A model generated the notes under the pieces. It had not been told where the DNA came from, made no database searches, and saw only the letters and a program-made list of their open reading frames with translations. Both the position numbers and the translations under genes were made by a program. A DNA stretch of 60,764 nt, counting the filler, from Hausera hauseri (taxonomy: Eukaryota): NCBI GenBank assembly GCA_046269625.1. It is 11 parts of 11 records of this genome, joined end to end, with 100 filler letters (N's around TTAATTAATTAA, not from the genome) between each part and the next. Parts side by side here need not be neighbours in the genome. Positions count along the whole stretch, not along the records: positions 48,239 to 52,350 come from JBJURY010753209.1; positions 52,451 to 60,764 come from JBJURY010687660.1; 9 more parts are not named here. One strand, 5' to 3'. Shown piece after piece: positions 1 to 60,764 of the stretch. How positions within the stretch are numbered: position 1 is the stretch's first letter; each line of letters opens with the position of its first letter.

Positions 1-77
1 GAGTATAAATTGAATCTTCAACGACAATAGCAATCGGAAATTTGGCACTTACATGTGTTTGTCCAAGACGATTTAAG
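1..77 (+). repeat. 77-bp exact terminal direct repeat of contig 1 (second copy 5717-5793)
   Basis: gagtataaattgaatc...ccaagacgatttaag is identical at both contig ends, giving a 5716-bp unit. Confidence 0.95.
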
Positions 78-2371
78 ATAGAATTCTGGGAAATAATACT
101 ACATTAAAGTTGTGCAATTTTATACTCATTTATATTGTTCTATTTATGTTTTCATATAAGACTATGAATAACATAAAATCTGGTATATTGATCTAATTTT
201 CTAATTACTTTGAGAATTTTGATTCTTTCGCTGATTTACATTGTCTGTAAGTAATCATAAATCAAGTTGTTTATGAACAAATCTAAAGAGATTACATATT
301 TATAATGCTCTATTCTTTTTCTCGAATTAGGTACGAGGTCTTCTCCTCGTTTATAAACACACGTGAGTCCTTCTTGGTGGTTCGATGATATTGGTAAATC
401 ACCTACACCTATATTCATTTTCATAGTATCGTAATGAAAATTCTCTGGCCTCAACAAAGAAATTAATGTTATCGTTCTCATAAAATAACTATATGAAATT
501 TGAATTTATAAATTTTTATTTAATAATAAATTACAAGAATAAATCGACTTTAAGTTGTGATTATTCATTTATTGAAGCAAATAATAATTTATTTTTATAA
601 AATGATAATAAAACACCAACAACTGTCTATTTTATCATGGTTGCAATAAATAATAAACACTTAAATTTTGCCCGTAATATTATCTTGGTTATTTGGTCTT
701 TTTTATCGTTCAATCTGTTCATCCCAACGAAGTTGTCCGTTTAATTGATCCTGTCCGTTCATAGTTGTTCGATAATAATTTATAAGAATAGTCGATTAAA
801 TTTGTTGGTGTATGAAACGTCTAGCGGCCTCTAATAACGCTTGTAATTATTTTGATGTATCAACTTCCGGGGTTTCGAGTACTCGATAAATATTTGTTGA
901 CCGTAACTTGGCGTAAATCGAAGGTGGTAATTTTAGTAACACTGCTTTAGTCAGATTAGAAAATTTTCTCTAGCGTAAATAAATTACCTGCAGTAATTGG
1001 AAATAATGCTGAATGTCATAGAATGAGTTTGCCAAAATTATGTCCTAGTAAAATACGTGAATAGTAACTATTGTGTTCAAGTAAAATTGTGAGAGTAGAA
1101 ATTGTGTGTTTTCTATTTCTGATGGTTTATATACCGCCACATATTAGGAATTTTAGAACTTTCCAAAATACAACCAATTGAATTTCGAAAATTCAATTTT
1201 AAAATTAGTCAATCAATGATTGCACGTTTAGATTGAGTCACCATCGTGTGACTTTGTATAATTAAATTTATGATTCATAAGTCATACTGAAATTTTCAAA
1301 ATCTATTTTTTGAATATTTCAAATGTACTAATTAATTAATACATTATAAATTATAATTAATAATAATAATTTTAATTTCAAATCTATAAATCATATTTAT
1401 ATGATCTCGGATTAAATTGAATTTTACATGAATTTAAATTAGACTAGAATTTTTTATATTATTTAAGCTTGACGTTAAAATATTTAATATAATTTTGTTT
1501 TGTAATATTTAAATTTGATATCGCGATAAATAATGAAATGTTATAAATTATTCTTGGTCTGGCATTGAAATATATCAATTTCATCCATAATTCCATTTAA
1601 TCAAAAATGTACCAATTTTATCCAGATTTCCTTTTCCTGTTAAACTTATTTGATTTTTCATTCTGAATAGGAGAATACCATTATTTCCTGCTATATATAT
1701 CCTGGCACTTATAATACTTATACGCATTTATTTTCCTGTTTGTAATTCATTTAATGTTAATTAGTTACTTAGTTACTTTGCCGCCTTTGGTTAACAAGTT
1801 ATGTATATTATACAGAAATGGAGGAAATACCCATCAAGGCGATTAACATCGTCAAAACAGAAAGACATTTACATATACAAGGAATTTATTACTTATACAC
1901 AATATATACAAAAGTCATAGTTAATTAGCCTGCACTGCACAAGATATTTTGCCAATGATTCTTCGCTAAATTTAGATCACAATATAAATATTCATTTGTT
2001 AGTTTGACCGAGTTGTAGGTTTTGTATTGTGTTTCTGAGTTCGAATGTGTTATGCTGATTTTTGAATTTCTATATTTAAGGATTTTGAATTTCGGAGTTT
2101 CATTGATTAAGGACTTTGATTTCGGGCTTTCATTTATTAAGGAATCCTAACAATAGTTAGGATTCCTAATATTATGCAAAACTTTAACAATCAGATAATG
2201 CACTTAAAATCTAAGTTTTTATAATCTTGAAAGAATTAAACAATTTTATACTCATCTGTTGTATTGTCATCCTTTGGGACTGGATTTCTATTGTTATTTT
2301 AATTGTCGCTCATTTGTTTGGAATTCGATCTATTTGATAACAGAAGTAAATTATATTTCAATTCCCATTTT

Positions 2372-2553
2372 TTACTTTTCTTTGCCCTCGATTTCACCAT
2401 TATTGAATTTGTTGAACCAATTTCTACACGTTCTTTCCTTTATTGTGTTTTCTCCCAGAACTTCGTTAATTTTTATCGTAGTCCATATGGCATTCAAAAT
2501 TATGTTTCCAAAAAGTACATCAATTTACGTAGATCTTCTTTATGAAACTCCAT
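2372..2553 (-). pseudogene. Mariner transposase N-terminal HTH remnant
   Basis: Frameshifted translation MEFHKEDLRKLMYF/LNAIWTTIKINEVLGENTIKERTCRNWFNKFNNGE resembles the mariner first HTH (INxxxGxxTxxERTxxxWFxKFxxG). Confidence 0.7.
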
Positions 2554-3702
2554 TTAATTTCTACAACACAAATAGAATTAACTGATTTATATCTTCTTAC
2601 AAGAATCCAATTACGGTATTAATATAAACACATAAAATGAACCAAGCTAAATGCAACCTATCACAACCCTGCATTAATTCATTTATCTTCTAGTCGAAAT
2701 ATTAAATAATGGTAATTATTATAACTATTATAATATGTATAACACTACTAAAATTAGGCAAAAACTTTTCCTCAATCATATATGAATTGAAATCACAAAG
2801 TTGTGGATAGAATGCTTGTGAAAAATGATTCACATACAGTATGGAAAAGAATATATCGGATACACATACATTCGTTATTACACAAAATTTTGTGTAAGAA
2901 ATGTGATCTTTCAGAAATAATATTGAGTAATTCTTTCATAAAAATAACAAATGTTTATTGAACATGCAAGATTTAAATGACATCTATACTATTATTGTTG
3001 ATGAACGTACTCCTGATGTGATTGGTACCCTTACACGTCATCGAATTTTAATAAGTCATTAGAAATGTATATTCATATGAATAAACGTTATAAAGAACAA
3101 TGAAATTTTAAGTTAGTTAATTAACCAGATTGAACGACTACAAAAAATAATTTTATGCCTTCAGGTATGAAGTTTATACGATATATAATCCATAATATTT
3201 CGCTCAATAAAAACTATTAAATCAAAACTGCTCTATATATGGTCCAGCTTATTGGACAAAAATGTAAAGGTCCGATATTGTTAATACTTTATTTATTTAT
3301 TTTATTACTTATTTGTTAATAAAGGTTATTCAAAGGAAAAGTTTGAATAATAAAAAGTTGATAAATTTCCAAATGACTACATTTACAACAATTAAATTTT
3401 CTTGTACGGCAATAAATAAGTTTTACATATAATTTTTTATTTGTATTAAACTATATCAAACTTTTAAAATCATTTTCTTTTTACTATTCATAAAATAAAA
3501 CAACCTGTCAAGCAAAAGGCTTTTCACATAAATATGTTTACGCACGAGTGGAGAACTAAGTGGATATTGTTTGAGTTGGTAAAATATATAAATAAAAATT
3601 TAATAAAGCTATAAACTTAAATCATAAAAATAAACATAAATTATATTTATTTTAATTTAATTCCATTGGTTTTAATAACATTTTCAATTTCTATTACAAA
3701 AA

Positions 3703-4995
3703 TCATCTTTTCTTTCGTGGTTTAGCTTTAGGCCTACATGTCACTGCCCTTTCAGCCTTATTTACTGGTTGCAATCCATTGGATGAATTTGAAGATTGAC
3801 CGAAATTATAGCATGGAATCTGAACTGTATTTGAGATCTGTTTATCTGTGATATCCATCATTTCACAATCATTGTTGAACTGCGATAAGACGGGAAGCAC
3901 ATTTATATTTGAATTTTGGTTTGCTGATAAAATGGATAACTCATTGCTTGTTTTTACATTAATTAGCATTTGGTCACTGTTGGGTATGACTTCATCCCAT
4001 TCCATTGGAGTTGAACAATAAGATTCTTCAACTGGAAGATCATTAATAGAACTTACTTGTTCTTTTAACGACAAGTTTACACTTGGAAGTGTTAACTGTG
4101 GTATTTTATAAAATGTTGTATTATCTGTCTTTGAATTCATGATATCTTGAATTTCAGCTGTCTTTTCCGATGATATTGAACTAACAGTTTCTGTGATTAT
4201 TTGGACATCAATGTTTTCTTCTTTACTCGGTTGTGATACTGGTAAAAGATTATTAACCTTTGCGCTTTCCAATGATGTTTCATCATTTCCCGTAATTTCG
4301 TTTTCCTTCAAAATTGTTGGACATGTTTCAAGTCTTTTTTGATTGCATAACGTATTTTTCAATTCTTCGTAAGATTTTAAGTGATCCATGGTAAATTGGC
4401 ATTTTTGCAGTTTTATGTTGTAATCAGTTAATTGATAAGATTCGGATGCATCAAGAGTTGTAGACACTGAGTCTATCTTATTTTCGGAATTTTTCAGAAA
4501 CGATTCTTCAGTGTTTGTACCTTGTGACTTAAAGGAAACAATTTTATAAATTTCTTTTGGTGTTTTTGATCTTTTGATCCATTGAAATTTGGAACATTTC
4601 AAAGGTTTTCTAATAGGTCCGCAAGATGAATTTTTTCGATTGTCTGAATACATTTTGAGAGAAATTGGGTTTGTTTTATTCAAATTCACGAGTGGATTAT
4701 TTGTTTTCCTCGGAAAATGTAAACTATTTCTTGTTGTTACTGCTTTTTGAACAAAAGAACATTTTGGAGTTGTTACTTTAGAATAAGGTAGGTATCTGGT
4801 ACTTTCATGACGAAAATTCATTTGATTGCTTTTCGTATACGTCGCTAAATTTGAAACTTTCTTCAGAACATTGAAAACGGTTGTTGCATTTGAACAAATC
4901 ATAGACTTTAACATTTTAGAAAAGCTTTGATTTTCTTTATTAGAAACAATCATTATTCTATATGGTCTACTATAAGTTTCTTTCCTATATGACAA
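3703..4995 (-). CDS. Unassigned ~415-430 aa S/N/K/T-rich, probably disordered protein with basic C-terminal NLS-like tail
   Basis: 1.3-kb uninterrupted ORF in very AT-rich DNA ending RPKAKPRKKR; listed start is TTG, first ATG is ~14 codons in; no recognisable domain. Confidence 0.6.
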   Translation of the reverse strand: MSYRKETYSRPYRIMIVSNKENQSFSKMLKSMICSNATTVFNVLKKVSNLATYTKSNQMNFRHESTRYLPYSKVTTPKCSFVQKAVTTRNSLHFPRKTNNPLVNLNKTNPISLKMYSDNRKNSSCGPIRKPLKCSKFQWIKRSKTPKEIYKIVSFKSQGTNTEESFLKNSENKIDSVSTTLDASESYQLTDYNIKLQKCQFTMDHLKSYEELKNTLCNQKRLETCPTILKENEITGNDETSLESAKVNNLLPVSQPSKEENIDVQIITETVSSISSEKTAEIQDIMNSKTDNTTFYKIPQLTLPSVNLSLKEQVSSINDLPVEESYCSTPMEWDEVIPNSDQMLINVKTSNELSILSANQNSNINVLPVLSQFNNDCEMMDITDKQISNTVQIPCYNFGQSSNSSNGLQPVNKAERAVTCRPKAKPRKKR

Positions 4996-5793
4996 ATTTA
5001 ATAACTCGATATTTATTTATTCTGAATACCGTTGGATAACATATAATTGTAAACAATAATTAATATAGTAAATCAAAATCCGTCCAATTTCAAGTCAATT
5101 TAAAATTTTAGTAAATTCTAATAAATTGATATAGTAATTAAATGGATTTGTTACCATATGTCTAGAAGAGTGAAAGAATAAAACTATAGCATTATATAAA
5201 TTTCAAAATAATAAATATGTTCAGAGCCTTATGAAAATGTTGTATTAACTTCTGGTAGCAAATAGAATTAAATTGCATCGGTAGATACAACAATATGTAT
5301 TGCTAGAAAGTCTGTGTAATATAAGAGCTTTCAAAATTTACAAAATAAACGTTCAAAACAAAACGTTGTTTTTACACAAATATTTCAAATCAAATAAGTT
5401 TCATTGAAAAACCGTTTGATGAAATGTCGATCCGACAAAGTTTATAAACAGAAGTTACTTTTAAAGTATTTAACGATAATACTTTTCCATTCGTAATTTT
5501 TTGTTTATAATACTTTGAGTCATTCTAAAATAAATTCCATAATGTGAGAATTTAAGTTATTATTATAAGCTATATCCCTTTCCAATTGAGTGTTTCACTT
5601 TAACATTATGAATCAAAGTTTCATTATTATTTTGAAATTTTAAATTAAATTTCAATAATTATAACCAATACCATTATCATTAACTAGCAATAGAATGATA
5701 TTTACTATTATTTTATGAGTATAAATTGAATCTTCAACGACAATAGCAATCGGAAATTTGGCACTTACATGTGTTTGTCCAAGACGATTTAAG

Positions 5794-5893
5794 NNNNNNN
5801 NNNNNNNNNNNNNNNNNNNNNNNNNNNNNNNNNNNNNTTAATTAATTAANNNNNNNNNNNNNNNNNNNNNNNNNNNNNNNNNNNNNNNNNNNN
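5794..5893. other. Artificial contig linker (44N + TTAATTAATTAA + 44N); also at 13080, 17876, 22070, 28079, 34293, 38730, 43827, 48139, 52351
   Basis: Ten identical 100-nt blocks; the 12-mer places stop codons in all six frames. Confidence 0.97.
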
Positions 5894-6370
5894 GATGTTG
5901 CCTTTTGTCCATTGGGGAAATTTGAACTTAGTATCCGAGTTGAATATTTTGAATGGGAGGATTTCTCGATTTCTTTGTTTTCCGTATTTCAATACATTCG
6001 GTATTTTGGTGACGTCTTCTATCCTGTCCATTGAACAATCTAGATGGGCTATCACTTTGTCATAAAATGAATATGACATGTTTCCTTCGATTGTTCTCAG
6101 TCTTTTTAGGCTTTTCGGTGCATCTTCCTTCTTATTTCTTGGAATACTGTCTGGTAATTTGACAATATCTTTACCTCTGAATCTTGGGGCTGAATTTGTT
6201 GCTTTGTTGCTTCCGAATTCCGGAGCATGCTGATATAAGTTTTTTGACATGTTTCTTTTTTCATCTTGCTGAGGTGGAATCTTGCTTCTATATTCTTTTA
6301 ATTCTAATCCGATTGGCCAGCTAATAAATTTTCTAACATTTCGAATTATCTGATCCTCATTGGCTGCCAA
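5894..6370 (-). CDS. Truncated 3' accessory ORF of copy A, weakly similar to the N-terminus of 19738-21243
   Basis: LAANEDQIIRNVRKF vs LSVQDGAEIVQRVKSF, in the same position after the membrane protein; runs into the linker. Confidence 0.45.
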
Positions 6371-6639
6371 TTTATAAATTATATACTATAATATGATTCG
6401 CCCAAACATTATGCTCGTTATTAGTATGTAACTCTTTGTGTTCTCGTTAAAGAAGCTAAGAGTCTTTATTAATTAATTCCCCTTTGACTAGTTTTACAAC
6501 TAAAATAGGGACAAAACAAAATATCGTGTGTGATACTTCATTTCTATCCACTTCATTAATTAACTTTGGGTCTTTAATTGTTTGTTTTCCCATTTCTTTT
6601 TCTTCCTCAGTCTCATTTATTTGTAAGCACTGATGACCT

Positions 6640-8050
6640 CCTTAGACAATAAAATAGTGAGAGTCCTTCATTAATCTCTTCCCGCACTTGGGTTTTCTGC
6701 TTAGTGCAACAAGCATCATAAGGACAATACGGACACTTGTTATCAATATAAACATGCACCAATATTGTAAGATGTATGTTTCAGTAGTCCAGGTCGAAGC
6801 TGTAGTTAATTTTCATTTTTCATCGTCATCATTGTATCTTATGTAGCGATATTGATCTATTGCTGGTTGTGTTTTTATGACTACAATTTTAGAGTTATCC
6901 GAGGTCTCTATCCTCACCAGATAATTGGTGTCTGGCGTTAGTTTTTCACACAAATTTCGCTTATGTGCTTCATATATGATGCTAACTTTATCATGTGAGC
7001 CCGTGCAAGTTATCAAGAGGTTTTGTTCGTTAATTGTGTTTTGCAATATTATCTCAATACGGTCTGTGTACGGCGTTAATTTAAATTTGATAGGGAATTC
7101 TTTCATCCATTTTCCATAAAATACGTGTTTGTGTAATTTTTTCAACGTATACGGCTGCTGATCTTGTATTTTATGCCCGTTTTTTGATTTGGACTGAAAT
7201 TGCGATTTATCTCGATCGCCCCTTCCCTTAATGATAAGTGTAGTCCATAATTTTGGCGCTATCATTATTTTCACAGATCGTGGAGAAATTTTGCGCTGCT
7301 TGGGGTAAGCCGGAATGGGTATATTCAGTTTAACGGAAAAAGATTAGCAATACGGTGAGAGTGCACTCTAATGGATTGTCTATTTTCCAGCGTTTGGTAT
7401 GCATCCAAACAAATTCTGTACCAGATGTATAGATAGAGTGTACAACATAAACGAGTGTCATTTCTCTTAAGATAACAATAATGTGGTTTTAGTATGGATG
7501 TACAGATTGGGTCGAGCCATATGCTGATTTCCAATTCATACGGTAATAGCTGTGAAGTGCGGAAATTCACGCAAGGAGATTGTCTTGTAAGATCGATACT
7601 GGAAATCTCAAGGAATTGAGTAATAAAAGGGTTATGCGAAAATACATCGGAAGTTTCCAATATGTTCATCTCTCGGTAAGTAGGAACGTGAAGAATCATA
7701 TTTGGCTCCGAAAGAATGGTATTGGTATTGTTAACTTTCAATGCTACGTAATACGTGTAAGTCTGAACATAATTGACGGAGCAAAATGTTTTATTATGCA
7801 TGGCAAGAATTGTACAGACAGAGGAAACATTATGTTTTGATATAAGGACAAAATCAACCGTGTGATGTCTCATTATAGGTAGGTGAGTTCGAAGGCAAAT
7901 ACTGGGTTTATGTGCATCTATACTGATAATCGTAGTTAGTTCAATCAATTCAGCCTGCAGCGTAATCGTGATATTTCGGTTAATGTCAGCGATCGTAATA
8001 GGTGTTAAGAGAGTGAGGGAAAGGAGGATGAAAGTACCCAAGTATTTATT
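6640..8050 (-). pseudogene. Post-integrase type I membrane protein (signal peptide, two Cys-containing beta repeats, FN3-like domain, TM), copy A
   Basis: In frame with integrase: YLGTFILLSLTLLTPITIA; HYCYLKRNDTRLCCTL; LTPDTNYLVRI; hydrophobic WCMFILITSVRIVLMMLVALSRK near 6700-6770. Confidence 0.65.
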
Positions 8051-8169
8051 AAAAGTGGAGTGAACGGGGCAATATTCTGAGGTGCTCATCGGGTGAATTT
8101 TGAGCAATGCCGCTATTTTGGGTTCTTCCGTTTTGGGTATTTCTAGCTCTGTTTCGTAGATGAAATCGT

Positions 8170-9433
8170 TGTATGAAGTAGGTGCTCGGGTTACTCGTTG
8201 AACAGACACAACCTTGTATTTATTGGGCCCTTTCTGAATAAAGAGTGTCTGTGGGCGTACATCGACAACTTTGTACGGTCCTTGACCTGTACGTGTTAAT
8301 TTTAACGATTTGCCTTTCTTTACCACGGGGTAGTGAATCATGACGTAATCCCCAATTTTATAAGTATGTAGTCGTGCCTTTTTGTTAAATTGCTTTTTAT
8401 ATCCGGCTCTATAGTTTTGTTCAAACTCTTGCTTCTTTTGGAAAATATTCGAGTCGTTTGAGCAAATTCTGGTATTGTTCATCCATATGATCACCGGTTA
8501 ACAAGGTTGATTTTAATAATTCCGTATCTAATTGTAGTAAAGGTAATCGTCCGAACATTAACTCAAAAGGTAAATGATTGGTACTTTTGGTAGGTGTAGT
8601 ATTGATTACAAAGGCCGTGGTTTTCAGACGATTGTGCCAATCTTTTTCATTATGCGCTACATTTGTAGAAAGAATACGCTGAATAGTACGATTAATCCTT
8701 TCGATCATACCGTTACATTGAGGATGGTATGATGTCGTCAATAAATGTTTGCATTGGAATATTTTTGATAAATTTTCAAAGAATTCGCTAATGAAATAAG
8801 GTGCACGATCAATTAACAACTGTTTCGGGGTGCCTAGTACGGCAATGATTTTATAAAAAAAGGTTTCAGCGACTGTACTACTGTTCATGTTTTTTAATGG
8901 TACCAGTACAACGTAGCGAGAGAAATAGTTAACAAGTGACAGTATGTATTTGTATCCTGAGTCCGAAATCGGGAATGGCTCAGAGATGTCCATTGCGCAC
9001 ACTTCCATTGGCCTACGAGCTTCAGGTAAGCATCCTACAAACGGTTTGATACAATGTCCTCTATCTTTCCCATTCTTACCTATTCTTCAATATGTTTATT
9101 CATTTGAGGCCAATAATATTTAGCAGTTATACGCTTCAACGTCTTACTTAAAGACGGATGGCCAGCTAAGTGTGAATCATGTTCTTGAAGCATGATGGCT
9201 TTGATGGCCGGTGAAGGCACCACAAACAGTTTTCGTTCTCCGACTCCGAGTCGTAAAATGCCATCTTGAATTACTAAGTTGGCTCGGTTCTTTTTATAAA
9301 ACTTTTGAATGTGGTTTGATGCCGAGTCAACTATTTGTCCATTGATTAATTGTTTGATTTGAACAATAAAGGGATCTTGGTTTTGTAGAGTCTCGATATT
9401 TCGCACTTGGATTTGGCGCTGTTCTTGTAGCAT
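8170..9433 (-). pseudogene. Gypsy-type integrase (copy A)
   Basis: EHDSHLAGH..YYWPQM; AMDI..YILSLVNYFSRY; YHPQCNGMIER; PFELMFGR; GPYKVV. Confidence 0.92.
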
Positions 9434-9479
9434 GCTATATTTACTTTCAAATGTTTATCGCTCTCATTGTCTATGGATT

Positions 9480-10385
9480 TAAAAGCTTCGGCTACTATTC
9501 CTTCTTATGGCATTCTTGAAAGAGCATCGATGTCCTTGTTTTTTTGCCGGGACGATATCGATACTCGAAATCATAATTCAAGAGTTCCAACTTCCATCTT
9601 TGGAGTCGACTTGATACATGTCTATTGTCTGAGCGTAGGATAATAGTGCCTTATGGTCAGTAAATATTATAACCTTATGACCGTAGACATAATATTTGTA
9701 ATGTCGCAGTCCGTCACGGCTTGCTAATAGTTCTAATTCAGTAGTTGAGTATTTCCGCTCTGCATTATTCAAGCTACGTCCACCGTAGGCAATTACATAT
9801 TCGGTTGTTTCTTCTGGATTTTGTTTAGCTAATATAAAACTAATGGCTTTAATGCTAGCATCGGTTTTTAAAATGAATGGTAGTGAAAAATCTGGGTACC
9901 TCAATATTGGTGCTGACACCATTCGTTTTTTAATTTCATAGAATGCGTTTTGGTTCTCTTCGGTCCATTCCCATTTTTGGTCTTTCCGTAATAATATATA
10001 CTGAGGTTGATTAATTTCTGCAAAGTCGGGAATGAAGGTAGCATGAAATTCTCCCAATCCTAACAATGCTTTCATTTCATGCACATTGGTTGGAGGGGAT
10101 ATTGCAGTATTTTAGTTACTAACTCAGGGCTAGTTGATATACCTTTATTGGAAACGACAAATCCCAGGTATCTAACCTCCTTCTTACACCATTCACATTT
10201 CTTGGGTTTAATTTCAATTTAGCAAGTCTGATTCGGTCGAATACTTACTTCAATTCCGCTAAATGGGCAGATCATGTCTGGGACGCATTAAGGATATCGT
10301 CTATGTACGATAATCCTCGCACGCCTTTTAGTACTAGACGAATGAACTCTTGGAAGAAAGTGGGTGTCGTCTTTATGCCAAATGG
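9480..10385 (-). pseudogene. RT C-terminal half (N-terminal half deleted) and RNase H (copy A)
   Basis: VPFGIKTTPTFFQ, SYIDDIL, KCEW..KEVRYLG, FILKTDAS, VIAYGGRSLNNAERKYSTTELELL, FTDHKAL. Confidence 0.9.
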
Positions 10386-10699
10386 AACATTAAGTGTGTC
10401 TTCAACATTATTATATTCCGCTGTTGATGTGGTCGTAACTTTGTTGTCGTATTTCTCTTGGCGTGTAGTCTCCAGGGCTTGTCCAATTTGCGTTTTAGTG
10501 AATATCGTGACACATCTTGGATTGGGATGTAGAACTTCTACGGGAATGGTTCCTCCAATTACTTTAACGCAATAATGTGGTTTCGGTACGAATTCGATCA
10601 CACTGTTGTCTGGGAATATCGTTCTGGCGTGTATAACCATTCTAGAGGTGGGTGGTATTTTCTCAACATGTCTGTTTTGTTGTAATTAGGGGGTTTATC

Positions 10700-11045
10700 A
10701 TCATTATTTGGGCAAATTGATCCCAATTGTAGGTTTAAGTGTACACATTCTAATTTTCGCAACACGTTCATACCCAAAATGCATCGCGGATCCAAGATAA
10801 CCATTACATCAAAAGTTATTTTGACTCTGTCCGCAAATCCATGGTTCACATTTCCAGTATCCATAAGGTATACTGCATTGGTGGAAGGCCGAAGTAGTAC
10901 CAGGCGAGCCTTTAGTAGCCAATTTTATTTGAGATTGTAAGTCTTCCGGAATTGCATGTTTTGCTATTAATGCAACGTTAGCTCCAGTGTCAACCATAGC
11001 ATTTAGGTCGAAACTATCAAAGTAAACTGTGGGGTGAGGTCAATT
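10700..11045 (-). pseudogene. Retropepsin aspartic protease (copy A)
   Basis: AMVDTGANVALI and downstream CILGMNVL. Confidence 0.85.
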
Positions 11046-11699
11046 ATCCCGTATCAGCTCGAGAAACGTTAATACTTCGTTATGATTATCTATATGTGGT
11101 TTCATCAAGCTGTATCTAGCTGAACAATATCGGGTAGTGCCACTTGATAATATAACCGGTAAACTTTCCAAAATTAAGTATTGTTTTCCACTTCTTTCAC
11201 TCCCTCTTTGAGTTCAGTCAGGTTTGGGTAGCAACTTACACGTTGTAATGTTGTGTTTTGCTTACTAACGTATTCTAAGGTCGTTACATGGGGTTATCTA
11301 TGTACTTGATCTTTCATTAATCGGTTTGTCTGGTGATAAGGTAAAGGTGGCAATATACCTAACTTAGGTGATGTAGGTAATGTTACACGGTTGTTTTCCA
11401 TGTTTCGTGTTATAATGGATTGACGTATCTCTTCCTGAGAGTATTTTGGTAAATTACACAGTTTTATATACTCCTCCATTTTTCCATACGAGTCCTTTAT
11501 GTCTGTTAATATTGGTAATTTACAAATGAACACTGTTCTATTCTCATATGGCGCAGCAAGTGATTTGGGTCTATTTTTCTCCTTTGATTTCATAAACCTG
11601 AATTTCCATTTCGTATCTTTTGTAATCCTTGTGGTATGATAGTATCCAGGAGCATTCTTATCATCGGAACTATACGGGGTGTCCCTTGAAAGTTGCTTC

Positions 11700-13079
11700 T
11701 TCGATTTATAATCGACATGTTTTCTATTTTACCTCACCATTGTTTCTCATGGTAAGCTTTAATGAATTTACCAAATGTGGAAAATGGAGCATTTATTATG
11801 CTTAGAGATACTCCTGTTAAGTTGTAGATCTCATAGGCGTTTAATACAAAATTGATACAGATATTCAAGGTCTGTATAATGAAGTATATGGCCAGAAACC
11901 CACAGGCTACTTGGTCAAATCTCAGGAATCCGCCACACATATTATACCACAAATTTGAAACGATTTTAGTATAGGCGTCAGGTGTCTACAACCGGTCCCA
12001 TTTTACTTCTCCGGCTGTGTCGTCGATTACTCAGTGTATTTTGCGATTTACTATTCGTTCTCTCCGTCGAGGATATGCTAAAGACTTCACAAATGAGTCC
12101 ATTTCTTTTTTGCTTTATAATTCGGATTTGGACACGTCCGTAAACATATTGATTTCAATTGCATGTTTCAAATTCGCCATGGTCAATTTCTTCGGTCTTT
12201 CTTTAACTCTTTCACGGTCCGGTAATCTAACCCAAAGATCCTGATTATCGTACTTTATAAATGGTTTATTCAGTTCTGAACAATTTTGGATTTCGGTGGG
12301 TATTGTATGTGGCGCTAGAAGTACTCTGGTAATCAGTTGAACATATCGGATTTCTTCATTATACCTAACAGGTATCTCAGAGTAACATGGAGTACGCCTA
12401 ATCAAGAGTAGGTCTATTCTTTCACATTTGTATGTATATAGCACTTCTCCTAGGACTCTGCCCCGAATTCCTTCGACGAAAGGGAGGGTTATTGTGATCA
12501 TTTCTGGGTTAGATGAGTATATGGCCAAACGGTTTGTCAAAGTTTCAAAATTCATTCTGAAAAATTTTGAATGGTCTAAGAGTATATTTCGTCAATTGCT
12601 TTGTGAGTTAGATAAAACAAAAAATCATCAAGGTGTGCGATATAATCGGCAATATTCATTGACTGGGCTTTGTTAATGGGAGGATTATCCGCACATTTGA
12701 TCTCTCTTTTCGATATAAAATAATTATCGTAATTAGTATTGTACACTTGTTGTCCGCATTTTGTAATCGCGTCTTGTTGTATAAATTTGACTCCTCCTTT
12801 AATATCCTTAGATATCACAATTTTAGGAGTTTTTACTTTAGGAATAACTTAAATATTGGTATGCTCGAAATTAGTCTTATAGTGACGGGCATAAATTTTT
12901 CCTGTGGTTACAATAAATTCTCCTTTTCTGATTTGTACAAATGTACAATCATGCCTTGTGGGGGGGTGTCCACACTATTGTAAATATTCTAGTATGACAA
13001 TGTCCAGTTTGCAACTTACAAAAAAATGCGTCTACCACTGTGTTTGTACTAATCCTTAATTTCGTCCTCGTACTGGTCA
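11700..13079 (-). pseudogene. Chuvirus/gB-like fusion glycoprotein, C-terminal part (copy A)
   Basis: GRVLGEVLYTYKCE, CYSEIPVRY..RYVQLITRVL and TM FLAIYFIIQTLNICINFVLNAYEIY; collinear with 58062-59240. Confidence 0.8.
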
Positions 13080-13179
13080 NNNNNNNNNNNNNNNNNNNNN
13101 NNNNNNNNNNNNNNNNNNNNNNNTTAATTAATTAANNNNNNNNNNNNNNNNNNNNNNNNNNNNNNNNNNNNNNNNNNNN

Positions 13180-16100
13180 ACAGTTGCGGATACCTGCAAA
13201 TTCGGAATCACCGCAATCAATTTAGTCGAAAAGAAATTTGGACTGACCCAGATCCGAACACCTGCATCTTCGAAATCAATGCAATGAGTTTAGTCGAAAA
13301 AAATATTGGAATGACCCAGTTCGGACACCTGCATATTTTGACTCACCAAAATGAGCTGCTTCGAAAAAAATTTTGGACTTACCCGGTTCAGGACACCTGC
13401 AAATTCGCACTCATCGCAATGAATTGAGTCGGAAAAATTTTGGACTGACCCAGTTCGGGATACTGGCATATTAGGATTCGCCAAAATGAATTGAGACGAA
13501 AAAAGATTTGGACTAACCCAGTTCCAAACGCCTGCATATTCGGACTTACTGCAATGGGTTGAGTCGAAGAAAATTTTGACTGACCCAATTCGGGACACCT
13601 GCAAATTCGGACTCACTGCAATTAATTGAGTCGAGAAATTTTGGACTGGCTCAGTTCGGGATACTTGCATATTGGGATTCACCGCATTGATTTGAGTCGA
13701 AGAAGATTTTGGACTGACGCAGTTTAGAGCAGCTGATAATTAGGACTTACTGCATTTAGTATAGAAAGAAAATATTTTGGAATGTCCAAATTCCGGGTAC
13801 CTGCTTATTTGGATTCACTGCAATGAGTTTAGTAAAAAAATTTTTTGCCATGATCCAGGTCCGGAAACGTGCATATTCGGAGTCACTGCAAACAGTTTAG
13901 TCGAAAAACGTTTTGGAATGACCCAGTTCCGGACACGTGCGTATTCGGATTCAACGCAATGAGTTGAGTCTGAAAAAGTATAGGAGTGACCCAGTTCGGA
14001 CACCTGCATATTTTGACTCTCCAAAATGAGTTGAGTCGAAAAAAATTTTGGACTGACCCAGTTCAGGACACCTGCATATTTTGACTCACCAAAATGTGAT
14101 AAGTCGAAAGAAAATTTGGACTGACCCAGTTCCGGACACCTGCATATTCGGATTTACCACAATTAATTGAGTCGGAAAAATTTTGGTATAGCCCAGTTCG
14201 GGATACTTGCATACTAGGATTCACCATAATGAATTGAGACGAAAAATTTATGGACTAACCCTGTTCCGCACACCTGCATATTTTGATTCACCAAAATGAG
14301 TTGAGTCGAAAAAAATTTTGGGCGGACCCACTTCCGGATAACTGCAAATTAGGATTCACCGTAATTAATTTAATCGGAAAAATTTTGGGCAGAGCAAGTT
14401 CGGGATACTTGCATATTAGGATTCACCGCAGTGAGTTGAGTCGGAAAAAAATATTTGACAGAACCTGTTCCGCACACCTGCATATTTGGACTCATTGCAG
14501 TGAGTTTAATCGCAATAAATTTGGGTCTGACCCAGTTGGGCACATACAAATTCAGACTCACCGCAATGAGTTGAGTCGAAAAAACTTTCTGACTGACCCT
14601 GGTCCTTACGCCTGTATATTTTGACTCAATGAAATTAGTTCAGTCTAAAAAAATTGATGAATGACCCAGTTTCGGACACCTGCATATTCGTACTCGCCGA
14701 AGTATATTAAGTCGAAAACATTTTTGACTGACCCAGTTTCGGACACCTGCATATTTTGACTCACCAAAATGAGTTGAGTCGAAAAAAAATTTGGACAGAC
14801 CCACTTCCGGATAACTGCAAATTAGGATTCACCGCAATTAATTGAGTCGGAAAAATTTTGGACAGACACAGTTCGGTATACTTGTATATTGGGATTCACC
14901 GCAATGAATTCAGTGGAAAAGAAATTTGGAATGACCCTGCTCCGCGCACCTGCCTACTGGGACTCACTGCAATGAGCTTAGTCGAAAAACGTTTTGGACT
15001 GACCCAGTTACGGACACCTGCAAATTCGGAATCACCGAAATGAGTTGAGTCGAAAAAAATTTTGGAATGATCCAGTACCAGACACCTGCAAATTCGGCAT
15101 CACCGCAATGAATTTAGTCGAAAAAAATTTTGGACTGACCCAGTTCCGGCACTTCAATATTCGGACTCACTGCTATAGGGTTAGTCGAAAAAATTTTTTG
15201 AATAAATCAGTTCCGGACACCTGAATATTCGGAATCAATGCAATGACTTTAGTCGAAAAAAAATTTCGGACTGACCATGTTTCGGACACCCGCAATTTAG
15301 GACTCACCTCATTGAGTTGAGTAAAAAAAAATTTTGGACTGACAAAGTTGCGGACACCTGCATATTAGGACTCATTGCAATGAGTTTAGTCAAAAAGAAA
15401 TTTGGACTGACACAGTTCCGGACACCTGCATATTGGTAATCAATGCAAAGACATTAGTCGAAAAAAATTTTGGAATGACTCAGTTCCGGAAACTGCATAC
15501 TCGGACTCACTGCTATCAGTTTAGTCGAAAAAAGTTTTTGAATAATCCAGTTCCGGACACCTGCATATTCGGAATCAATGCAATGACTTTACTCGAAAAA
15601 AATTTTGGACTGACACAGTTGCGGATACCTGCAAATTCGGAATCACCGCAATCAATTTAGTCGAAAAGAAATTTGGACTGACCCAGATCCGGACACCTGC
15701 ATCTTCGGAATCAATGCAATGAGTTTAGTCGAAAAAAATTTTGGAATGACCCAGTTCCGCCACTTGAATATTTGGACTCACTGCAATGAGTTGAGTCGAA
15801 AAAATTTTGGCTTGATCCAGTTGCGGACACCTGCATATTCGGACTCACCGCAATGGGTTTAATCAAAAAAATTTCGGATTGACCCTGTTCCGGACACCCG
15901 CAATTTAGGACTCTCTGCATTGAGTTGAGTAGGAAATATTTTTGACTGACACAGTTCCTGACAACTGCATAATCGAACTCACTGCAAAGAGTTTAGTCGA
16001 AAAGAAATTTTGAATAAACCAGTTACGGACACGTGCATATTCGGACTCACTGCAATGGGTTGAGTCGAAAAGAGTTTTGAATGACCCAGTTCCGGACACA

Positions 16101-17875
16101 TGCATATTCGGACTTAACGCAGTGAGTTTAATCGAAATAAATTTTGGACTGACCGAGTTCCGCACACCTGCATATTCGGACTCACTGCAATGAGTTTAGT
16201 CGAAAAATTTTTGAATAAACCAATTCCGGACACGTGCATATTCGGATTCGACGAAGTGAGATTAGTCGAAAAAAATTTTGGACCGAACCAGTTACGGACA
16301 ACTGCATATTCGGACTCACTGCAATGAGTTTAGTCGAAAACAAATTTGGACTGAGCCAGTTCCGGACACTTGCATATTTGTACTCTTTGCAATGAGTTCA
16401 GTCGAAAAAAATTTTTCACCGACTCAGTTCCAGACACCTCGATATCCGACTCCCCTCATTAAGTTGAGTCGAAGAAAATTTTCGACTGACGCAGTTACGG
16501 ACACCTGCACATTTGTGCTCACCGCAATGAGTTTAGTCGAAACAAATTTTGGAGTGACCCAGTTCTGGACACCTGCATATTCGGGCTCACTGATACGAGT
16601 TTAGTCGAAAAAATATTTTGAATAAACCAGTTGGGGAGACGTGCATGATCGGATTCTACCAAATGAGTTGAAAAAAAAATTTGTACAGACGCGGTTCCGC
16701 ACACCTGCATATTCAAACTCACTGCAATGTGTTGACTCAAAAAAAATTTTGAACGACCCAGTACCGGACACCTGCATATTCGGACTCACCGCAGTGAATT
16801 TAAACGAAATAAAGTTTGGACTGACACAGTTCCGGACACCTGTAAATTCGGAATCACCGCAATACATTTAAACAAAAAAAATTTTTGTACTGAGCCAGTT
16901 CCGGACACCTGCATATTCGGAAACAATGCAAGACTTTAGTCGATAAAAATATTGGAATGACTCATTTCCGGCAACTGCGTATTCGGACTCACTGCAATGA
17001 GTTTAGTCGAAAAATTTTTTGAATAAACCAGTACCAGACACGTGCATAATCGTGTTCGACGAAATGAGAATAGTCGAAAAAGATTTTGAACCGACTCAGT
17101 TCCAGACACCTCCATATCCGACTCCCCTCAATGACTTGAGTCGAAAAAATTTTCGACTGACGCAGTTACGGACACCTTCACATTTGTGCTCACCGCAATG
17201 AGTTTAATCGAAACAAATTTAGGAGTGACTCAGTTGTGGACACCTGCAAATTCGGAATCACCGCAATTGGTTTAATCGGAAAAAATTTTTGACTAGACCA
17301 CTTCACGACACCTCCAAATTCGGCCCTTCCGAAAGGTGTTGAGTCGGAAAAAATGTTCGACTGATTCAGTTGCGGACACCTGCATATTCGGACTCACCGC
17401 AATAAGTTCAGCATGAAAAAATTTTGGACTGATCCAGTTGCGGACACCCGCAATGTAGGACTCATTGCATTGACTTGAGTAGGAAAATATTTTGGACTGA
17501 CACAGTTTCGGACACCTGCATATTCGGACTCACTGCTATGAGTTTAGTCGATAAAAATTTTTGAATAAACCAGTTCCGGACACGTGCATATTTGGATTCG
17601 ACGAAATGAGTTGAGTCGAAAATAATTTTGCACAGTCCCGGTTCCGCACACCTGCATATTCGGACTCACTGATACGAGTTTAGTCGAAGAAAAATTTTGA
17701 ATAAACCAGTTGGGGAGACGTGCATGATCGGATTCTACCAAATGAGTTGAAAAAAAAGAAATTTGTACAGACGCGGTTCCGCTCACCTGCATATTCGGAC
17801 TCACTGCAATGTGTTGACTCAAAAAAAATTTTGAACGACCCAGTACCGGACACCTGCATATTCGGACTCACCGCA
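13180..17875. repeat. Satellite DNA, ~68-69 bp monomer, roughly 68 copies, fills the whole contig
   Basis: Consensus approx. GAGTTGAGTCGAAAAAAATTTTGGACTGACCCAGTTCCGGACACCTGCATATTCGGACTCACTGCAAT, head to tail. Confidence 0.97.
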
Positions 17876-17975
17876 NNNNNNNNNNNNNNNNNNNNNNNNN
17901 NNNNNNNNNNNNNNNNNNNTTAATTAATTAANNNNNNNNNNNNNNNNNNNNNNNNNNNNNNNNNNNNNNNNNNNN

Positions 17976-18073
17976 AAGTAGGTCAACAGCAGAGATGATT
18001 GGAGACACCAGGAATCGCGAGAGGTGGAGATCCATGACATCCTGTGCTTCGCCGCACGGCACCTGATGATGAT
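17976..18073 (+). mobile_element. 3' end of an RTE-like non-LTR retrotransposon
   Basis: AEMIGDTRNRERWRSMTSCASPHGT* followed by a (TGA)n tail. Confidence 0.7.
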
Positions 18074-18345
18074 TATTTCTGAACACACGAGCCGTGTTTC
18101 CAACACACTGAATGTCGCCCGTGTGACTTCCTAGCCTTAAGCTTGGTTTGATTGTGCATTCAGCTTGCTTCAGCATTTAGTCTTCGTTTATTTCTAACGT
18201 AGTCATTATATTTTGTTTATTCAGTAACATCTAGTTTTGAATTACAGAAAAAGGAGAATCAAGCGTCAACCTGGAGGTCCGGTGTAGAAAGAGCGGAAGA
18301 CAAGAGATAGGTCAGAAAATGGTTTACACATAAATTGATGAACAG

Positions 18346-18460
18346 AAAAGACCAAGAAGAACATGGATAGACAACGTGAAGAAGACTCCCCAAGTGCTAA
18401 AGATCAACAATTTGGAGAAAAAGACCAAAGACAGAGAAATGTGGAGGCGCATCGTTCAAG
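18346..18460 (+). mobile_element. Second RTE-like LINE C-terminal remnant
   Basis: KRPRRTWIDNVKK...KTKDREMWRRIV matches the RTE GRP..W...DR..WR motif. Confidence 0.6.
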
Positions 18461-18856
18461 TGTACGCTATCGAAGAAACAAGGATTACATCTTTCCAAAC
18501 ATTTCTTTTAAATAAAATTACTTCTCACCAACTACACATTAACTTTTTTCCCTACACTCATCTAACCTGATACTCTTTCTCTCTCCCTCTTCGCCTAGCA
18601 AAGTACTCTCTTCGACTATTAACCCTCCCCCGGCCTCAGAACATAAATATACTATTTCAGCAAACCAGATTTTTTTGTAACATTTCGTACAAAATTCATG
18701 AAGAACGGACCTTGTGTAACAACTGAACCAGATTCCCCAATAACTAGGTATTGAACAATTAAATATACAATATTTAATAAAACAGATACGATAGAGTGTA
18801 GACCTTTCTATCAAAATCCTCATCTATGTTGTTTCATATCCTTTGATAAGGAATAT

Positions 18857-19741
18857 ATGATATGGTATTGGACAGGATTGAAAACGAATGGTGGCTGGAA
18901 ATGGTCGGATGGATTAATAGGTCCAGAAGTAATAGTGAGATCACCGAGAATAACAACTGCTACTACAGCAACGATGACTTCTATCATGGACTTAACGACA
19001 CAGAAACTGACTAAGGATATGAACGTTAATAGGAAACTGGATATAACCATACAGTCGATGCCACATTCTCTCATTATTACGGCATCGAACTTGAAAAATA
19101 CAAACATAAAATTTGAGTGTTTTCTTTATGACAGAATGATTAGTGAAGGAATTATAACCCCAGATGAGCCTACATCAGCCTGTATGTTCCTAAAGGCTAA
19201 TACAAATTATAAAGTTGTTATAACCGAACTAGATGAAGAAGGACAGAAACTACAGACAATCTATCGTATGGGAAGAACGTTAAACCAACCTATTATAACG
19301 ACCGTGAATACCATAAAAACGGTAACTGCACAAAATTATATAAATAATTCCAATATATACCTACGGATAATAATCATATTATGTGTATTCTTAGTATTAA
19401 TAGCTGTGTTATTACCCTTAATAATTTACTATTCCAGAATAAGATACAGGAGGCGCAAGACCCAAAATATTATACAACAGCTAAAATTATTAAGGGACGA
19501 TTCCCAAAATGATACGGGTAATGAAATAGATGCGCTTTTCCAAGCTGAGAAGCTACCAGATTCTAAACGGCCATCTCAACCGTTAACAGATGTTACACTA
19601 TGTATGTGTACATGTACAAAAGATGAGGCTGAAAAATTTTTGGCGACCTACCAAAATAAAACCAATTATAAAACACCCAGGCTGCAAAGCTTTGTGCAAC
19701 CTATCATAGAATTTTTCGAAACTTTTCATGGCTATTATTGA
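18857..19741 (+). CDS. Type I membrane protein C-terminal part: C-type-lectin-like end, Thr-rich stalk, FN3-like domain, TM, cytoplasmic tail
   Basis: YWTGL..GGWKWSDG; TTATTAT; LKANTNYKVVI; IIIILCVFLVLIAVLLPLIIYY followed by RIRYRRRK; 5' part disrupted. Confidence 0.7.
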   Translation: MIWYWTGLKTNGGWKWSDGLIGPEVIVRSPRITTATTATMTSIMDLTTQKLTKDMNVNRKLDITIQSMPHSLIITASNLKNTNIKFECFLYDRMISEGIITPDEPTSACMFLKANTNYKVVITELDEEGQKLQTIYRMGRTLNQPIITTVNTIKTVTAQNYINNSNIYLRIIIILCVFLVLIAVLLPLIIYYSRIRYRRRKTQNIIQQLKLLRDDSQNDTGNEIDALFQAEKLPDSKRPSQPLTDVTLCMCTCTKDEAEKFLATYQNKTNYKTPRLQSFVQPIIEFFETFHGYY

Positions 19742-21243
19742 TATATTTTCTTTCAGTCCAAGACGGTGCCGAAATCGTCCAACGAGTCAAATCTTTTTAT
19801 TATAACGTCGCTTCTAATCTCAATTCCACCCAACATAAAGACTATATATATTACGGGAAAGCATCCCTAATACCTAATAATATCAAAGGTCATTTGGTCA
19901 CACAGAGAGCAGGATTGATCATTAAATTACCTAATGCAGCAACCAGATTGTCAGATTTAGTAGACACATCCGCGAAAACAACCTTCGTTTATATATCAGT
20001 CATCAGAGCAAGCCTACAATTGAAAAGTAGAAGTCATCAGACCGATATAACAGATCAACTCAATGTAACTCCCTTCTCGACAATTCGTTTAGATCATCGT
20101 CTCTATAAGAATGCCAACATAACATTACGAACCTTTGGAGGACCTAATCCCATTCTATACATTGAGGTTACCAGGAGGGAGAAAATCTCTCATCCAGAAT
20201 ACGATATACCAATTTTTAATACACCTCTTCCAAACAAATCCGAATTAGAAAAAGGATGTTCCTTCTCTAGAATTTCTCCGGTTCCTAGAAGCCAAGTTGT
20301 TATTGTATCCACAAATGTTGCATATTTGATCAAGGACAATAGTTCTCAAGCTACACTTATAGAAATTACCATAATGGATTTAGAGAAAAAAATCCTCCTC
20401 GATCAGCTTATTACCACACGAGGACGCGTAGATAATTACAATACGCAAATAACCGGAATACGGGAAGTAGACTTAATCGGCCAAGCCGACCAATACCAAA
20501 TTTGGCCTATGATTAGATATCATTTAGTAGGAAAAATGATTGTATCAATGGATATATTTAATATCAATTCACAAATTGCCCTCTTCAATACGGATCGTAT
20601 AATGGGTATCCGAGATTTGTATTACCATGATGTAATAAATCCCAAGAAAACATTAACCCTAAAACAAGTTTTCTTAAAATTCAATAATATTATATATCCA
20701 ACACGGACAAAGGATAAAGCATTGGTCATTCTTAATATCTATAACAGTCTAAAAGAATATCAACATCAAGATGTGGAGACAAATCTGATACCAACAGCAC
20801 ACAACATTTCAAATGAACACTCCACTTCCCTTACTTTATCTGATGACAAGATCCATTCATTTACTCCAGAATTAATGGATATAACCGATTCCTTCAATAC
20901 AACAGAACTACAGATCAATACATCAGCTATTGTCGATCTGATTGAAGAATCGCCGATCGCTCGACCAGGACCTTCAACAAAAGCCCAACCTGACCTTTCA
21001 GCAACTGTTATACCTGATAAACAGATAGTTGTTGATTCAACAAAGAAAAAAAGAAAAATGCCCAAAGAAGATACCATTACTTTAAAACTGAAATTCAAAC
21101 AGAAAGGCTTATGGCGACAATACGAATCGTCTAATTATCGTGTAGAAAACGAAACCTTAGAAACCTACCCAGCAATGCTGAGGACAGCATTGTCTGAGGA
21201 GGGAAATATTAGGGAATCTGATATCAAATGTGATCAAAAGTGA
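19738..21243 (+). CDS. 501-aa protein with REXO4/ISG20-like DEDDh exonuclease domain (~20287-20745) lacking catalytic residues
   Basis: LLDQLI..RVDNYNTQITGIREVDL, LVGKMIVS and IRD align by eye to REX4-type exonucleases; the DxE position reads STN; intact ORF (TTG start listed). Confidence 0.7.
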   Translation: MIYFLSVQDGAEIVQRVKSFYYNVASNLNSTQHKDYIYYGKASLIPNNIKGHLVTQRAGLIIKLPNAATRLSDLVDTSAKTTFVYISVIRASLQLKSRSHQTDITDQLNVTPFSTIRLDHRLYKNANITLRTFGGPNPILYIEVTRREKISHPEYDIPIFNTPLPNKSELEKGCSFSRISPVPRSQVVIVSTNVAYLIKDNSSQATLIEITIMDLEKKILLDQLITTRGRVDNYNTQITGIREVDLIGQADQYQIWPMIRYHLVGKMIVSMDIFNINSQIALFNTDRIMGIRDLYYHDVINPKKTLTLKQVFLKFNNIIYPTRTKDKALVILNIYNSLKEYQHQDVETNLIPTAHNISNEHSTSLTLSDDKIHSFTPELMDITDSFNTTELQINTSAIVDLIEESPIARPGPSTKAQPDLSATVIPDKQIVVDSTKKKRKMPKEDTITLKLKFKQKGLWRQYESSNYRVENETLETYPAMLRTALSEEGNIRESDIKCDQK

Positions 21244-24200
21244 TCAACAGATCGAGACTGTGATTAAATAAATTTACTTGCAAATTTGATCTGGTCAATG
21301 AGACCATTATAAACTAGTAATGATTTATCTATGATTTATTTTAAAGCATTGTTGATTTATTCGTGATCTTTGTTGATTTATTTGTGATCTTTTTACATTC
21401 TTTTGGAATTTCACATATTATATGTAAATTTATTCCGTCTGTGTTTATATGAAAAAGGAGTATAAATACTTAAATTCTTAGTACCCAAGAACAGAAAAAT
21501 TCTTATGTATGCCTACACCTCATGTGAGTTTTATTATCTTATTTTCTTTAAAGTTTGTAATTATTTTTGATTTCTCATTGTAACTATTGTGTTATTATTT
21601 ATTAAAGTTTATTGATATAACATTACTTTTTGTTTTATAAGATTTATATAAATTCGTCTAAATAATATATTTTGATAATAAGGGTTAATTAATCTTATAA
21701 AACAGGGGCCCGTTTATTCTTACGGTCATAACTAACCGTAGAGCTAACAAACTTTATAAAATCAGGGGACGACACCAGTGTTCCTCCTGGTGATCGAATT
21801 CACATACATATATAAATAATTTCAACAAGCCGACCCCACAGGCGGCTTTTAAGATTGAATAAAGTAATCGAGCTCGAGAAAAATAATACCTTGAGCTGTT
21901 CGTACTAAAGTAATTAAGTATAAGTTTGAGGCTCCAGAACCCAAACTTTTCCAACCAAATTTAACTTCTTTTCGTGTTACTCAAACTTATCACTTTATTG
22001 GAAAATGCGAGAGATACTTCGACTTTATAAAGATGTCGGAGGCGGACCGAGAAACTGCGATCCTGTGCCNNNNNNNNNNNNNNNNNNNNNNNNNNNNNNN
22101 NNNNNNNNNNNNNTTAATTAATTAANNNNNNNNNNNNNNNNNNNNNNNNNNNNNNNNNNNNNNNNNNNNTTGAGTATAATGAAGAAAGAAATCAACGTCT
22201 TCATGGTGTCCATGGATATTGAAATTGTCACCTTTCAAATAATGGATCGTTTAGTTGACTGTCTTATTCAGTGTGAAATTGAGGATGGTATAACCAGTAG
22301 TGATATGATATGTAGCAACAGTTTGACATGCTACAACAATCGATTTTGGCAATTACTACCCAACTAAATAATCTTAATGAGCCTCGACAAAGTGAAACCA
22401 GATGTTCACGGGAGCGAAGCACTTCAATGCACTCTTCTCGGTCCATGTCACCTGGCGGAAGTATGACTTGTTTCTACCACACACGTTTTCGAAAGGAAGC
22501 AAGGAAATGTTTCTTGGGCTGTCGATTCTTTAGTGAGGGATACGACGTAAATAACCATATTTGTATATACCACAACAAATATCAATCAAAGGCCAGGTCA
22601 TGTGTGCCTGGTTGTAGACATTACAATAAAAATCTCCTAGCTTTTCTTCCTCTTCTTTCTTTCCTCCAAATCCTACAAAAAACTCATAATTCCGCCAGAT
22701 TGTATGGCACCTTTTGGCGCAGGCAACATCGTTCAATCTTCTGGCCGTTTTAACACCGCCTCTGCAGTCTTTCTGTTGAAGGCTGCACTTTTATGCAGTG
22801 ATGCTTCACACATCGACTTCCTTATAGACTCAGGAGCTGCCTTTTCACTCCTTCTGTTGTCTTTCACCCCTACATCCACTATAACTTTCTGTCCTCCACT
22901 TTTCACCGCCAGTGGACAACCGCTGTACGTTGCAGAAACCACGGAATTGACCTTCACATTCGCCAACTTTCCCGATAAGTTTGTCTGGAAGTTCCACGTG
23001 GCCAACATTAAATCTCCCATAATAGGCTCAGATTTTCTTGCCGCACTTGATTTATTGGTAGATTGAAAATACAGCTGTCTTAGCAAAAACTCGATTTCAA
23101 CTTCAAACATGTGTCTCGCAGATAATCTAGCAAGCAATTCATTGCACTCATCTGGAAACGTGTTGAACGTTTTGTCATCTATTAAAAAAACTTCCGATAA
23201 AGTCGGTAAACCTTCAATTATGAACGACAATCCTATATTTATTCTGAAACAAAAATCCAAATTAGATGTCGACAGCAGCGATGTTAGTTGCCTCTCTTCA
23301 GTCACTGCAGCTGTTCTTTTTAATGATGCGCCTCAATCATTCTTATCTTTAGACTCCGATCTTAGATCATATATCACAACATCATGCTTTCGAATAGTTA
23401 AAAGAGACATCAACTTCAAGCTATCACCCTCAACTTATCATCATATTGTAAAGGAGCATCAGAGGACTATCAAACAGAGGGTCAGATCTTTGTCGTCACG
23501 CAGAAATAAAGCTGTGGAGCAGGAGTTTAATGAACTAGAAATGTCTGGCATTGTTCGGAGATCGAATTCTCCATGGGCCTCTCCTCTTCATGTAGTGGTA
23601 AAGAAAGATGGAACTTATAGGCCATGTGGCGACTATCGATAATTAAACAATCTGACTATTACAGATGCCTATCCACTACCACTCATTCAGGATATTCTTC
23701 ATAGCCTCAGCAACATCAATACCTATTATACTATTGATCTGCACAAGGCCTATTATTAAATCCCTGTTGCGCCTAATAACATTCCAAAAACTGCTGTCAT
23801 CACACCGTTTGCTTTTTATGAATACATCTTCATGCCTTTTGGCCTACGTAGTGCATCTTAGACCTTTCAGCGCCACATTGACACCGTTATTTCTGGACTT
23901 GATTTTGCTCACCAATACATGGATGACATATTAGTCGTTTCAATCTCCATAAAACAACATCATGAGCATCTTGGAATTATTTTCCACAGATTGCATCAAA
24001 GTAACCTGCAAATTAATTTCTACAAATGCAATTTCTTCCAGAAACGCGTAAACTTCCTAGGCCACATAATTACTCCCGAAGGGCATTCGCCCCAGCTTGA
24101 TCGCATACAACAATTAAAAAATGAAACGTAGCCAACTACAACTACCGATATGCGGAGTTTTCTAGGTACATTGCATTTCGTACACAAATACGTGCCTCAT

Positions 24201-25927
24201 TGTTCCGAACTGACGGCACCTTTCGCACATCTCTCATCTGAGAAAAAAGACAATTAATCCATTGGACTTTCGATCTAGTAAACCACTTTGATCGCCTTCG
24301 TGAAGGTCTGAAAACTGTAGAAATCTTGGCTTTTCCAAAGCCAAATGCTGAACTAATATTAACTACCGATGCCTCTACCACAGCAACTGGTGTAATATTA
24401 TTTTAAATATACAATGGCGTCAATTCACCATTAGAGTTCTATTCTCGAAAGCTTACACAACGGGAAAGCCGATACTCAACATTTGACCGTGAACTCTTGG
24501 ATGTAGTTCTAGCCGTAAAACATTTCAATCACTTGCTTTGTTCACGTCAATTTACCATCCAAACAGACCACAAGCCTCTACTTCATATAATGACTTTGAA
24601 ACAGCCATCACCCAGAACAAGAACGACAGATATCATACCTGTTGACGTTTAGTTTTTCCATGAAATATATTTCATGCACCGAAAATTTAGTAGCGGATTT
24701 TCTTTCGCCTTTGGTAAACTCAATTACAGTTCAGCCACTTTTCTTTTCTGAGGTCCTGAGAAGCAATCAGCCATCATCTGACATTCTCCAAGCTTTTAAA
24801 TCTGTTCACCACGTTACATCATAACGAACCAGGTTCCGCAATTTAAAGCTGATATTTTTAAATCTCTAGTAAAGCACTTGGGGATAGCCCACTTTCATAC
24901 AACGCCGTACCATCCCCAAGCAGATGGCCTTCTTAAGAGATTCCACCGCACCATGAAGATTTTAAAAATCCTGGCAAACAACAATTGTAATTGAACCTCG
25001 ATTCTTCCTCTTGTCTTACTTGGTTGGCGCAACACGCCATCCACTACCACAGGTTGTGCCCCGGCTGAAGCTCTCTTTGGGACACCAATTCGTGCACTAT
25101 TTGAACTCTCCAATCTCGACGAAAGTCCACCAGATGAAGCTATTCGTGAGTCACAGTCCCACTTTGCTGATGTAAATTCGAATGCCTCTGCCGTCTTATA
25201 AACAAAAACAAATCTTATATCCCAGAGGACATATATTCAACCAAGTTTGTATGGCTGAAGGATCCGACACCTTCTGGTTTTCTGCCTGAATACGTTGGAC
25301 CTTACAATTTACTTAATCTTTTTTCGCACACTGCCACTATTTTACGCAAGAACAAACCTCAAAATGTACATATCTCTAACCTTAAGCAAGCATTCTTCGT
25401 TAATGATGACTAGGAAAACAGTGTTGTTTCAAATTCTAACTCTAATTTCTCTATCCGCGAGTCATCATCTAATTTCCTCGATAATTTTGAGCCGTCGCAG
25501 CAATCGAGTCACAATCAGTCCTTTTCACTTCCATCATCGTTCACTGTTCATTCACCACTAACTTCGCCGTCATCGCCTGCACACCCACCACTCACTTCAC
25601 CGTCATCGCACGATTTGCCTCTACCTTCAGTCTCGCCTCTTTCGTTTTCCCCACTCCACTCTTCAGTTTCTTTACCACCTTCACCTTTTCATTAAGCATT
25701 CTCCCAAAACACCACAAAATCTACGGCATCTCTCCCTCAAAAAATTCCACAAGCACCACTAACATCTAACAGGTCACGCCGGGTGACGTTTAGCACTTAC
25801 AGCAGGGAGAAGTTCATAGATGGAGTCCAACGCCTTACATGTACCAAAACCGAATAGGTATAAGCTGTTCTTTTTCCTACTATAATTTCCATTTATTTTC
25901 TTCTCTTCATAATCTTCTTCTTGCCAC

Positions 25928-25942
25928 GGGGGTGGGGGGTGA
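25928..25942 (+). other. Polypurine tract
   Basis: GGGGGTGGGGGGTGA immediately before the LTR start TGTAGTG. Confidence 0.85.
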
Positions 25943-26474
25943 TGTAGTGCCTAGGATGTGGCTGCGCTGTTTGAGGTTGTCGAATCGATGAGAGAATTTT
26001 CCCGGCCGTGTTTTAAAACGGTAATCATCTTTAGTGCTAGAAAATCGTTGGGTCCGAAAAACGATGACGAGTCGAATCTGGGTAAGACGTAAAAACGTGG
26101 TGATATGAAACGGAAACCCAACTTTGATGATGAAAATGACGATATATTAAGCTCATTGACGAATAAACATTCAGCGTGCAAATCATCCGGAGAAATAATC
26201 GAGAAAAACATGCAGATGTTGACCGGTCTAATACTGATAAAACGCGACAAATTCAATATTTTAATTCTGGAATGAAATGACAATTACCAGTGCATAAAAC
26301 ATGAATGTTTCTGTTTTCTCTACAACTTTTGTCCACATGTATATTTAATGTATATATCTTTATCATGTAAATAAATATATTGATTATCTAATTATTAATC
26401 AATCGGTTTAAAGAATAATAGACTTCGTTTTCGCTATTTGTTTGATTTTCGTTTCTTTGGAATTTTACACTACA
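25943..26474 (+). repeat. 3' LTR (532 bp)
   Basis: Perfect inverted termini TGTAGTG...CACTACA, preceded by a PPT, with AATAAA inside. Confidence 0.88.
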
Positions 26475-26598
26475 TTCGTATTATCTATACGTCAAATACG
26501 ACAACAACCATTCATTGAAATCTTAGAACTAAACGTTTAGTGAGATTTGACGATAAATTACCTATAGTTCGTGTAAAAAATTTCAAATTAATAAAAAT

Positions 26599-28078
26599 AT
26601 GGCTGAAAGAAATAAAGATGCAAATAATTTAAACGTGTATGATTTCAGAAAGTTTAAAACTGATGTAGGAAAATTTAATGGACAACCAGATAAACACTTA
26701 GCGTTCTTAAAAACATAAATCACAAAGTACTGCGCTAGAAGTAAGTGAAAAAGACCAAATTAGATGTTTACCATTGTATTTAACTGATATAGCTATAGAT
26801 GCTTATGACGATTTAAGTGAAGCTGAACGTAAAAACTGGAATACAATAAGCATAGAAATGATAGATAAATTTTTGCCGACCATGACCCCTCAGCAATAGT
26901 TAATAATTTTTTAAAATAGGTTTCAAAAAAATGAATCAGTCACTCAATTTTCATACTCTTTAAGATAATTAATTTCTAATTAAGTTGAAGCCATTAAATT
27001 GTCCAAAATGAGACAAAATGGTAATAGTGATGTCAAAGAGATCAATATTGATACTGATATTTTGCTGAATACACAGTTCATGAGAGGTATAGTACCAGAT
27101 TTAAGATATAAGGTTTTGGCCGGAAGTTCAAATACACTTTCTGATGCTTTGAAAATAGCACAAAATTTTGAGGCTTTTAGACCTCATAAGACGAATAGAG
27201 AAAATAATTATCAAGCATCTAATACTAATTCATTGCAAAATGCACCACAAGAAGAGATTAGAAGAAATTCGTCAAGCAATCAGAATGAGAATCAAAACAG
27301 TACTCAAAATAGAAATCAATATGGTAATAAGTCACCCTACAAAGCAAATAACTACCAAAATGAAGGAAGAGAAGATATAAATAAAAACGGAAAAGTTATA
27401 AAATGTTATAGATGTCAACTTAATGGACATACCGCTAGTAATTGCAGAACTCCAAATGATAAATTACCAATAAAAAATGAACCTACAACGAAATCTGCAG
27501 CTTCTAATCAGAAAACTATCGGACCTTCTAGTGAATATTATTTTGAACATTGGCCTATGCCAATCAAGATTCAAAAGAATTTGCAAAACTGCAGACTTCT
27601 AGTTGTAGTACGGACGATGAAGAGCTAAAAGAAGCTAAATTAGTAATTATTGCCGCACATAAAAATGCAGTACGAAAATATTTTGCCGGATATAAACTAA
27701 CAAAATTAGAACACATGGTTTTTGATGCATTACGAGTACCAGTAGCCGCTGTTGATAAAGATGGAAATAAGATAATAAGAAATATATCTCAAGGTTATAC
27801 TAGTAAAAAATCAAAAAAGATTCCAGGAAATATTTCTGAAGAAACTTTATCAAAGCTAAGAAAACCTAGAAAAAGATCAAAGTCTCCTCCAGAGAAATCT
27901 GCTGATAAATTTATAAATGTTGATCAAGAAATTTCTAAAGAAACTAAAGAAAAAGTATTGAATTTAATGATCAAAGATATGAATCAAATGGCACGAGGTC
28001 AAATACCTTTGGGATTAGAAAAGCTTGAATCAATTAATGCATATTTGCAGCCTACTAGTTCATCAAAAGATAATTATA
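26599..28078 (+). mobile_element. gag (CCHC) and start of the following basic ORF of the large gypsy family (copy C)
   Basis: LPLYLTDIAIDAYDDL..W...FLPTMTPQQ matches LSLYLRNLAADAYSEL..W...LLPTVTPQQ at 52.9-53.1 kb; CYRCQLNGHTASNC knuckle; several stops. Confidence 0.85.
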
Positions 28079-28178
28079 NNNNNNNNNNNNNNNNNNNNNN
28101 NNNNNNNNNNNNNNNNNNNNNNTTAATTAATTAANNNNNNNNNNNNNNNNNNNNNNNNNNNNNNNNNNNNNNNNNNNN

Positions 28179-28882
28179 CGTCGAACAAAGTGTCGGTTTG
28201 ACTGAAACTGGCAAAATGTGGATTCGTCTGTAAAGATCACCCGGTCCCAATCCTGAATGGTCCAGTTACGATAACGATTGCAAAATGCAATCCGATCACG
28301 AATATTTTTTGGTATTAATGCTGGTCGGACTGTAGGTTTAAACGCTTTTAAGCCAAACTGATAGAGAAGACGACGACATACTGTACTAGAGCATGGTGCA
28401 GCATTTTCTGTTGGCAGATTAGATCTAATTTCAGATGAGGACATGTTCGGATTCTTTGTGCCTAATCGATAAATCAATCTGTCAATTTCAGGTGTTGTGA
28501 CTTTGGGATGACCTGACATTCTTGAACAATATTCACCTGTTTTCACAATTCGCTTAAGTGTTTTGCAAGCAGTATCAACTGAGACATGTAACCTTTGTGC
28601 AATTTCATCCTGGGCATTCCAACATCAGCAAGAGCTTTTATTTGAGCTCTTTTGTCTGTAGATAACTGCATATTCCGAACCATTTCCACAAAAAATGCAA
28701 ATTGATTTTGAAATTCCATAGATATTTTATGAAATTCCAAATTTATTTTTAAAATATGACGTCATTCTTGTTCATATGTAATTACCTATGTCCCACATTT
28801 AAGTATAAAATGTGCAAAATACCAATAACTGACTATAATTAATGAAAAATTTAAGTGTTTCCAAACTTTTTCACAGTAGTTG
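28179..28882 (-). mobile_element. Tc1-like transposon 5' half (terminal repeat ~28854-28882; frameshifted transposase from 28683)
   Basis: SGHPKVTT, STVCRRL, WTIQDWDRVIFTDESTF; upstream CTACTGTGAAAAAGTTTGGAAACACT resembles a Tc1 TIR. Confidence 0.88.
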
Positions 28883-29353
28883 ATATAATTAGCAATATTT
28901 GATGTTAAAGATAATGGAATAAGTGCCATAAAACCCGTAAATATGCATGAAATTAACAGAACAACTGTACATGAGGAAAAGTTGGTTCATTAACAATTGT
29001 GACACTAGAATATGCGTCGAAGAAACTTGATGATAGGGGATTTGGAATAGATCGTATTGTGAATAATTATTTAACTAGTGTCGGATTTTTTGCAATCGTA
29101 TATCATTATTGAAACAGTTTATTAGAAAATGTTTTCCCATTATTGATTAAAAATTACTATATCATGTATTCAACTAACACCAACTTTTTATCTAATCATT
29201 TCTTCAGAGTTACAGAATATAACTTTTTCTACGATATTTTATACTATCAATGTTACCCTGAGCGTTGGGTAACATTTACATGTTGTTTTATCTTTAATTA
29301 ATGGCGGAAAAAGTTTTAAAACGTGAGAGAAATTTTTGCACTGTTAGTATCAA

Positions 29354-30041
29354 CCCGTAACCGACCAACCTTTTTTACTGACGCAAACGGCCAAAGAGAG
29401 AGCGTTGGACTCTTATAGAAAAAAAAATACGTGAAAACTATATGTATTTCAATTGGTTTTCTTATAGAGCAATGTATTTCAGTTGGTTTTTATTACAAAA
29501 AATGGAAACAATAATTTTGATAACACAAAAATTGAAAAACATGTATTATTCTGAATCAGATGAATTAATAATTGATTGTCTTCCGCAATTGTTGCAAGTT
29601 AGTATTTGTCGTGCATGTTCTCTGCATACATTTCAATTTCAATTTCAATGAAACGAAAAAGCAATGTAACAATTATCTGAAAATGAAATATATTGTACTT
29701 TAATCTCCAAAAAATTACGAAAATGATAATTTTTGGCTAGTATTTCTGATATAAACAAACAAATCAAGGTTATTTCACGAAATAAAGAAATTACTATGAC
29801 ATTTATACAACAAAAAATTCCAAGCTTTTCTCCTGTTAGCCGGTAGTGAGAGCTCTTTTATTAGAGTTATTTTTATACACAAGCTTAGTGAAGAGACGAG
29901 CCAGTAAACATGTAAAATGTAAGTATTGAAGCCACGAATAAAATGCAACATCGTTTTTAAATGTAACTTCATTTGAAGTATGTTTTCTTTTCATTTTTCC
30001 ATCCTTCGGAGTCCGATGGACTCCCCTTGACCGTTTACAGG
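29354..30041 (-). mobile_element. Internally deleted piggyBac-like element
   Basis: Imperfect TIRs CCCGTAACCGACCAA / CCTGTAAACGGTCAA flanked by TCAA and TTAA; subterminal GGAGTCC..GGACTCC palindrome; minus-strand VCREHARQILTCNNC resembles the piggyBac C-terminal Cys-rich domain. Confidence 0.65.
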
Positions 30042-30280
30042 TTAATCAAAATGTTTTTCAAGATGTTTTTCTAAAAGTTTAAAAATATGTCAATGTCATC
30101 CCGCGTTACCTTACAGTTTAATTTTAGAAGGAACAGTCAAAAACCACGACAAACCAAATTGACCGAAAGTTTGTGATTTACTAAAAATATTTTCTTACTC
30201 AATAGAAAATATAAATTTCGAAATTAGAATATAACTTGTGATCACCAAATCCTTTCCAAAACAACAATAAGTAGGTAGAA

Positions 30281-30811
30281 GTGTCAGCTCTACCGCACAA
30301 TTCCCCAAAAGTGTCCAGATTGACTCGGGATCAACATTTCCCCACCTATCTCGCAATTCTGAGCATTTCAGGTTTCGTGGTCGGAGACCCCCAGGGACAG
30401 AAGAAAGTCGGACAATGGACTTTGAACCAAGACCAATTGGTCAAGCCGGGCAAGGCGAACAAAAGTCAACAGCGCCGCAAAGCCGAAAAATGTAACCCGG
30501 CGGCACAGGAGGCGCAAGAAGAAAAACGGGCAATGTGCAACCGGCAACGCAACACATGTTATTGGTATACGGAAATTTTGTACAGAGGTAAAATTGATGT
30601 TGACAAGTCGAATGGACACGGTTTCGTCGTCGTTCGACCAAGGGGACATGGGGAAAAACGGTTGGGAAAATTTCCGTCGGGTAAAATGTTTTATGTTCAA
30701 GTCTGCCGGTTACTGAAATGGGTCCCGTATATTGCCCATAAGTTGGAGAAAATTTTATATAACCGCCTCACGATCAGACCAATGGATCTGGATGAAAAAC
30801 GCATTTTGTAA
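30281..30811 (+). pseudogene. Possible Polinton minor capsid (penton-like) remnant
   Basis: GC-richer segment; pieces LLVY/TEI..VVVRPRGHGE..PVYCP..LTIRPMDLDEKRI loosely fit the Polinton penton C-terminus; close to an adenain-like gene. Confidence 0.3.
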
Positions 30812-30911
30812 AACGTCAAAATTGTCATTTTCGTTCTGTGTTTTGTAAATGCGTTCGTTTTGTAAAAATCTCGCGTGAATTTTATTTTTCTACGACGACG
30901 ACGCTTAAAAT

Positions 30912-31064
30912 CGCAATGAGTTGAGTCGGAAAAAATTTTGGACTGACCCAGTTCGGAACACCTGCATATTCGGACTCACCGCAACGAGTTGAGGCAGAAA
31001 AATTTTTGGACTGACCCAGTTCGGGACACCTGCATATTCGGACTCACCACAATGAGTTGAATCG
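30912..31064. repeat. About 2.3 copies of the 68-bp satellite monomer
   Basis: Monomer starts at 30917, 30985 and 31053; same consensus as 13180-17875. Confidence 0.95.
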
Positions 31065-31150
31065 GGGAATTTCAAACACCCATAAACAAACCAAAAGCAT
31101 TAACCTAACAGCAACAAAATAATATATTTCACAAAATAGAATTAATTTAA

Positions 31151-31480
31151 TCATTGTTCCCACAAAAGTGTTTGTAACATAAGCCACAATAAACAGTAAT
31201 TTCCACATAGTATAGTCATTGAATGTTAATAATGAAATTGATTATATTCAACATGAAGTGATGATTGTCGTTCAATTTGAGAAACTAACGATGACGGGTA
31301 GTATAATCCGAGCGGATCGAATACCCTGACAACTATTGAATGGGCGTACACAGCCATCCAATGTTCGCCTGGCAATGATGAAGTGTGTGTATTGACAATG
31401 AAGTTGCCAGTTTTTCGTAAATCATGCTGCACACAGTCAGGGAAAGACGAGTTGTGTGAAAATGTATGTTGTCCCTCACC
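31151..31480 (-). pseudogene. Polinton/adintovirus adenain-like cysteine protease
   Basis: FIVNTHTSSLPGEHWMAVY..VFDPLG..Y*HSMTILCGNYCLLWL: His, Asp and Cys present, conserved Gln codon now TAA. Confidence 0.85.
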
Positions 31481-32510
31481 CCGGGGGGAGGCAAACGACA
31501 AAATCAATTTTTCACATGTACCAATCGACAGTGCACATGGAGCACTATCGATTGGGGGTGTACTAGGCGACGGTGGCATTAGGCTCCGCTGCTAGGCACA
31601 TTTTTGCACATTTCACAAATCGATAGCTGCACATTGCGCAATTGATTGAATTGATCGGAGAAAAGTGCTAATCGATAGTGCACATTAGTTCACATTGATT
31701 AATGACACGCAGGTGCACTGCACATGTGCAAGTGTGCAAAAATTAATAATATAGGATTTCCGATATTTCCAATATTGATGATTAGGACATGTAACCGAGT
31801 GGGATAGTCTGGAAACACGATGCAGTATATGAATGTGCAGTTATAATTTAAATTTATCAAGCCGATTTCGAATAATATCGATCCAAATTGAAACTGAGGG
31901 AGAACCCACATAGGTTTTTTAAGCCCTAAGAAAGCAAAATTCAATATTATAATTAGCGGGGACAGATGGGAAATCGACTATGGCGATCTCGAATATCGAG
32001 TCGGATATTCGAAATTCGAAAATTTTTTGGCTCGAATATCAAATATCGAACTATTCGAAAAATCTAACAGAGGAAATCGATTCTTCATATTCGAAAACCC
32101 CCTTATACATAAAAATTGTTCCATGAAAATGTACTATACAGGTACAAAATCAATATTTCGAATTGAGCAAAATGTTCATTTGAAGTCCAGTGAAGTGGAA
32201 ATCAATAAATCTATAAGCGGGGCGGGATAGGAAGATATATATGCCGAATCGGAATATGACATCAGGTATTCGAATTCGAGATTACAAGTCGAATACTTAG
32301 TTAATTAAACTCGAAAACTTGGTCAAGCATGCATTATTCAAAGAATCTAATGATGTCATTCGATTCCCCATGGTCGAAAACCTTAAATTTGGCGCCGCCA
32401 CGTATTTAATTGATGAATTAAAACAAAAGTGCATTAAAATCAATTAATAAGCGGAGCAGTTCATGGTAATATGGCAACATATTTCATTATTTCCAAAATC
32501 AATTTAACGA

Positions 32511-34292
32511 ATGGTGAGTATTTAATTGTGCTCCTAAAAATACTTAGTTGATTTTAGATGGTCAAATTCTACAGCGAATGTTTGACTCAAATCCATGAGC
32601 CGGAAAATTGCCATAATATTACGAATAAGTACTTTGCCCATATATACAACCGGGTTCAGTATTATATATGCTCTACATGTGAGATAGTGTACCAAGCCAA
32701 TTATGAAGACTTTTAAAATGTCCATAAACAGCACTTTATTTTATTCACCAAGTCGAAAACACGAATATTTAGTACCAATATGCTATTAATGACTTTCGTG
32801 CCAAAGGAAAACCGAGGGTGAGTTCATATGTGTATTGCACATGTGTAATACACAACCCTCAAAATTGCCGCAATATCATGAGGAGCTATTATGGACACAA
32901 ATTCAATAGGACCATCTATTATATCTGCTCTGGATGCGAGGCTGTATGTGATATAGAATACATACAGTTTTATGATGATCATNNNNNNNNNNGACTTACT
33001 TCGCATCAGAGTCAAAGAAGATCATCTTTAATGAACATAAGTCAGTTGCACAGCATGCAGTACCACAGCCTCCAGTACAACCGGATGCAGGGTTAAAACG
33101 CCCATCGGGCTCATCAGGCGTACTGGCTCCATCAAAGAGTCAAAGACAGCAGCCACTTAATGCAGCAGCACTAAAGAGGAAATGCCGCAAATATGTCATT
33201 GATGCAACTGGTCAAACAACCATCAAGGAGTTTTTGGGGTACATAGCGGAAGAAACAATAGGGATTCTCCAGGACAACATAGGTGAGCTCAAGGCCCTTA
33301 AGACTAATATGAAACTTGAAACCACATACGTCAATATTGATGGTGAAGAGTTTAAAACGGTCTTCAAGACTAGATATAGACCCATTTTTGAACTCATCAA
33401 TATAGTAGAATGGCTGGATAAAGCGCATGCAACGCTGATCCGTAAAGCCGATGAGTGCCAGAGTAAGAAGAACGAATGGAATTTGGCAACCATCAAGAGA
33501 TTGCTTGTATATATGCACAGATTCCCGCCCATGCGGGGTAGTTTATATATTGTGTTCCCTGATTAGATTTCTAATAAAAATCATGTGTCAATGTCAATAA
33601 TAACGACAACATGTGTTTCATATGTGCCATTCTATCAAAACTCGTACAGGATCAATACAATACTTCACGAGTTTGGCAATATAACGATTTGCAGCACAAC
33701 TATGACTTTTAATGTATCATATTCCCTCCATCCTTAGATGAAATTAAGACGTTCAATCGAATCAACAATATATCAACCAACATCTTTAGATTGAATGAGG
33801 AAGATAAAATCTATCCATTGCAGATATATGATAATGAATTGAAAGATCATGTGGATCTATTCCTACCAGACGATGGAGAAAAGAAACATTATGTTTGGAT
33901 CAAGAACTTTGAGCGTCTAGTCATATCTCAAATTACGAAACACACAACAATAATCGAAATATGCAAACGATGCTTTAACTATTTCAGTGGTGATGCAGCA
34001 GTGGACAAGCTTGCAGAGCACAAAATGTACTACAACAACAATTACTGCATCAGACCAGTATTTCCGAAGGAAGATTACATTAAATTCATGAAGTTAGATA
34101 AGAAGCTCAAGGTCTCAATAGTTATTTATTGCGACTTTGAAGCTATTCTCAGGCCAGTTCTTACATACACTCCCAGTCATCAACATAGCAGTGCAACGGC
34201 ATACCAATATCATGAAATCTTATCATATTGCATATATTCCAAAGGACTGGATGGTGAACCATTTCTAATCAGAGGTCCAAGTGCAGCAGCAC
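32511..34292 (+). mobile_element. Polinton-type pPolB locus, 5' part (Cys/His mini-ORF plus pPolB N-terminus to ExoI)
   Basis: MRGSLYI, NDNMCFICAIL, KHYVWIKNFERL, ICKRCFNYF, VIYCDFEAIL; collinear with 43826-41515. Confidence 0.88.
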
Positions 34293-35047
34293 NNNNNNNN
34301 NNNNNNNNNNNNNNNNNNNNNNNNNNNNNNNNNNNNTTAATTAATTAANNNNNNNNNNNNNNNNNNNNNNNNNNNNNNNNNNNNNNNNNNNNGAAGAGAA
34401 AACAGAACAAGAGGAGAAACTTTATCCTAAGAAGTGGAAAATCAGACGTTCATGGAAAAACGCCGAATAATTAAAAAGAATGAGGACGAATTGTCTCAAC
34501 CCAGAGGTAGTACAACAAAATCTAGAGAAACTCAAAACTATAAGTGAACACGTGGATATTTCTGGCAAGGAACAACAGTTTGTAGAGAGATTATACAAGA
34601 AGATGAAACTATATAGTGAAGGAAAATTAAGTTAATCTATAGACTTAGATCAGCCTGAAGAAGTGGCAACAGAAACACTAGTTTAGTGGAAACGCGAATT
34701 AGAACGGTGGACTAAAACTAAGACAAAACTTCCGGAGACGTGGGATAAAACTACTCAAGAAATCGAAGCTAGAGTCAACCAAGCTTAGTCGCTACTAACT
34801 ACATTAGAAGCCAACCCAAAATTAAAAATAGTAACACGTAATTTAGAGCGCTTGATGAACGAAATTAGATTAGTCGAACGACTCTAGCGAAAACCGGTCA
34901 AGTAACGAGATTCAATCGACCTAGAGATTATAGGCATAGACTCGCTAGATATTCCATCTTTAATGGAAATGATGAAGATCGCTTCTACGGCATCAAAACA
35001 ATATACCAGTTTGGAGAATCGCATTAAAACTGAGGCCGAAAAAAAGG

Positions 35048-35917
35048 ATGAAAATATATGGTCTAAAGAATAGGATTATGTACCCAACTAACGACAAAAC
35101 ACGGAAAATAATTCTGGTTTGTACTCTCGAATTCGACGAATATAAAGACAAGTTCGACTACGCCCGTCGGGTCATTGATTTTATTAAAGGTCCAGATGAT
35201 GAGCTAGAAGACGCTCACAGAATGTTAGACAAAGCAATGCTGGAAAAACCAGAAATTACGAATCAGTTGAAAGAATGGTCAGAAGTAATAACAATGTTGA
35301 GTAAATTAGTAGCCAATCGAAGAAAGTATTTTCCAAAGAGCGAACCTTCAGTGAAAAAGCACTTGGAAGAAGACGCCCGAAATCTAGATACGATGAGAGC
35401 AGAAATCGACATCCGAACCCAATTTGACGCACTGCGTCAATTGGGCTTTATGGAAAAGAAACAAGAAATGACGATACTAGATGATATGTACAAGATGATC
35501 GAAGAAACCTACTTTATGCGGAAATTGAATGCAACCTGCGACTTTTATCCGCCATTGAGAGATGTCTGCCTGAAAGAAATACAGTACTTGACAGCCAAGC
35601 CTATCAAGGAAATCTTGACTCGAGACCTTAGAACCTTGGACTTTTGTCCCGATTCTCGGTCAATCGTTGAAGCAGCGGCAAAGTTCATACGCCATCTACA
35701 AGAATGGATGGACGGAACGGATCAGAGGCATCACACCGAACTGATTAAGATAAAGAACGACCACCACCTTAGCCTTGAAGAGACCAAATTTGCAAGAAAG
35801 TTGTTAGATGCGATAAATCCAGATTCAAAAAGTATTAACGAGATGTATGAATTAGCGCTATTAATGGCGGAAATGGCAGAAACTAGTGACGAGAAATTAA
35901 GGCAGTTATTGCAGTAG
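35048..35917 (+). CDS. Open fragment of the helical accessory domain
   Basis: 289-aa E/K/L-rich ORF collinear with 54802-55860. Confidence 0.7.
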   Translation: MKIYGLKNRIMYPTNDKTRKIILVCTLEFDEYKDKFDYARRVIDFIKGPDDELEDAHRMLDKAMLEKPEITNQLKEWSEVITMLSKLVANRRKYFPKSEPSVKKHLEEDARNLDTMRAEIDIRTQFDALRQLGFMEKKQEMTILDDMYKMIEETYFMRKLNATCDFYPPLRDVCLKEIQYLTAKPIKEILTRDLRTLDFCPDSRSIVEAAAKFIRHLQEWMDGTDQRHHTELIKIKNDHHLSLEETKFARKLLDAINPDSKSINEMYELALLMAEMAETSDEKLRQLLQ

Positions 35918-36539
35918 ATACATGAAGTCGAAAAAACTTGCATTAATACCAAACAAGAGCGATGAGATTAGACGAACTAGATAGAGAACTCAAAGTCTAT
36001 AAAAACAAATACGCCCTTACAGAAGCAAAAATTGTTGACAAGTTGCAATTAGCTCAGAAATGAGAAGACGAGGATCTAGAACACCCTATCGCATATTGAG
36101 GCATTCTCTAAAGAAAGCTATTCTGTAACGGAGTTGGAAACGTTAGCGGTGAAGAAAGTCCTGCAACATTTTAACCTATACCTCTATGGAAAGAGAATCG
36201 TAATAGTCACTGATCACAAAGAGGTCACGACCTTGAAGGGTAGAGCAAATAATCCAACCTGTAGACTCAACAGATGGATCGAGGAGATCTCACGTTACAA
36301 TACTGATTTCCAATACAAGCCCGGAAATAAACATGTCGATGCCGATGCATTATCGAGATTTAGAACTAAAACAGGCGCAGTTACGGTAATGAGGAACGCC
36401 CATCTAGAAGACTTAGTAGAAAGACAACGAACTTTTACACTAGATAAATAACTGAAGATTGCTGTCGAACAGAGAAAAAACAATGTTATACAACAAATTA
36501 TCGAGTTCGTTAAAACTAACAAAACACCAAAGAGTCATC

Positions 36540-37700
36540 AGTTACGGAAACACCTACGACGACGTGGTCACAAATACTGCGTCGCAGGAGATTTGAACCT
36601 GAAAATGTGTTGTACTACGAACGAAAGGGACGAAAGTTAGTCGTTATACCAAAAGGATTACGTGCAGAAGTACTAATGGTCAAACACGACTCATACCTAT
36701 CCGGACACATGTCGTGGAAGAAAACATTGGAAAGAATATTAAATAAATATTATTGGCCGAGTATTTACGTCGACTTGAGAAATTGGGTGAATGCTTGTGA
36801 GGTATGCGCAAGCAAAGAGAGAAAAGTTGAGAATTACATCACCGAACTGAAACCCATCAATGTGCCGGATAGACCAATGCAGGCAATGTTCACGGATATT
36901 GTAGAACCATTGCCTACGACTCACAAAAACAACAGATACATCTTGACTTGTGTAGACCGATTGACTCATTTCGTTGTGCTCATTGCGTTAATAGACTAAA
37001 AGGCTGAGACGTTGGCAGAAGTAGTCGTCCGAAAAATTATTTGCAGATTTGGGCCGCCTGAACAAATTTTGACAGACCGAGGGAGAAACGTTACGAGCGA
37101 ACTGTTCAAAAAATTACCAAAATTTTTAAAATCGAGTGACTAACCACAACAGCTTATCATACCCAATGTAACGGACTGGTTGAACGGATGAACGCGGAAG
37201 TTACACAAATCTTATCAACAGTAGTGGCAAAAGACCAGAAAGATTGGGACGAGTTCTTAGAAGGTACACATTTTGCCATTAATACTACCCCACATCCTGC
37301 AACGGAATTTACTCCGTTTTTCATGACGTACGGTCGAGAAGCTGTACTGCCTACAGATTTAGGACTGATTCCATATACAACCAGAACGGAAGACTTAAAG
37401 CAAAATTTTGTCGAAGTATTACAATTGAGATTACACAAGTGTCGCAAAATAGCCAAGGAATTATCTAAAGAATACCAGGAACAATTTCTGAAGCAGTACG
37501 ACAAGAAGGCTAAATCACACTACCTAGAACCGGGAAATTTGGTTTACGTATACTATCCAGTAGCAAAGAAAGGCACATCTCTTAAACTTACCATGACAGG
37601 CAGAGGACCTCATGAAGTTACCAAAACTACACCAACAACGGTTTATATAAATAAAAACGGCAAGGAGGAGATCATATCGATTCAAAGAGTAGTTAGAACG
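36540..37700 (+). pseudogene. Gypsy-type integrase (copy D)
   Basis: HHCC finger, TDIVEPLP..YILTCVDRLTH, TDRG, YHTQCNGLVERMN, TPFFMTYGRE. Confidence 0.92.
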
Positions 37701-37799
37701 GAAATAAGACCAAACAAACGCTATAATTTGCGTTCGAGCAAAACAAAATCGGACTATACAAATAAAGAAAAGAAAAGGTCGTCGATAGTGACTAGACCA

Positions 37800-38729
37800 A
37801 TATCGTATGTACAAATATTCCTCGCCTTATCGTTAATCGCTTTGTATATACCAAAGACAAGGTCGATAACCCCAACAGAAAAATACAATATGCAGCAAGA
37901 CAAAGGGATATCCAAAACTTACAGTCACTGAGAGTGTACGATATGGATTGGAGCAAACCTTGTGCGTGGTTCGAAGCAAGTGAACCTATTGAGAGCCATG
38001 TGAAATTTCACATAATATTTGTAACTAGATCCACGATTAGAACATGCGATTTTCCGCATGGAGTTCATAGGAAATGTTGCGATTTGGATTTCGGACAAAC
38101 CTACCGATACAGATTTTAAATTTTCTATTATAACCAACCCGATGCCCAAGCCTATATAATTACGGAGCTTCTAATAAGGATGCCTCAAAAAATGACACGA
38201 ATCGAGCCAAGACGGAGGAGATAATCCAAAATACTGACTTATTTAAAAGGCTCTTAAATTATAACATTATTGGGATTTTCAAGGACTTAAAAAACCAATG
38301 TATTCGAATTGAGACCAAAATAGAACTGCCAGGAGACAGAAAAATTTTTGTCCGATTTATACCATTAAACGCCTCAGTTCTTATTCCCGAGTATTGTTAT
38401 CTTGCACGACGACAGACTACCTTGTGCTGTAGATTAAAGTTAGGACATAACTACCAGTTACAGTTTGATCTGTACAACACTGATCTTAAAGAACCGAGTA
38501 CTTATTTACGGGGATACCGCCAAAAAATTGGAATATGGAAACTCCCATTCCCAACTACTACGAGGAAACCGTCTACAGTCACAAGTACCACTCTCACCAC
38601 TGCTATCGTCACTTCGGATGAAATGGAGGAAACATACCAGTTAAGATTTTGGCAAAAAGTGATAAAATTCTATTTTACGCTGAAGAAACGTTGAATCAAG
38701 ACTTCAAAATTGAATGTCGCACCCTGCAC
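37800..38729 (+). pseudogene. Post-integrase membrane-protein ectodomain (copy D)
   Basis: YVQIFLALSLIALYIPKTRS in frame with integrase; repeats KPCAWF..TCDF..KCCDL...Y and NQCIRI..EYCYLARRQTTLCCRL...Y; Thr-rich stalk. Confidence 0.7.
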
Positions 38730-39162
38730 NNNNNNNNNNNNNNNNNNNNNNNNNNNNNNNNNNNNNNNNNNNNTTAATTAATTAANNNNNNNNNNNNNNN
38801 NNNNNNNNNNNNNNNNNNNNNNNNNNNNNCGACACACATCTGAGCTATACATTTTCCAAAGTTTCTTACATTTTACATGAGTTATAGGTCAGGCACACAG
38901 ACATATATCTACGCTATACATTTCCCTTATTGCATTTTATCCATACAGACAAACATACTGCACATATATTCCATAATTATACTGATATGTTCCCTCTCTA
39001 TTCCTCATATATGCCCTCCGTATTCCTTATTATCCTCATATATCCCCTCTTAATTTCTTATCATTATGATATATTCCCTATTGATTCCTTATCATTCTGG
39101 TATATTCTCTCCTTAATCCCTATACTCCTGACATATTCTCTCCTTATAATCCTCCATAATAC

Positions 39163-39480
39163 TGATATATTCCCTAACTAATCCTAATTATCTTGGTATA
39201 TTCCCTCTCTATTCCCTACATTCCTGATATATTCCCTCACTAGTCCTAATTATCTTGGTATATTCCCTCTCTTTTCCCTACAATCCTGATATATTCCCTC
39301 ACTAGTACTTATTATCTTGGTATATTCCCTATAATACTAATATATTCCCTAACTAGTCCTAATTATTTTAATATATTCCCTTTCTATTCCCTAGATTCTT
39401 GATATATTACTTTACTAGTCCTTATTATCTTGGCATATTCCTTCACTATATTCCCTATAATCCTAATATATTCCTTCACT
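39163..39480. repeat. 62-bp minisatellite built from TATATTCCCT half-units, degenerating leftwards to ~38950
   Basis: TGATATATTCCCT starts at 39163, 39225 and 39287. Confidence 0.85.
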
Positions 39481-39526
39481 AATCATTTCCGATATAATGT
39501 GAGTCTGCTCCTTCAGAACTATCACA

Positions 39527-42500
39527 GTCTTCAAAAATGATCTTCTTAGCTAATGTAGCCCTTTGAACGCCATGGGCTCTCTTTTTGATCTCACCGCATA
39601 CGTCTAAAGCATACATTTTAGATCTGAGAGTCACAAATTTCGAGATGACTACTCCATTTACCTCGTCTTTGAATTTCCAAGGACTTTCTTCTTGAATAAT
39701 TGGGATGTTCCTTCGGATAGTCCGAGGTATCCATATGTTGGGCCTATTGGGCAAAGTCCTCATAATTATCATCTGTATGGATCTGATAGATGAAACTATC
39801 AGTATCCATATACATCAGCTGCATAGACTTAAACTTGAGGACCAATATATCGTAATGGGAATGATACATTAAGGACTTGGACAGGTCGAGGATTGCCATA
39901 CCCACATATATTGGCTTGTTGAATACCAAGGATGTTTTCAGCATATGGATGCTGACCAAGTTCTCCGTATATATGGTGCTGCTGTAGAAGTTGGGCTTGG
40001 CAATAAGCTTCTTTGCCCACTTCCAGTCACATACTATCTCAATGTTGATCCTTTTCCGGATATTTTCCGTGGTCTTGCCAAAGACCGAGTTGTTATAATG
40101 CTTGAACTGCTCCTTCTCAAAGTCGTTCTTGACATTTGTCAGCAAGTTGGTATTGAGATCAATGTATGACTGCAGCCACATGGACTGGCTGAACTGCAGG
40201 GCTCTATGGATCTTTGTGGTGCGGAGTATATATATCTAACTGCCTGCTGGAGATTGATGTAGTGGACTACATACCTCTCCCTATTACTCAGATGACAGAG
40301 TATCTTTCTCCTTCCCATGAGGCGGAGGCCTACTCTCAGGGAGGAAAGGCAGCTGTTGATGCCTTGCGTGGATAAAAGCCAGATATTCCACACCCACCTC
40401 CAGCATATAATCCGTATCTCCGGTGGGATCCAGGTCCAGTATAAGGATCTTCGGGATGTTCGACCCATTTGAAATTATCATATGGCAATGGGGCACTCAT
40501 AACATATCCATGCAGGTTGTTGACATCCAGGTATGATATATATGAGGATTCCTGGGATCGATCATACTGGGCCATATACTTGTTGTTGGCCTCGCTATAC
40601 CGATGAATGACCTGGCATATTCCGCCTCTAATGCCTCTCAATCATAAGGATGATGTCGTAATCCTTAACGATCTGCAGCCTAATACCAGTATATCTCAGC
40701 ATAGCTGCCCAACTGATCCATGGGGCCGTAAAAATGAGCTGGATCCAAAGCATGGCTCTTCATTGTAACATCCCTGAAACTTATAAAGACATCTGTCAGT
40801 AGCAGCACGTCCGTCTTGAGGTATATGTCGCTGTATTCCCCTAATGATCGGCATTGGAATGCCTGCCAGGCATTCTGACCATGCTGGTAATCCTCATTAC
40901 TGATATCACAGTCCGACAACTAGCTATAAAAGTCATCCTTGGGCGGTAATGAAGTCTCATCCAGTGTTTCCCATGATGTTATATAGTCGTAAGGAAACAC
41001 TCCTTTCCTCTTGACTTGGTCAAAGTTAGTGGGCAAGAACCGCCTCGTCTGCTTGAGTTCTTCTGCATGGAGGTTCTTCACTAAACTATCCAGTGACGAG
41101 CTCATGAAGCGGAAACTGTTTATGAATCGAAGTCTAATGCGGCCCACATGCTTGGTAAAGGTGATGTACTTTTCCTCACTGTTTAGGATCACATCTATAT
41201 TACCATCAATGTTGCCCAGTTCCCGAACAATGAAGTGGGAATCATAGCCATTGATATTATGGAACACTACAGGCAAATATGTACATGTTTTGCAGCATAA
41301 GTTTCAGTTGTTGCATGCTGCACCCCGATATGCACCTGTAAAATGGTAGTGATCCCTGACTTTATGATTATCTTTGGTGAATCACTTGGAGCACAAGTAA
41401 CATGTTGCCTTGCGTCATTTTTCTTCCTGATTCGACATGCTCACATTATCCTTATGCTGCTGAAACATGTTTTCAAGCTTATGAGCCATGTCTTCAAGTC
41501 GTTTCATGAATTGTGCTGCTGCACCTGGACCTCTGAATAGAAATGGTTCACTGTCCAGTCCTTTGGCATACGTGCAATACGATGAGAGCTCATGATATTG
41601 GTATGCCGTTGTGCTGATATGTTGAGGATTAGGGCTGCAACTCTGAACTGGATGCAGAATAGCCTCAAAGTCGCAATAGATAACTACTGGGACCTTGATC
41701 TTCTTCTCGAACTCATTGAATTCAATGTAGTCCTCCTTGGGAAATTCTGGCCTGATACAGAAATTGTTGTTACAGTACATCTTGTGCTCCTTCAGCTTCT
41801 CCACAACTAACTTGACGCTGAAATGAGACAAGCATCGTTTACATATTTCGATTCTTTCCTTATGTTTCGTAATTTGGGATCTCACTAGACGCTCGAACTT
41901 CTTTATCCAGATGAAATGCCTCTTTTCACCATCATCTATTAGGAGCAGATCCCTATGATCTTCAAATTCAACACCGCATATCTGCAGGGGACAGAATTCA
42001 TCTTCCTGATCCAATCCAAAGATATTGATTTATATATTGTTGGTTCGACTGAACTTCTTGATCTCATCTATGGATGGCGGGAATGTAATACACTGGAAGT
42101 CGTAGTTGTGCTGCACATCCCTATATAGCCAAACTCGATCTGCTGCATGTTTTTGATCCCGTTCGAGTTTACATAAAATGGCACACATGAAACACTTGTT
42201 GTCATCATTAAGGACATTGATGTAATCCTTTTTCCTTACGATCCATTCCCGAAGGTGTATGTAGGAACTGCACCGCATGGGCTAGTACTTGTGCACATAC
42301 ACAAGCAATCTCTTGATTATTGACAGAGTCCATCCGCTCTTCTTATCGGCTTCACGGATCAGCTTCCCATGTTCCTCATTAAGCCATTCTACTATATTGG
42401 TGTTTTCCAGTATGCGTCTATTTATGGTCTCGAAGGCCCTTTTGGACTCTTCGCCATAAACATTGACGTACGTGGCCTGCAGTTTCATATTGACTTTAAG

Positions 42501-42975
42501 GGCTTTGAGTTCAGTCATATTGTCCTGAAGAATCCCCTCTGTTTCTTCCTTTGTGTACTCCAGGAACTCCTTGATAGTTGTTTGACCAGTTGCCTCAATG
42601 AAATATGCGGCATTTCCTCTTTAATGCTGCAGCATCAACTGGCCGCTGTCTTTGGCTTTTTGGCGGAGCCGCTACGCTTGATGCGCATAATGCGAGTTTT
42701 AGTCCTGCATCTGGCTGTACTGCAGTATGTGGTACTGCATGCTGTACTGCAGGCTTATGTTCACTAAATATGATCTTCTTTGACTTTGATGCCAAGTTAG
42801 TCAAATGATGTTTGTGATCTTTATAAAACTGTATGTAGTCTCCATCAGATACAGCCTCACATCCTGGGCAGATATAATAATTGGTCCTATTGAATTTGTG
42901 ACAATAATAGCAATTCTGAAGGTTGTGTATTACACATGTGCAATACACATATGGACCACATCCTCGATTTGGCAC
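39527..42975 (-). pseudogene. Near-complete Polinton/adintovirus-type protein-primed DNA polymerase B
   Basis: VIYCDFE (ExoI), KVRDHYHFTGAYRGAACNN (endonuclease VII-like insert), FHNINGYDSHFI (ExoII), RKGVFPYDY, YLKTDVLLL (ExoIII), IRGG, YLDVNNL (A), KHYNNSVFGK (B), YMDTDS (C), LRSKMY; several stops and frameshifts. Confidence 0.93.
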
Positions 42976-43040
42976 ATTGTTATTGGCACATTGGTACTGA
43001 ATATTTGATTTTTCGACTTGGTAAAGGAAATTACGTGCAC

Positions 43041-43226
43041 TTAATGGACATTGTAAAAGTCTTCATAATTGGATTTGCACAGTACTTCACATGTAGGGCA
43101 TATATAATACTGAACCCAGTTGTACATATGGCTGAAATACTTCTTCATAAAATTGTGGCAATTTTCAGGCTCATGGATTTGAGCCAAGCATTCTTTGTAA
43201 AGTTCGCAGATATAAAAATCAAACAA
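43041..43226 (-). CDS. Small Cys/His-rich ORF upstream of pPolB
   Basis: CLAQIHEPENCHN..H.YN..YYICPTCE..F..VH; homologue at 32558-32725. Confidence 0.55.
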   Translation of the reverse strand: MFDFYICELYKECLAQIHEPENCHNFMKKYFSHMYNWVQYYICPTCEVLCKSNYEDFYNVH

Positions 43227-43926
43227 TTATTTGAGGAGTACAATAAAAAACTCACCATTCGTTGAAGTGATTTTGGAAATAATGAAATATGTAGCCATGT
43301 CACCATGCACTGCCCCACTTATTGATCGGTTTTAATGCACTTTTGTTTTAATGCATCAATTAAATACAAGGTGGTGCCAATTTCAAACAGGTTTTCCTAT
43401 ATGGGGAATCGAACGACCTCATTTGATTCTTCGAATAATGCATGCTTGACCGAGTTTTCTAGTTCGAATAGCTTATTATTCAACTTGTAAGCTCGAATTC
43501 GAATATTTTATGTTATATTCCGATTCGGCATATATGCTTTCCTATCCAGCCCCGCTATTAAATTCATTGCTTTCCGCTTCACTGGGCTTTAAATGCACAT
43601 TTTGCTTAATTCAAAATATTTATTTTGTACCTATGTAGTACATTTTCATGGTATAATTTTTATGCATAAGTGGGTTTTCATATATGAGGAATTGATTGCC
43701 GCTGATAGATTTTTTAAATAGTTCGATATTCGGGCCAAAAAATATTCGAATTTAGAATATTTGACTCGAGATTCGAGATCGCCATAGTCGATTTCCTATC
43801 TGTCCCCGCTAATTATAATATCGAATNNNNNNNNNNNNNNNNNNNNNNNNNNNNNNNNNNNNNNNNNNNNTTAATTAATTAANNNNNNNNNNNNNNNNNN
43901 NNNNNNNNNNNNNNNNNNNNNNNNNN

Positions 43927-44450
43927 ATTAGATCAATGACATCCTGCAAAAGAGTTGAGCAGAACAGTTGTTAGTAGGATTGAATCCGACACCGTTTGTC
44001 GAACTGGACTACTGGAATACGAGATGTTGAAATCTCGGATATATTTGTGGACAACTCGTTCTACTGAAAGTAAAGAAAATGGCCGTAAAAGTTGACAGCA
44101 CGTATGGGCCACCATTCAAAACACGTTCAAGTCCGTCGCAACTTCATTAAAAGAATGACAAACTACCAATCTTTATTTGTTTCCATTGTGTAATCAATTT
44201 GAAGGATTAGAACAGTCTGAATCTAGCGAAATTACTCAACTGACAGAACCTCTTTTCCATGTTATTTGTCTAATCTGGAGAAAGAACTGTTGTCTTACTA
44301 CAAGAAACTTGCAACCTAATGATTAATTTTCTAAGATTTGCAGAATTTTAGCAACAGTATAATGATTATTGCAAACGCTAGTATAATGCGTTTCTAGATC
44401 CGAAAGAAACATTTAAAGGCGAATACGAAGAAGTGGAAAAACCTAACACT
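43927..44450 (+). pseudogene. Axonemal outer-arm dynein heavy chain (DNAH9/11/17-like) N-terminal tail fragment
   Basis: INDILQKS*AEQLLVGLNPTPFVELDYW..NL..I..QL...KVKKMA..EPLFHVICLIW / VVLLQETCNLMI / FLDPKETFKGEYEE; four in-frame stops and a frameshift. Confidence 0.8.
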
Positions 44451-45149
44451 AAGATTATCAAACATCCATTTGCTACTGAACCTCTATTTTAACTCGAAAT
44501 ACTACAAGCATTTTTGTTGTTTATTTGAACGTATGGTGAAATTGAACGGATCGACTAAAAATGAAAATAGTAAAATTAAATATTTCCGAATAATGTAGAA
44601 GTGCAAAAGTTACAATGTGGCCGCTTTTCCCGCAGTCGTTTTATTGCTGTATTAAAAAATTGATACGACCGATTTTTCCAACTGCTGGAAATCAGATTTA
44701 TATTGGCAACAATGAACAGGAAAAATTTTGACATGTTGATATTTGTCCTTTTTGGATCCTTTTCAAAATGGTCTCCACCTTGTCTTTTAACTCAATTTGT
44801 GAATATTATCAGCAAATAGATGTCGTTGATGTAAAAAAAACCTATCCCGATTACCAAACCAGAGTTTATTGTCATCATAATTTTTTGTCAATAAAAATTT
44901 TTTTGTTTAAATAATGTAAATGTGTTTTGATAGACACTTGTAATTTAATTTGAATACAATTTTAACAATCATTTTCCTTTTAGATTGTCGGATCTTATTT
45001 TTTAGAATTTGTGCTCTATTTATTTGGAAATCTATCGAAATTTCTTTTATTCTCTAAGATTGGAATTAATCCGATCACTTTTATATTTCTAAAATTGAAT
45101 TAATCGCTCATTTTGAATTTTATACTGTATAACTGGATATTTATCAAAC

Positions 45150-47848
45150 AGTTTAGATGATAGATAGGAATACAGATAGGAATAGAAGGAGAAGGCATGG
45201 AAGATGATGAAGCAGAACTAGGAGCCGAAGGAGGAGGTGGAACAGGTGTAGAGATAGAAATAGGAATAGTAGGAAGTGTAGGAGTAAGCAAGGGGTTGAC
45301 GTGACGATTGGTGAAGTGTCGTCGATGAAGAAGGCGGGCTTTAAGTTCGTAATATATACTGTAAGTTCTTTACCGTCTTTGGAAATAATGGCGTTGTGCG
45401 AATGCAGCCGTACCAATTTATAGGGCCTCAGATACCGCGGCTGAAAACTGCACGGTGTTTGATTCTTTAGACATACGAATTTTGCCGAATTTAAATCTTC
45501 GGGTAAATATGATTTATCTTTATGTAGTAACCTGCAGAACGAATCTTTGCTGACCGTAACGAAGTGATTTTGCGCTGCTCGTATCGTTTCATCTGTGGGA
45601 GTGTCGTCCAGGGCAGTTAGATCGAATAATGATCGGACAGGAGCTCAGAATAAGGCTTTAATAGGTGAACATCCTGTAGAAGTAGACAGAGTGTTCCGCC
45701 AGCCGAGCAGAACAAAGGAAATAAGATTCGTCCAACTACTGCTGGATTCTGAGAGGATTAGTAGTAACGTTTTCAATGTTCGGCGGAAACGTTCTAGAAG
45801 GCCATTCTATTGGGGGTAGTAAGGAGCAGTATGTATGTGATGGATTCCAAATCGGTTAACCAGGGATTTGAACAGGTTGGATTTAAACTGTGGACCGTGG
45901 TCCGTGATGATGAAGCGAGGTGATTTAAACCTGCTAATCCATGTGCGAATGAAAACGTCAGCTATAGTGTCGATATTTGTGCTCCGCAGAGGGATGGCTT
46001 CTGGCCATCGCGAGGAACGGTCCATCATGGTGAGAATGAATTGATACCCGTTTTCTGGAGGAAGAGGACCGATGATGTCAATATGCACGGATTCAAAACG
46101 CGATGTGCAGGGAAAGTGGAATAGTGGTGGCTTTAGATGCTTAGTTGTTTTGTATTTTTGACAAGCCACATACTCCTTAATCCATGCCTGCACATCAGAA
46201 TGTATTGACGCTATATTACTTGTCGGTGGAGTAAACAAAAATTAGCTTTAGCACCAGGATGGTATAGCGAATGCACACTGCTTAATGCTTGCATTTGCAA
46301 TGATGGTGCAAGTATTATTAAGGAGTGATCTGGTTTGGAAATGTCTAAAGCCACTCCATCAACGTTTGTGCAAGACTTGAAAGAATTAAGCATGTCCTGA
46401 GGTGGCTGGTTCTGTTGAAGTTGGTCTTGCGTAAAGATCGGTGAAAAATTAATCGAACTAACCGACCTGGATAAAAAATCGGCAACCAAATTATTAACCC
46501 AATTAATATGTTTTATGTCGAAGTTAAATATCGACAAGTATGATATCTGTCGTTCTTGGCGTGTGGATGGATGTTTCATAGCCATAATGTTAAATAAGTG
46601 CCTGTGATTGGTTTGTATAGTAAAATGGCGAGCGAAAAGTATGTGGGAGAAATGCATTAAAGCGAGAACAATGGCCAATAGTTCTCTATCGAACGTTGAA
46701 TATCTAGTTTCAGGGGGTGTTAGCTTACGAGAGAAAAATTCTAGTGATTGATTTTGTCCTTTGTGGATTTGGTAAAGCACAGCACCTACTGCAGTAAGTG
46801 AAGCGTCTGTGGTAAGTATAAGTTCTGCATCAGGCTTGTGGAAAGCGAGAATGTCGACGGTTTTAATTCCTTCGCGTAGCTTATAAAAATTTTCAACCAA
46901 CTCAGGTGTCCATTGGATTGGCTGATATTTTTTGCCACTGCTTAGGTGTGCGAATGGTGCTGTCAATTCGGAGCAATATGGTATATATTTATGTACAAAG
47001 TGTAGTGTACCAAGGAAGCTGCGAATTTCAGTGGTTGTACGTGGTAACTGCATATTCTTAAGAGCTTCAACTCGGTTTTGTTGAAGAGAGTGGTCGTCTG
47101 GTGAAATAACGTGGCCTGAAAAGTTGATGCGCTTTTCGAAGAAATTGCATTTGTTGAAATTGATTTGAAGATTATGGTAGTTAAGGCGTTGGAATATTGC
47201 GCGATGGTGTTTCTCATGTTGTTTGGCCGAAAACGAAACGATCAGAATAATATCAATGTAAGGGTGTGCAAACGGGAAATCTGAGAGAATCGAATCAATA
47301 TGTCGCTGAAATATCTGTGCGGCATTTCGCAAACCGAATAACATAAACAGGTACTCGTAGGGACCAAAAGGAGTAGTGAGCGCAGTTTTTTCTATGTCTT
47401 CGGCTGCTACCAGTATTTGATGATATGCTTTGGCCAAATCTATAGTCTAATAAATGGTAGTGGCATTAAGGCGATGCATAATATCCTTGATAAGTGGTAA
47501 GGGGTACGCATCCATGATAGTCAGGGTGTTCAACTGTCGGTAATCACCACATGGTCTAAAAGTGCCGTCCTTTTTGTACATTTAAAGTTGACGACCAAGG
47601 AGATTTGGAACGGCGTACAATGTCGGAGCGTTCTAGTTCAAGAAATTCGGCTTCTACAGCCTATCTAAGACGAGGTGACAGTGGTCGTACCTTTTGGCGT
47701 ATTAATCGTTGGTGCTGTGTAATTATGTGGTTTGCAGTGCTGTTTGCAGCGGTAAACGTACAATCTTTTTTAAGTACGCGTGGATATGATGTGTTGACTG
47801 TTAGTAGATCGCGTATCTACCATTCGGACCTCAACATCATTTGATGAT
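45150..47848 (-). mobile_element. Decayed Ty3/gypsy pol (RT, RNase H, INT), related to 22170-26474
   Basis: FRPCGDYRQLN, LFGLRNAAQIFQR, LTTDAS, YSTFDRELLAI, HIDIIGPLP, SRWPEAIP; ELTAPFAHLSS shared with the 24.2-kb copy. Confidence 0.93.
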
Positions 47849-48138
47849 TGTAAGACTAAATTATGCATTAGAAATTTATTATAAAAGTTGGTATAACAAT
47901 TAACTCATTTACTTATTAAATGAGTCTTATTTTCTTCCTTTTTTTGAATTTGGCAATTTATTGAATTGGCTTTGAATTAAATTTAAACATTAATATTCGT
48001 TTAAATTCCTCCTCACATCCGTCTCCTTTAAGAATTTCCGCAGTTTTTCCACATTTCTTTCCAAAATGAGACCGTCTGCGTGTTGCAGTACGTATCGTCT
48101 GTCGTGTTTTCTTTCAATGACTTCGTGTGGCCCTTCAT
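47849..48138 (-). mobile_element. 3' end of a third gypsy family nested in the preceding element: integrase GPY/F tail, PPT and 169-bp LTR (47849-48017)
   Basis: EGPHEVIERKHDRRYVL..ERNVEKL; AAAGGAGACGGA then TGTGAG...CTTACA with internal AATAAA. Confidence 0.7.
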
Positions 48139-49069
48139 NNNNNNNNNNNNNNNNNNNNNNNNNNNNNNNNNNNNNNNNNNNNTTAATTAATTAANNNNNN
48201 NNNNNNNNNNNNNNNNNNNNNNNNNNNNNNNNNNNNNNAGGAGATTGACGATGGCGGAGCAACATGATTTCTACGACAATTTATCCGAAGGAGCATTAGG
48301 TAATTTTCCTTTCAGTTTATTTATTTGATTTGTTGTTATTTTATAATTGTGTAATTTTGTCATAACAAATAAATTTTTCGGAAATTAAATTGAAATTGAT
48401 ATTGAACTTGGGTTGCGCAAATGGTTTGCTTATAATGTTCAGTATGAATCGAAAAATTGAATGATGATGCCATGGAAATGATGGTTATTGGACCACAGAA
48501 AGCTTTGAACACAGACGTATGGTGAGACAGATGAAGGCCGAAAAGGGTAAACGGAATACGGAACTCGTGATGGAACGATAATAGACCGAAAATATATTTG
48601 ATGATCCACCGATATGACAAATGATTTCATCCCGTAGGTGTAATAAATAAATGATTTGTGATTGTGGATATATTGGTGATTTAATCGTTGCATAGTTATA
48701 ATGATATTGTGGTTTTTGTCATTGTAGAGAAATCTATTAATAGTAGTATTATGTCGAACTTGTCTATAGAATTTAGCGTGAAGATTGTTAGTTTCAGATC
48801 ATTTTGTTACAGCCAAATTTTGGAAGATTGCCTGCATTAGAGAAACCAAACCAGGGATAAGCCGATAGGTGAATCGAGGAAGGATAGAATTATGTCAACA
48901 TGCGCCTTTGCGATATCAATTCGATGTGCAATTTCGTCTTGGAATAATGATGATCGCGTTTGTGATTTATTCGTTAAGTGTAAAGTCGAGTTGCGTGTAT
49001 TTGACGGAATTAAATAAACAATAGGTACTTTACATATGCTAAATAAAGGTTACTATATTTATATGTCGG

Positions 49070-49213
49070 TTTATATCGAGCTGTGTTTTGGTTGCAGTTA
49101 TAAATAAAATTTATTCGATTTATATCGAGCTGTGTTTTGGTTGCAGTTATAAATAAGATTTATTCGATTTATATCGAGCTGTGTTTTGGCTGCAGTTATA
49201 AATAAAATTTATT
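49070..49213. repeat. 49-bp tandem repeat x3
   Basis: TTTATATCGAGCTGTGTTTTGG starts at 49070, 49119 and 49168. Confidence 0.92.
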
Positions 49214-52200
49214 TACGATGTGCGGTTTCCATTGAGGATGAATGCAATACGATTATTTCCTACATGGCAATGTGGTTGTTACGGGACTGATTTCCCTGCA
49301 TTAGTTGTTCATTAATTATGTCAGATATTACGTAGAAATGACTACGATACTACTCCCCTATTTCCAATTATTATTTAATTATTACGTTTAATCACTATTT
49401 CCAATGATTACGCCCAGATTGATATCTAATCACTATCTCCAATTATTATGTTTAATGATAATTCTCCATTATCACGTTTAAATTGATTTATAGCCAGGGG
49501 AGGAATTAATAAACTTTGATTGAACGATTGGTAGAAGCAGGGATCAACCGAAGATCATAGAAGACGAGGAAGCCTGAGATTGTTGCATCGTGCAGTAAGA
49601 AGATTTCATGGAGAGCACACGAAGTGTCAAGTAAATATTGGATGCCTGGATGGAGTTGAGGGATGTTTGAAAAGACGAGGCGTATAAATATTTGGTCTCC
49701 CACCAAGTGAAAAAGGGTATGTATGAGTACAATGGGGAATACCGATAAAATTCGCCGGATGGTCGGTCGACTGTGGTTTGCTCCGTGGGATGCTTGTGAT
49801 GAAAGGATGGACTTGCGGTAAACATAGATTATGATCGAATGCGATTATGTGAACGAAAGCTAATATGAATTTGATAATATCGCCATTTAATTCCGTTGAT
49901 GGCAGATGAATGGTAACTTTAATGCGTCTTGTAATCAATTTCCCCGAGGATATTGAGGTCGTGCCCAAAGCAAAGAGTATATGTTGTTGAGTGTCGGTGA
50001 AAGTTGTTGATGACGATACATATCCTCCGCAACTGTCAATGATAGACGGGAGATGACTTTGATTTCGTCCGAACTACCCCTACGAACGAAGAAGCGATAA
50101 CATAAAATTTTCTTTTAGTATATGATAAATAATAATTCAGATAGTTTATGAAAAACGATAAATCATGTATACCGTATGCATTTATATAATACCTTTTCAT
50201 CATGAGTATATTCGGCATTTTGTAATCATTGCACCAAGGAGTAGTATATGAGTATAGCCCCGACATCTGGAAAGACCACAAATTAGAACAAGAGAGGGAT
50301 CATCAATAAACATCGCGGTAAGTGCCAAATCAACAGAGGAATGCAAATGATTTTATACATGAAAAGATTATGCAATTCCCATGATCACAAATGATACGAC
50401 CCTTGCCAGAAGATCACGATGAAGGTAAATGTTTTTCGAACCAAAAGCAATGGCTGGCCGTCGTTGATCACAGCAATACCGAAATATGTAGACAACGTAT
50501 GAAGTTCGACATAGATACTCAGAAAGACTATACAACTGAATCGATATATGATATAAGACAGGATGGATGGTCCGTGTATATGCAACCTTAAACCGGACTA
50601 GACGGGAATGGTATCAGCAGCGTGTGTGGTTCAGTAAACATTCAAAATAAAATCTGAATAGAAGTGACCTGACTTAAAATGATTGGTGTATGTACATATA
50701 TATAAATATAGAATGTATATTAATGATATATCGAAGGTGTATGAAAATACGTATGAATGCTTAATGCGTATAATTCATTAATGGCGCCAAATTTAAAAGT
50801 ATGTTCGGAAGAATATAAGTAATTTCGAATATCCGGGATAGAACCGTAATAGAATCTATTTTATGTCATGATCCAAGGGAAGTCATAAATGTATTACAAA
50901 TATGGCATTATCATATTGCTACGATGAAAACTAAATTAAAAGGCTAGGTAATTGGGATACGACATGAAAAATTATTTAAATTTTTATTCTTCTTGGAACT
51001 ATATGACGGCACTACGTCTATAGTTTAATGAATATATTTATGGTTTTCTCTTCCATGCAGTGGATATGTGTTTCCTGGCCAGAATCGAAAAGTGTACCAT
51101 ACTGTATGTTTGGTTTCTTTAAAAGAAAGGTTTGGAGTCGGAGGAGATATAGTATAATGTGTGATTGTAGGGACCGTATGTCACAAGGAAACGAAATTGA
51201 AATTTTTGAATACCACCTAATCAGTCAGTATCTATCTTTGGTAGGGATTGAAATATCTGTCATACATAATTCGAGAATGACTGCATCCAGAATGGAAGGT
51301 AATATAGTATGTATACATGTCGAAGAAATGTGTCACCACCCAAACCAAGTAGCTTCTTATCCTACCTTCACCATTCAGAGGCGCAGGTATTTTATATACC
51401 GAACCGCCATCGAACTCGCCCCTTCAGGTTATTTAGGAATATTTATATGTTGTTAATCGAGAGAAAGCAAATTAAACCCGACCAAAGACCAACAAACCCA
51501 CGAGAGTATATTGGGGTTTCCCAGAAGTCGAGAAATCCCAACAATAAGAGATCTCTGATGAAAACGACATGATGGATGATATTTGTCTAATCGTTGAATG
51601 TTAATATATAGTCGATGTTCTATACAAATAATATCTATATAGTATTCAGCTTTTAATGTGCAATCTGCGTTCTGTTGGATATTTGATCATTTGAATCATA
51701 ACAATAATTATGGAGTATGATTAATAAGGGAAATATTTTTCAGAAAGAGTAACTGACCACAGGACCGCGGATGCATTTTCATCGTTGAAATTATTTTTTT
51801 CATAAAACCAAATTTTTTACGAAATTACCAATCGAGCAAACAACGAAACTATGGTTATAGAAGAATCTTTTTCAATAAGTTTGGATTATATTTTATAAAA
51901 ATGAAATGGTGTTGTCTTGCTGTAATCGAATATTGTTAACATAGTGAATCATTCAATGATACCGTCTGAATTTCAAGGAATGGGAATTAATTGATGTACA
52001 TTCGTGTCATGAAACTTTACTACACGATTGTCGTTGGCAAATAGAATGGGACCCTAGATTATATTTTGTTACAAAATGGCATTTATGCCAGATGCGGTAT
52101 TGACACAATAACATAATGAAGATGGCTTGTGAGAATGAAACAAAATAAAATCTGATAACGATTATTGTTACTGATTTTACGCCAAATATTTAACTGTCAG

Positions 52201-52694
52201 TTTGTACATTTTAAATGCAATAAAACGTTTTATTTCCCAGAAACGAAATTGTCTATGAATTAAAACAAACCTTTTTTGAATGCGACAGTATATATCCCCT
52301 CTTCATTGTTGTAAAATCATAGTTTGTAAAATAAGTCTATACAACTTGAANNNNNNNNNNNNNNNNNNNNNNNNNNNNNNNNNNNNNNNNNNNNTTAATT
52401 AATTAANNNNNNNNNNNNNNNNNNNNNNNNNNNNNNNNNNNNNNNNNNNNGCTAGACATTACTTTCGAGAGTCAATTAACTACATACGGGCGAATAGCGC
52501 CATTTACATTAAATAATTGTTATACAATACGAGTGAAGATTTATCCTACAGCAAACATTGATAGGATCAACTCACGTCAAAACTTATTAGTAAACGGTAC
52601 AGAGAAAATTAATCAAAGAGAAACATGGAACAAACTCTATATTTAAGATAAAGTAATAGACAAACACGGTTTATCCGACACTGAACTAACTTTC

Positions 52695-53918
52695 GTGAAA
52701 GAATTTAAAGCTTCTCCTAAAATTCATAAAGTATACAAATCGAATAAATTAAAGATATCAGCAAATAACCCATCTATAGCACAGAAACTTGATATATTTA
52801 CGTTCGATTCCTTAAACTTATTGGCATATGACGGAGACCCAGATGGGTTAAATGTCTTTTTAAGAACTTATAAATTGAATACAAAATGTGCCAGCCTTTC
52901 GCCCGAAGTTATGATTAAACGACTGTCATTATACTTAAGAAACCTGGCTGCGGACGCCTATAGTGAACTTGCCAACGACGAGAAGAAATCATGGTCCTCC
53001 GTAGTAAGAGCCCTGAACCGCAAACTGTTGCCGACGGTGACGCCTCAGCAAAAGCTTATGGCCATCCAAAACAGAACGCAACAAAAGGGTGAATTTGTCA
53101 TCCAATTTGCATTTGCACTGAAGAGGCTTGCTAATAGTTACGTGAGTACGCTAAGGATAGCTAATGCGGCAAAGGCAAAAATAGACGCGGAACGCGAAGC
53201 GGCAGAAAAAGCTCGCCCACCAGATTTAGATGTCATGATGACAACTCAATTAATAAACAGTATATGGTCCAGAGATTTAGTTAAGCAACTAATTCTGGCT
53301 CGACCAGGCAATTTCGAGACTGCATTACAGTTAGCACAGAATTTAGAAATGGCACTAGATAGATACGCTGACAGTGATAGATATGACCGAAATAATGATG
53401 GCGATAATCGGGAGAAAAACCGAAAAAATAGAAGATTTAACGATAATATTAACGACCGAGACTACGAGAATAGAACTCAAAATGCCACTAATCGCAACAC
53501 GCGATATGATAATAGGAACTTTAGTGCTAATCGGAACATATACAAAACAGGTTATAACCCGGATAGAAACCAAAATAATGACCGAAGTAATAAGAACCGA
53601 TATATAGATAATCGAAGTTTCAAAAATAGAAATAACGGAACTGACAAGCAAGCTCAAAACAACACAATAAGTAGACCCAAATCACCAGTGAATGAAGACG
53701 GAAGACAAAGGATCGGCCGAGACGGAAACCTGATTTGTTATTCATGTGGTAAGGAAGGACATATAGCTAGATCATGCCCTAATCCATGGAGTGTATCATT
53801 TGCAGAGACTAGTAAAGCTAGTACGATAAAAGATAATTTGGAAGGAATCTACGGAAAGCGAGGAATACAAAGGAATACGAAGAAAAGCTACACCAAATTG
53901 AAGTTTATCATGGGCTAA
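52695..53918 (+). CDS. gag: Gag with CCHC zinc knuckle
   Basis: YDGDP..FL, retrotransposon gag-like core (AADAY..L, QQKGEFVIQFAFAL), N/R-rich linker, CYSCGKEGHIARSC. Confidence 0.9.
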   Translation: MKEFKASPKIHKVYKSNKLKISANNPSIAQKLDIFTFDSLNLLAYDGDPDGLNVFLRTYKLNTKCASLSPEVMIKRLSLYLRNLAADAYSELANDEKKSWSSVVRALNRKLLPTVTPQQKLMAIQNRTQQKGEFVIQFAFALKRLANSYVSTLRIANAAKAKIDAEREAAEKARPPDLDVMMTTQLINSIWSRDLVKQLILARPGNFETALQLAQNLEMALDRYADSDRYDRNNDGDNREKNRKNRRFNDNINDRDYENRTQNATNRNTRYDNRNFSANRNIYKTGYNPDRNQNNDRSNKNRYIDNRSFKNRNNGTDKQAQNNTISRPKSPVNEDGRQRIGRDGNLICYSCGKEGHIARSCPNPWSVSFAETSKASTIKDNLEGIYGKRGIQRNTKKSYTKLKFIMG

Positions 53919-53968
53919 GAGAACCAAAAACGGAATACGAAAAAGCAATAGCACCTAAGAGTACTAAC

Positions 53969-56256
53969 ATGGCCAAAAAGAAAAATTTAAATCAAGCAGC
54001 GAAAGAGGAGAAAAAAGAAAAGCCGACTACGTCTTCAAGTGTAGACTTGGACGCAGATACCGAAATCGTGTCTCAAAATAAAGACAAAACAACGGACGAA
54101 GTTGAAAGTGAATTCATTGGGCCATTAATACTCAAGATAAACAAAAATAGAAGTAGAAGCCCCTCTCTTAGGAGAAGGTCGGGAACTCGCTCACGATCCC
54201 CTATTAAAAAGGGTGCAGAAAAGGAGGAAGACTTTACCATCACTTTAAGAGACGAAACAGAGTTAAATAATCCTGTAATAACCCAAAGCGTGCCGGAAAT
54301 AACAAATATCTCGAATATCGATGAAATTAATGAAATTGTCCATTACCACCTAGTGAAGAGGAATCGGAAGAGGAGAAATCTATCAAATTTAGGAAGAGTA
54401 AAAAATCTTGGAAAAATGCAAGCGAACTAACCAAAATAAGAGATACGCCGGATGATCCTGAAAGGCAACAAGAAAGCTTACAAAAACTTCAGAAGATGAT
54501 CAGGCAGTTGGATATCTCCGGAAAAGAACAACAATTTATAGAAAAGCTATATAAAAAGCTTAGATCCGGTTCTCAGAGAAAGGAAGAAAATACACCTTAC
54601 GAACTGCAAGAAATGCCGCAAGACTTGATAAAAGGTTAGCAAAATAAATTAGAACTATGGACAACGAGTGATGTTGATTTTACGAAAATATGGTGGAATA
54701 AAAACGAGCCGTTTCTTGACCAGGTTAATCAAGCGCAAGGGCTGTTAGACACACTTAAGAACAATCCAAAACTAAAACGCGTAAGACATAATTTAGAAGG
54801 ATTGATGTATGAGATTAAAGAAGCGATAATTTCTTATCTTCATAAAAAGCCGGTGTACGAACTGACTAATGCCGACTTAGAGGTACTGAATATAGACCAA
54901 ATCGATATTTCCTTTCTAATAAAAATGTGTAGCTTAATAAAGGATAAACCTCGGAAATACCCAGATTTAAAAATACGTATCGAAATAGAAAATGAAATAC
55001 GAGCCAAAATTAACGATTTTAAGATCGGTATAGTTTACTTTGAAAAGGCAGAAGCACAGAGAATAATACGTGCTTGTCTTCTCGAATTAGATGAGTATAG
55101 AGAAGAATTTAACTACGTGAAACAAATCATAGAATTTGTACGAGGATCAGATCACGAACTGAAAGAAGCTTTTGAGGCATTAAACGAAATAATATACGCC
55201 AAACCAGCAATATCTAAACAATTAAGGAAGTGGATAGACTTGTTACCTTCAATAGCAGGGATAATAAACGAAAGACTAAGAGAATTTGCTAGGGCTGAGC
55301 CTATAATGAAACACCAATTGGAAGAAATGCTAATAGATATTGGTACGATGGAAGATGAAGCGAAATTGCAAAGTTAATTGGAATCATTTCGAGAACTTGA
55401 ATTTATAAGCAAAGATCAAGACCAAACATCACTAACAGAGATATATAGTATGATAGAAGAGAAAAAATTCTTCAAAAAAAGAAATAAGCTAAACGACCTC
55501 CAGCGGAGTTTAGCTAACATTCGTTGGGAAGGGATACAGAACCTAATGCAGAAACCCTTGAAAGAAATATCAACACAGGAAATAGAAACATTAGAAGTGT
55601 GTAACGATTATCGGATTGCCCTAGCACAAACACTACAATATTTACAAAATCCAGCAAAATGGACGCCAGGTTTTGACTTACATTACCACACCAAACTAAC
55701 GGAAATTCGGAAGGATCTTCAGTTGACGGGCGATGAAGCCAACTTTATAGGCAGGTTAATGGAAGCAATAAATCCGGATGCTGAAGTAATATATCTAATG
55801 CACAAATTAATCATACTATTAATAGAAATGGCAGAAATTGAAGAAGTAGTAGCGAAATGACTAACAAATCGTATACGTCTAGTAAAAGAAACTCGGTTAC
55901 GCTCCGAGAAAAGACAACGCGAGCTAAATAAATTACTGAGAGAAACAGAAGTTTACAAAAACAAGTATTCCCTTACGAAATCTGAAATGAATGACAAAAC
56001 GGAATTTATACAGAAATGGCAACGAGACAGAATCGCAGAAATGACTAGTTATCGGGAGAAAGCCTTGATACAACCAGAAGAAATGTGCCGATTAATAACA
56101 TTGATACAACAAGCGTGCGGAAATAGAGACGGATTTAGAATATCCGTAATGAAAACATTGCAACCGCAGATAAGAGAATTACGCGAAAGAATCCAGGTCG
56201 GACATGCGGCACTAACGAACTACGAGTTACCTGACGCAGATAATGAAGCCGAGTAG
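53969..56256 (+). pseudogene. RS-rich linker plus long alpha-helical accessory domain of unknown function
   Basis: RSRSPSLRRRSGTRSRSP; ORFs 54802-55377, 55378-55860 and 55987-56256 share one frame, split by stops; homologous to 34393-36045. Confidence 0.75.
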
Positions 56257-56539
56257 GATGAATATCTCCAAGGTCTAACCGAGCAAAGTCAAAGAACTCC
56301 AATACAAATTTATGAGTCACCTACTGGTGCACAGAAGACGAAATTTGATGTGCAAATGCTACTTGATCCCACGCTAGCTGAAAAGGAACTGAGCAGTATG
56401 TTGAAAATAAACATAAGCGAAGATAAGTTAAGGAAATTTATTCCAACCTTGACTAAGCTATCCAGTGAAAATACCGCATACAGCGCCGTACCCAAGCTCT
56501 TAATAAAAGAATACGCTAAACTATTGAAAAATAAACAGG

Positions 56540-56775
56540 AAGCGGAAATCAAAGTGAAGGTATCATCCGACGGGATGGACAATAAGGAATTTGAATGCAC
56601 TACTTGCACCACCGTTTCGGATATAAAACAACGGATAATGGATAAAGAGGATAGAAAAGGAGTCAGTTACCGACTCTATTTCAGAGGTAGGATATTAGAC
56701 GAGCTAGAATCCTTGATAGATGTAGGGATTATACCTTCCGAGGAAAATCGAATAATAGCAATAATCGCCAGTTAG
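56540..56775 (+). CDS. Ubiquitin-like domain (within ORF 56350-56775)
   Basis: IKVKVSS...EFEC....TVSDIKQRI..K......YRLYFRGRILDELESLIDVGI follows the ubiquitin pattern; no C-terminal GG. Confidence 0.75.
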
Positions 56776-57462
56776 CAGACCAAAGACGAAGCCATAAGAA
56801 GGGCACATACAGAACATTGTGTTGGAAAAATCATGGGGATTCGAGATGCCGCAATGTATTTCGAATACTTACAGACTGATGATGACAACCCGCAATACGA
56901 TAGGAACTTAATCCCTCTAAGCGAAACCATACCACCGGTAAAACCAAAACGACCGGTCGGAAGACCAAGAAAAATGAAAGAAAATGACTATAACGCAGAC
57001 CTAATCAGGGAATTGAGACAATTATCGGTACCAACCCCGAGTTCAGATAACGAAGAACTAATTGAGCTAATGAAAGACTTAATCAGGATAGTCAATTATA
57101 CCGGACTCCAAGGCAACACTATCGGAGAAGAAAAAACTAATATATATAATATAGCCTGGACAATGAAGACTTCACGATTCAAATTGTCTAAAAGCACTCT
57201 TCCTGGCGAAACAGTAATTGATAGAATTATGATAGATAATACGATGGAAGAATTAAGGAAAGTCTTGAGATATTTAGCAGTAAGAACTAATCCACTTCGA
57301 GAAAACGAATTTGACAAGATAATTGGATTAGCTTGGAAAGCTGCAAGAAGGGTACCTAAAGAGATAAAATGGACTAAATTATTTGAAAAAGAGGATAATA
57401 CAAAAGGGACTAATAAGTTAGAAGACATGAAACGAAATATCTCTCCAAACAAAGAAAACGAA

Positions 57463-59240
57463 TTAAAATGGCTAATCAACTTACTGACAATAATGATGCT
57501 AGTAAAGCAGATAGGAGCCGTCACTATATATGATTGCGATAAATTCAAGGTGGGTAAGAAATATTCCTTGATGGACGTAGAAACATGCGAAGATGCGAGA
57601 CCTCATAAACTCGAGATAACAGAAAAAAGGTATATATTATATCAACAACGTGAATTAATAGCAATGGTTGCGACGAAATGCATAATACGACATCTCGCAG
57701 CGTTTTTCATTGTGGTAATATGCACGGACATTCTTCAATAATCAAACCAACACCATTAATCCCGATGAACGTAGATAGACAACACGTTTAGGAGCCTGGT
57801 TAACCGGTAAAATGGTCTGGAATGGCATGGAATTAGAGGCCCAAGAGGGAAAGATAATTAGAGCCTACAAAGTGGCAGTCGGAAAACTAAACATGCACAC
57901 CGGTTACTGCGTCGGAGCAGAATATGACAACGGAAAAGGAATAGAAGGAGGAATAGTAGTCGTAGATTTTACGAAACCGAGCTAAGATCCTTAAAAGCGA
58001 TGTTCCATAGTGTTACCAAACTATTCACCGAAAACCAAAAGTATCGTATTCAAGATGGTGCTTGCACATTTCGAAGTTAAAATTTAATGAGACAACCGGA
58101 AAACGCTATACAAATAAATTACACACTAATACGAGATCAAGGGAAGACGTAATAGAAAACTCCACACCGACCATATTGATATCGGATACACATGAGTTAA
58201 CGTTTATTAAAAAGGATATGTTAACGCGATGTGATGTGGTTATGTATGCCACAAATTACGAAGCATTTTTCGTAGCAGAAACCGAAATTAACATGAAAAC
58301 GTACGATTTGAAAAAGCAAGATATACGGATCAAAGATTACCTCAAAAATCGAGACGACTATTTTTATTACAAAGGACAGACCGGAATAGCAGAGCTATAC
58401 CACAAAATGATAATAAATGACTGCAGATTAGATACTGAAGTCATGAGAACCAAACTGGCCTTAATTTATGCCAAACCAGAATTGGTATCACCAATTATAC
58501 CAATGAAAGATGGTGTCTTTGGACGAGTTACCGGAGAAGTCCTACTAACTTACAAATGCGAAGAGACGTGCCGATCAACGTAGAAGAAAAAAGATGCATG
58601 CATGAATTACCAGTTATCTATGAGAATATGCCGAGACTAGTGATGCCACTCACTAGGGTATTATTGGTCAACTCAACCGAACCAACTATATTGAAGGAAT
58701 GCAAAACGAGCCTGGGTGAACCTATGTTTCGCCGTAGTGGAACAGACTGAATAAGTTTACCTAATGTAGGTGCCGCTACGGCCCCTAGTAAGCTAACTGG
58801 AACAAATCTAATCAAGGGATTATCGGAAGAGAAGTTCGAAGACACGGTTAATAAAGGGATTTATAATCCAAAGGACATAGAAGTTTTTAGGCAATTCTTA
58901 GCCTTTCAACGACAAGGAACTCATGAGCTGAATCGGGCCATGTCAATGGTAATGGATGATACCCGCTTTCAAGCAAAATGGGAATCATTACTTGGCGCCA
59001 ATCACTATCAAATAGTAACTTCGGAAATATAAGATTTGGGGAAGATTTTTGATCTTCGGACAAGCTGAATCTGGATTCCCAGCCATCTACTTTTTAGTCC
59101 AACTAATTAAAGCAGTGATCCAAGCCATCATCAACGGATATGAAATATTCACATTAACGGGATTTTCCTGCAAAATTCTGACTGCAATTATCACACCCTT
59201 CGGAAAAATGCTTAAGGTCTATAAAGAAAATCGATGGAAA
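57463..59240 (+). pseudogene. Chuvirus/gB-like (class III) fusion glycoprotein with signal peptide and TM (copy E)
   Basis: LKWLINLLTIMMLVKQIGA|VTIYDC..YSLMDVETC; TKCII..FHCGNMHGHSS; GEVLLTYKCE; CMHELPV..PLTRVL; C-terminal hydrophobic segment. Confidence 0.85.
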
Positions 59241-59889
59241 AATGATGTAGAACGCCACGTCGGATACTATAATCGCAAACGACGAGGGAGGCCCTCGATT
59301 TTGTATAAACGTAAAAACAAGAAAACCACAACACGAAAGGATGATTCAGATGATGACCAACCTAAGGGAAGAGAAGAGAATTATAGAATAAAGATGCACA
59401 AGATGTACTCAGTGATTAACGCGCCATTACCCATCCTGCCACCAACAGCACCAATATATGAAGATTTCGACCGCAAATCGGTCGTATCATGTAAGTCCGA
59501 AATCTATCAAAGGCGCATTAATTATGAAGACCCTTATGAAAAAACAAAACAATATGGAGTACTACGGAAAATGAGTGTTATCAACCGAGGACCAACAGAA
59601 AACGACCACGGAATATTATACTCAAAAAGGATACCGCGTCACATAGAATCAAAATCAAAGATCTTGGAGAACCCGAAACTGTGCTCGATCCCGGGTCCAC
59701 TACCTCAAGAACCCCTCATCGACAGTCACGTCAATGAAATGACGAATAATAATCTATACCCAAGTGGAGAATTGAGACAATTAAGAGAAAATATTCTCTC
59801 ATCGCCAGAGATAACAATAAATGGACACAGAGTATCTACCACAAAACAATCAAAGACAGCGTCGAATTGCTTTTGGACAGTAGTAGAAG

Positions 59890-60230
59890 GCAGACCTTTC
59901 GCTAAAATACATATTGAAGACTGGGACGTATGTCTTAATTGACACAGGATCAGAAAAGTCGTTTATAAAATACGAATCGATCCCAACTACACTACGGGAA
60001 CAACTGCGTCCACCGTTATCATCGGATCCTGGTAGTATAGGAGCATTTGGACAAGTATCAAAGCCGAAATTTAAATGGACTCCCACCGTTTATATAATGG
60101 GCTAAGCACTTCAACATGAATTTGCGATAATGGACCAATTAATGGACGATGTAGTACTAGGTTGTGATATATTGAAACAAATACTAGGCATGGCAATCAA
60201 TGTGCATAACGGAAAATTAATTGAGCTCGA
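59890..60230 (+). pseudogene. Retropepsin aspartic protease (copy E)
   Basis: RPFAKIHI / VLIDTGSEKSFI ... DVVLGCDIL; 1-nt frameshift before DTG. Confidence 0.88.
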
Positions 60231-60764
60231 ACCGATAAAAGGGACAAAAGTAATAAAGGAAAGGAAATCGGGCGAAGTATGGATTCTAGTAGATGAGGAC
60301 ATTCCGCCCAGAACTGAAATGATAATTTTTGCACAAATTCGTCAAGACGATGATCTACCGGTATATTTCGAACCCCAAGAAAATATCGATCCAAACCTCA
60401 TGCTCAGTAATATTCTGTGTAGAGTAGTAACGGGCCGAATACCTATCAGATTAATGACCAACGCAACAACTCCAGTGCGATTACACGCCAATACTAGTTT
60501 AGGTCATACTTGCAGAGTATCGGCAATAACGATAGAGGAAAAACCATACAAGTGCGCGGAATTTCCCCCTCATGTTGAAACCAAATTTTCTACTGAGGCG
60601 TATTGCAAATTCTATGAATTACTCTGTAAATACCGATCAATAATCGCACAAAATGAAGAAGACATCGGTAGAGCCAAGGCCCTACGATTAACAATTCCAT
60701 TAAGAAAGAAACCCGGCTCGAATGACGAAATCGATCTAGAAGAAAAGAAAATGCCCAAATGGTA

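Follow-up and report, generated by a model that had tools for sequence, protein, structure and literature searches.

The window, as we call the whole stretch of 60,764 nucleotides of Hausera hauseri DNA analysed here (GCA_046269625.1), is made of 11 unlinked contigs joined through spacers of the form N44-TTAATTAATTAA-N44, and adjacency across a spacer is meaningless. Two retroelement remnants are of main concern, copy A on the minus strand of contig 5894-13079 and copy D on the plus strand of contig 34393-38729, both of these contigs ending within the element. An initial reading of the DNA without database searches, the sequence-only reading, had taken A and D for copies of one element. That view had to be given up: the two are 47% identical in the integrase core and 44% in the integrase tail (tail z 29), a DNA-level match is nearly absent, and A and D are decayed Ty3/gypsy elements of distinct lineages on unlinked contigs. 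A third contig, 52451-60764, which carries gag (zf-CCHC), a ubiquitin-like domain and a gB-type env, is tied to copy A through env (E 1e-14) and to copy D through a 295-residue region (E 6e-58).

Other contigs of the window hold further features. Contig 1-5793 has the same 77 bases at both ends, as would be expected of a tandem unit or of a loop in the assembly, and a 437-residue ORF without a Pfam match. A 68-base satellite fills contig 13180-17875, and about two of its units also lie inside another contig at about 30912-31072. Contigs 31939-34292 and 41513-43826 have 2.36 kb in common at 79% identity, and their ORFs look like what we take to be remnants of Polinton/Maverick-type DNA polymerases.

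The class of the elements can be read from their remaining genes. In copy A, a gB-type (class III) env remnant at 12118..12591 (-) (PF24664 E 1.5e-15), homologous to the env pieces on contig 52451-60764, lies upstream of pol. The pol region comprises broken RT, RNase H and integrase Zn-finger pieces at 9080..10685 (-) (RVT_1 E 0.0026, below the cut-off; RT_RNaseH_2 E 3.5e-30; Integrase_H2C2 E 1.1e-12) and an integrase core at 8421..9086 (-) (rve E 2.1e-11) with a frameshift before its tail, and the order RT - RNase H - integrase given by Pfam is that of Ty3/gypsy LTR retrotransposons. On contig 52451-60764, the gB-type env (PF24664 E 6.6e-12 and 6.6e-13) is entered via an in-frame hydrophobic stretch, with five same-frame ORFs at 54640-57741, and the ubiquitin-like domain (PF00240 E 9e-6), which is in frame with the start of env, occurs on this contig only. 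No single contig holds gag, env and pol together, and D has no env; the gag - env - pol order was pieced from two contigs, env standing before pol in A and gag before env on 52451-60764. Because the gag-env contig is linked to both A and D, we assign the family to the GAG-ENV-POL type, an order known from flatworm, bryozoan and nematode elements according to the available part of the errantivirus survey (PMC13524379).

The region 52647-60764 (+) runs from gag with one Zn knuckle through a long helical region, the ubiquitin-like domain and the hydrophobic stretch to env, after which a protease-like region can be made out by eye, and its layout is Burro-like. BIR, ankyrin, MATH and BCL2-like domains were found in none of the 29 ORFs scanned with Pfam, the elements being fragmentary. 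Copy D appears to have suffered an internal deletion at 34393-36451 (+), where RNase H comes nearly straight after a gag-side region with homology to 54961-55845. Copy D is without env, protease and RT, yet it has retained the cassette that follows the integrase.

This post-integrase cassette begins at the integrase C-terminus. In copy A, ORF 7325-8497 (-) starts with a GPY/F-type C-terminal module (8186..8497, with GPY at 8270-8281) and carries, all in a single frame, the integrase tail, a linker of 47 residues, a hydrophobic stretch and two Cys repeats. Over 241 codons it has no stop, where shuffles have 13.8, and 0 of 10,000 shuffles were stop-free. In copy D, the end of the integrase core, the tail (in which GPH replaces GPY), a linker of 36 residues and the signal-like stretch (37806-37853) share the frame of ORF 37140..37931 (+), which stops about 25 codons past the hydrophobic stretch, before the repeats. 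The sequence-only reading was therefore right in that no stop lies between integrase tail and hydrophobic stretch in either element; the tidy ORF that it described for copy A is open from the tail to repeat 2, but a frameshift lies between it and the integrase core.

The hydrophobic stretch has the character of an internal signal peptide. Its h-region in copy A (7988..8044, -) consists of 19 uncharged residues with a maximal KD15 of 2.17 and small residues at -3/-1, and both lineages have a 19-residue uncharged core at the same position with a maximal KD15 of about 2.2. When thresholds for uncharged length and KD15 were taken from the observed values of the A and D stretches themselves, both were reached by a single one of 202 windows taken as background from pol and gag proteins. 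The two stretches align with each other at chance level, their score being reached by 448/2000 shuffles. Judged from its hydropathy and its -3/-1 residues, the pattern fits a putative cleavable signal peptide of a type I protein.

How such a protein would be expressed is suggested by what precedes the stretch. Copy D has no Met from the integrase to the hydrophobic stretch, and before the stretch neither A nor D has an AG with more than 6/12 upstream pyrimidines that could serve as a splice acceptor. For these two reasons a Pol fusion is favoured, and we regard it as reasonably likely that the surface protein is made in this way. Separate expression keeps some place beside it because in copy A a Met (8089) 15 codons ahead of the h-region would give an ordinary 34-residue signal peptide. 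On that account, the surface protein would be a separate accessory gene, expressed from a start of its own or from a spliced RNA and sharing the integrase frame by chance. Such an origin would agree with the usual gypsy layout, in which the env ORF stands apart from pol and 3' of it, as seen by eye in the metagenome loci L002, L005, L007 and L010, and with sORF2, which other gypsy elements have as an accessory TM protein (10.1101/2025.03.14.642691, as far as available). However, it is hard to reconcile with D, which is without the Met, with the fact that neither lineage has a stop after the integrase, and with the weakness of the acceptor candidates, and we consider it unlikely. In the same four metagenome loci, included as controls, a chromodomain-like tail closes the integrase frame, and a separate signal-bearing ORF lies behind that frame (by eye).

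The two Cys repeats lie behind the signal-like stretch in copy A, repeat 1 at 7700..7939 (-) and repeat 2 at 7328..7657 (-), the latter with a frameshift at its end. In copy D, repeat 1 (37937..38200, +) is in a second frame and has one stop inside, and repeat 2 (38245..38550, +) is in a third frame (ORF 38134-38694), in which translation shows a Thr/Ser-rich stalk at 38551..38694 (+) before the contig ends at 38729, ahead of any TM. The proposal of two Cys repeats in frame behind the stretch thus applies to A, whereas in D they occupy two other frames and are not part of ORF 37188-37931. Both repeat motifs quoted in that proposal exist, at 7436-7483 (-) and 38389-38436 (+), and the conservation claimed for the repeats is borne out by the alignments of A with D: repeat 2 scores 119 (z 17.7) and repeat 1 gives z 6.8, in each case with 0/2000 shuffles reaching the value, and the C..C..Y columns are common to the repeats. 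Within D, the aligned score of repeat 1 with repeat 2 was reached by 1/2000 shuffles; within A, the alignment of the two repeats is at chance level (1370/2000).

Third codon positions of repeat 2 agree between A and D at the background level (0.26, against 0.27 expected), whereas the proteins match strongly; this argues that the protein has outlasted the saturation of silent sites. For the same reason, a dN/dS between A and D is not usefully computable. Identity by codon position, with its excess at first and second positions, was also considered as a proof of selection and was rejected, as 25/115 codon shuffles reach the repeat-2 value and the signal is largely an alignment artefact; codon shuffles aligned alike give position identities of 0.40/0.50/0.30.

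The distribution of the cassette was followed in public data. The copy A stretch occurs in one public sequencing run, X1, which may be its source. Contigs of this run cover all 30 bins of copy A (n=5,292, of which 4,311 are less than 95% alike), and one diverged contig spans 7804-8218, that is, the linker, the signal and the beginning of repeat 1, differing at 71 letters and without a gap. This cover and the gap-free diverged contig make the cassette part of a multi-copy family. The public-run search listed no RNA run carrying the copy A stretch. Word-based protein searches, covering proteins of up to 2000 residues, gave 0 matches for the whole copy A ORF and, among longer proteins, 0 for its residues 150-390. 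The repeats occur in 0/12 pol proteins that match the integrase of D (word-based search) and in 0/12 metagenome gypsy loci, and no relatives of the cassette were found among viral contigs.

Taken as a whole, the post-integrase cassette is very probably a real conserved ectodomain. It is highly improbable that it is a piece of a host FN3 gene, captured and riding along without function. Both copies are broken in the cassette and FN3 domains are common in animal genes, as such a capture would have it; however, frame breaks are about as frequent in pol, where copy A has at least five between 8421 and 10924, so that those in the cassette fit a general decay. The similarity of the protein beyond silent-site saturation, the family-wide cover by the contigs of run X1 and the 241 open codons without intron-like gaps also speak against a functionless passenger.

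The fold of the repeats was approached with an alignment (A2) of five repeat pieces without breaks, of which four come from A and D and a doubtful one from contig 17976-22069; C, C and Y are invariant in this alignment. Folded with this alignment, D repeat 2 gave a seven-strand model with a pLDDT of 70.5, whereas ORF 7328-8497 of copy A, folded from its single sequence, reached 30.9. In Foldseek, 41 of the 43 matches listed for the D repeat 2 model were FN3 proteins by their titles, ranks 1-3 being cytokine receptors, with a best E of 5.5e-3 and nothing at E 0.001. In VIA-align over 48,161 chains, FN3 proteins made up 46 of the 50 matches listed, again by titles, and the best Z of 8.7 (rmsd 3.2, 91 aligned) barely exceeds 7-8, a range that the tool calls common. 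Cytokine receptors (Z 8.7, 8.2 and 8.1) are tied there with fibronectin (Z 8.3 and 8.0), at 6-17% identity. A viral structure library returned weak, mixed matches to the model. Atlas gave an FN3 lead of 0.76 with low recognition, and nothing useful for D.

The assignment to FN3 rests on the consistency of the matched class rather than on one match. With the FN3 domains of fibronectin, cytokine receptors and Robo/LAR, the modelled repeat has in common a seven-strand sandwich (Z 7-8.7, rmsd about 3 A, about 90 residues); it differs from them in an identity of 2-17%, in the absence of a Pfam fn3 match in the repeats and in a Cys pattern of its own, and a PDB sequence search with alignment A2 gave 0 matches. 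The invariant Tyr of the repeats presumably occupies the position of the FN3 tyrosine corner. On the strength of the models, the Cys repeats probably have an FN3 fold. The prediction that these repeats are FN3 folds is new here; the sequence-only reading had given FN3 to the third domain instead, and the Foldseek check that it proposed points to FN3 in the Cys repeats, with no match at E 0.001.

Contig 17976-22069 was tried as a source of a cassette homologue and was not accepted, its leave-one-out E being 0.49 and its score being reached by 65/1000 shuffles. In its segment 18755-21243 (+), an ORF of 328 residues combines a Cys motif with Thr-rich stalks, a beta-rich domain and a strong TM (KD19 3.57), and next to it lies a 523-residue ORF weakly like DEDDh exonucleases (SDN1 E 0.34, ISG20 E 0.7), without the first catalytic acidic motif. 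This segment could represent the 3' end of a related element. A PDB sequence search with the contig-3 domain gave chance matches only.

Behind its repeats, copy A has a basic linker and a third beta-rich domain at 6813..7343 (-), in an ORF of another frame than the repeats that ends in a stop. The domain is FN3-like by eye only; it has no significant match in Pfam or among PDB sequences, and its score on the repeat profile was reached by 127/1000 shuffles. A predicted TM at 6702..6776 (-) (KD19 2.53) follows, then basic residues and a tail that ends at a stop near 6642. The FN3-like domain and TM reported earlier for copy A are thus upheld for the TM, which is separated from the repeats by a frameshift and a stop, but not for the third domain. 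Farther on, at 5894-6560 (-), lie more hydrophobic stretches and a 164-residue ORF without a Pfam match.

The earlier conclusion that the element encodes two membrane proteins gains from the PF24664 fusogen, the shared signal-like stretch, the conserved predicted-FN3 repeats and the TM in A; its weak link is the frame, as both copies are broken and we infer that it was once continuous from the integrase to the TM. In working elements, the Pol frame would have continued through the repeats to the TM. Gag would be cytosolic, a hydrophobic stretch would open env, and the TM of env would bring the chain back, so that Pol would again be cytosolic. The second hydrophobic stretch would then thread the repeats into the ER lumen, where their cysteines would pair, until the TM with its basic inner flank stops transfer and closes the ectodomain. 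Host signal peptidase would free the N-terminus of the ectodomain, and the integrase would remain anchored in the membrane by the cut signal peptide until the protease of the element or signal-peptide peptidase releases it, as in hepatitis C core. There, too, the signal peptide of the following glycoprotein forms the end of a cytosolic protein (PMC5402940, in the part available), although the virus is unrelated and the analogy is one of mechanism only. The mature protein would be located next to gB, either on particles or on the cell that produces them, and bind the target cell.

FN3 folds serve many roles, and whether that of the repeats is attachment or another one we consider evenly balanced. 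Attachment is favoured by the architecture, a stalked, membrane-anchored FN3 array in an element whose class of fusogen needs partners in herpesviruses (PMC13524379, in the part available). In the same part of that survey, the entry of gB-type errantiviruses is unexplained, since herpesviruses need gD, gH and gL. The full proposal, a tandem predicted-FN3 type I membrane protein that is cut from Pol and acts as partner of the gB-type fusogen in attachment, is one that we put forward tentatively, at a little below an even chance.

The same protein, processed in the same way, could instead be a decoy or a modulator of host signalling, a cytokine-receptor-like tandem FN3 comparable to the host-manipulating cargo of planarian Burro. 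The presence of cytokine receptors among the top fold matches of both structure searches would suit such a function, but fibronectin is tied with them in VIA-align, where identity is low throughout. The second FN3 of a class I cytokine receptor module is marked by a WSXWS motif, and this motif is absent from the A and D repeats in alignment A2. The available part of the Burro description lists BIR, BCL2-like and ubiquitin-like domains (PMC6431247), the last of which has a counterpart on contig 52451-60764. All in all, a modulator seems to us rather unlikely, and we return to the attachment partner in comparing the elements with known systems.

The closest of these are the Platyhelminthes GAG-ENV-POL errantiviruses of the HSV/gB type, Smed_errantivirus_1-6, which likewise have a gB-type env upstream of pol, and the end of the copy A env resembles, by eye, the six planarian Platyhelminthes_C1a rows of supplement 2 (PMC13524379), a likeness that points to a probable flatworm host. 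The available part of that survey describes no protein behind the integrase of the Smed errantiviruses, gives Smed_6 only as 'no chromodomain', and contains 0 mentions of 'fibronectin' or 'accessory'. The giant planarian elements Burro / GYPSM1 also have an in-frame env between gag and pol, a ubiquitin-like domain and a long cargo polyprotein (PMC6431247). They exceed 25 kb, the elements here being known from short fragmentary contigs, and carry a cargo of their own (MATH, BIR, ankyrin, BCL2-like, dUTPase-like), and no FN3 or post-integrase membrane protein is described in the part of the article available. The sORF2 of MDG1-group retrotransposons is similar in kind, as a gypsy element encodes it as an accessory transmembrane protein and it promotes cell-to-cell spread; however, it is a short fusogen in env-less elements, whereas the protein considered here is a multi-domain ectodomain beside a gB env and in the integrase frame (10.1101/2025.03.14.642691, as far as available). 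Our literature search, which did not extend to Grohme 2018 and the Repbase entries, turned up no report of an FN3 protein encoded behind the integrase of a gypsy element.

As a wider generalization, flatworm gB-type retroelements would make one polyprotein with two ER-membrane crossings, yielding a gB fusogen and, off the end of the integrase, a tandem-FN3 receptor-binding protein like the attachment partners of herpesvirus gB; this is possible, though we think it doubtful. The conserved predicted-FN3 membrane protein is nonetheless a candidate for the open question of how gB-type errantiviruses enter cells without herpesvirus partners, as that question stands in the available part of the survey (PMC13524379). 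The cassette sits where surveys checked only for chromodomains, and six annotated planarian elements are available in which to look at the same position. If the proposal is true, the Pol of a retroelement would end in a signal peptide, with its integrase tied to the membrane, and the family would gain a second cell-surface protein, a possible attachment partner of its membrane-fusion protein.

Follow-up and report, generated by a model that had tools for sequence, protein, structure and literature searches.

The open reading frame (ORF) at positions 19738–21243 of the window encodes what is very probably a dead nuclease of an accessory gene family carried by Burro-like giant retroelements. The window is the whole stretch of Hausera hauseri DNA that was analysed (assembly GCA_046269625.1; 60,764 nucleotides), an AT-rich sequence consisting of 11 assembly pieces and 10 artificial spacers of 100 nt. 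The encoded protein is predicted to place an AlkB-like barrel in front of a DEDDh domain of the ISG20/ISG20L2 type, and the catalytic residues that are replaced in this domain are kept in sister proteins of the same family. The following features were assigned:

17976–22069, no strand: assembly piece (JBJURY010765984.1) bearing the accessory ORF, which stands alone on it; artificial spacers at its limits.
18755–19741, plus strand: upstream ORF of 328 codons, truncated by the in-frame stop codon 18752–18754.
About 19034–19234, plus strand: FN3-like unit within the upstream ORF.
19370–19426, plus strand: transmembrane helix within the upstream ORF.
19738–21243, plus strand: accessory ORF, 501 codons open, running stop to stop from 19672.
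19746–19756, plus strand: splice-acceptor-like site (T-rich tract, CAG), ranking fifth in pyrimidine count among 106 YAG sites on the piece.
19750–20181, plus strand: predicted AlkB-like double-stranded beta-helix (model residues 4–147 against ALKBH6: Z 10.7, rmsd 3.3, 142 aligned).
20293–20778, plus strand: ISG20/ISG20L2-like DEDDh domain, assigned by profile, Atlas and model; catalytically dead as judged by sequence.
20308–20316, plus strand: ExoI D-x-E positions, here S-T-N (residues 191–193).
20563–20565, plus strand: ExoII Asp position, here Ile276, from the family alignment.
20701–20718, plus strand: ExoIII H-x4-D positions, here Thr322 and Lys327, from the family alignment.
20779–21240, plus strand: unconserved tail rich in T, S, E and K, containing KKKRK at residues 436–440.
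5954–6079, minus strand: N-terminal motif of the accessory family, in the ORF at 5894–6385, which is cut by the end of its piece.

Analysis of the C-terminal half confirmed the DnaQ-like fold and the scaffold of the ISG20/REX4 branch of DEDDh nucleases recognised in the original prediction, with the motifs NYNTQITGI at residues 233–241, LVGKMIV at 263–269 and IRD at 291–293. A sequence search of the PDB with the domain alone gave three matches, of which the top two, ISG20 (E 0.14) and SDN1 (E 0.2), were the sole DEDDh entries, and PF00929 was carried by 26 of the 30 Atlas matches of the domain (best 0.93, 175 of 256 features). Both results were obtained with single-sequence queries and are independent of any alignment. 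An exhaustive phmmer search returned 25 relatives at E ≤ 0.001 from ENA, JGI/IMG and Logan assemblies, and the resulting 26-row family profile matched ISG20L2 (E 1.6e-26), ISG20 (E 2.8e-17) and SDN1 (E 1.8e-15). Structure prediction, which had been proposed as a check, likewise returned an ISG20-like C-terminal half (Z 17.5, rmsd 2.5, 158 aligned) in a model folded on the family alignment, which includes intact nucleases (pLDDT 87, pTM 0.84); single-sequence fold prediction of the ORF reached a pLDDT of only 29. The proposed search against RNase_T profiles gave a divided answer: the ORF itself had no Pfam match above noise, but the Pfam cut-off was passed by 12 of the 25 relatives, none of the eight degenerate ones among them.

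Other searches of this kind were negative. No match above noise was found for the ORF or either half in Pfam, PHROGs and NCBIfam, and word-index protein searches returned nothing with the single protein or domain and one already known member with the alignment. Scans of metagenome and viral contigs with the window protein, and of viral contigs with alignment A3, yielded no relative. Nuclear-receptor matches at E about 0.6 were dismissed as compositional.

After alignment, all five catalytic columns were found to be replaced in the window protein (S191, N193, I276, T322 and K327), which makes it a derivative of the DEDDh enzymes rather than a member enzyme. The earlier readings of ExoI as STN and of ExoII as FNI (residues 274–276, with I276 in the aligned column) were correct, as was the missing final H..D, and proper alignment brought back none of the five residues. 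The domain is thus likely to be catalytically dead. Lys327 shares its profile column with the catalytic Asp mutated in an ISG20L2 structure (entry title D327A), and D94 is described as an inactivating site in ISG20 (PMC6805002, partial text). Asp326 adjoins the ExoIII Asp position, one place before it, where the family has a Glu that is not a ligand.

Within the family, the five catalytic residues were all present in 15 of the 26 rows, with either Asp or Glu accepted at ExoII (9 of the 15 have Glu), and none was canonical in eight full-length rows; the three further rows end before ExoIII and score 0, 2 and 3 of 3. No intermediate state was seen among the 23 complete rows. The eight full-length dead rows are open and stand at about 20–30% identity. 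With an intact nuclease in 15 of the 23 rows that were full-length enough, and with repeated loss, the family does not fit the earlier suggestion of a captured pseudo-nuclease.

Catalysis appears to have been lost at least three separate times, to judge from the trees. With the nuclease domain alone and the catalytic columns kept, the dead set needed 2–4 changes. With both domains and the catalytic columns dropped, 21 rows (five rows without the N-terminal domain were left out) needed 4–6 changes, and a single dead clade was rejected (p-AU 0.00026, about 0.0003). In an 18-row tree without P0002, P0021 and P0024, the three longest-branch dead rows, starred branches forced three changes (p-AU 0.0006). 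Shuffled labels needed as few changes in 67 and 37 of 500 cases, indicating that the dead label is scattered rather than clustered. End branches were longer in dead rows (median 2.04) than in intact rows (0.86), so relaxed constraint is possible and the count of origins is weakened. The changes were read as losses because ISG20L2-type enzymes are the evident source.

The N-terminal barrel is likely an AlkB-type fold without a metal site, as far as the model indicates. Six AlkB-family entries matched model residues 1–148 at Z 9.1–10.7, including, besides ALKBH6, ALKBH7, Ofd2, OsALKBH1 and NMAD-1 (Z 9.1–9.9). Foldseek concurred on AlkB and additionally listed cupins, JmjC proteins and viral AlkB-bearing replicases; the ranking of AlkB against cupins was derived from Foldseek and one structure comparison. 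No match for this half was found at sequence level, and the Atlas gave no usable one. AlkB dioxygenases are characterised by HxD/E...H iron ligands and an RxxxxxR motif. A conserved HxD/E was absent from all 21 members, the pattern occurring in 5 of the 21 rows at unshared places, and no conserved His or Arg was found in the distal strands of the barrel, with strands assigned by order and not by residue-level superposition. One barrel His, replaced by Ser in the window protein, was common (12 of 13 intact and 5 of 8 dead rows). Near its start the domain bears the family motif FY...IPNxLK, with IPN at 19870. At the other end of the protein, the KKKRK run in the tail is presumably nuclear-signal-like. 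Both the AlkB-like domain and the missing start codon had been overlooked in the initial description. Viral AlkB domains are a further likeness to the AlkB fold.

A giant retroelement of the Burro-like kind is the likely source of the ORF, which would be its 3' accessory gene. Since it is alone on its piece, nearness to pol within the window carries no meaning, and on this isolated 4-kb contig, which has repeats of very high copy at both ends (about 17978–18114 and 21993–22069), the pol link of the window copy is indirect. An alignment of four intact members (A4) retrieved three loci, L001, L002 and L003. In L001 and L003, an open polyprotein of 3012 and 3207 codons, respectively, with its 5' end open, comprises a fusion glycoprotein, protease, reverse transcriptase (RT), RNase H and integrase, and closes with FN3-like units, a Thr-rich stalk and a membrane helix; the family member follows it. 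The gene therefore lies behind the polyprotein in both relatives with upstream DNA, L002 being too short, which supports the suggested role as a 3' accessory gene in a family of large retroelements. Linkage to integrase in longer contigs, suggested earlier as a check, was accordingly seen in these two relatives but not for the window copy, which sits on its own contig. The gag ends of L001 and L003 lie beyond the 10-kb flank, and the piece of the window copy starts at 17976. The accessory proteins of L001–L003 have intact catalytic motifs; both pol-linked relatives are thus nuclease-intact, and pol and a dead member were not seen together on any contig. Three other pieces of the window contain decayed Burro-like elements with a Gag zinc knuckle, a ubiquitin-like domain, RNase H, integrase and a Monjiviricetes fusion glycoprotein. 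This layout, known from planarian Burro/GYPSM1 elements, makes a flatworm host likely.

Two further links to these elements lie in the window itself, and in both cases pairwise comparisons were not significant and only profiles recovered the link. The ORF upstream of the accessory gene contains a C-x8-LCC motif and a Thr-rich stalk in addition to its FN3-like unit and helix. A profile of four FN3-like units from L001 and L003 ranked it second of 387 ORFs (E 0.064), a score equalled by 1 of 1000 shuffles. The C-x8-LCC motif, picked by eye, is common to this ORF and two post-integrase ORFs; with a looser pattern, these made up three of the five window matches, against 0 of 2000 shuffles. With a profile built from the segment that follows integrase in two window elements, the upstream ORF was left unscored (rank 1805 of 2001). 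The previously proposed connection of the FN3-transmembrane protein to the large element was therefore borne out weakly by the FN3-like profile but not by the post-integrase profile. Matches of the upstream ORF to RIFIN/TRP proteins were dismissed as compositional. The similarity to 5894–6370 also noted earlier proved real but weak: a family profile built without the window row placed the ORF at 5894–6385 second of 1371 window ORFs (E 0.037), with a score exceeded by 1 of 2000 shuffles (hhalign E 0.002, probability 14%). This ORF lies downstream of integrase on a piece (5894–13079) that also encodes a fusion glycoprotein and RNase H. No LTR pair or clear PPT was found in the piece of the window copy, L001 or L003, in which one element end is covered.

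The accessory frame was described as an intact ORF of 501 codons; the open frame stands, with the caveat that no in-frame ATG precedes 20374 in the frame 19738–21243. The acceptor-like site ends 39 codons before the IPN motif, and relatives start 21–91 residues before it once two of 19 values, mis-hits of the pattern, are set apart. In L001 and L003, a YAG preceded by an AT-rich tract stands 0–2 nt ahead of all four accessory start codons; L002 lacks such a YAG before its first ATG. A search for a slippery heptamer at the ORF junction found none, and an AUG brought in by a flatworm spliced leader was rejected as a start, since joining at 19756 would place it in the wrong reading frame. The missing ATG and the acceptor-like site would both be accounted for by splicing of a leader exon onto a subgenomic RNA, and we infer from these sequence features that the accessory gene may be expressed in this way.

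We propose that an ancestral element would have acquired an ISG20L2/REX4-type nuclease, fused behind an AlkB-like barrel that was already metal-free, with the accessory gene expressed via the putative spliced RNA. At least three lineages would then have dropped catalysis wholesale and retained the fold and the surface residues IPNxLK, R228, D251, G290, R292 and Y335. The rigid two-domain unit would now bind, as Maelstrom does, and a non-cutting binder of RNA ends would shield element RNA from host 3'–5' decay. By this analogy, we consider it plausible, at somewhat less than an even chance, that the protein defends the RNA of its element by binding RNA. The net charge of the nuclease domain ranged from −9 to +12 over the 26 rows (+4 in the window) and did not separate dead from intact members.

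Alternatively, the dead protein could be a protein-binding decoy or scaffold that leaves RNA unbound and instead occupies partners belonging to a host nuclease or a silencing factor. Dead rows retain P46 and N47 (8/8), R228, D251 and G290 (9/9), R292 (8/9) and Y335 (7/8), and such kept residues (IPNxLK, R228, D251, G290, Y335) could be those of a fold or interface; Burro elements, moreover, carry many host-meddling domains (PMC6431247, partial text). Both folds, however, derive from nucleic-acid enzymes, and the tail of the window member has no Cys-rich finger. We regard a decoy of this kind as unlikely.

Less likely still is that the dead form serves as an inter-element weapon, blocking the intact nuclease of co-resident sisters via the same RNA ends or via the enzyme itself. 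The all-or-none loss is in keeping with this, and so are the dead rows P0004 and P0022, which nest among intact rows on starred branches, but this assumes that a single host carries both dead and intact forms.

A similarly low probability was given to the gene being a relic under relaxed constraint and on its way out. The longer dead branches and the lack of an ATG would fit this, as would at least 17 near-private differences in the window copy among the listed rows and small indels that differ among copies at 19660–19717, the junction upstream of the accessory ORF. Decay would, however, yield intermediates, which are missing from the 23 complete rows, and would not be expected to leave eight full-length open dead rows at such low identity. 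Sequence variation also argues against a relic. In run X1, possibly the source sample and no independent line of support, 217 contigs lay on the 501 bases at 20270–20770, 96 of them under 90% alike, and no indel reached a 15% share. Of the 79 variant sites of this single run, 40 were listed, without polarisation; 25 of these are silent, where the mutation spectrum observed would predict 29% (ratio about 0.25, p 1.3e-5), and two control frames gave 8 and 6 silent of 40. The codons of S191 and I276 showed only silent differences among the rows listed. The silent share was lower outside the domain, at 8 of 21 in the ORF and 5 of 12 in the upstream ORF. This excess of silent differences indicates that the lineage kept the dead domain under selection. 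Taken at the level of the lineage, we consider it probable, with good confidence, that selection maintained the dead form, and the window copy itself is probably an old, silent, ageing insertion.

It is very unlikely that the domain still cuts through a rearranged site: Asp272 and Asp326 are retained near the pocket and Glu occupies the ExoIII Asp column in 5 of 8 dead rows, but the dead rows share no acidic residue or His at any single column of the pocket, and the ExoI Asp column is Ser or Ala in 9 of 9. That the ORF is an ordinary single-copy host gene, as the missing pol on its piece might suggest, is hardly credible given that it is multi-copy and intronless, with 217 contigs in one run, 96 of them under 90% alike, and that its relatives follow a retroelement polyprotein.

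The reading we prefer, a dead nuclease acting through RNA binding, can be compared with several known systems. The planarian Burro/GYPSM1 elements are giant Ty3/gypsy retrotransposons with a huge polyprotein, a Gag zinc knuckle, a ubiquitin-like domain, accessory ORFs and, before the protease, RT, RNase H and integrase, a mononegavirus-like fusion glycoprotein (PMC6431247, partial text). This layout was recognised, as far as the sequence extends, in L001, L003 and the three window pieces, and the accessory family matches Burro in its high copy number and its position among downstream accessory ORFs. The available part of that review names no nuclease, AlkB or FN3-like module in Burro; Grohme 2018 and Lee 2026 may describe them. 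With ISG20, ISG20L2, REX4 and SDN1 the window ORF has its fold and scaffold motifs in common; it differs in that all five catalytic positions are replaced, in its place behind an AlkB-like barrel and in being borne by a mobile element, and the accessory family adds PR and QxD motifs of its own.

A DEDD nuclease as a 3' accessory ORF is also found in the bdelloid LTR retrotransposons Juno and Vesta and in Terminons, where ORF3 is intact and of the DEDDy/RNase D type, with a DEED variant also seen (PMC5408684, partial text), comparable to the Glu at ExoII in 9 of the 15 intact rows here. The family described here differs from this ORF3 in its DEDDh/ISG20 type, its AlkB-like partner and its repeated catalytic loss. 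Maelstrom, a host protein that silences transposons, has a DEDD fold without catalytic residues (PMC4408791, partial text). Like the window ORF, Maelstrom, EXD1 and Exuperantia combine such a fold with active relatives elsewhere, and Exuperantia was among the fold matches of the model (Z 10.6). Those are host proteins, whereas the window protein is element-borne and its RNA binding putative; by inspection, it also lacks the ECHC zinc motif of Maelstrom. An AlkB-type fold on a large gypsy element is known from orchids, where the AlkB ORF of a Ty3/gypsy element is an active m6A demethylase (PMC9289625, partial text); here, by contrast, no HxD/E is conserved (21 of 21 members) and the barrel is fused to a nuclease.

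As a wider and tentative proposal, one that we think unlikely to hold in full, the protein may be a two-state RNA-end module. A dead AlkB barrel would be joined to an ISG20-type nuclease that was switched off in at least three lineages and now serves as shield or decoy. Such a pseudonuclease suppressor, encoded by the element, would target either the RNA surveillance of the host or the active nuclease of competing elements, and would mirror the part that Maelstrom plays for the host.

No description of an AlkB-like/ISG20-type fusion was found in the literature searched, outside which lie the primary Burro papers, supplements and Repbase. The fusion was not mentioned in the available parts of PMC8532177, PMC13465017, PMC7968707, PMC6805002 and PMC13238120, and a term search of PMC13524379 gave no match. 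Nuclease and AlkB accessory genes of LTR elements were already known, separately and as active enzymes; here the two folds are joined in one protein, whose nuclease half is complete in some lineages and has lost all catalytic residues in what appear to be at least three others. A previously unannotated accessory gene of Burro-like elements can now be named, in a group that includes an element reported to aid regeneration in planarians (cited in PMC13465017, partial text). Intact and dead members form natural matched pairs in which to test how an enzyme turns into a pseudoenzyme and how the retroelement benefits.

Three Burro-like elements in the window were interrupted by many stops and frameshifts, and retained among them parts coding for a Gag knuckle, a ubiquitin-like domain, a Monjiviricetes fusion glycoprotein and pol:

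5894-13079, minus strand: decayed Burro-like element
34393-38729, plus strand: decayed Burro-like element
52647-60762, plus strand: decayed Burro-like element

Other repeats were also present. The entire piece 13180-17875 consisted of a diverged satellite with a 68-base unit, to which a patch near 30700-31100 was related, and one further repeat family was represented by two copies on different pieces (31939-34292 and 41513-43826; 78-91% alike). An ORF at 39744-40235 (minus strand) presumably resembles a fragment of a protein-primed DNA polymerase, and 28179-28624 (minus strand) we take to be a Tc1/mariner transposase-like fragment. The same 77 bases occurred at both ends of piece 1-5793, the pattern expected if a unit of 5716 bases, either circular or repeated in tandem, had been assembled. 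This piece contained an ORF for which a Pfam search gave no match:

3703-5016, minus strand: 437-codon ORF

In L001 and L003, loci of relatives in which an open Burro-like polyprotein precedes the AlkB-like/ISG20-type accessory gene, each of the following accessory start codons was preceded by a YAG at a distance of 0-2 bases:

L001: 9207 and 10001
L003: 9959 and 11583

This held for 4/4 starts (two per locus), and the arrangement suggests, as judged from sequence, that several subgenomic RNAs are produced by splicing. Both loci also carried a further accessory ORF, rich in lysine and glutamate, without a match in a Pfam search. The L003 polyprotein contained an additional FN3-like unit and a membrane helix (residues ~1390-1560), flanked by protease-like domains.

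The cluster of P0025, an intact accessory-family protein, comprised 24 near-identical members, many of them carried on contigs of 15.6-17 kb; it possibly represents a single recently active element present in many of the samples.

Follow-up and report, generated by a model that had tools for sequence, protein, structure and literature searches.

The window, that is, the whole 60,764-nt stretch of DNA that was analysed, consists of 11 contigs joined by N spacers. One of these (52451-60764) very probably (we put the probability at roughly 0.9) carries, in decayed form, a large, highly repeated Ty3/gypsy element of the published GAG-ENV-POL, Burro-like kind, for which enveloped cell-to-cell spread is likely. 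In its intact relatives, a single frame runs from gag through accessory domains, a gB-like fusogen and pol to a second membrane protein. The domain order, the open frame in relatives, the class III fold modelled for env of a relative and the FN3-like fold after the integrase are directly supported. The window copies are dead.

Organization of the element

Contig 52451-60764 encodes, on its plus strand, gag with a CCHC motif, a helical region, a ubiquitin-like domain, a signal peptide, a PF24664 glycoprotein, a TM segment and a protease (Table 1), although stops and frameshifts interrupt the coding. This order had been read in a preliminary description and is borne out by Pfam matches and hydropathy; likewise, the env TM, the tail and the protease strand RPFAKIHI do share a frame, that of ORF 59019-59942, with DTG just downstream in another frame. 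We discarded the idea of a programmed frameshift from env to pol, because the frame stays open at the protease in the second subfamily and in the relatives. In run X1, 17,467 contigs map onto this contig, with all 30 bins represented. The earlier estimate of 15 kb or more for the composite coding length was somewhat too high: the parts of the polyprotein sum to ~12-12.5 kb, or ~14 kb counting the downstream ORF. The window contigs, which stop inside or near the coding region, revealed neither an LTR nor a PBS nor a target-site duplication, and no Rfam family occurs in the window.

Table 1. Positions of element features in the window
Position	Strand	Feature	Evidence and remarks
52647..53915	+	gag, capsid-like region and CCHC zinc knuckle (53736-53783)	PF00098 zf-CCHC, E 1e-6
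53837..54427	+	Basic Ser/Arg-rich linker	ORF list; frame differs from gag
54430..56253	+	Accessory region, ~600 residues	Helical by eye; one frame, three in-frame stops
56317..56772	+	Small N-terminal cap and ubiquitin-like domain (56551-56730)	PF00240, E 9e-6
56950..57450	+	Pre-env region	Position of Bcl-2-like candidate domain in several relatives
57472..57522	+	Signal-peptide-like segment of env	Hydropathy; aligns with env start of P0003
57523..59200	+	Class III (chuvirus/gB-like) glycoprotein, TM ~59082-59132	PF24664; several frameshifts and stops
59200..59894	+	Cytoplasmic tail/linker	One frame with TM and first protease strand
59895..60764	+	Aspartic protease and PR-RT spacer	Frame broken ahead of DTG, with one stop further on; contig ends before RT
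11680..12965	-	Second subfamily env, C-terminal two thirds with TM	PF24664, E 1e-15 and 2e-10
8180..11039	-	Second subfamily PR, partly deleted RT, Ty3-type RNase H, H2C2 and core integrase	
6702..8032	-	Second membrane protein: signal-like (7982-8032), Cys-rich ectodomain, FN3-like (6825-7160), TM (6702-6752)	
18755..19738	+	3' part of another member: weak C-type-lectin-like motif, FN3-like motif, TM, tail	
19672..21240	+	Exonuclease-like ORF	Homolog of the RNase_T (PF00929) ORFs that follow L002 and L003
26711..28078	+	CCHC-bearing gag of one more member	28% to first gag, E 3e-21
34393..38729	+	Internally deleted member: accessory region joined straight to RH-IN, then signal-like segment and same Cys-rich ectodomain	

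The window gag matches those of relatives L001 (E 9e-8) and L002 (E 7e-13). The Ser/Arg-rich linker has no Pfam family. The accessory region resembles 34393-36060 (31-49% identity), and no homolog was found outside the window (the word-index protein search was empty, which is weak evidence); nor did it yield a Pfam family above cut-off, a PDB match, an Atlas match reaching 0.9 or an internal repeat, the repeat score being reached by 63 of 500 shuffles. The cap and ubiquitin-like unit is common to relatives (P0154 match, E 3e-5), and its alignment (A5) matches ubiquitin, ISG15 and SUMO. Within the pre-env region, which is otherwise unassigned, lies a motif that we take to be AT-hook-like. Bcl-2 profiles built from three and from seven relatives did not pick this region among 621 window pieces, and an Atlas search gave no usable match; even in relatives, the Bcl-2 matches are weak (P0006, E 1e-3; L001, E 0.03; neither passes the cut-off). 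BIR, MATH, Smc and ankyrin domains were absent from the 38 window pieces scanned with Pfam, in a window that holds no whole element; ankyrin is present in relative P0156. The PR-RT spacer matches that of P0010 (E 3e-16) and is homologous to the spacers of relatives, albeit with no Pfam match.

The order glycoprotein-PR-RT-RH-INT claimed for 5894-13079 was also found, with RT partly deleted; however, this contig represents a separate subfamily and not a copy of one element, as its env is 29-44% identical in amino acids to that of 52451-60764 and blastn gave no match between the two contigs. Its pol order (PR-RT-RH-IN), Ty3-type RNase H and H2C2 integrase are those of Ty3/gypsy elements (Metaviridae), the lineage originally proposed, and the best PDB match of the RNase H is Ty3 Gag-Pol (E 4e-17). 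The two integrases present in the window group as sisters (96/96); the trees were used for this point only, since those of RNase H and integrase lack Burro and BEL/Pao references, the window RNase H forms a long branch and the outgroup row of the integrase tree aligned poorly (19%).

Gag and RT occur together on none of the window contigs, and none is open from gag to pol. The proposal that the fusogen is internal to a polyprotein therefore stands for relatives only: L002 is one 3703-aa ORF comprising gag (two CCHC motifs), a ubiquitin-like domain, env, PR, RT, RH, IN and a final TM. Env and protease share one ORF in 11 of 14, 3 of 3 and 2 of 6 relatives in three scans, the relatives having been picked mostly by rank and length among the 150 matches listed. 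At L001, one of three loci, an in-frame stop lies directly before the env signal segment.

The internal glycoprotein

The signal-like segment of env shares its frame with the accessory region. Downstream, the Monjiviricetes fusion glycoprotein family PF24664 is matched at 58011-58580 (E 7e-12) and 59019-59939 (E 7e-13), and four of five env pieces are collinear with residues 142-741 of P0003, scoring above all of 200 shuffles; the fifth (57779-57982) gave no collinear alignment to P0003 above shuffles. The env that was modelled is that of relative P0006, which is 28% identical to the window's second env, rather than the broken env of contig 52451-60764; the model (pLDDT 82) is matched by Foldseek to HSV-1 gB (E 9e-14) and to G of the chuvirus Tacheng tick virus 4 (E 1e-43). 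A class III fusogen between gag and protease, as first suggested, is thus upheld by the Pfam family in the window and by the fold of the relative. A word-index protein search with one env piece found nothing (weak evidence), and a scan of viral contigs with env found no relative. Across relatives that are only ~30% identical, env is full length with conserved cysteines, which, together with the confident class III model, points to selection for fusion.

It is highly improbable that the glycoprotein stems from an endogenous chuvirus fragment or some other element that landed in an ordinary gypsy copy, or that the arrangement is an assembly chimera. The assembly is indeed fragmented, one contig of run X1, at low depth, passes over 57065-59385, and contig 34393-38729 is without env; the latter, however, also lacks PR and RT, and is therefore a deletion derivative. 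Moreover, the flanking repeats by which the preliminary description would have recognized a nested insertion are missing, save for a 35-nt match at 69-74%, env occupies the same place in two window subfamilies and in many open-frame relatives, and L002 and L003 contradict an insertion or chimera. More remote still is a BEL/Pao element, presumably Anakin-like, with env 3' of one pol and then the protease of a neighbouring element: BEL/Pao elements do carry the same Pfam family, and P0142 has DUF5641 and then env, but the pol adjoining env is Ty3-type, gag and not integrase lies upstream of env, and the 38 window pieces scanned yielded no BEL/Pao family.

A membrane protein after the integrase

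A second protein with a signal peptide, an ectodomain and a TM, placed after the integrase, is present in three window contigs, and at least two hydrophobic segments follow IN in all eight relatives that read past it. The single window copy modelled has a predicted fibronectin-III fold, whereas the Cys-rich ectodomain has no PDB match; searched against longer proteins, the FN3 alignment had three matches, to one relative and to two bacterial FN3 proteins (E 0.01). The member at 18755..19738 was not recovered by a leave-one-out profile. The exonuclease-like ORF is separate and 3' of the second membrane protein, and matches the ORFs downstream of L002 and L003 with E 5e-11 and 2e-10, with no Pfam match of its own. 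The preliminary description does not include the post-integrase membrane protein, and we found no description of it in the literature searched, although Grohme 2018 and Lee 2026 may annotate it.

Hydropathy and the known processing of viral polyproteins suggest how such a chain might be made. Gag and the accessory domains would be synthesized in the cytosol; an internal signal peptide, the first of two, would then thread env into the ER, where signal peptidase would release it, and the env TM would bring the chain back to the cytosol for synthesis of PR-RT-RH-IN. A second signal peptide and TM would insert the FN3-bearing protein, and the element's protease would cut the cytosolic parts. Until it is cut free, pol would be tethered to the membrane through the tail of env and so carried to where budding occurs. 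Fusion would be the task of env, with the second protein probably acting in attachment or in the choice of membrane site.

The same anatomy could also serve an element with no extracellular phase, env and the second protein acting in the cell or at cell-cell contacts (between stem cells, for example), or env being a passenger, with spread within cells only. In typical retroviral particles, gag, env and pol are not present one-to-one, so the one-to-one ratio expected here is atypical. Furthermore, the Burro passages of PMC6431247 offer the provirus as a hypothesis and hold no particle or fusion data, and BURRO1 is reported in PMC8532177 to be a highly abundant, active retrotransposon held down by PIWI. 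The signs of selection for fusion in env argue the other way, and we regard a purely intracellular element as unlikely, although far less so than an insertion or a BEL/Pao origin.

For an enveloped element, the second, receptor-like membrane protein likely helps particles to attach to cells. More tentatively, Burro-like elements in general may be enveloped metaviruses with a two-part entry apparatus in one polyprotein, namely, the gB-like fusogen and a fast-evolving, FN3-like type I protein after the integrase, with variable extra domains and, in relatives, often a PDZ-binding end, which might attach to cells or pick the budding site, by analogy with herpes gB and its partner glycoproteins. 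A separate attachment protein beside a gB-like fusogen would, if true, constitute a compact fusogen-plus-partner entry system, and the polyprotein would cross the membrane four times to yield gag, env, pol and receptor-like protein in equal amounts; the part after the integrase is where the significance may lie.

Comparison with known systems

The preliminary description did not recognize the layout, which is in fact published for Burro (PMC6431247) and for GAG-ENV-POL errantiviruses (PMC13524379). The comparison with planarian Burro that it proposed reveals the same layout, and the family appears Burro-like in layout and domains when set beside the description of Burro. According to the Burro section of Arkhipova and Yushenova 2019 (PMC6431247), Burro and GYPSM1 are giant gypsy-like planarian elements (Grohme 2018 and Jurka 2007, as cited there), whose env lies between gag and pol in the same frame, preceded by a ubiquitin-like domain, and decayed copies are reported in Dugesia japonica. 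As described there, Burro shares with the present family a single long ORF (here in relatives), gag with CCHC, an accessory region, a ubiquitin/SUMO-like domain between gag and env, a mononegavirus-like env in frame before PR, a PR-RT spacer and then RT-RH-IN. Burro is further described with Bcl-2 directly before env and with BIR, MATH, Smc and ankyrin domains, none of which was detected in the window, and it differs in having two or three CCHC motifs instead of one and a polyprotein of 4,873-5,140 aa (~4,000 aa here). Burro also has a dUTPase-like region between PR and RT, where the window has the spacer without a Pfam match, and it exceeds 30 kb in total, with long LTRs and a planarian host. 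The window has a 600-residue accessory region for which no homolog was found outside it, and that section mentions neither a second membrane protein after IN nor an exonuclease ORF.

BEL/Pao elements with a chuvirus-like env (Dezordi 2020, as cited in PMC13524379) share the glycoprotein family but have another pol family, with env 3' of the integrase (as in P0142); neither Pao-type pol domains nor env after integrase, as in Belpaoviridae, was found in the window. The G proteins of Chuviridae/Monjiviricetes and herpesvirus gB, all class III fusogens, share PF24664 with env here and the fold with env of relative P0006, at 10-23% identity, whereas env here sits within a retroelement polyprotein.

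Chary and Hayashi 2026 describe GAG-ENV-POL errantiviruses with gB-type env in nematodes, bryozoans and flatworms (PMC13524379), the flatworm and bryozoan elements with called LTRs being ~10-13 kb; the main text as available mentions none of fibronectin, Burro, polyprotein, in-frame or accessory. Their Ty3/gypsy pol, gB-type env and env between gag and pol are each found in the window. By eye, the Schmidtea mediterranea env rows in the supplement have YQES, ECTV, TPT-L and KCG--VY-TNY in common with relatives, and the last two motifs also occur in the window. The layout is already known, and the window adds a divergent, decayed subfamily to the described group.

Architecture and abundance of the element

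The element is real and was read correctly in the preliminary description, and its kind has already been described. The finding is carried by the last contig (52451-60764), on which the proposed order of gag, accessory region, signal-like segment, glycoprotein (env), transmembrane segment (TM) and protease (PR) is present, broken by stops and frameshifts. The ~1,100-codon frame runs from an unassigned accessory region through a ubiquitin-like domain (PF00240, E 9e-6) and a signal-like segment into the glycoprotein, the remainder of which is spread over several frames. Two glycoprotein pieces match PF24664 above the cut-off; four of five align in order with the env of P0003, a related protein, and in those four, eight of nine aligned cysteines are kept. 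As claimed, the TM, tail and first protease strand share one frame; the DTG motif lies downstream, in a different frame. The order of glycoprotein, PR, reverse transcriptase (RT), RNase H (RH) and integrase (IN) proposed for a second contig was likewise seen.

Features of the env-bearing family in the window
Feature	Coordinates	Strand	Remarks
gag frame with CCHC knuckle	in contig 52451-60764	+	423 codons; 5'-most
Short linker frame	in contig 52451-60764	+	between gag and the ~1,100-codon frame
Frame of ~1,100 codons	54430-57738	+	five in-frame stops
ORF with TM, tail and first protease strand	59019-59942	+	
env, PR, RT, RH, IN	contig 5894-13079	-	RT partly deleted
gag of a further family member	26711-28078		
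Family member	contig 34393-38729		accessory region directly joined to RH-IN

In the public sequencing run X1, possibly the source sample itself, 0.36 of the words of the 3' half of contig 52451-60764 are present. At 85% likeness, 17,467 X1 contigs align to this contig and 4,269 to contig 5894-13079, covering all 30 bins of each, the depth not being equivalent to copy number; these matches show that the family is highly repeated and diverged. The envs of the two contigs are 29-44% identical, and no nucleotide match between the contigs was found.

Two mutually related, ordinary gypsy pol regions without env lie at 22170-25950 and 43927-48138, the former ~1.5 kb upstream of a gag belonging to the env-bearing family. 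Elsewhere, contig 1-5793 has an identical 77 bases at both ends, as expected of an assembled circular or tandem unit, and a 437-codon ORF (3706-5016, minus strand) without a Pfam family. A 68-bp satellite fills 13181-17875 (about 70 copies, 73% matches), with two more copies at 30912-31065. The latter lie within one of two decayed fragments (28179-34292 and 38830-43826; about 80% similar; DNA_pol_B_2 at E 1e-7, weak adenoviral protease match) that we take to be Maverick/Polinton-like; a Tc1-type transposase is found at 28179-28624.

The glycoprotein as an integral part of the element

The anticipated similarity to Chuviridae G and herpes gB is borne out by structural matches of a model of the env of P0006, a relative 28% identical to the window's second env. 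This model, built with 81 sequences (pLDDT 82), matches chuvirus glycoproteins at E 1e-43 and herpes gB at E 9e-14 (TM-score about 0.35). The closest match of the second contig's RH is Ty3, and there are no BEL/Pao families among the Pfam matches of the window pieces.

Searching with HMMER for relatives of the second env, its stops replaced by X, gave 253 proteins at E ≤ 0.001, of which 23, or their cluster members, picked mostly by rank and length, were scanned. Env and protease occupy a single ORF in 11/14, 3/3 and 2/6 relatives of three scanned sets; the others end at env, or are fragments, stand-alone glycoproteins or, in one case, a BEL/Pao env. In P0009, P0025, P0066 and P0158, the ORF with env also encodes a gag family (CCHC or Retrotrans_gag) upstream of it. 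Among three metagenome loci examined, L002 runs as a single 3703-aa ORF from gag, two CCHC and a ubiquitin-like domain through env, two proteases and RT-RH-IN to a membrane protein at the C terminus; L003, from the start of its contig, stays open over 3426 aa. In L001, gag, a ubiquitin-like domain and a weak Bcl-2 match are followed by an in-frame stop ahead of env, the sole counterexample to a strictly single frame.

A nested insertion would place env between its own repeats; no bounding repeats were found in the window, and env and PR share an ORF in relatives, L002 included. In X1, one contig of low depth is missing almost the whole of env, and contig 34393-38729 is without PR and RT too; we read both as deletion derivatives.

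In P0009, P0156, L002 and L003, two to six or more copies of the protease domain lie between env and RT; a single copy is seen in the window contigs. The NCBI record of P0005, an open env-pol polyprotein of the same family, assigns it to a Flavobacteriaceae MAG as a hypothetical protein, probably through eukaryotic contamination.

A second membrane protein after the integrase

The main point of interest, overlooked in the preliminary description, is that the reading frame does not end with IN: a signal-like segment, an ectodomain and a TM follow. This module is complete in contig 5894-13079, extends to the ectodomain in 34393-38729, is represented by its 3' part in 17976-22069, and occurs in all eight relatives that read past IN (P0066 and P0012, which stop before this point, are not counted). 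The motif C-x2-L-x3-T-x-[YH]-[IVL], picked after the sequences were seen, is present in this part of six of the eight; a stricter form is absent from the 17,278 residues that lie upstream in six relatives. L003 has an additional signal-motif-TM module between its proteases. Leave-one-out profiles recovered window piece 6816-7343 at E 6e-4 and four relatives at E 0.005-0.11; they failed to recover the window piece at 18755.

Against the PDB, a six-sequence profile matched mostly FN3 domains (Dscam, E 0.002; EphA2, E 0.005). A modest model of 6825-7160 (pLDDT 59, core 56-77) matched IFNAR2 D2, an FN3 fold, at E 3e-4, and fibronectin with Z 9.1 and rmsd 2.1 over 78 residues. Of the relatives, which are not independent, 5/8 have a class I PDZ-binding motif at the C terminus, versus 10/92 other proteins; the tails of the window copies are broken. 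The module was not found in the accessible article text that was searched.

Upstream of the FN3-like motif, a short C-type-lectin-like motif (18860-18931) matches NKG2D/KLRG1 over 17-24 residues (single-domain E 0.04-0.3). Downstream of the module, L002 and L003 each have a distinct ORF that weakly matches RNase_T exonuclease, and a homolog of this ORF lies at 19672-21240. By eye, P0027 and P0061 have exonuclease-like regions upstream of env within the polyprotein; in L002, L003 and the window the ORF is separate and downstream.

Proposed mechanism and comparison with known elements

We infer the whole mechanism, from topology and cleavage to budding, fusion and attachment. Alternating signal and stop-transfer segments would expose env and the FN3 protein to the lumen and keep gag, the accessory domains and pol on the cytosolic side, the chain being cut by signal peptidase and the element's own protease. 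Tied to the env tail, pol would be carried to the membrane at which budding takes place; membrane fusion would fall to env, and the FN3 protein would probably attach to a cell-surface partner or determine where assembly occurs. The rival, an element without an extracellular phase, seems to us unlikely, if far from negligible.

The layout had been thought undescribed, which does not hold: it is of the same kind as Burro (giant planarian gypsy-like elements) and the GAG-ENV-POL gB-type elements. Burro, according to PMC6431247, has a 4,873-aa ORF: gag-CCHC is followed by Smc, MATH, a ubiquitin/SUMO-like domain and BCL2, then by env, which matches mononegavirus fusion proteins, and finally by PR, a dUTPase-like region and RT-RH-IN. 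On domain content, the element is not filed as Burro proper: no Bcl-2 match was obtained in the window, and Pfam found no BIR, MATH or ankyrin there. According to PMC13524379, which cites Sacco 2022, GAG-ENV-POL gB-type elements occur in Nematoda, Bryozoa and Platyhelminthes, and the S. mediterranea env rows shown there resemble, in a comparison by eye only, those of the relatives and the window.
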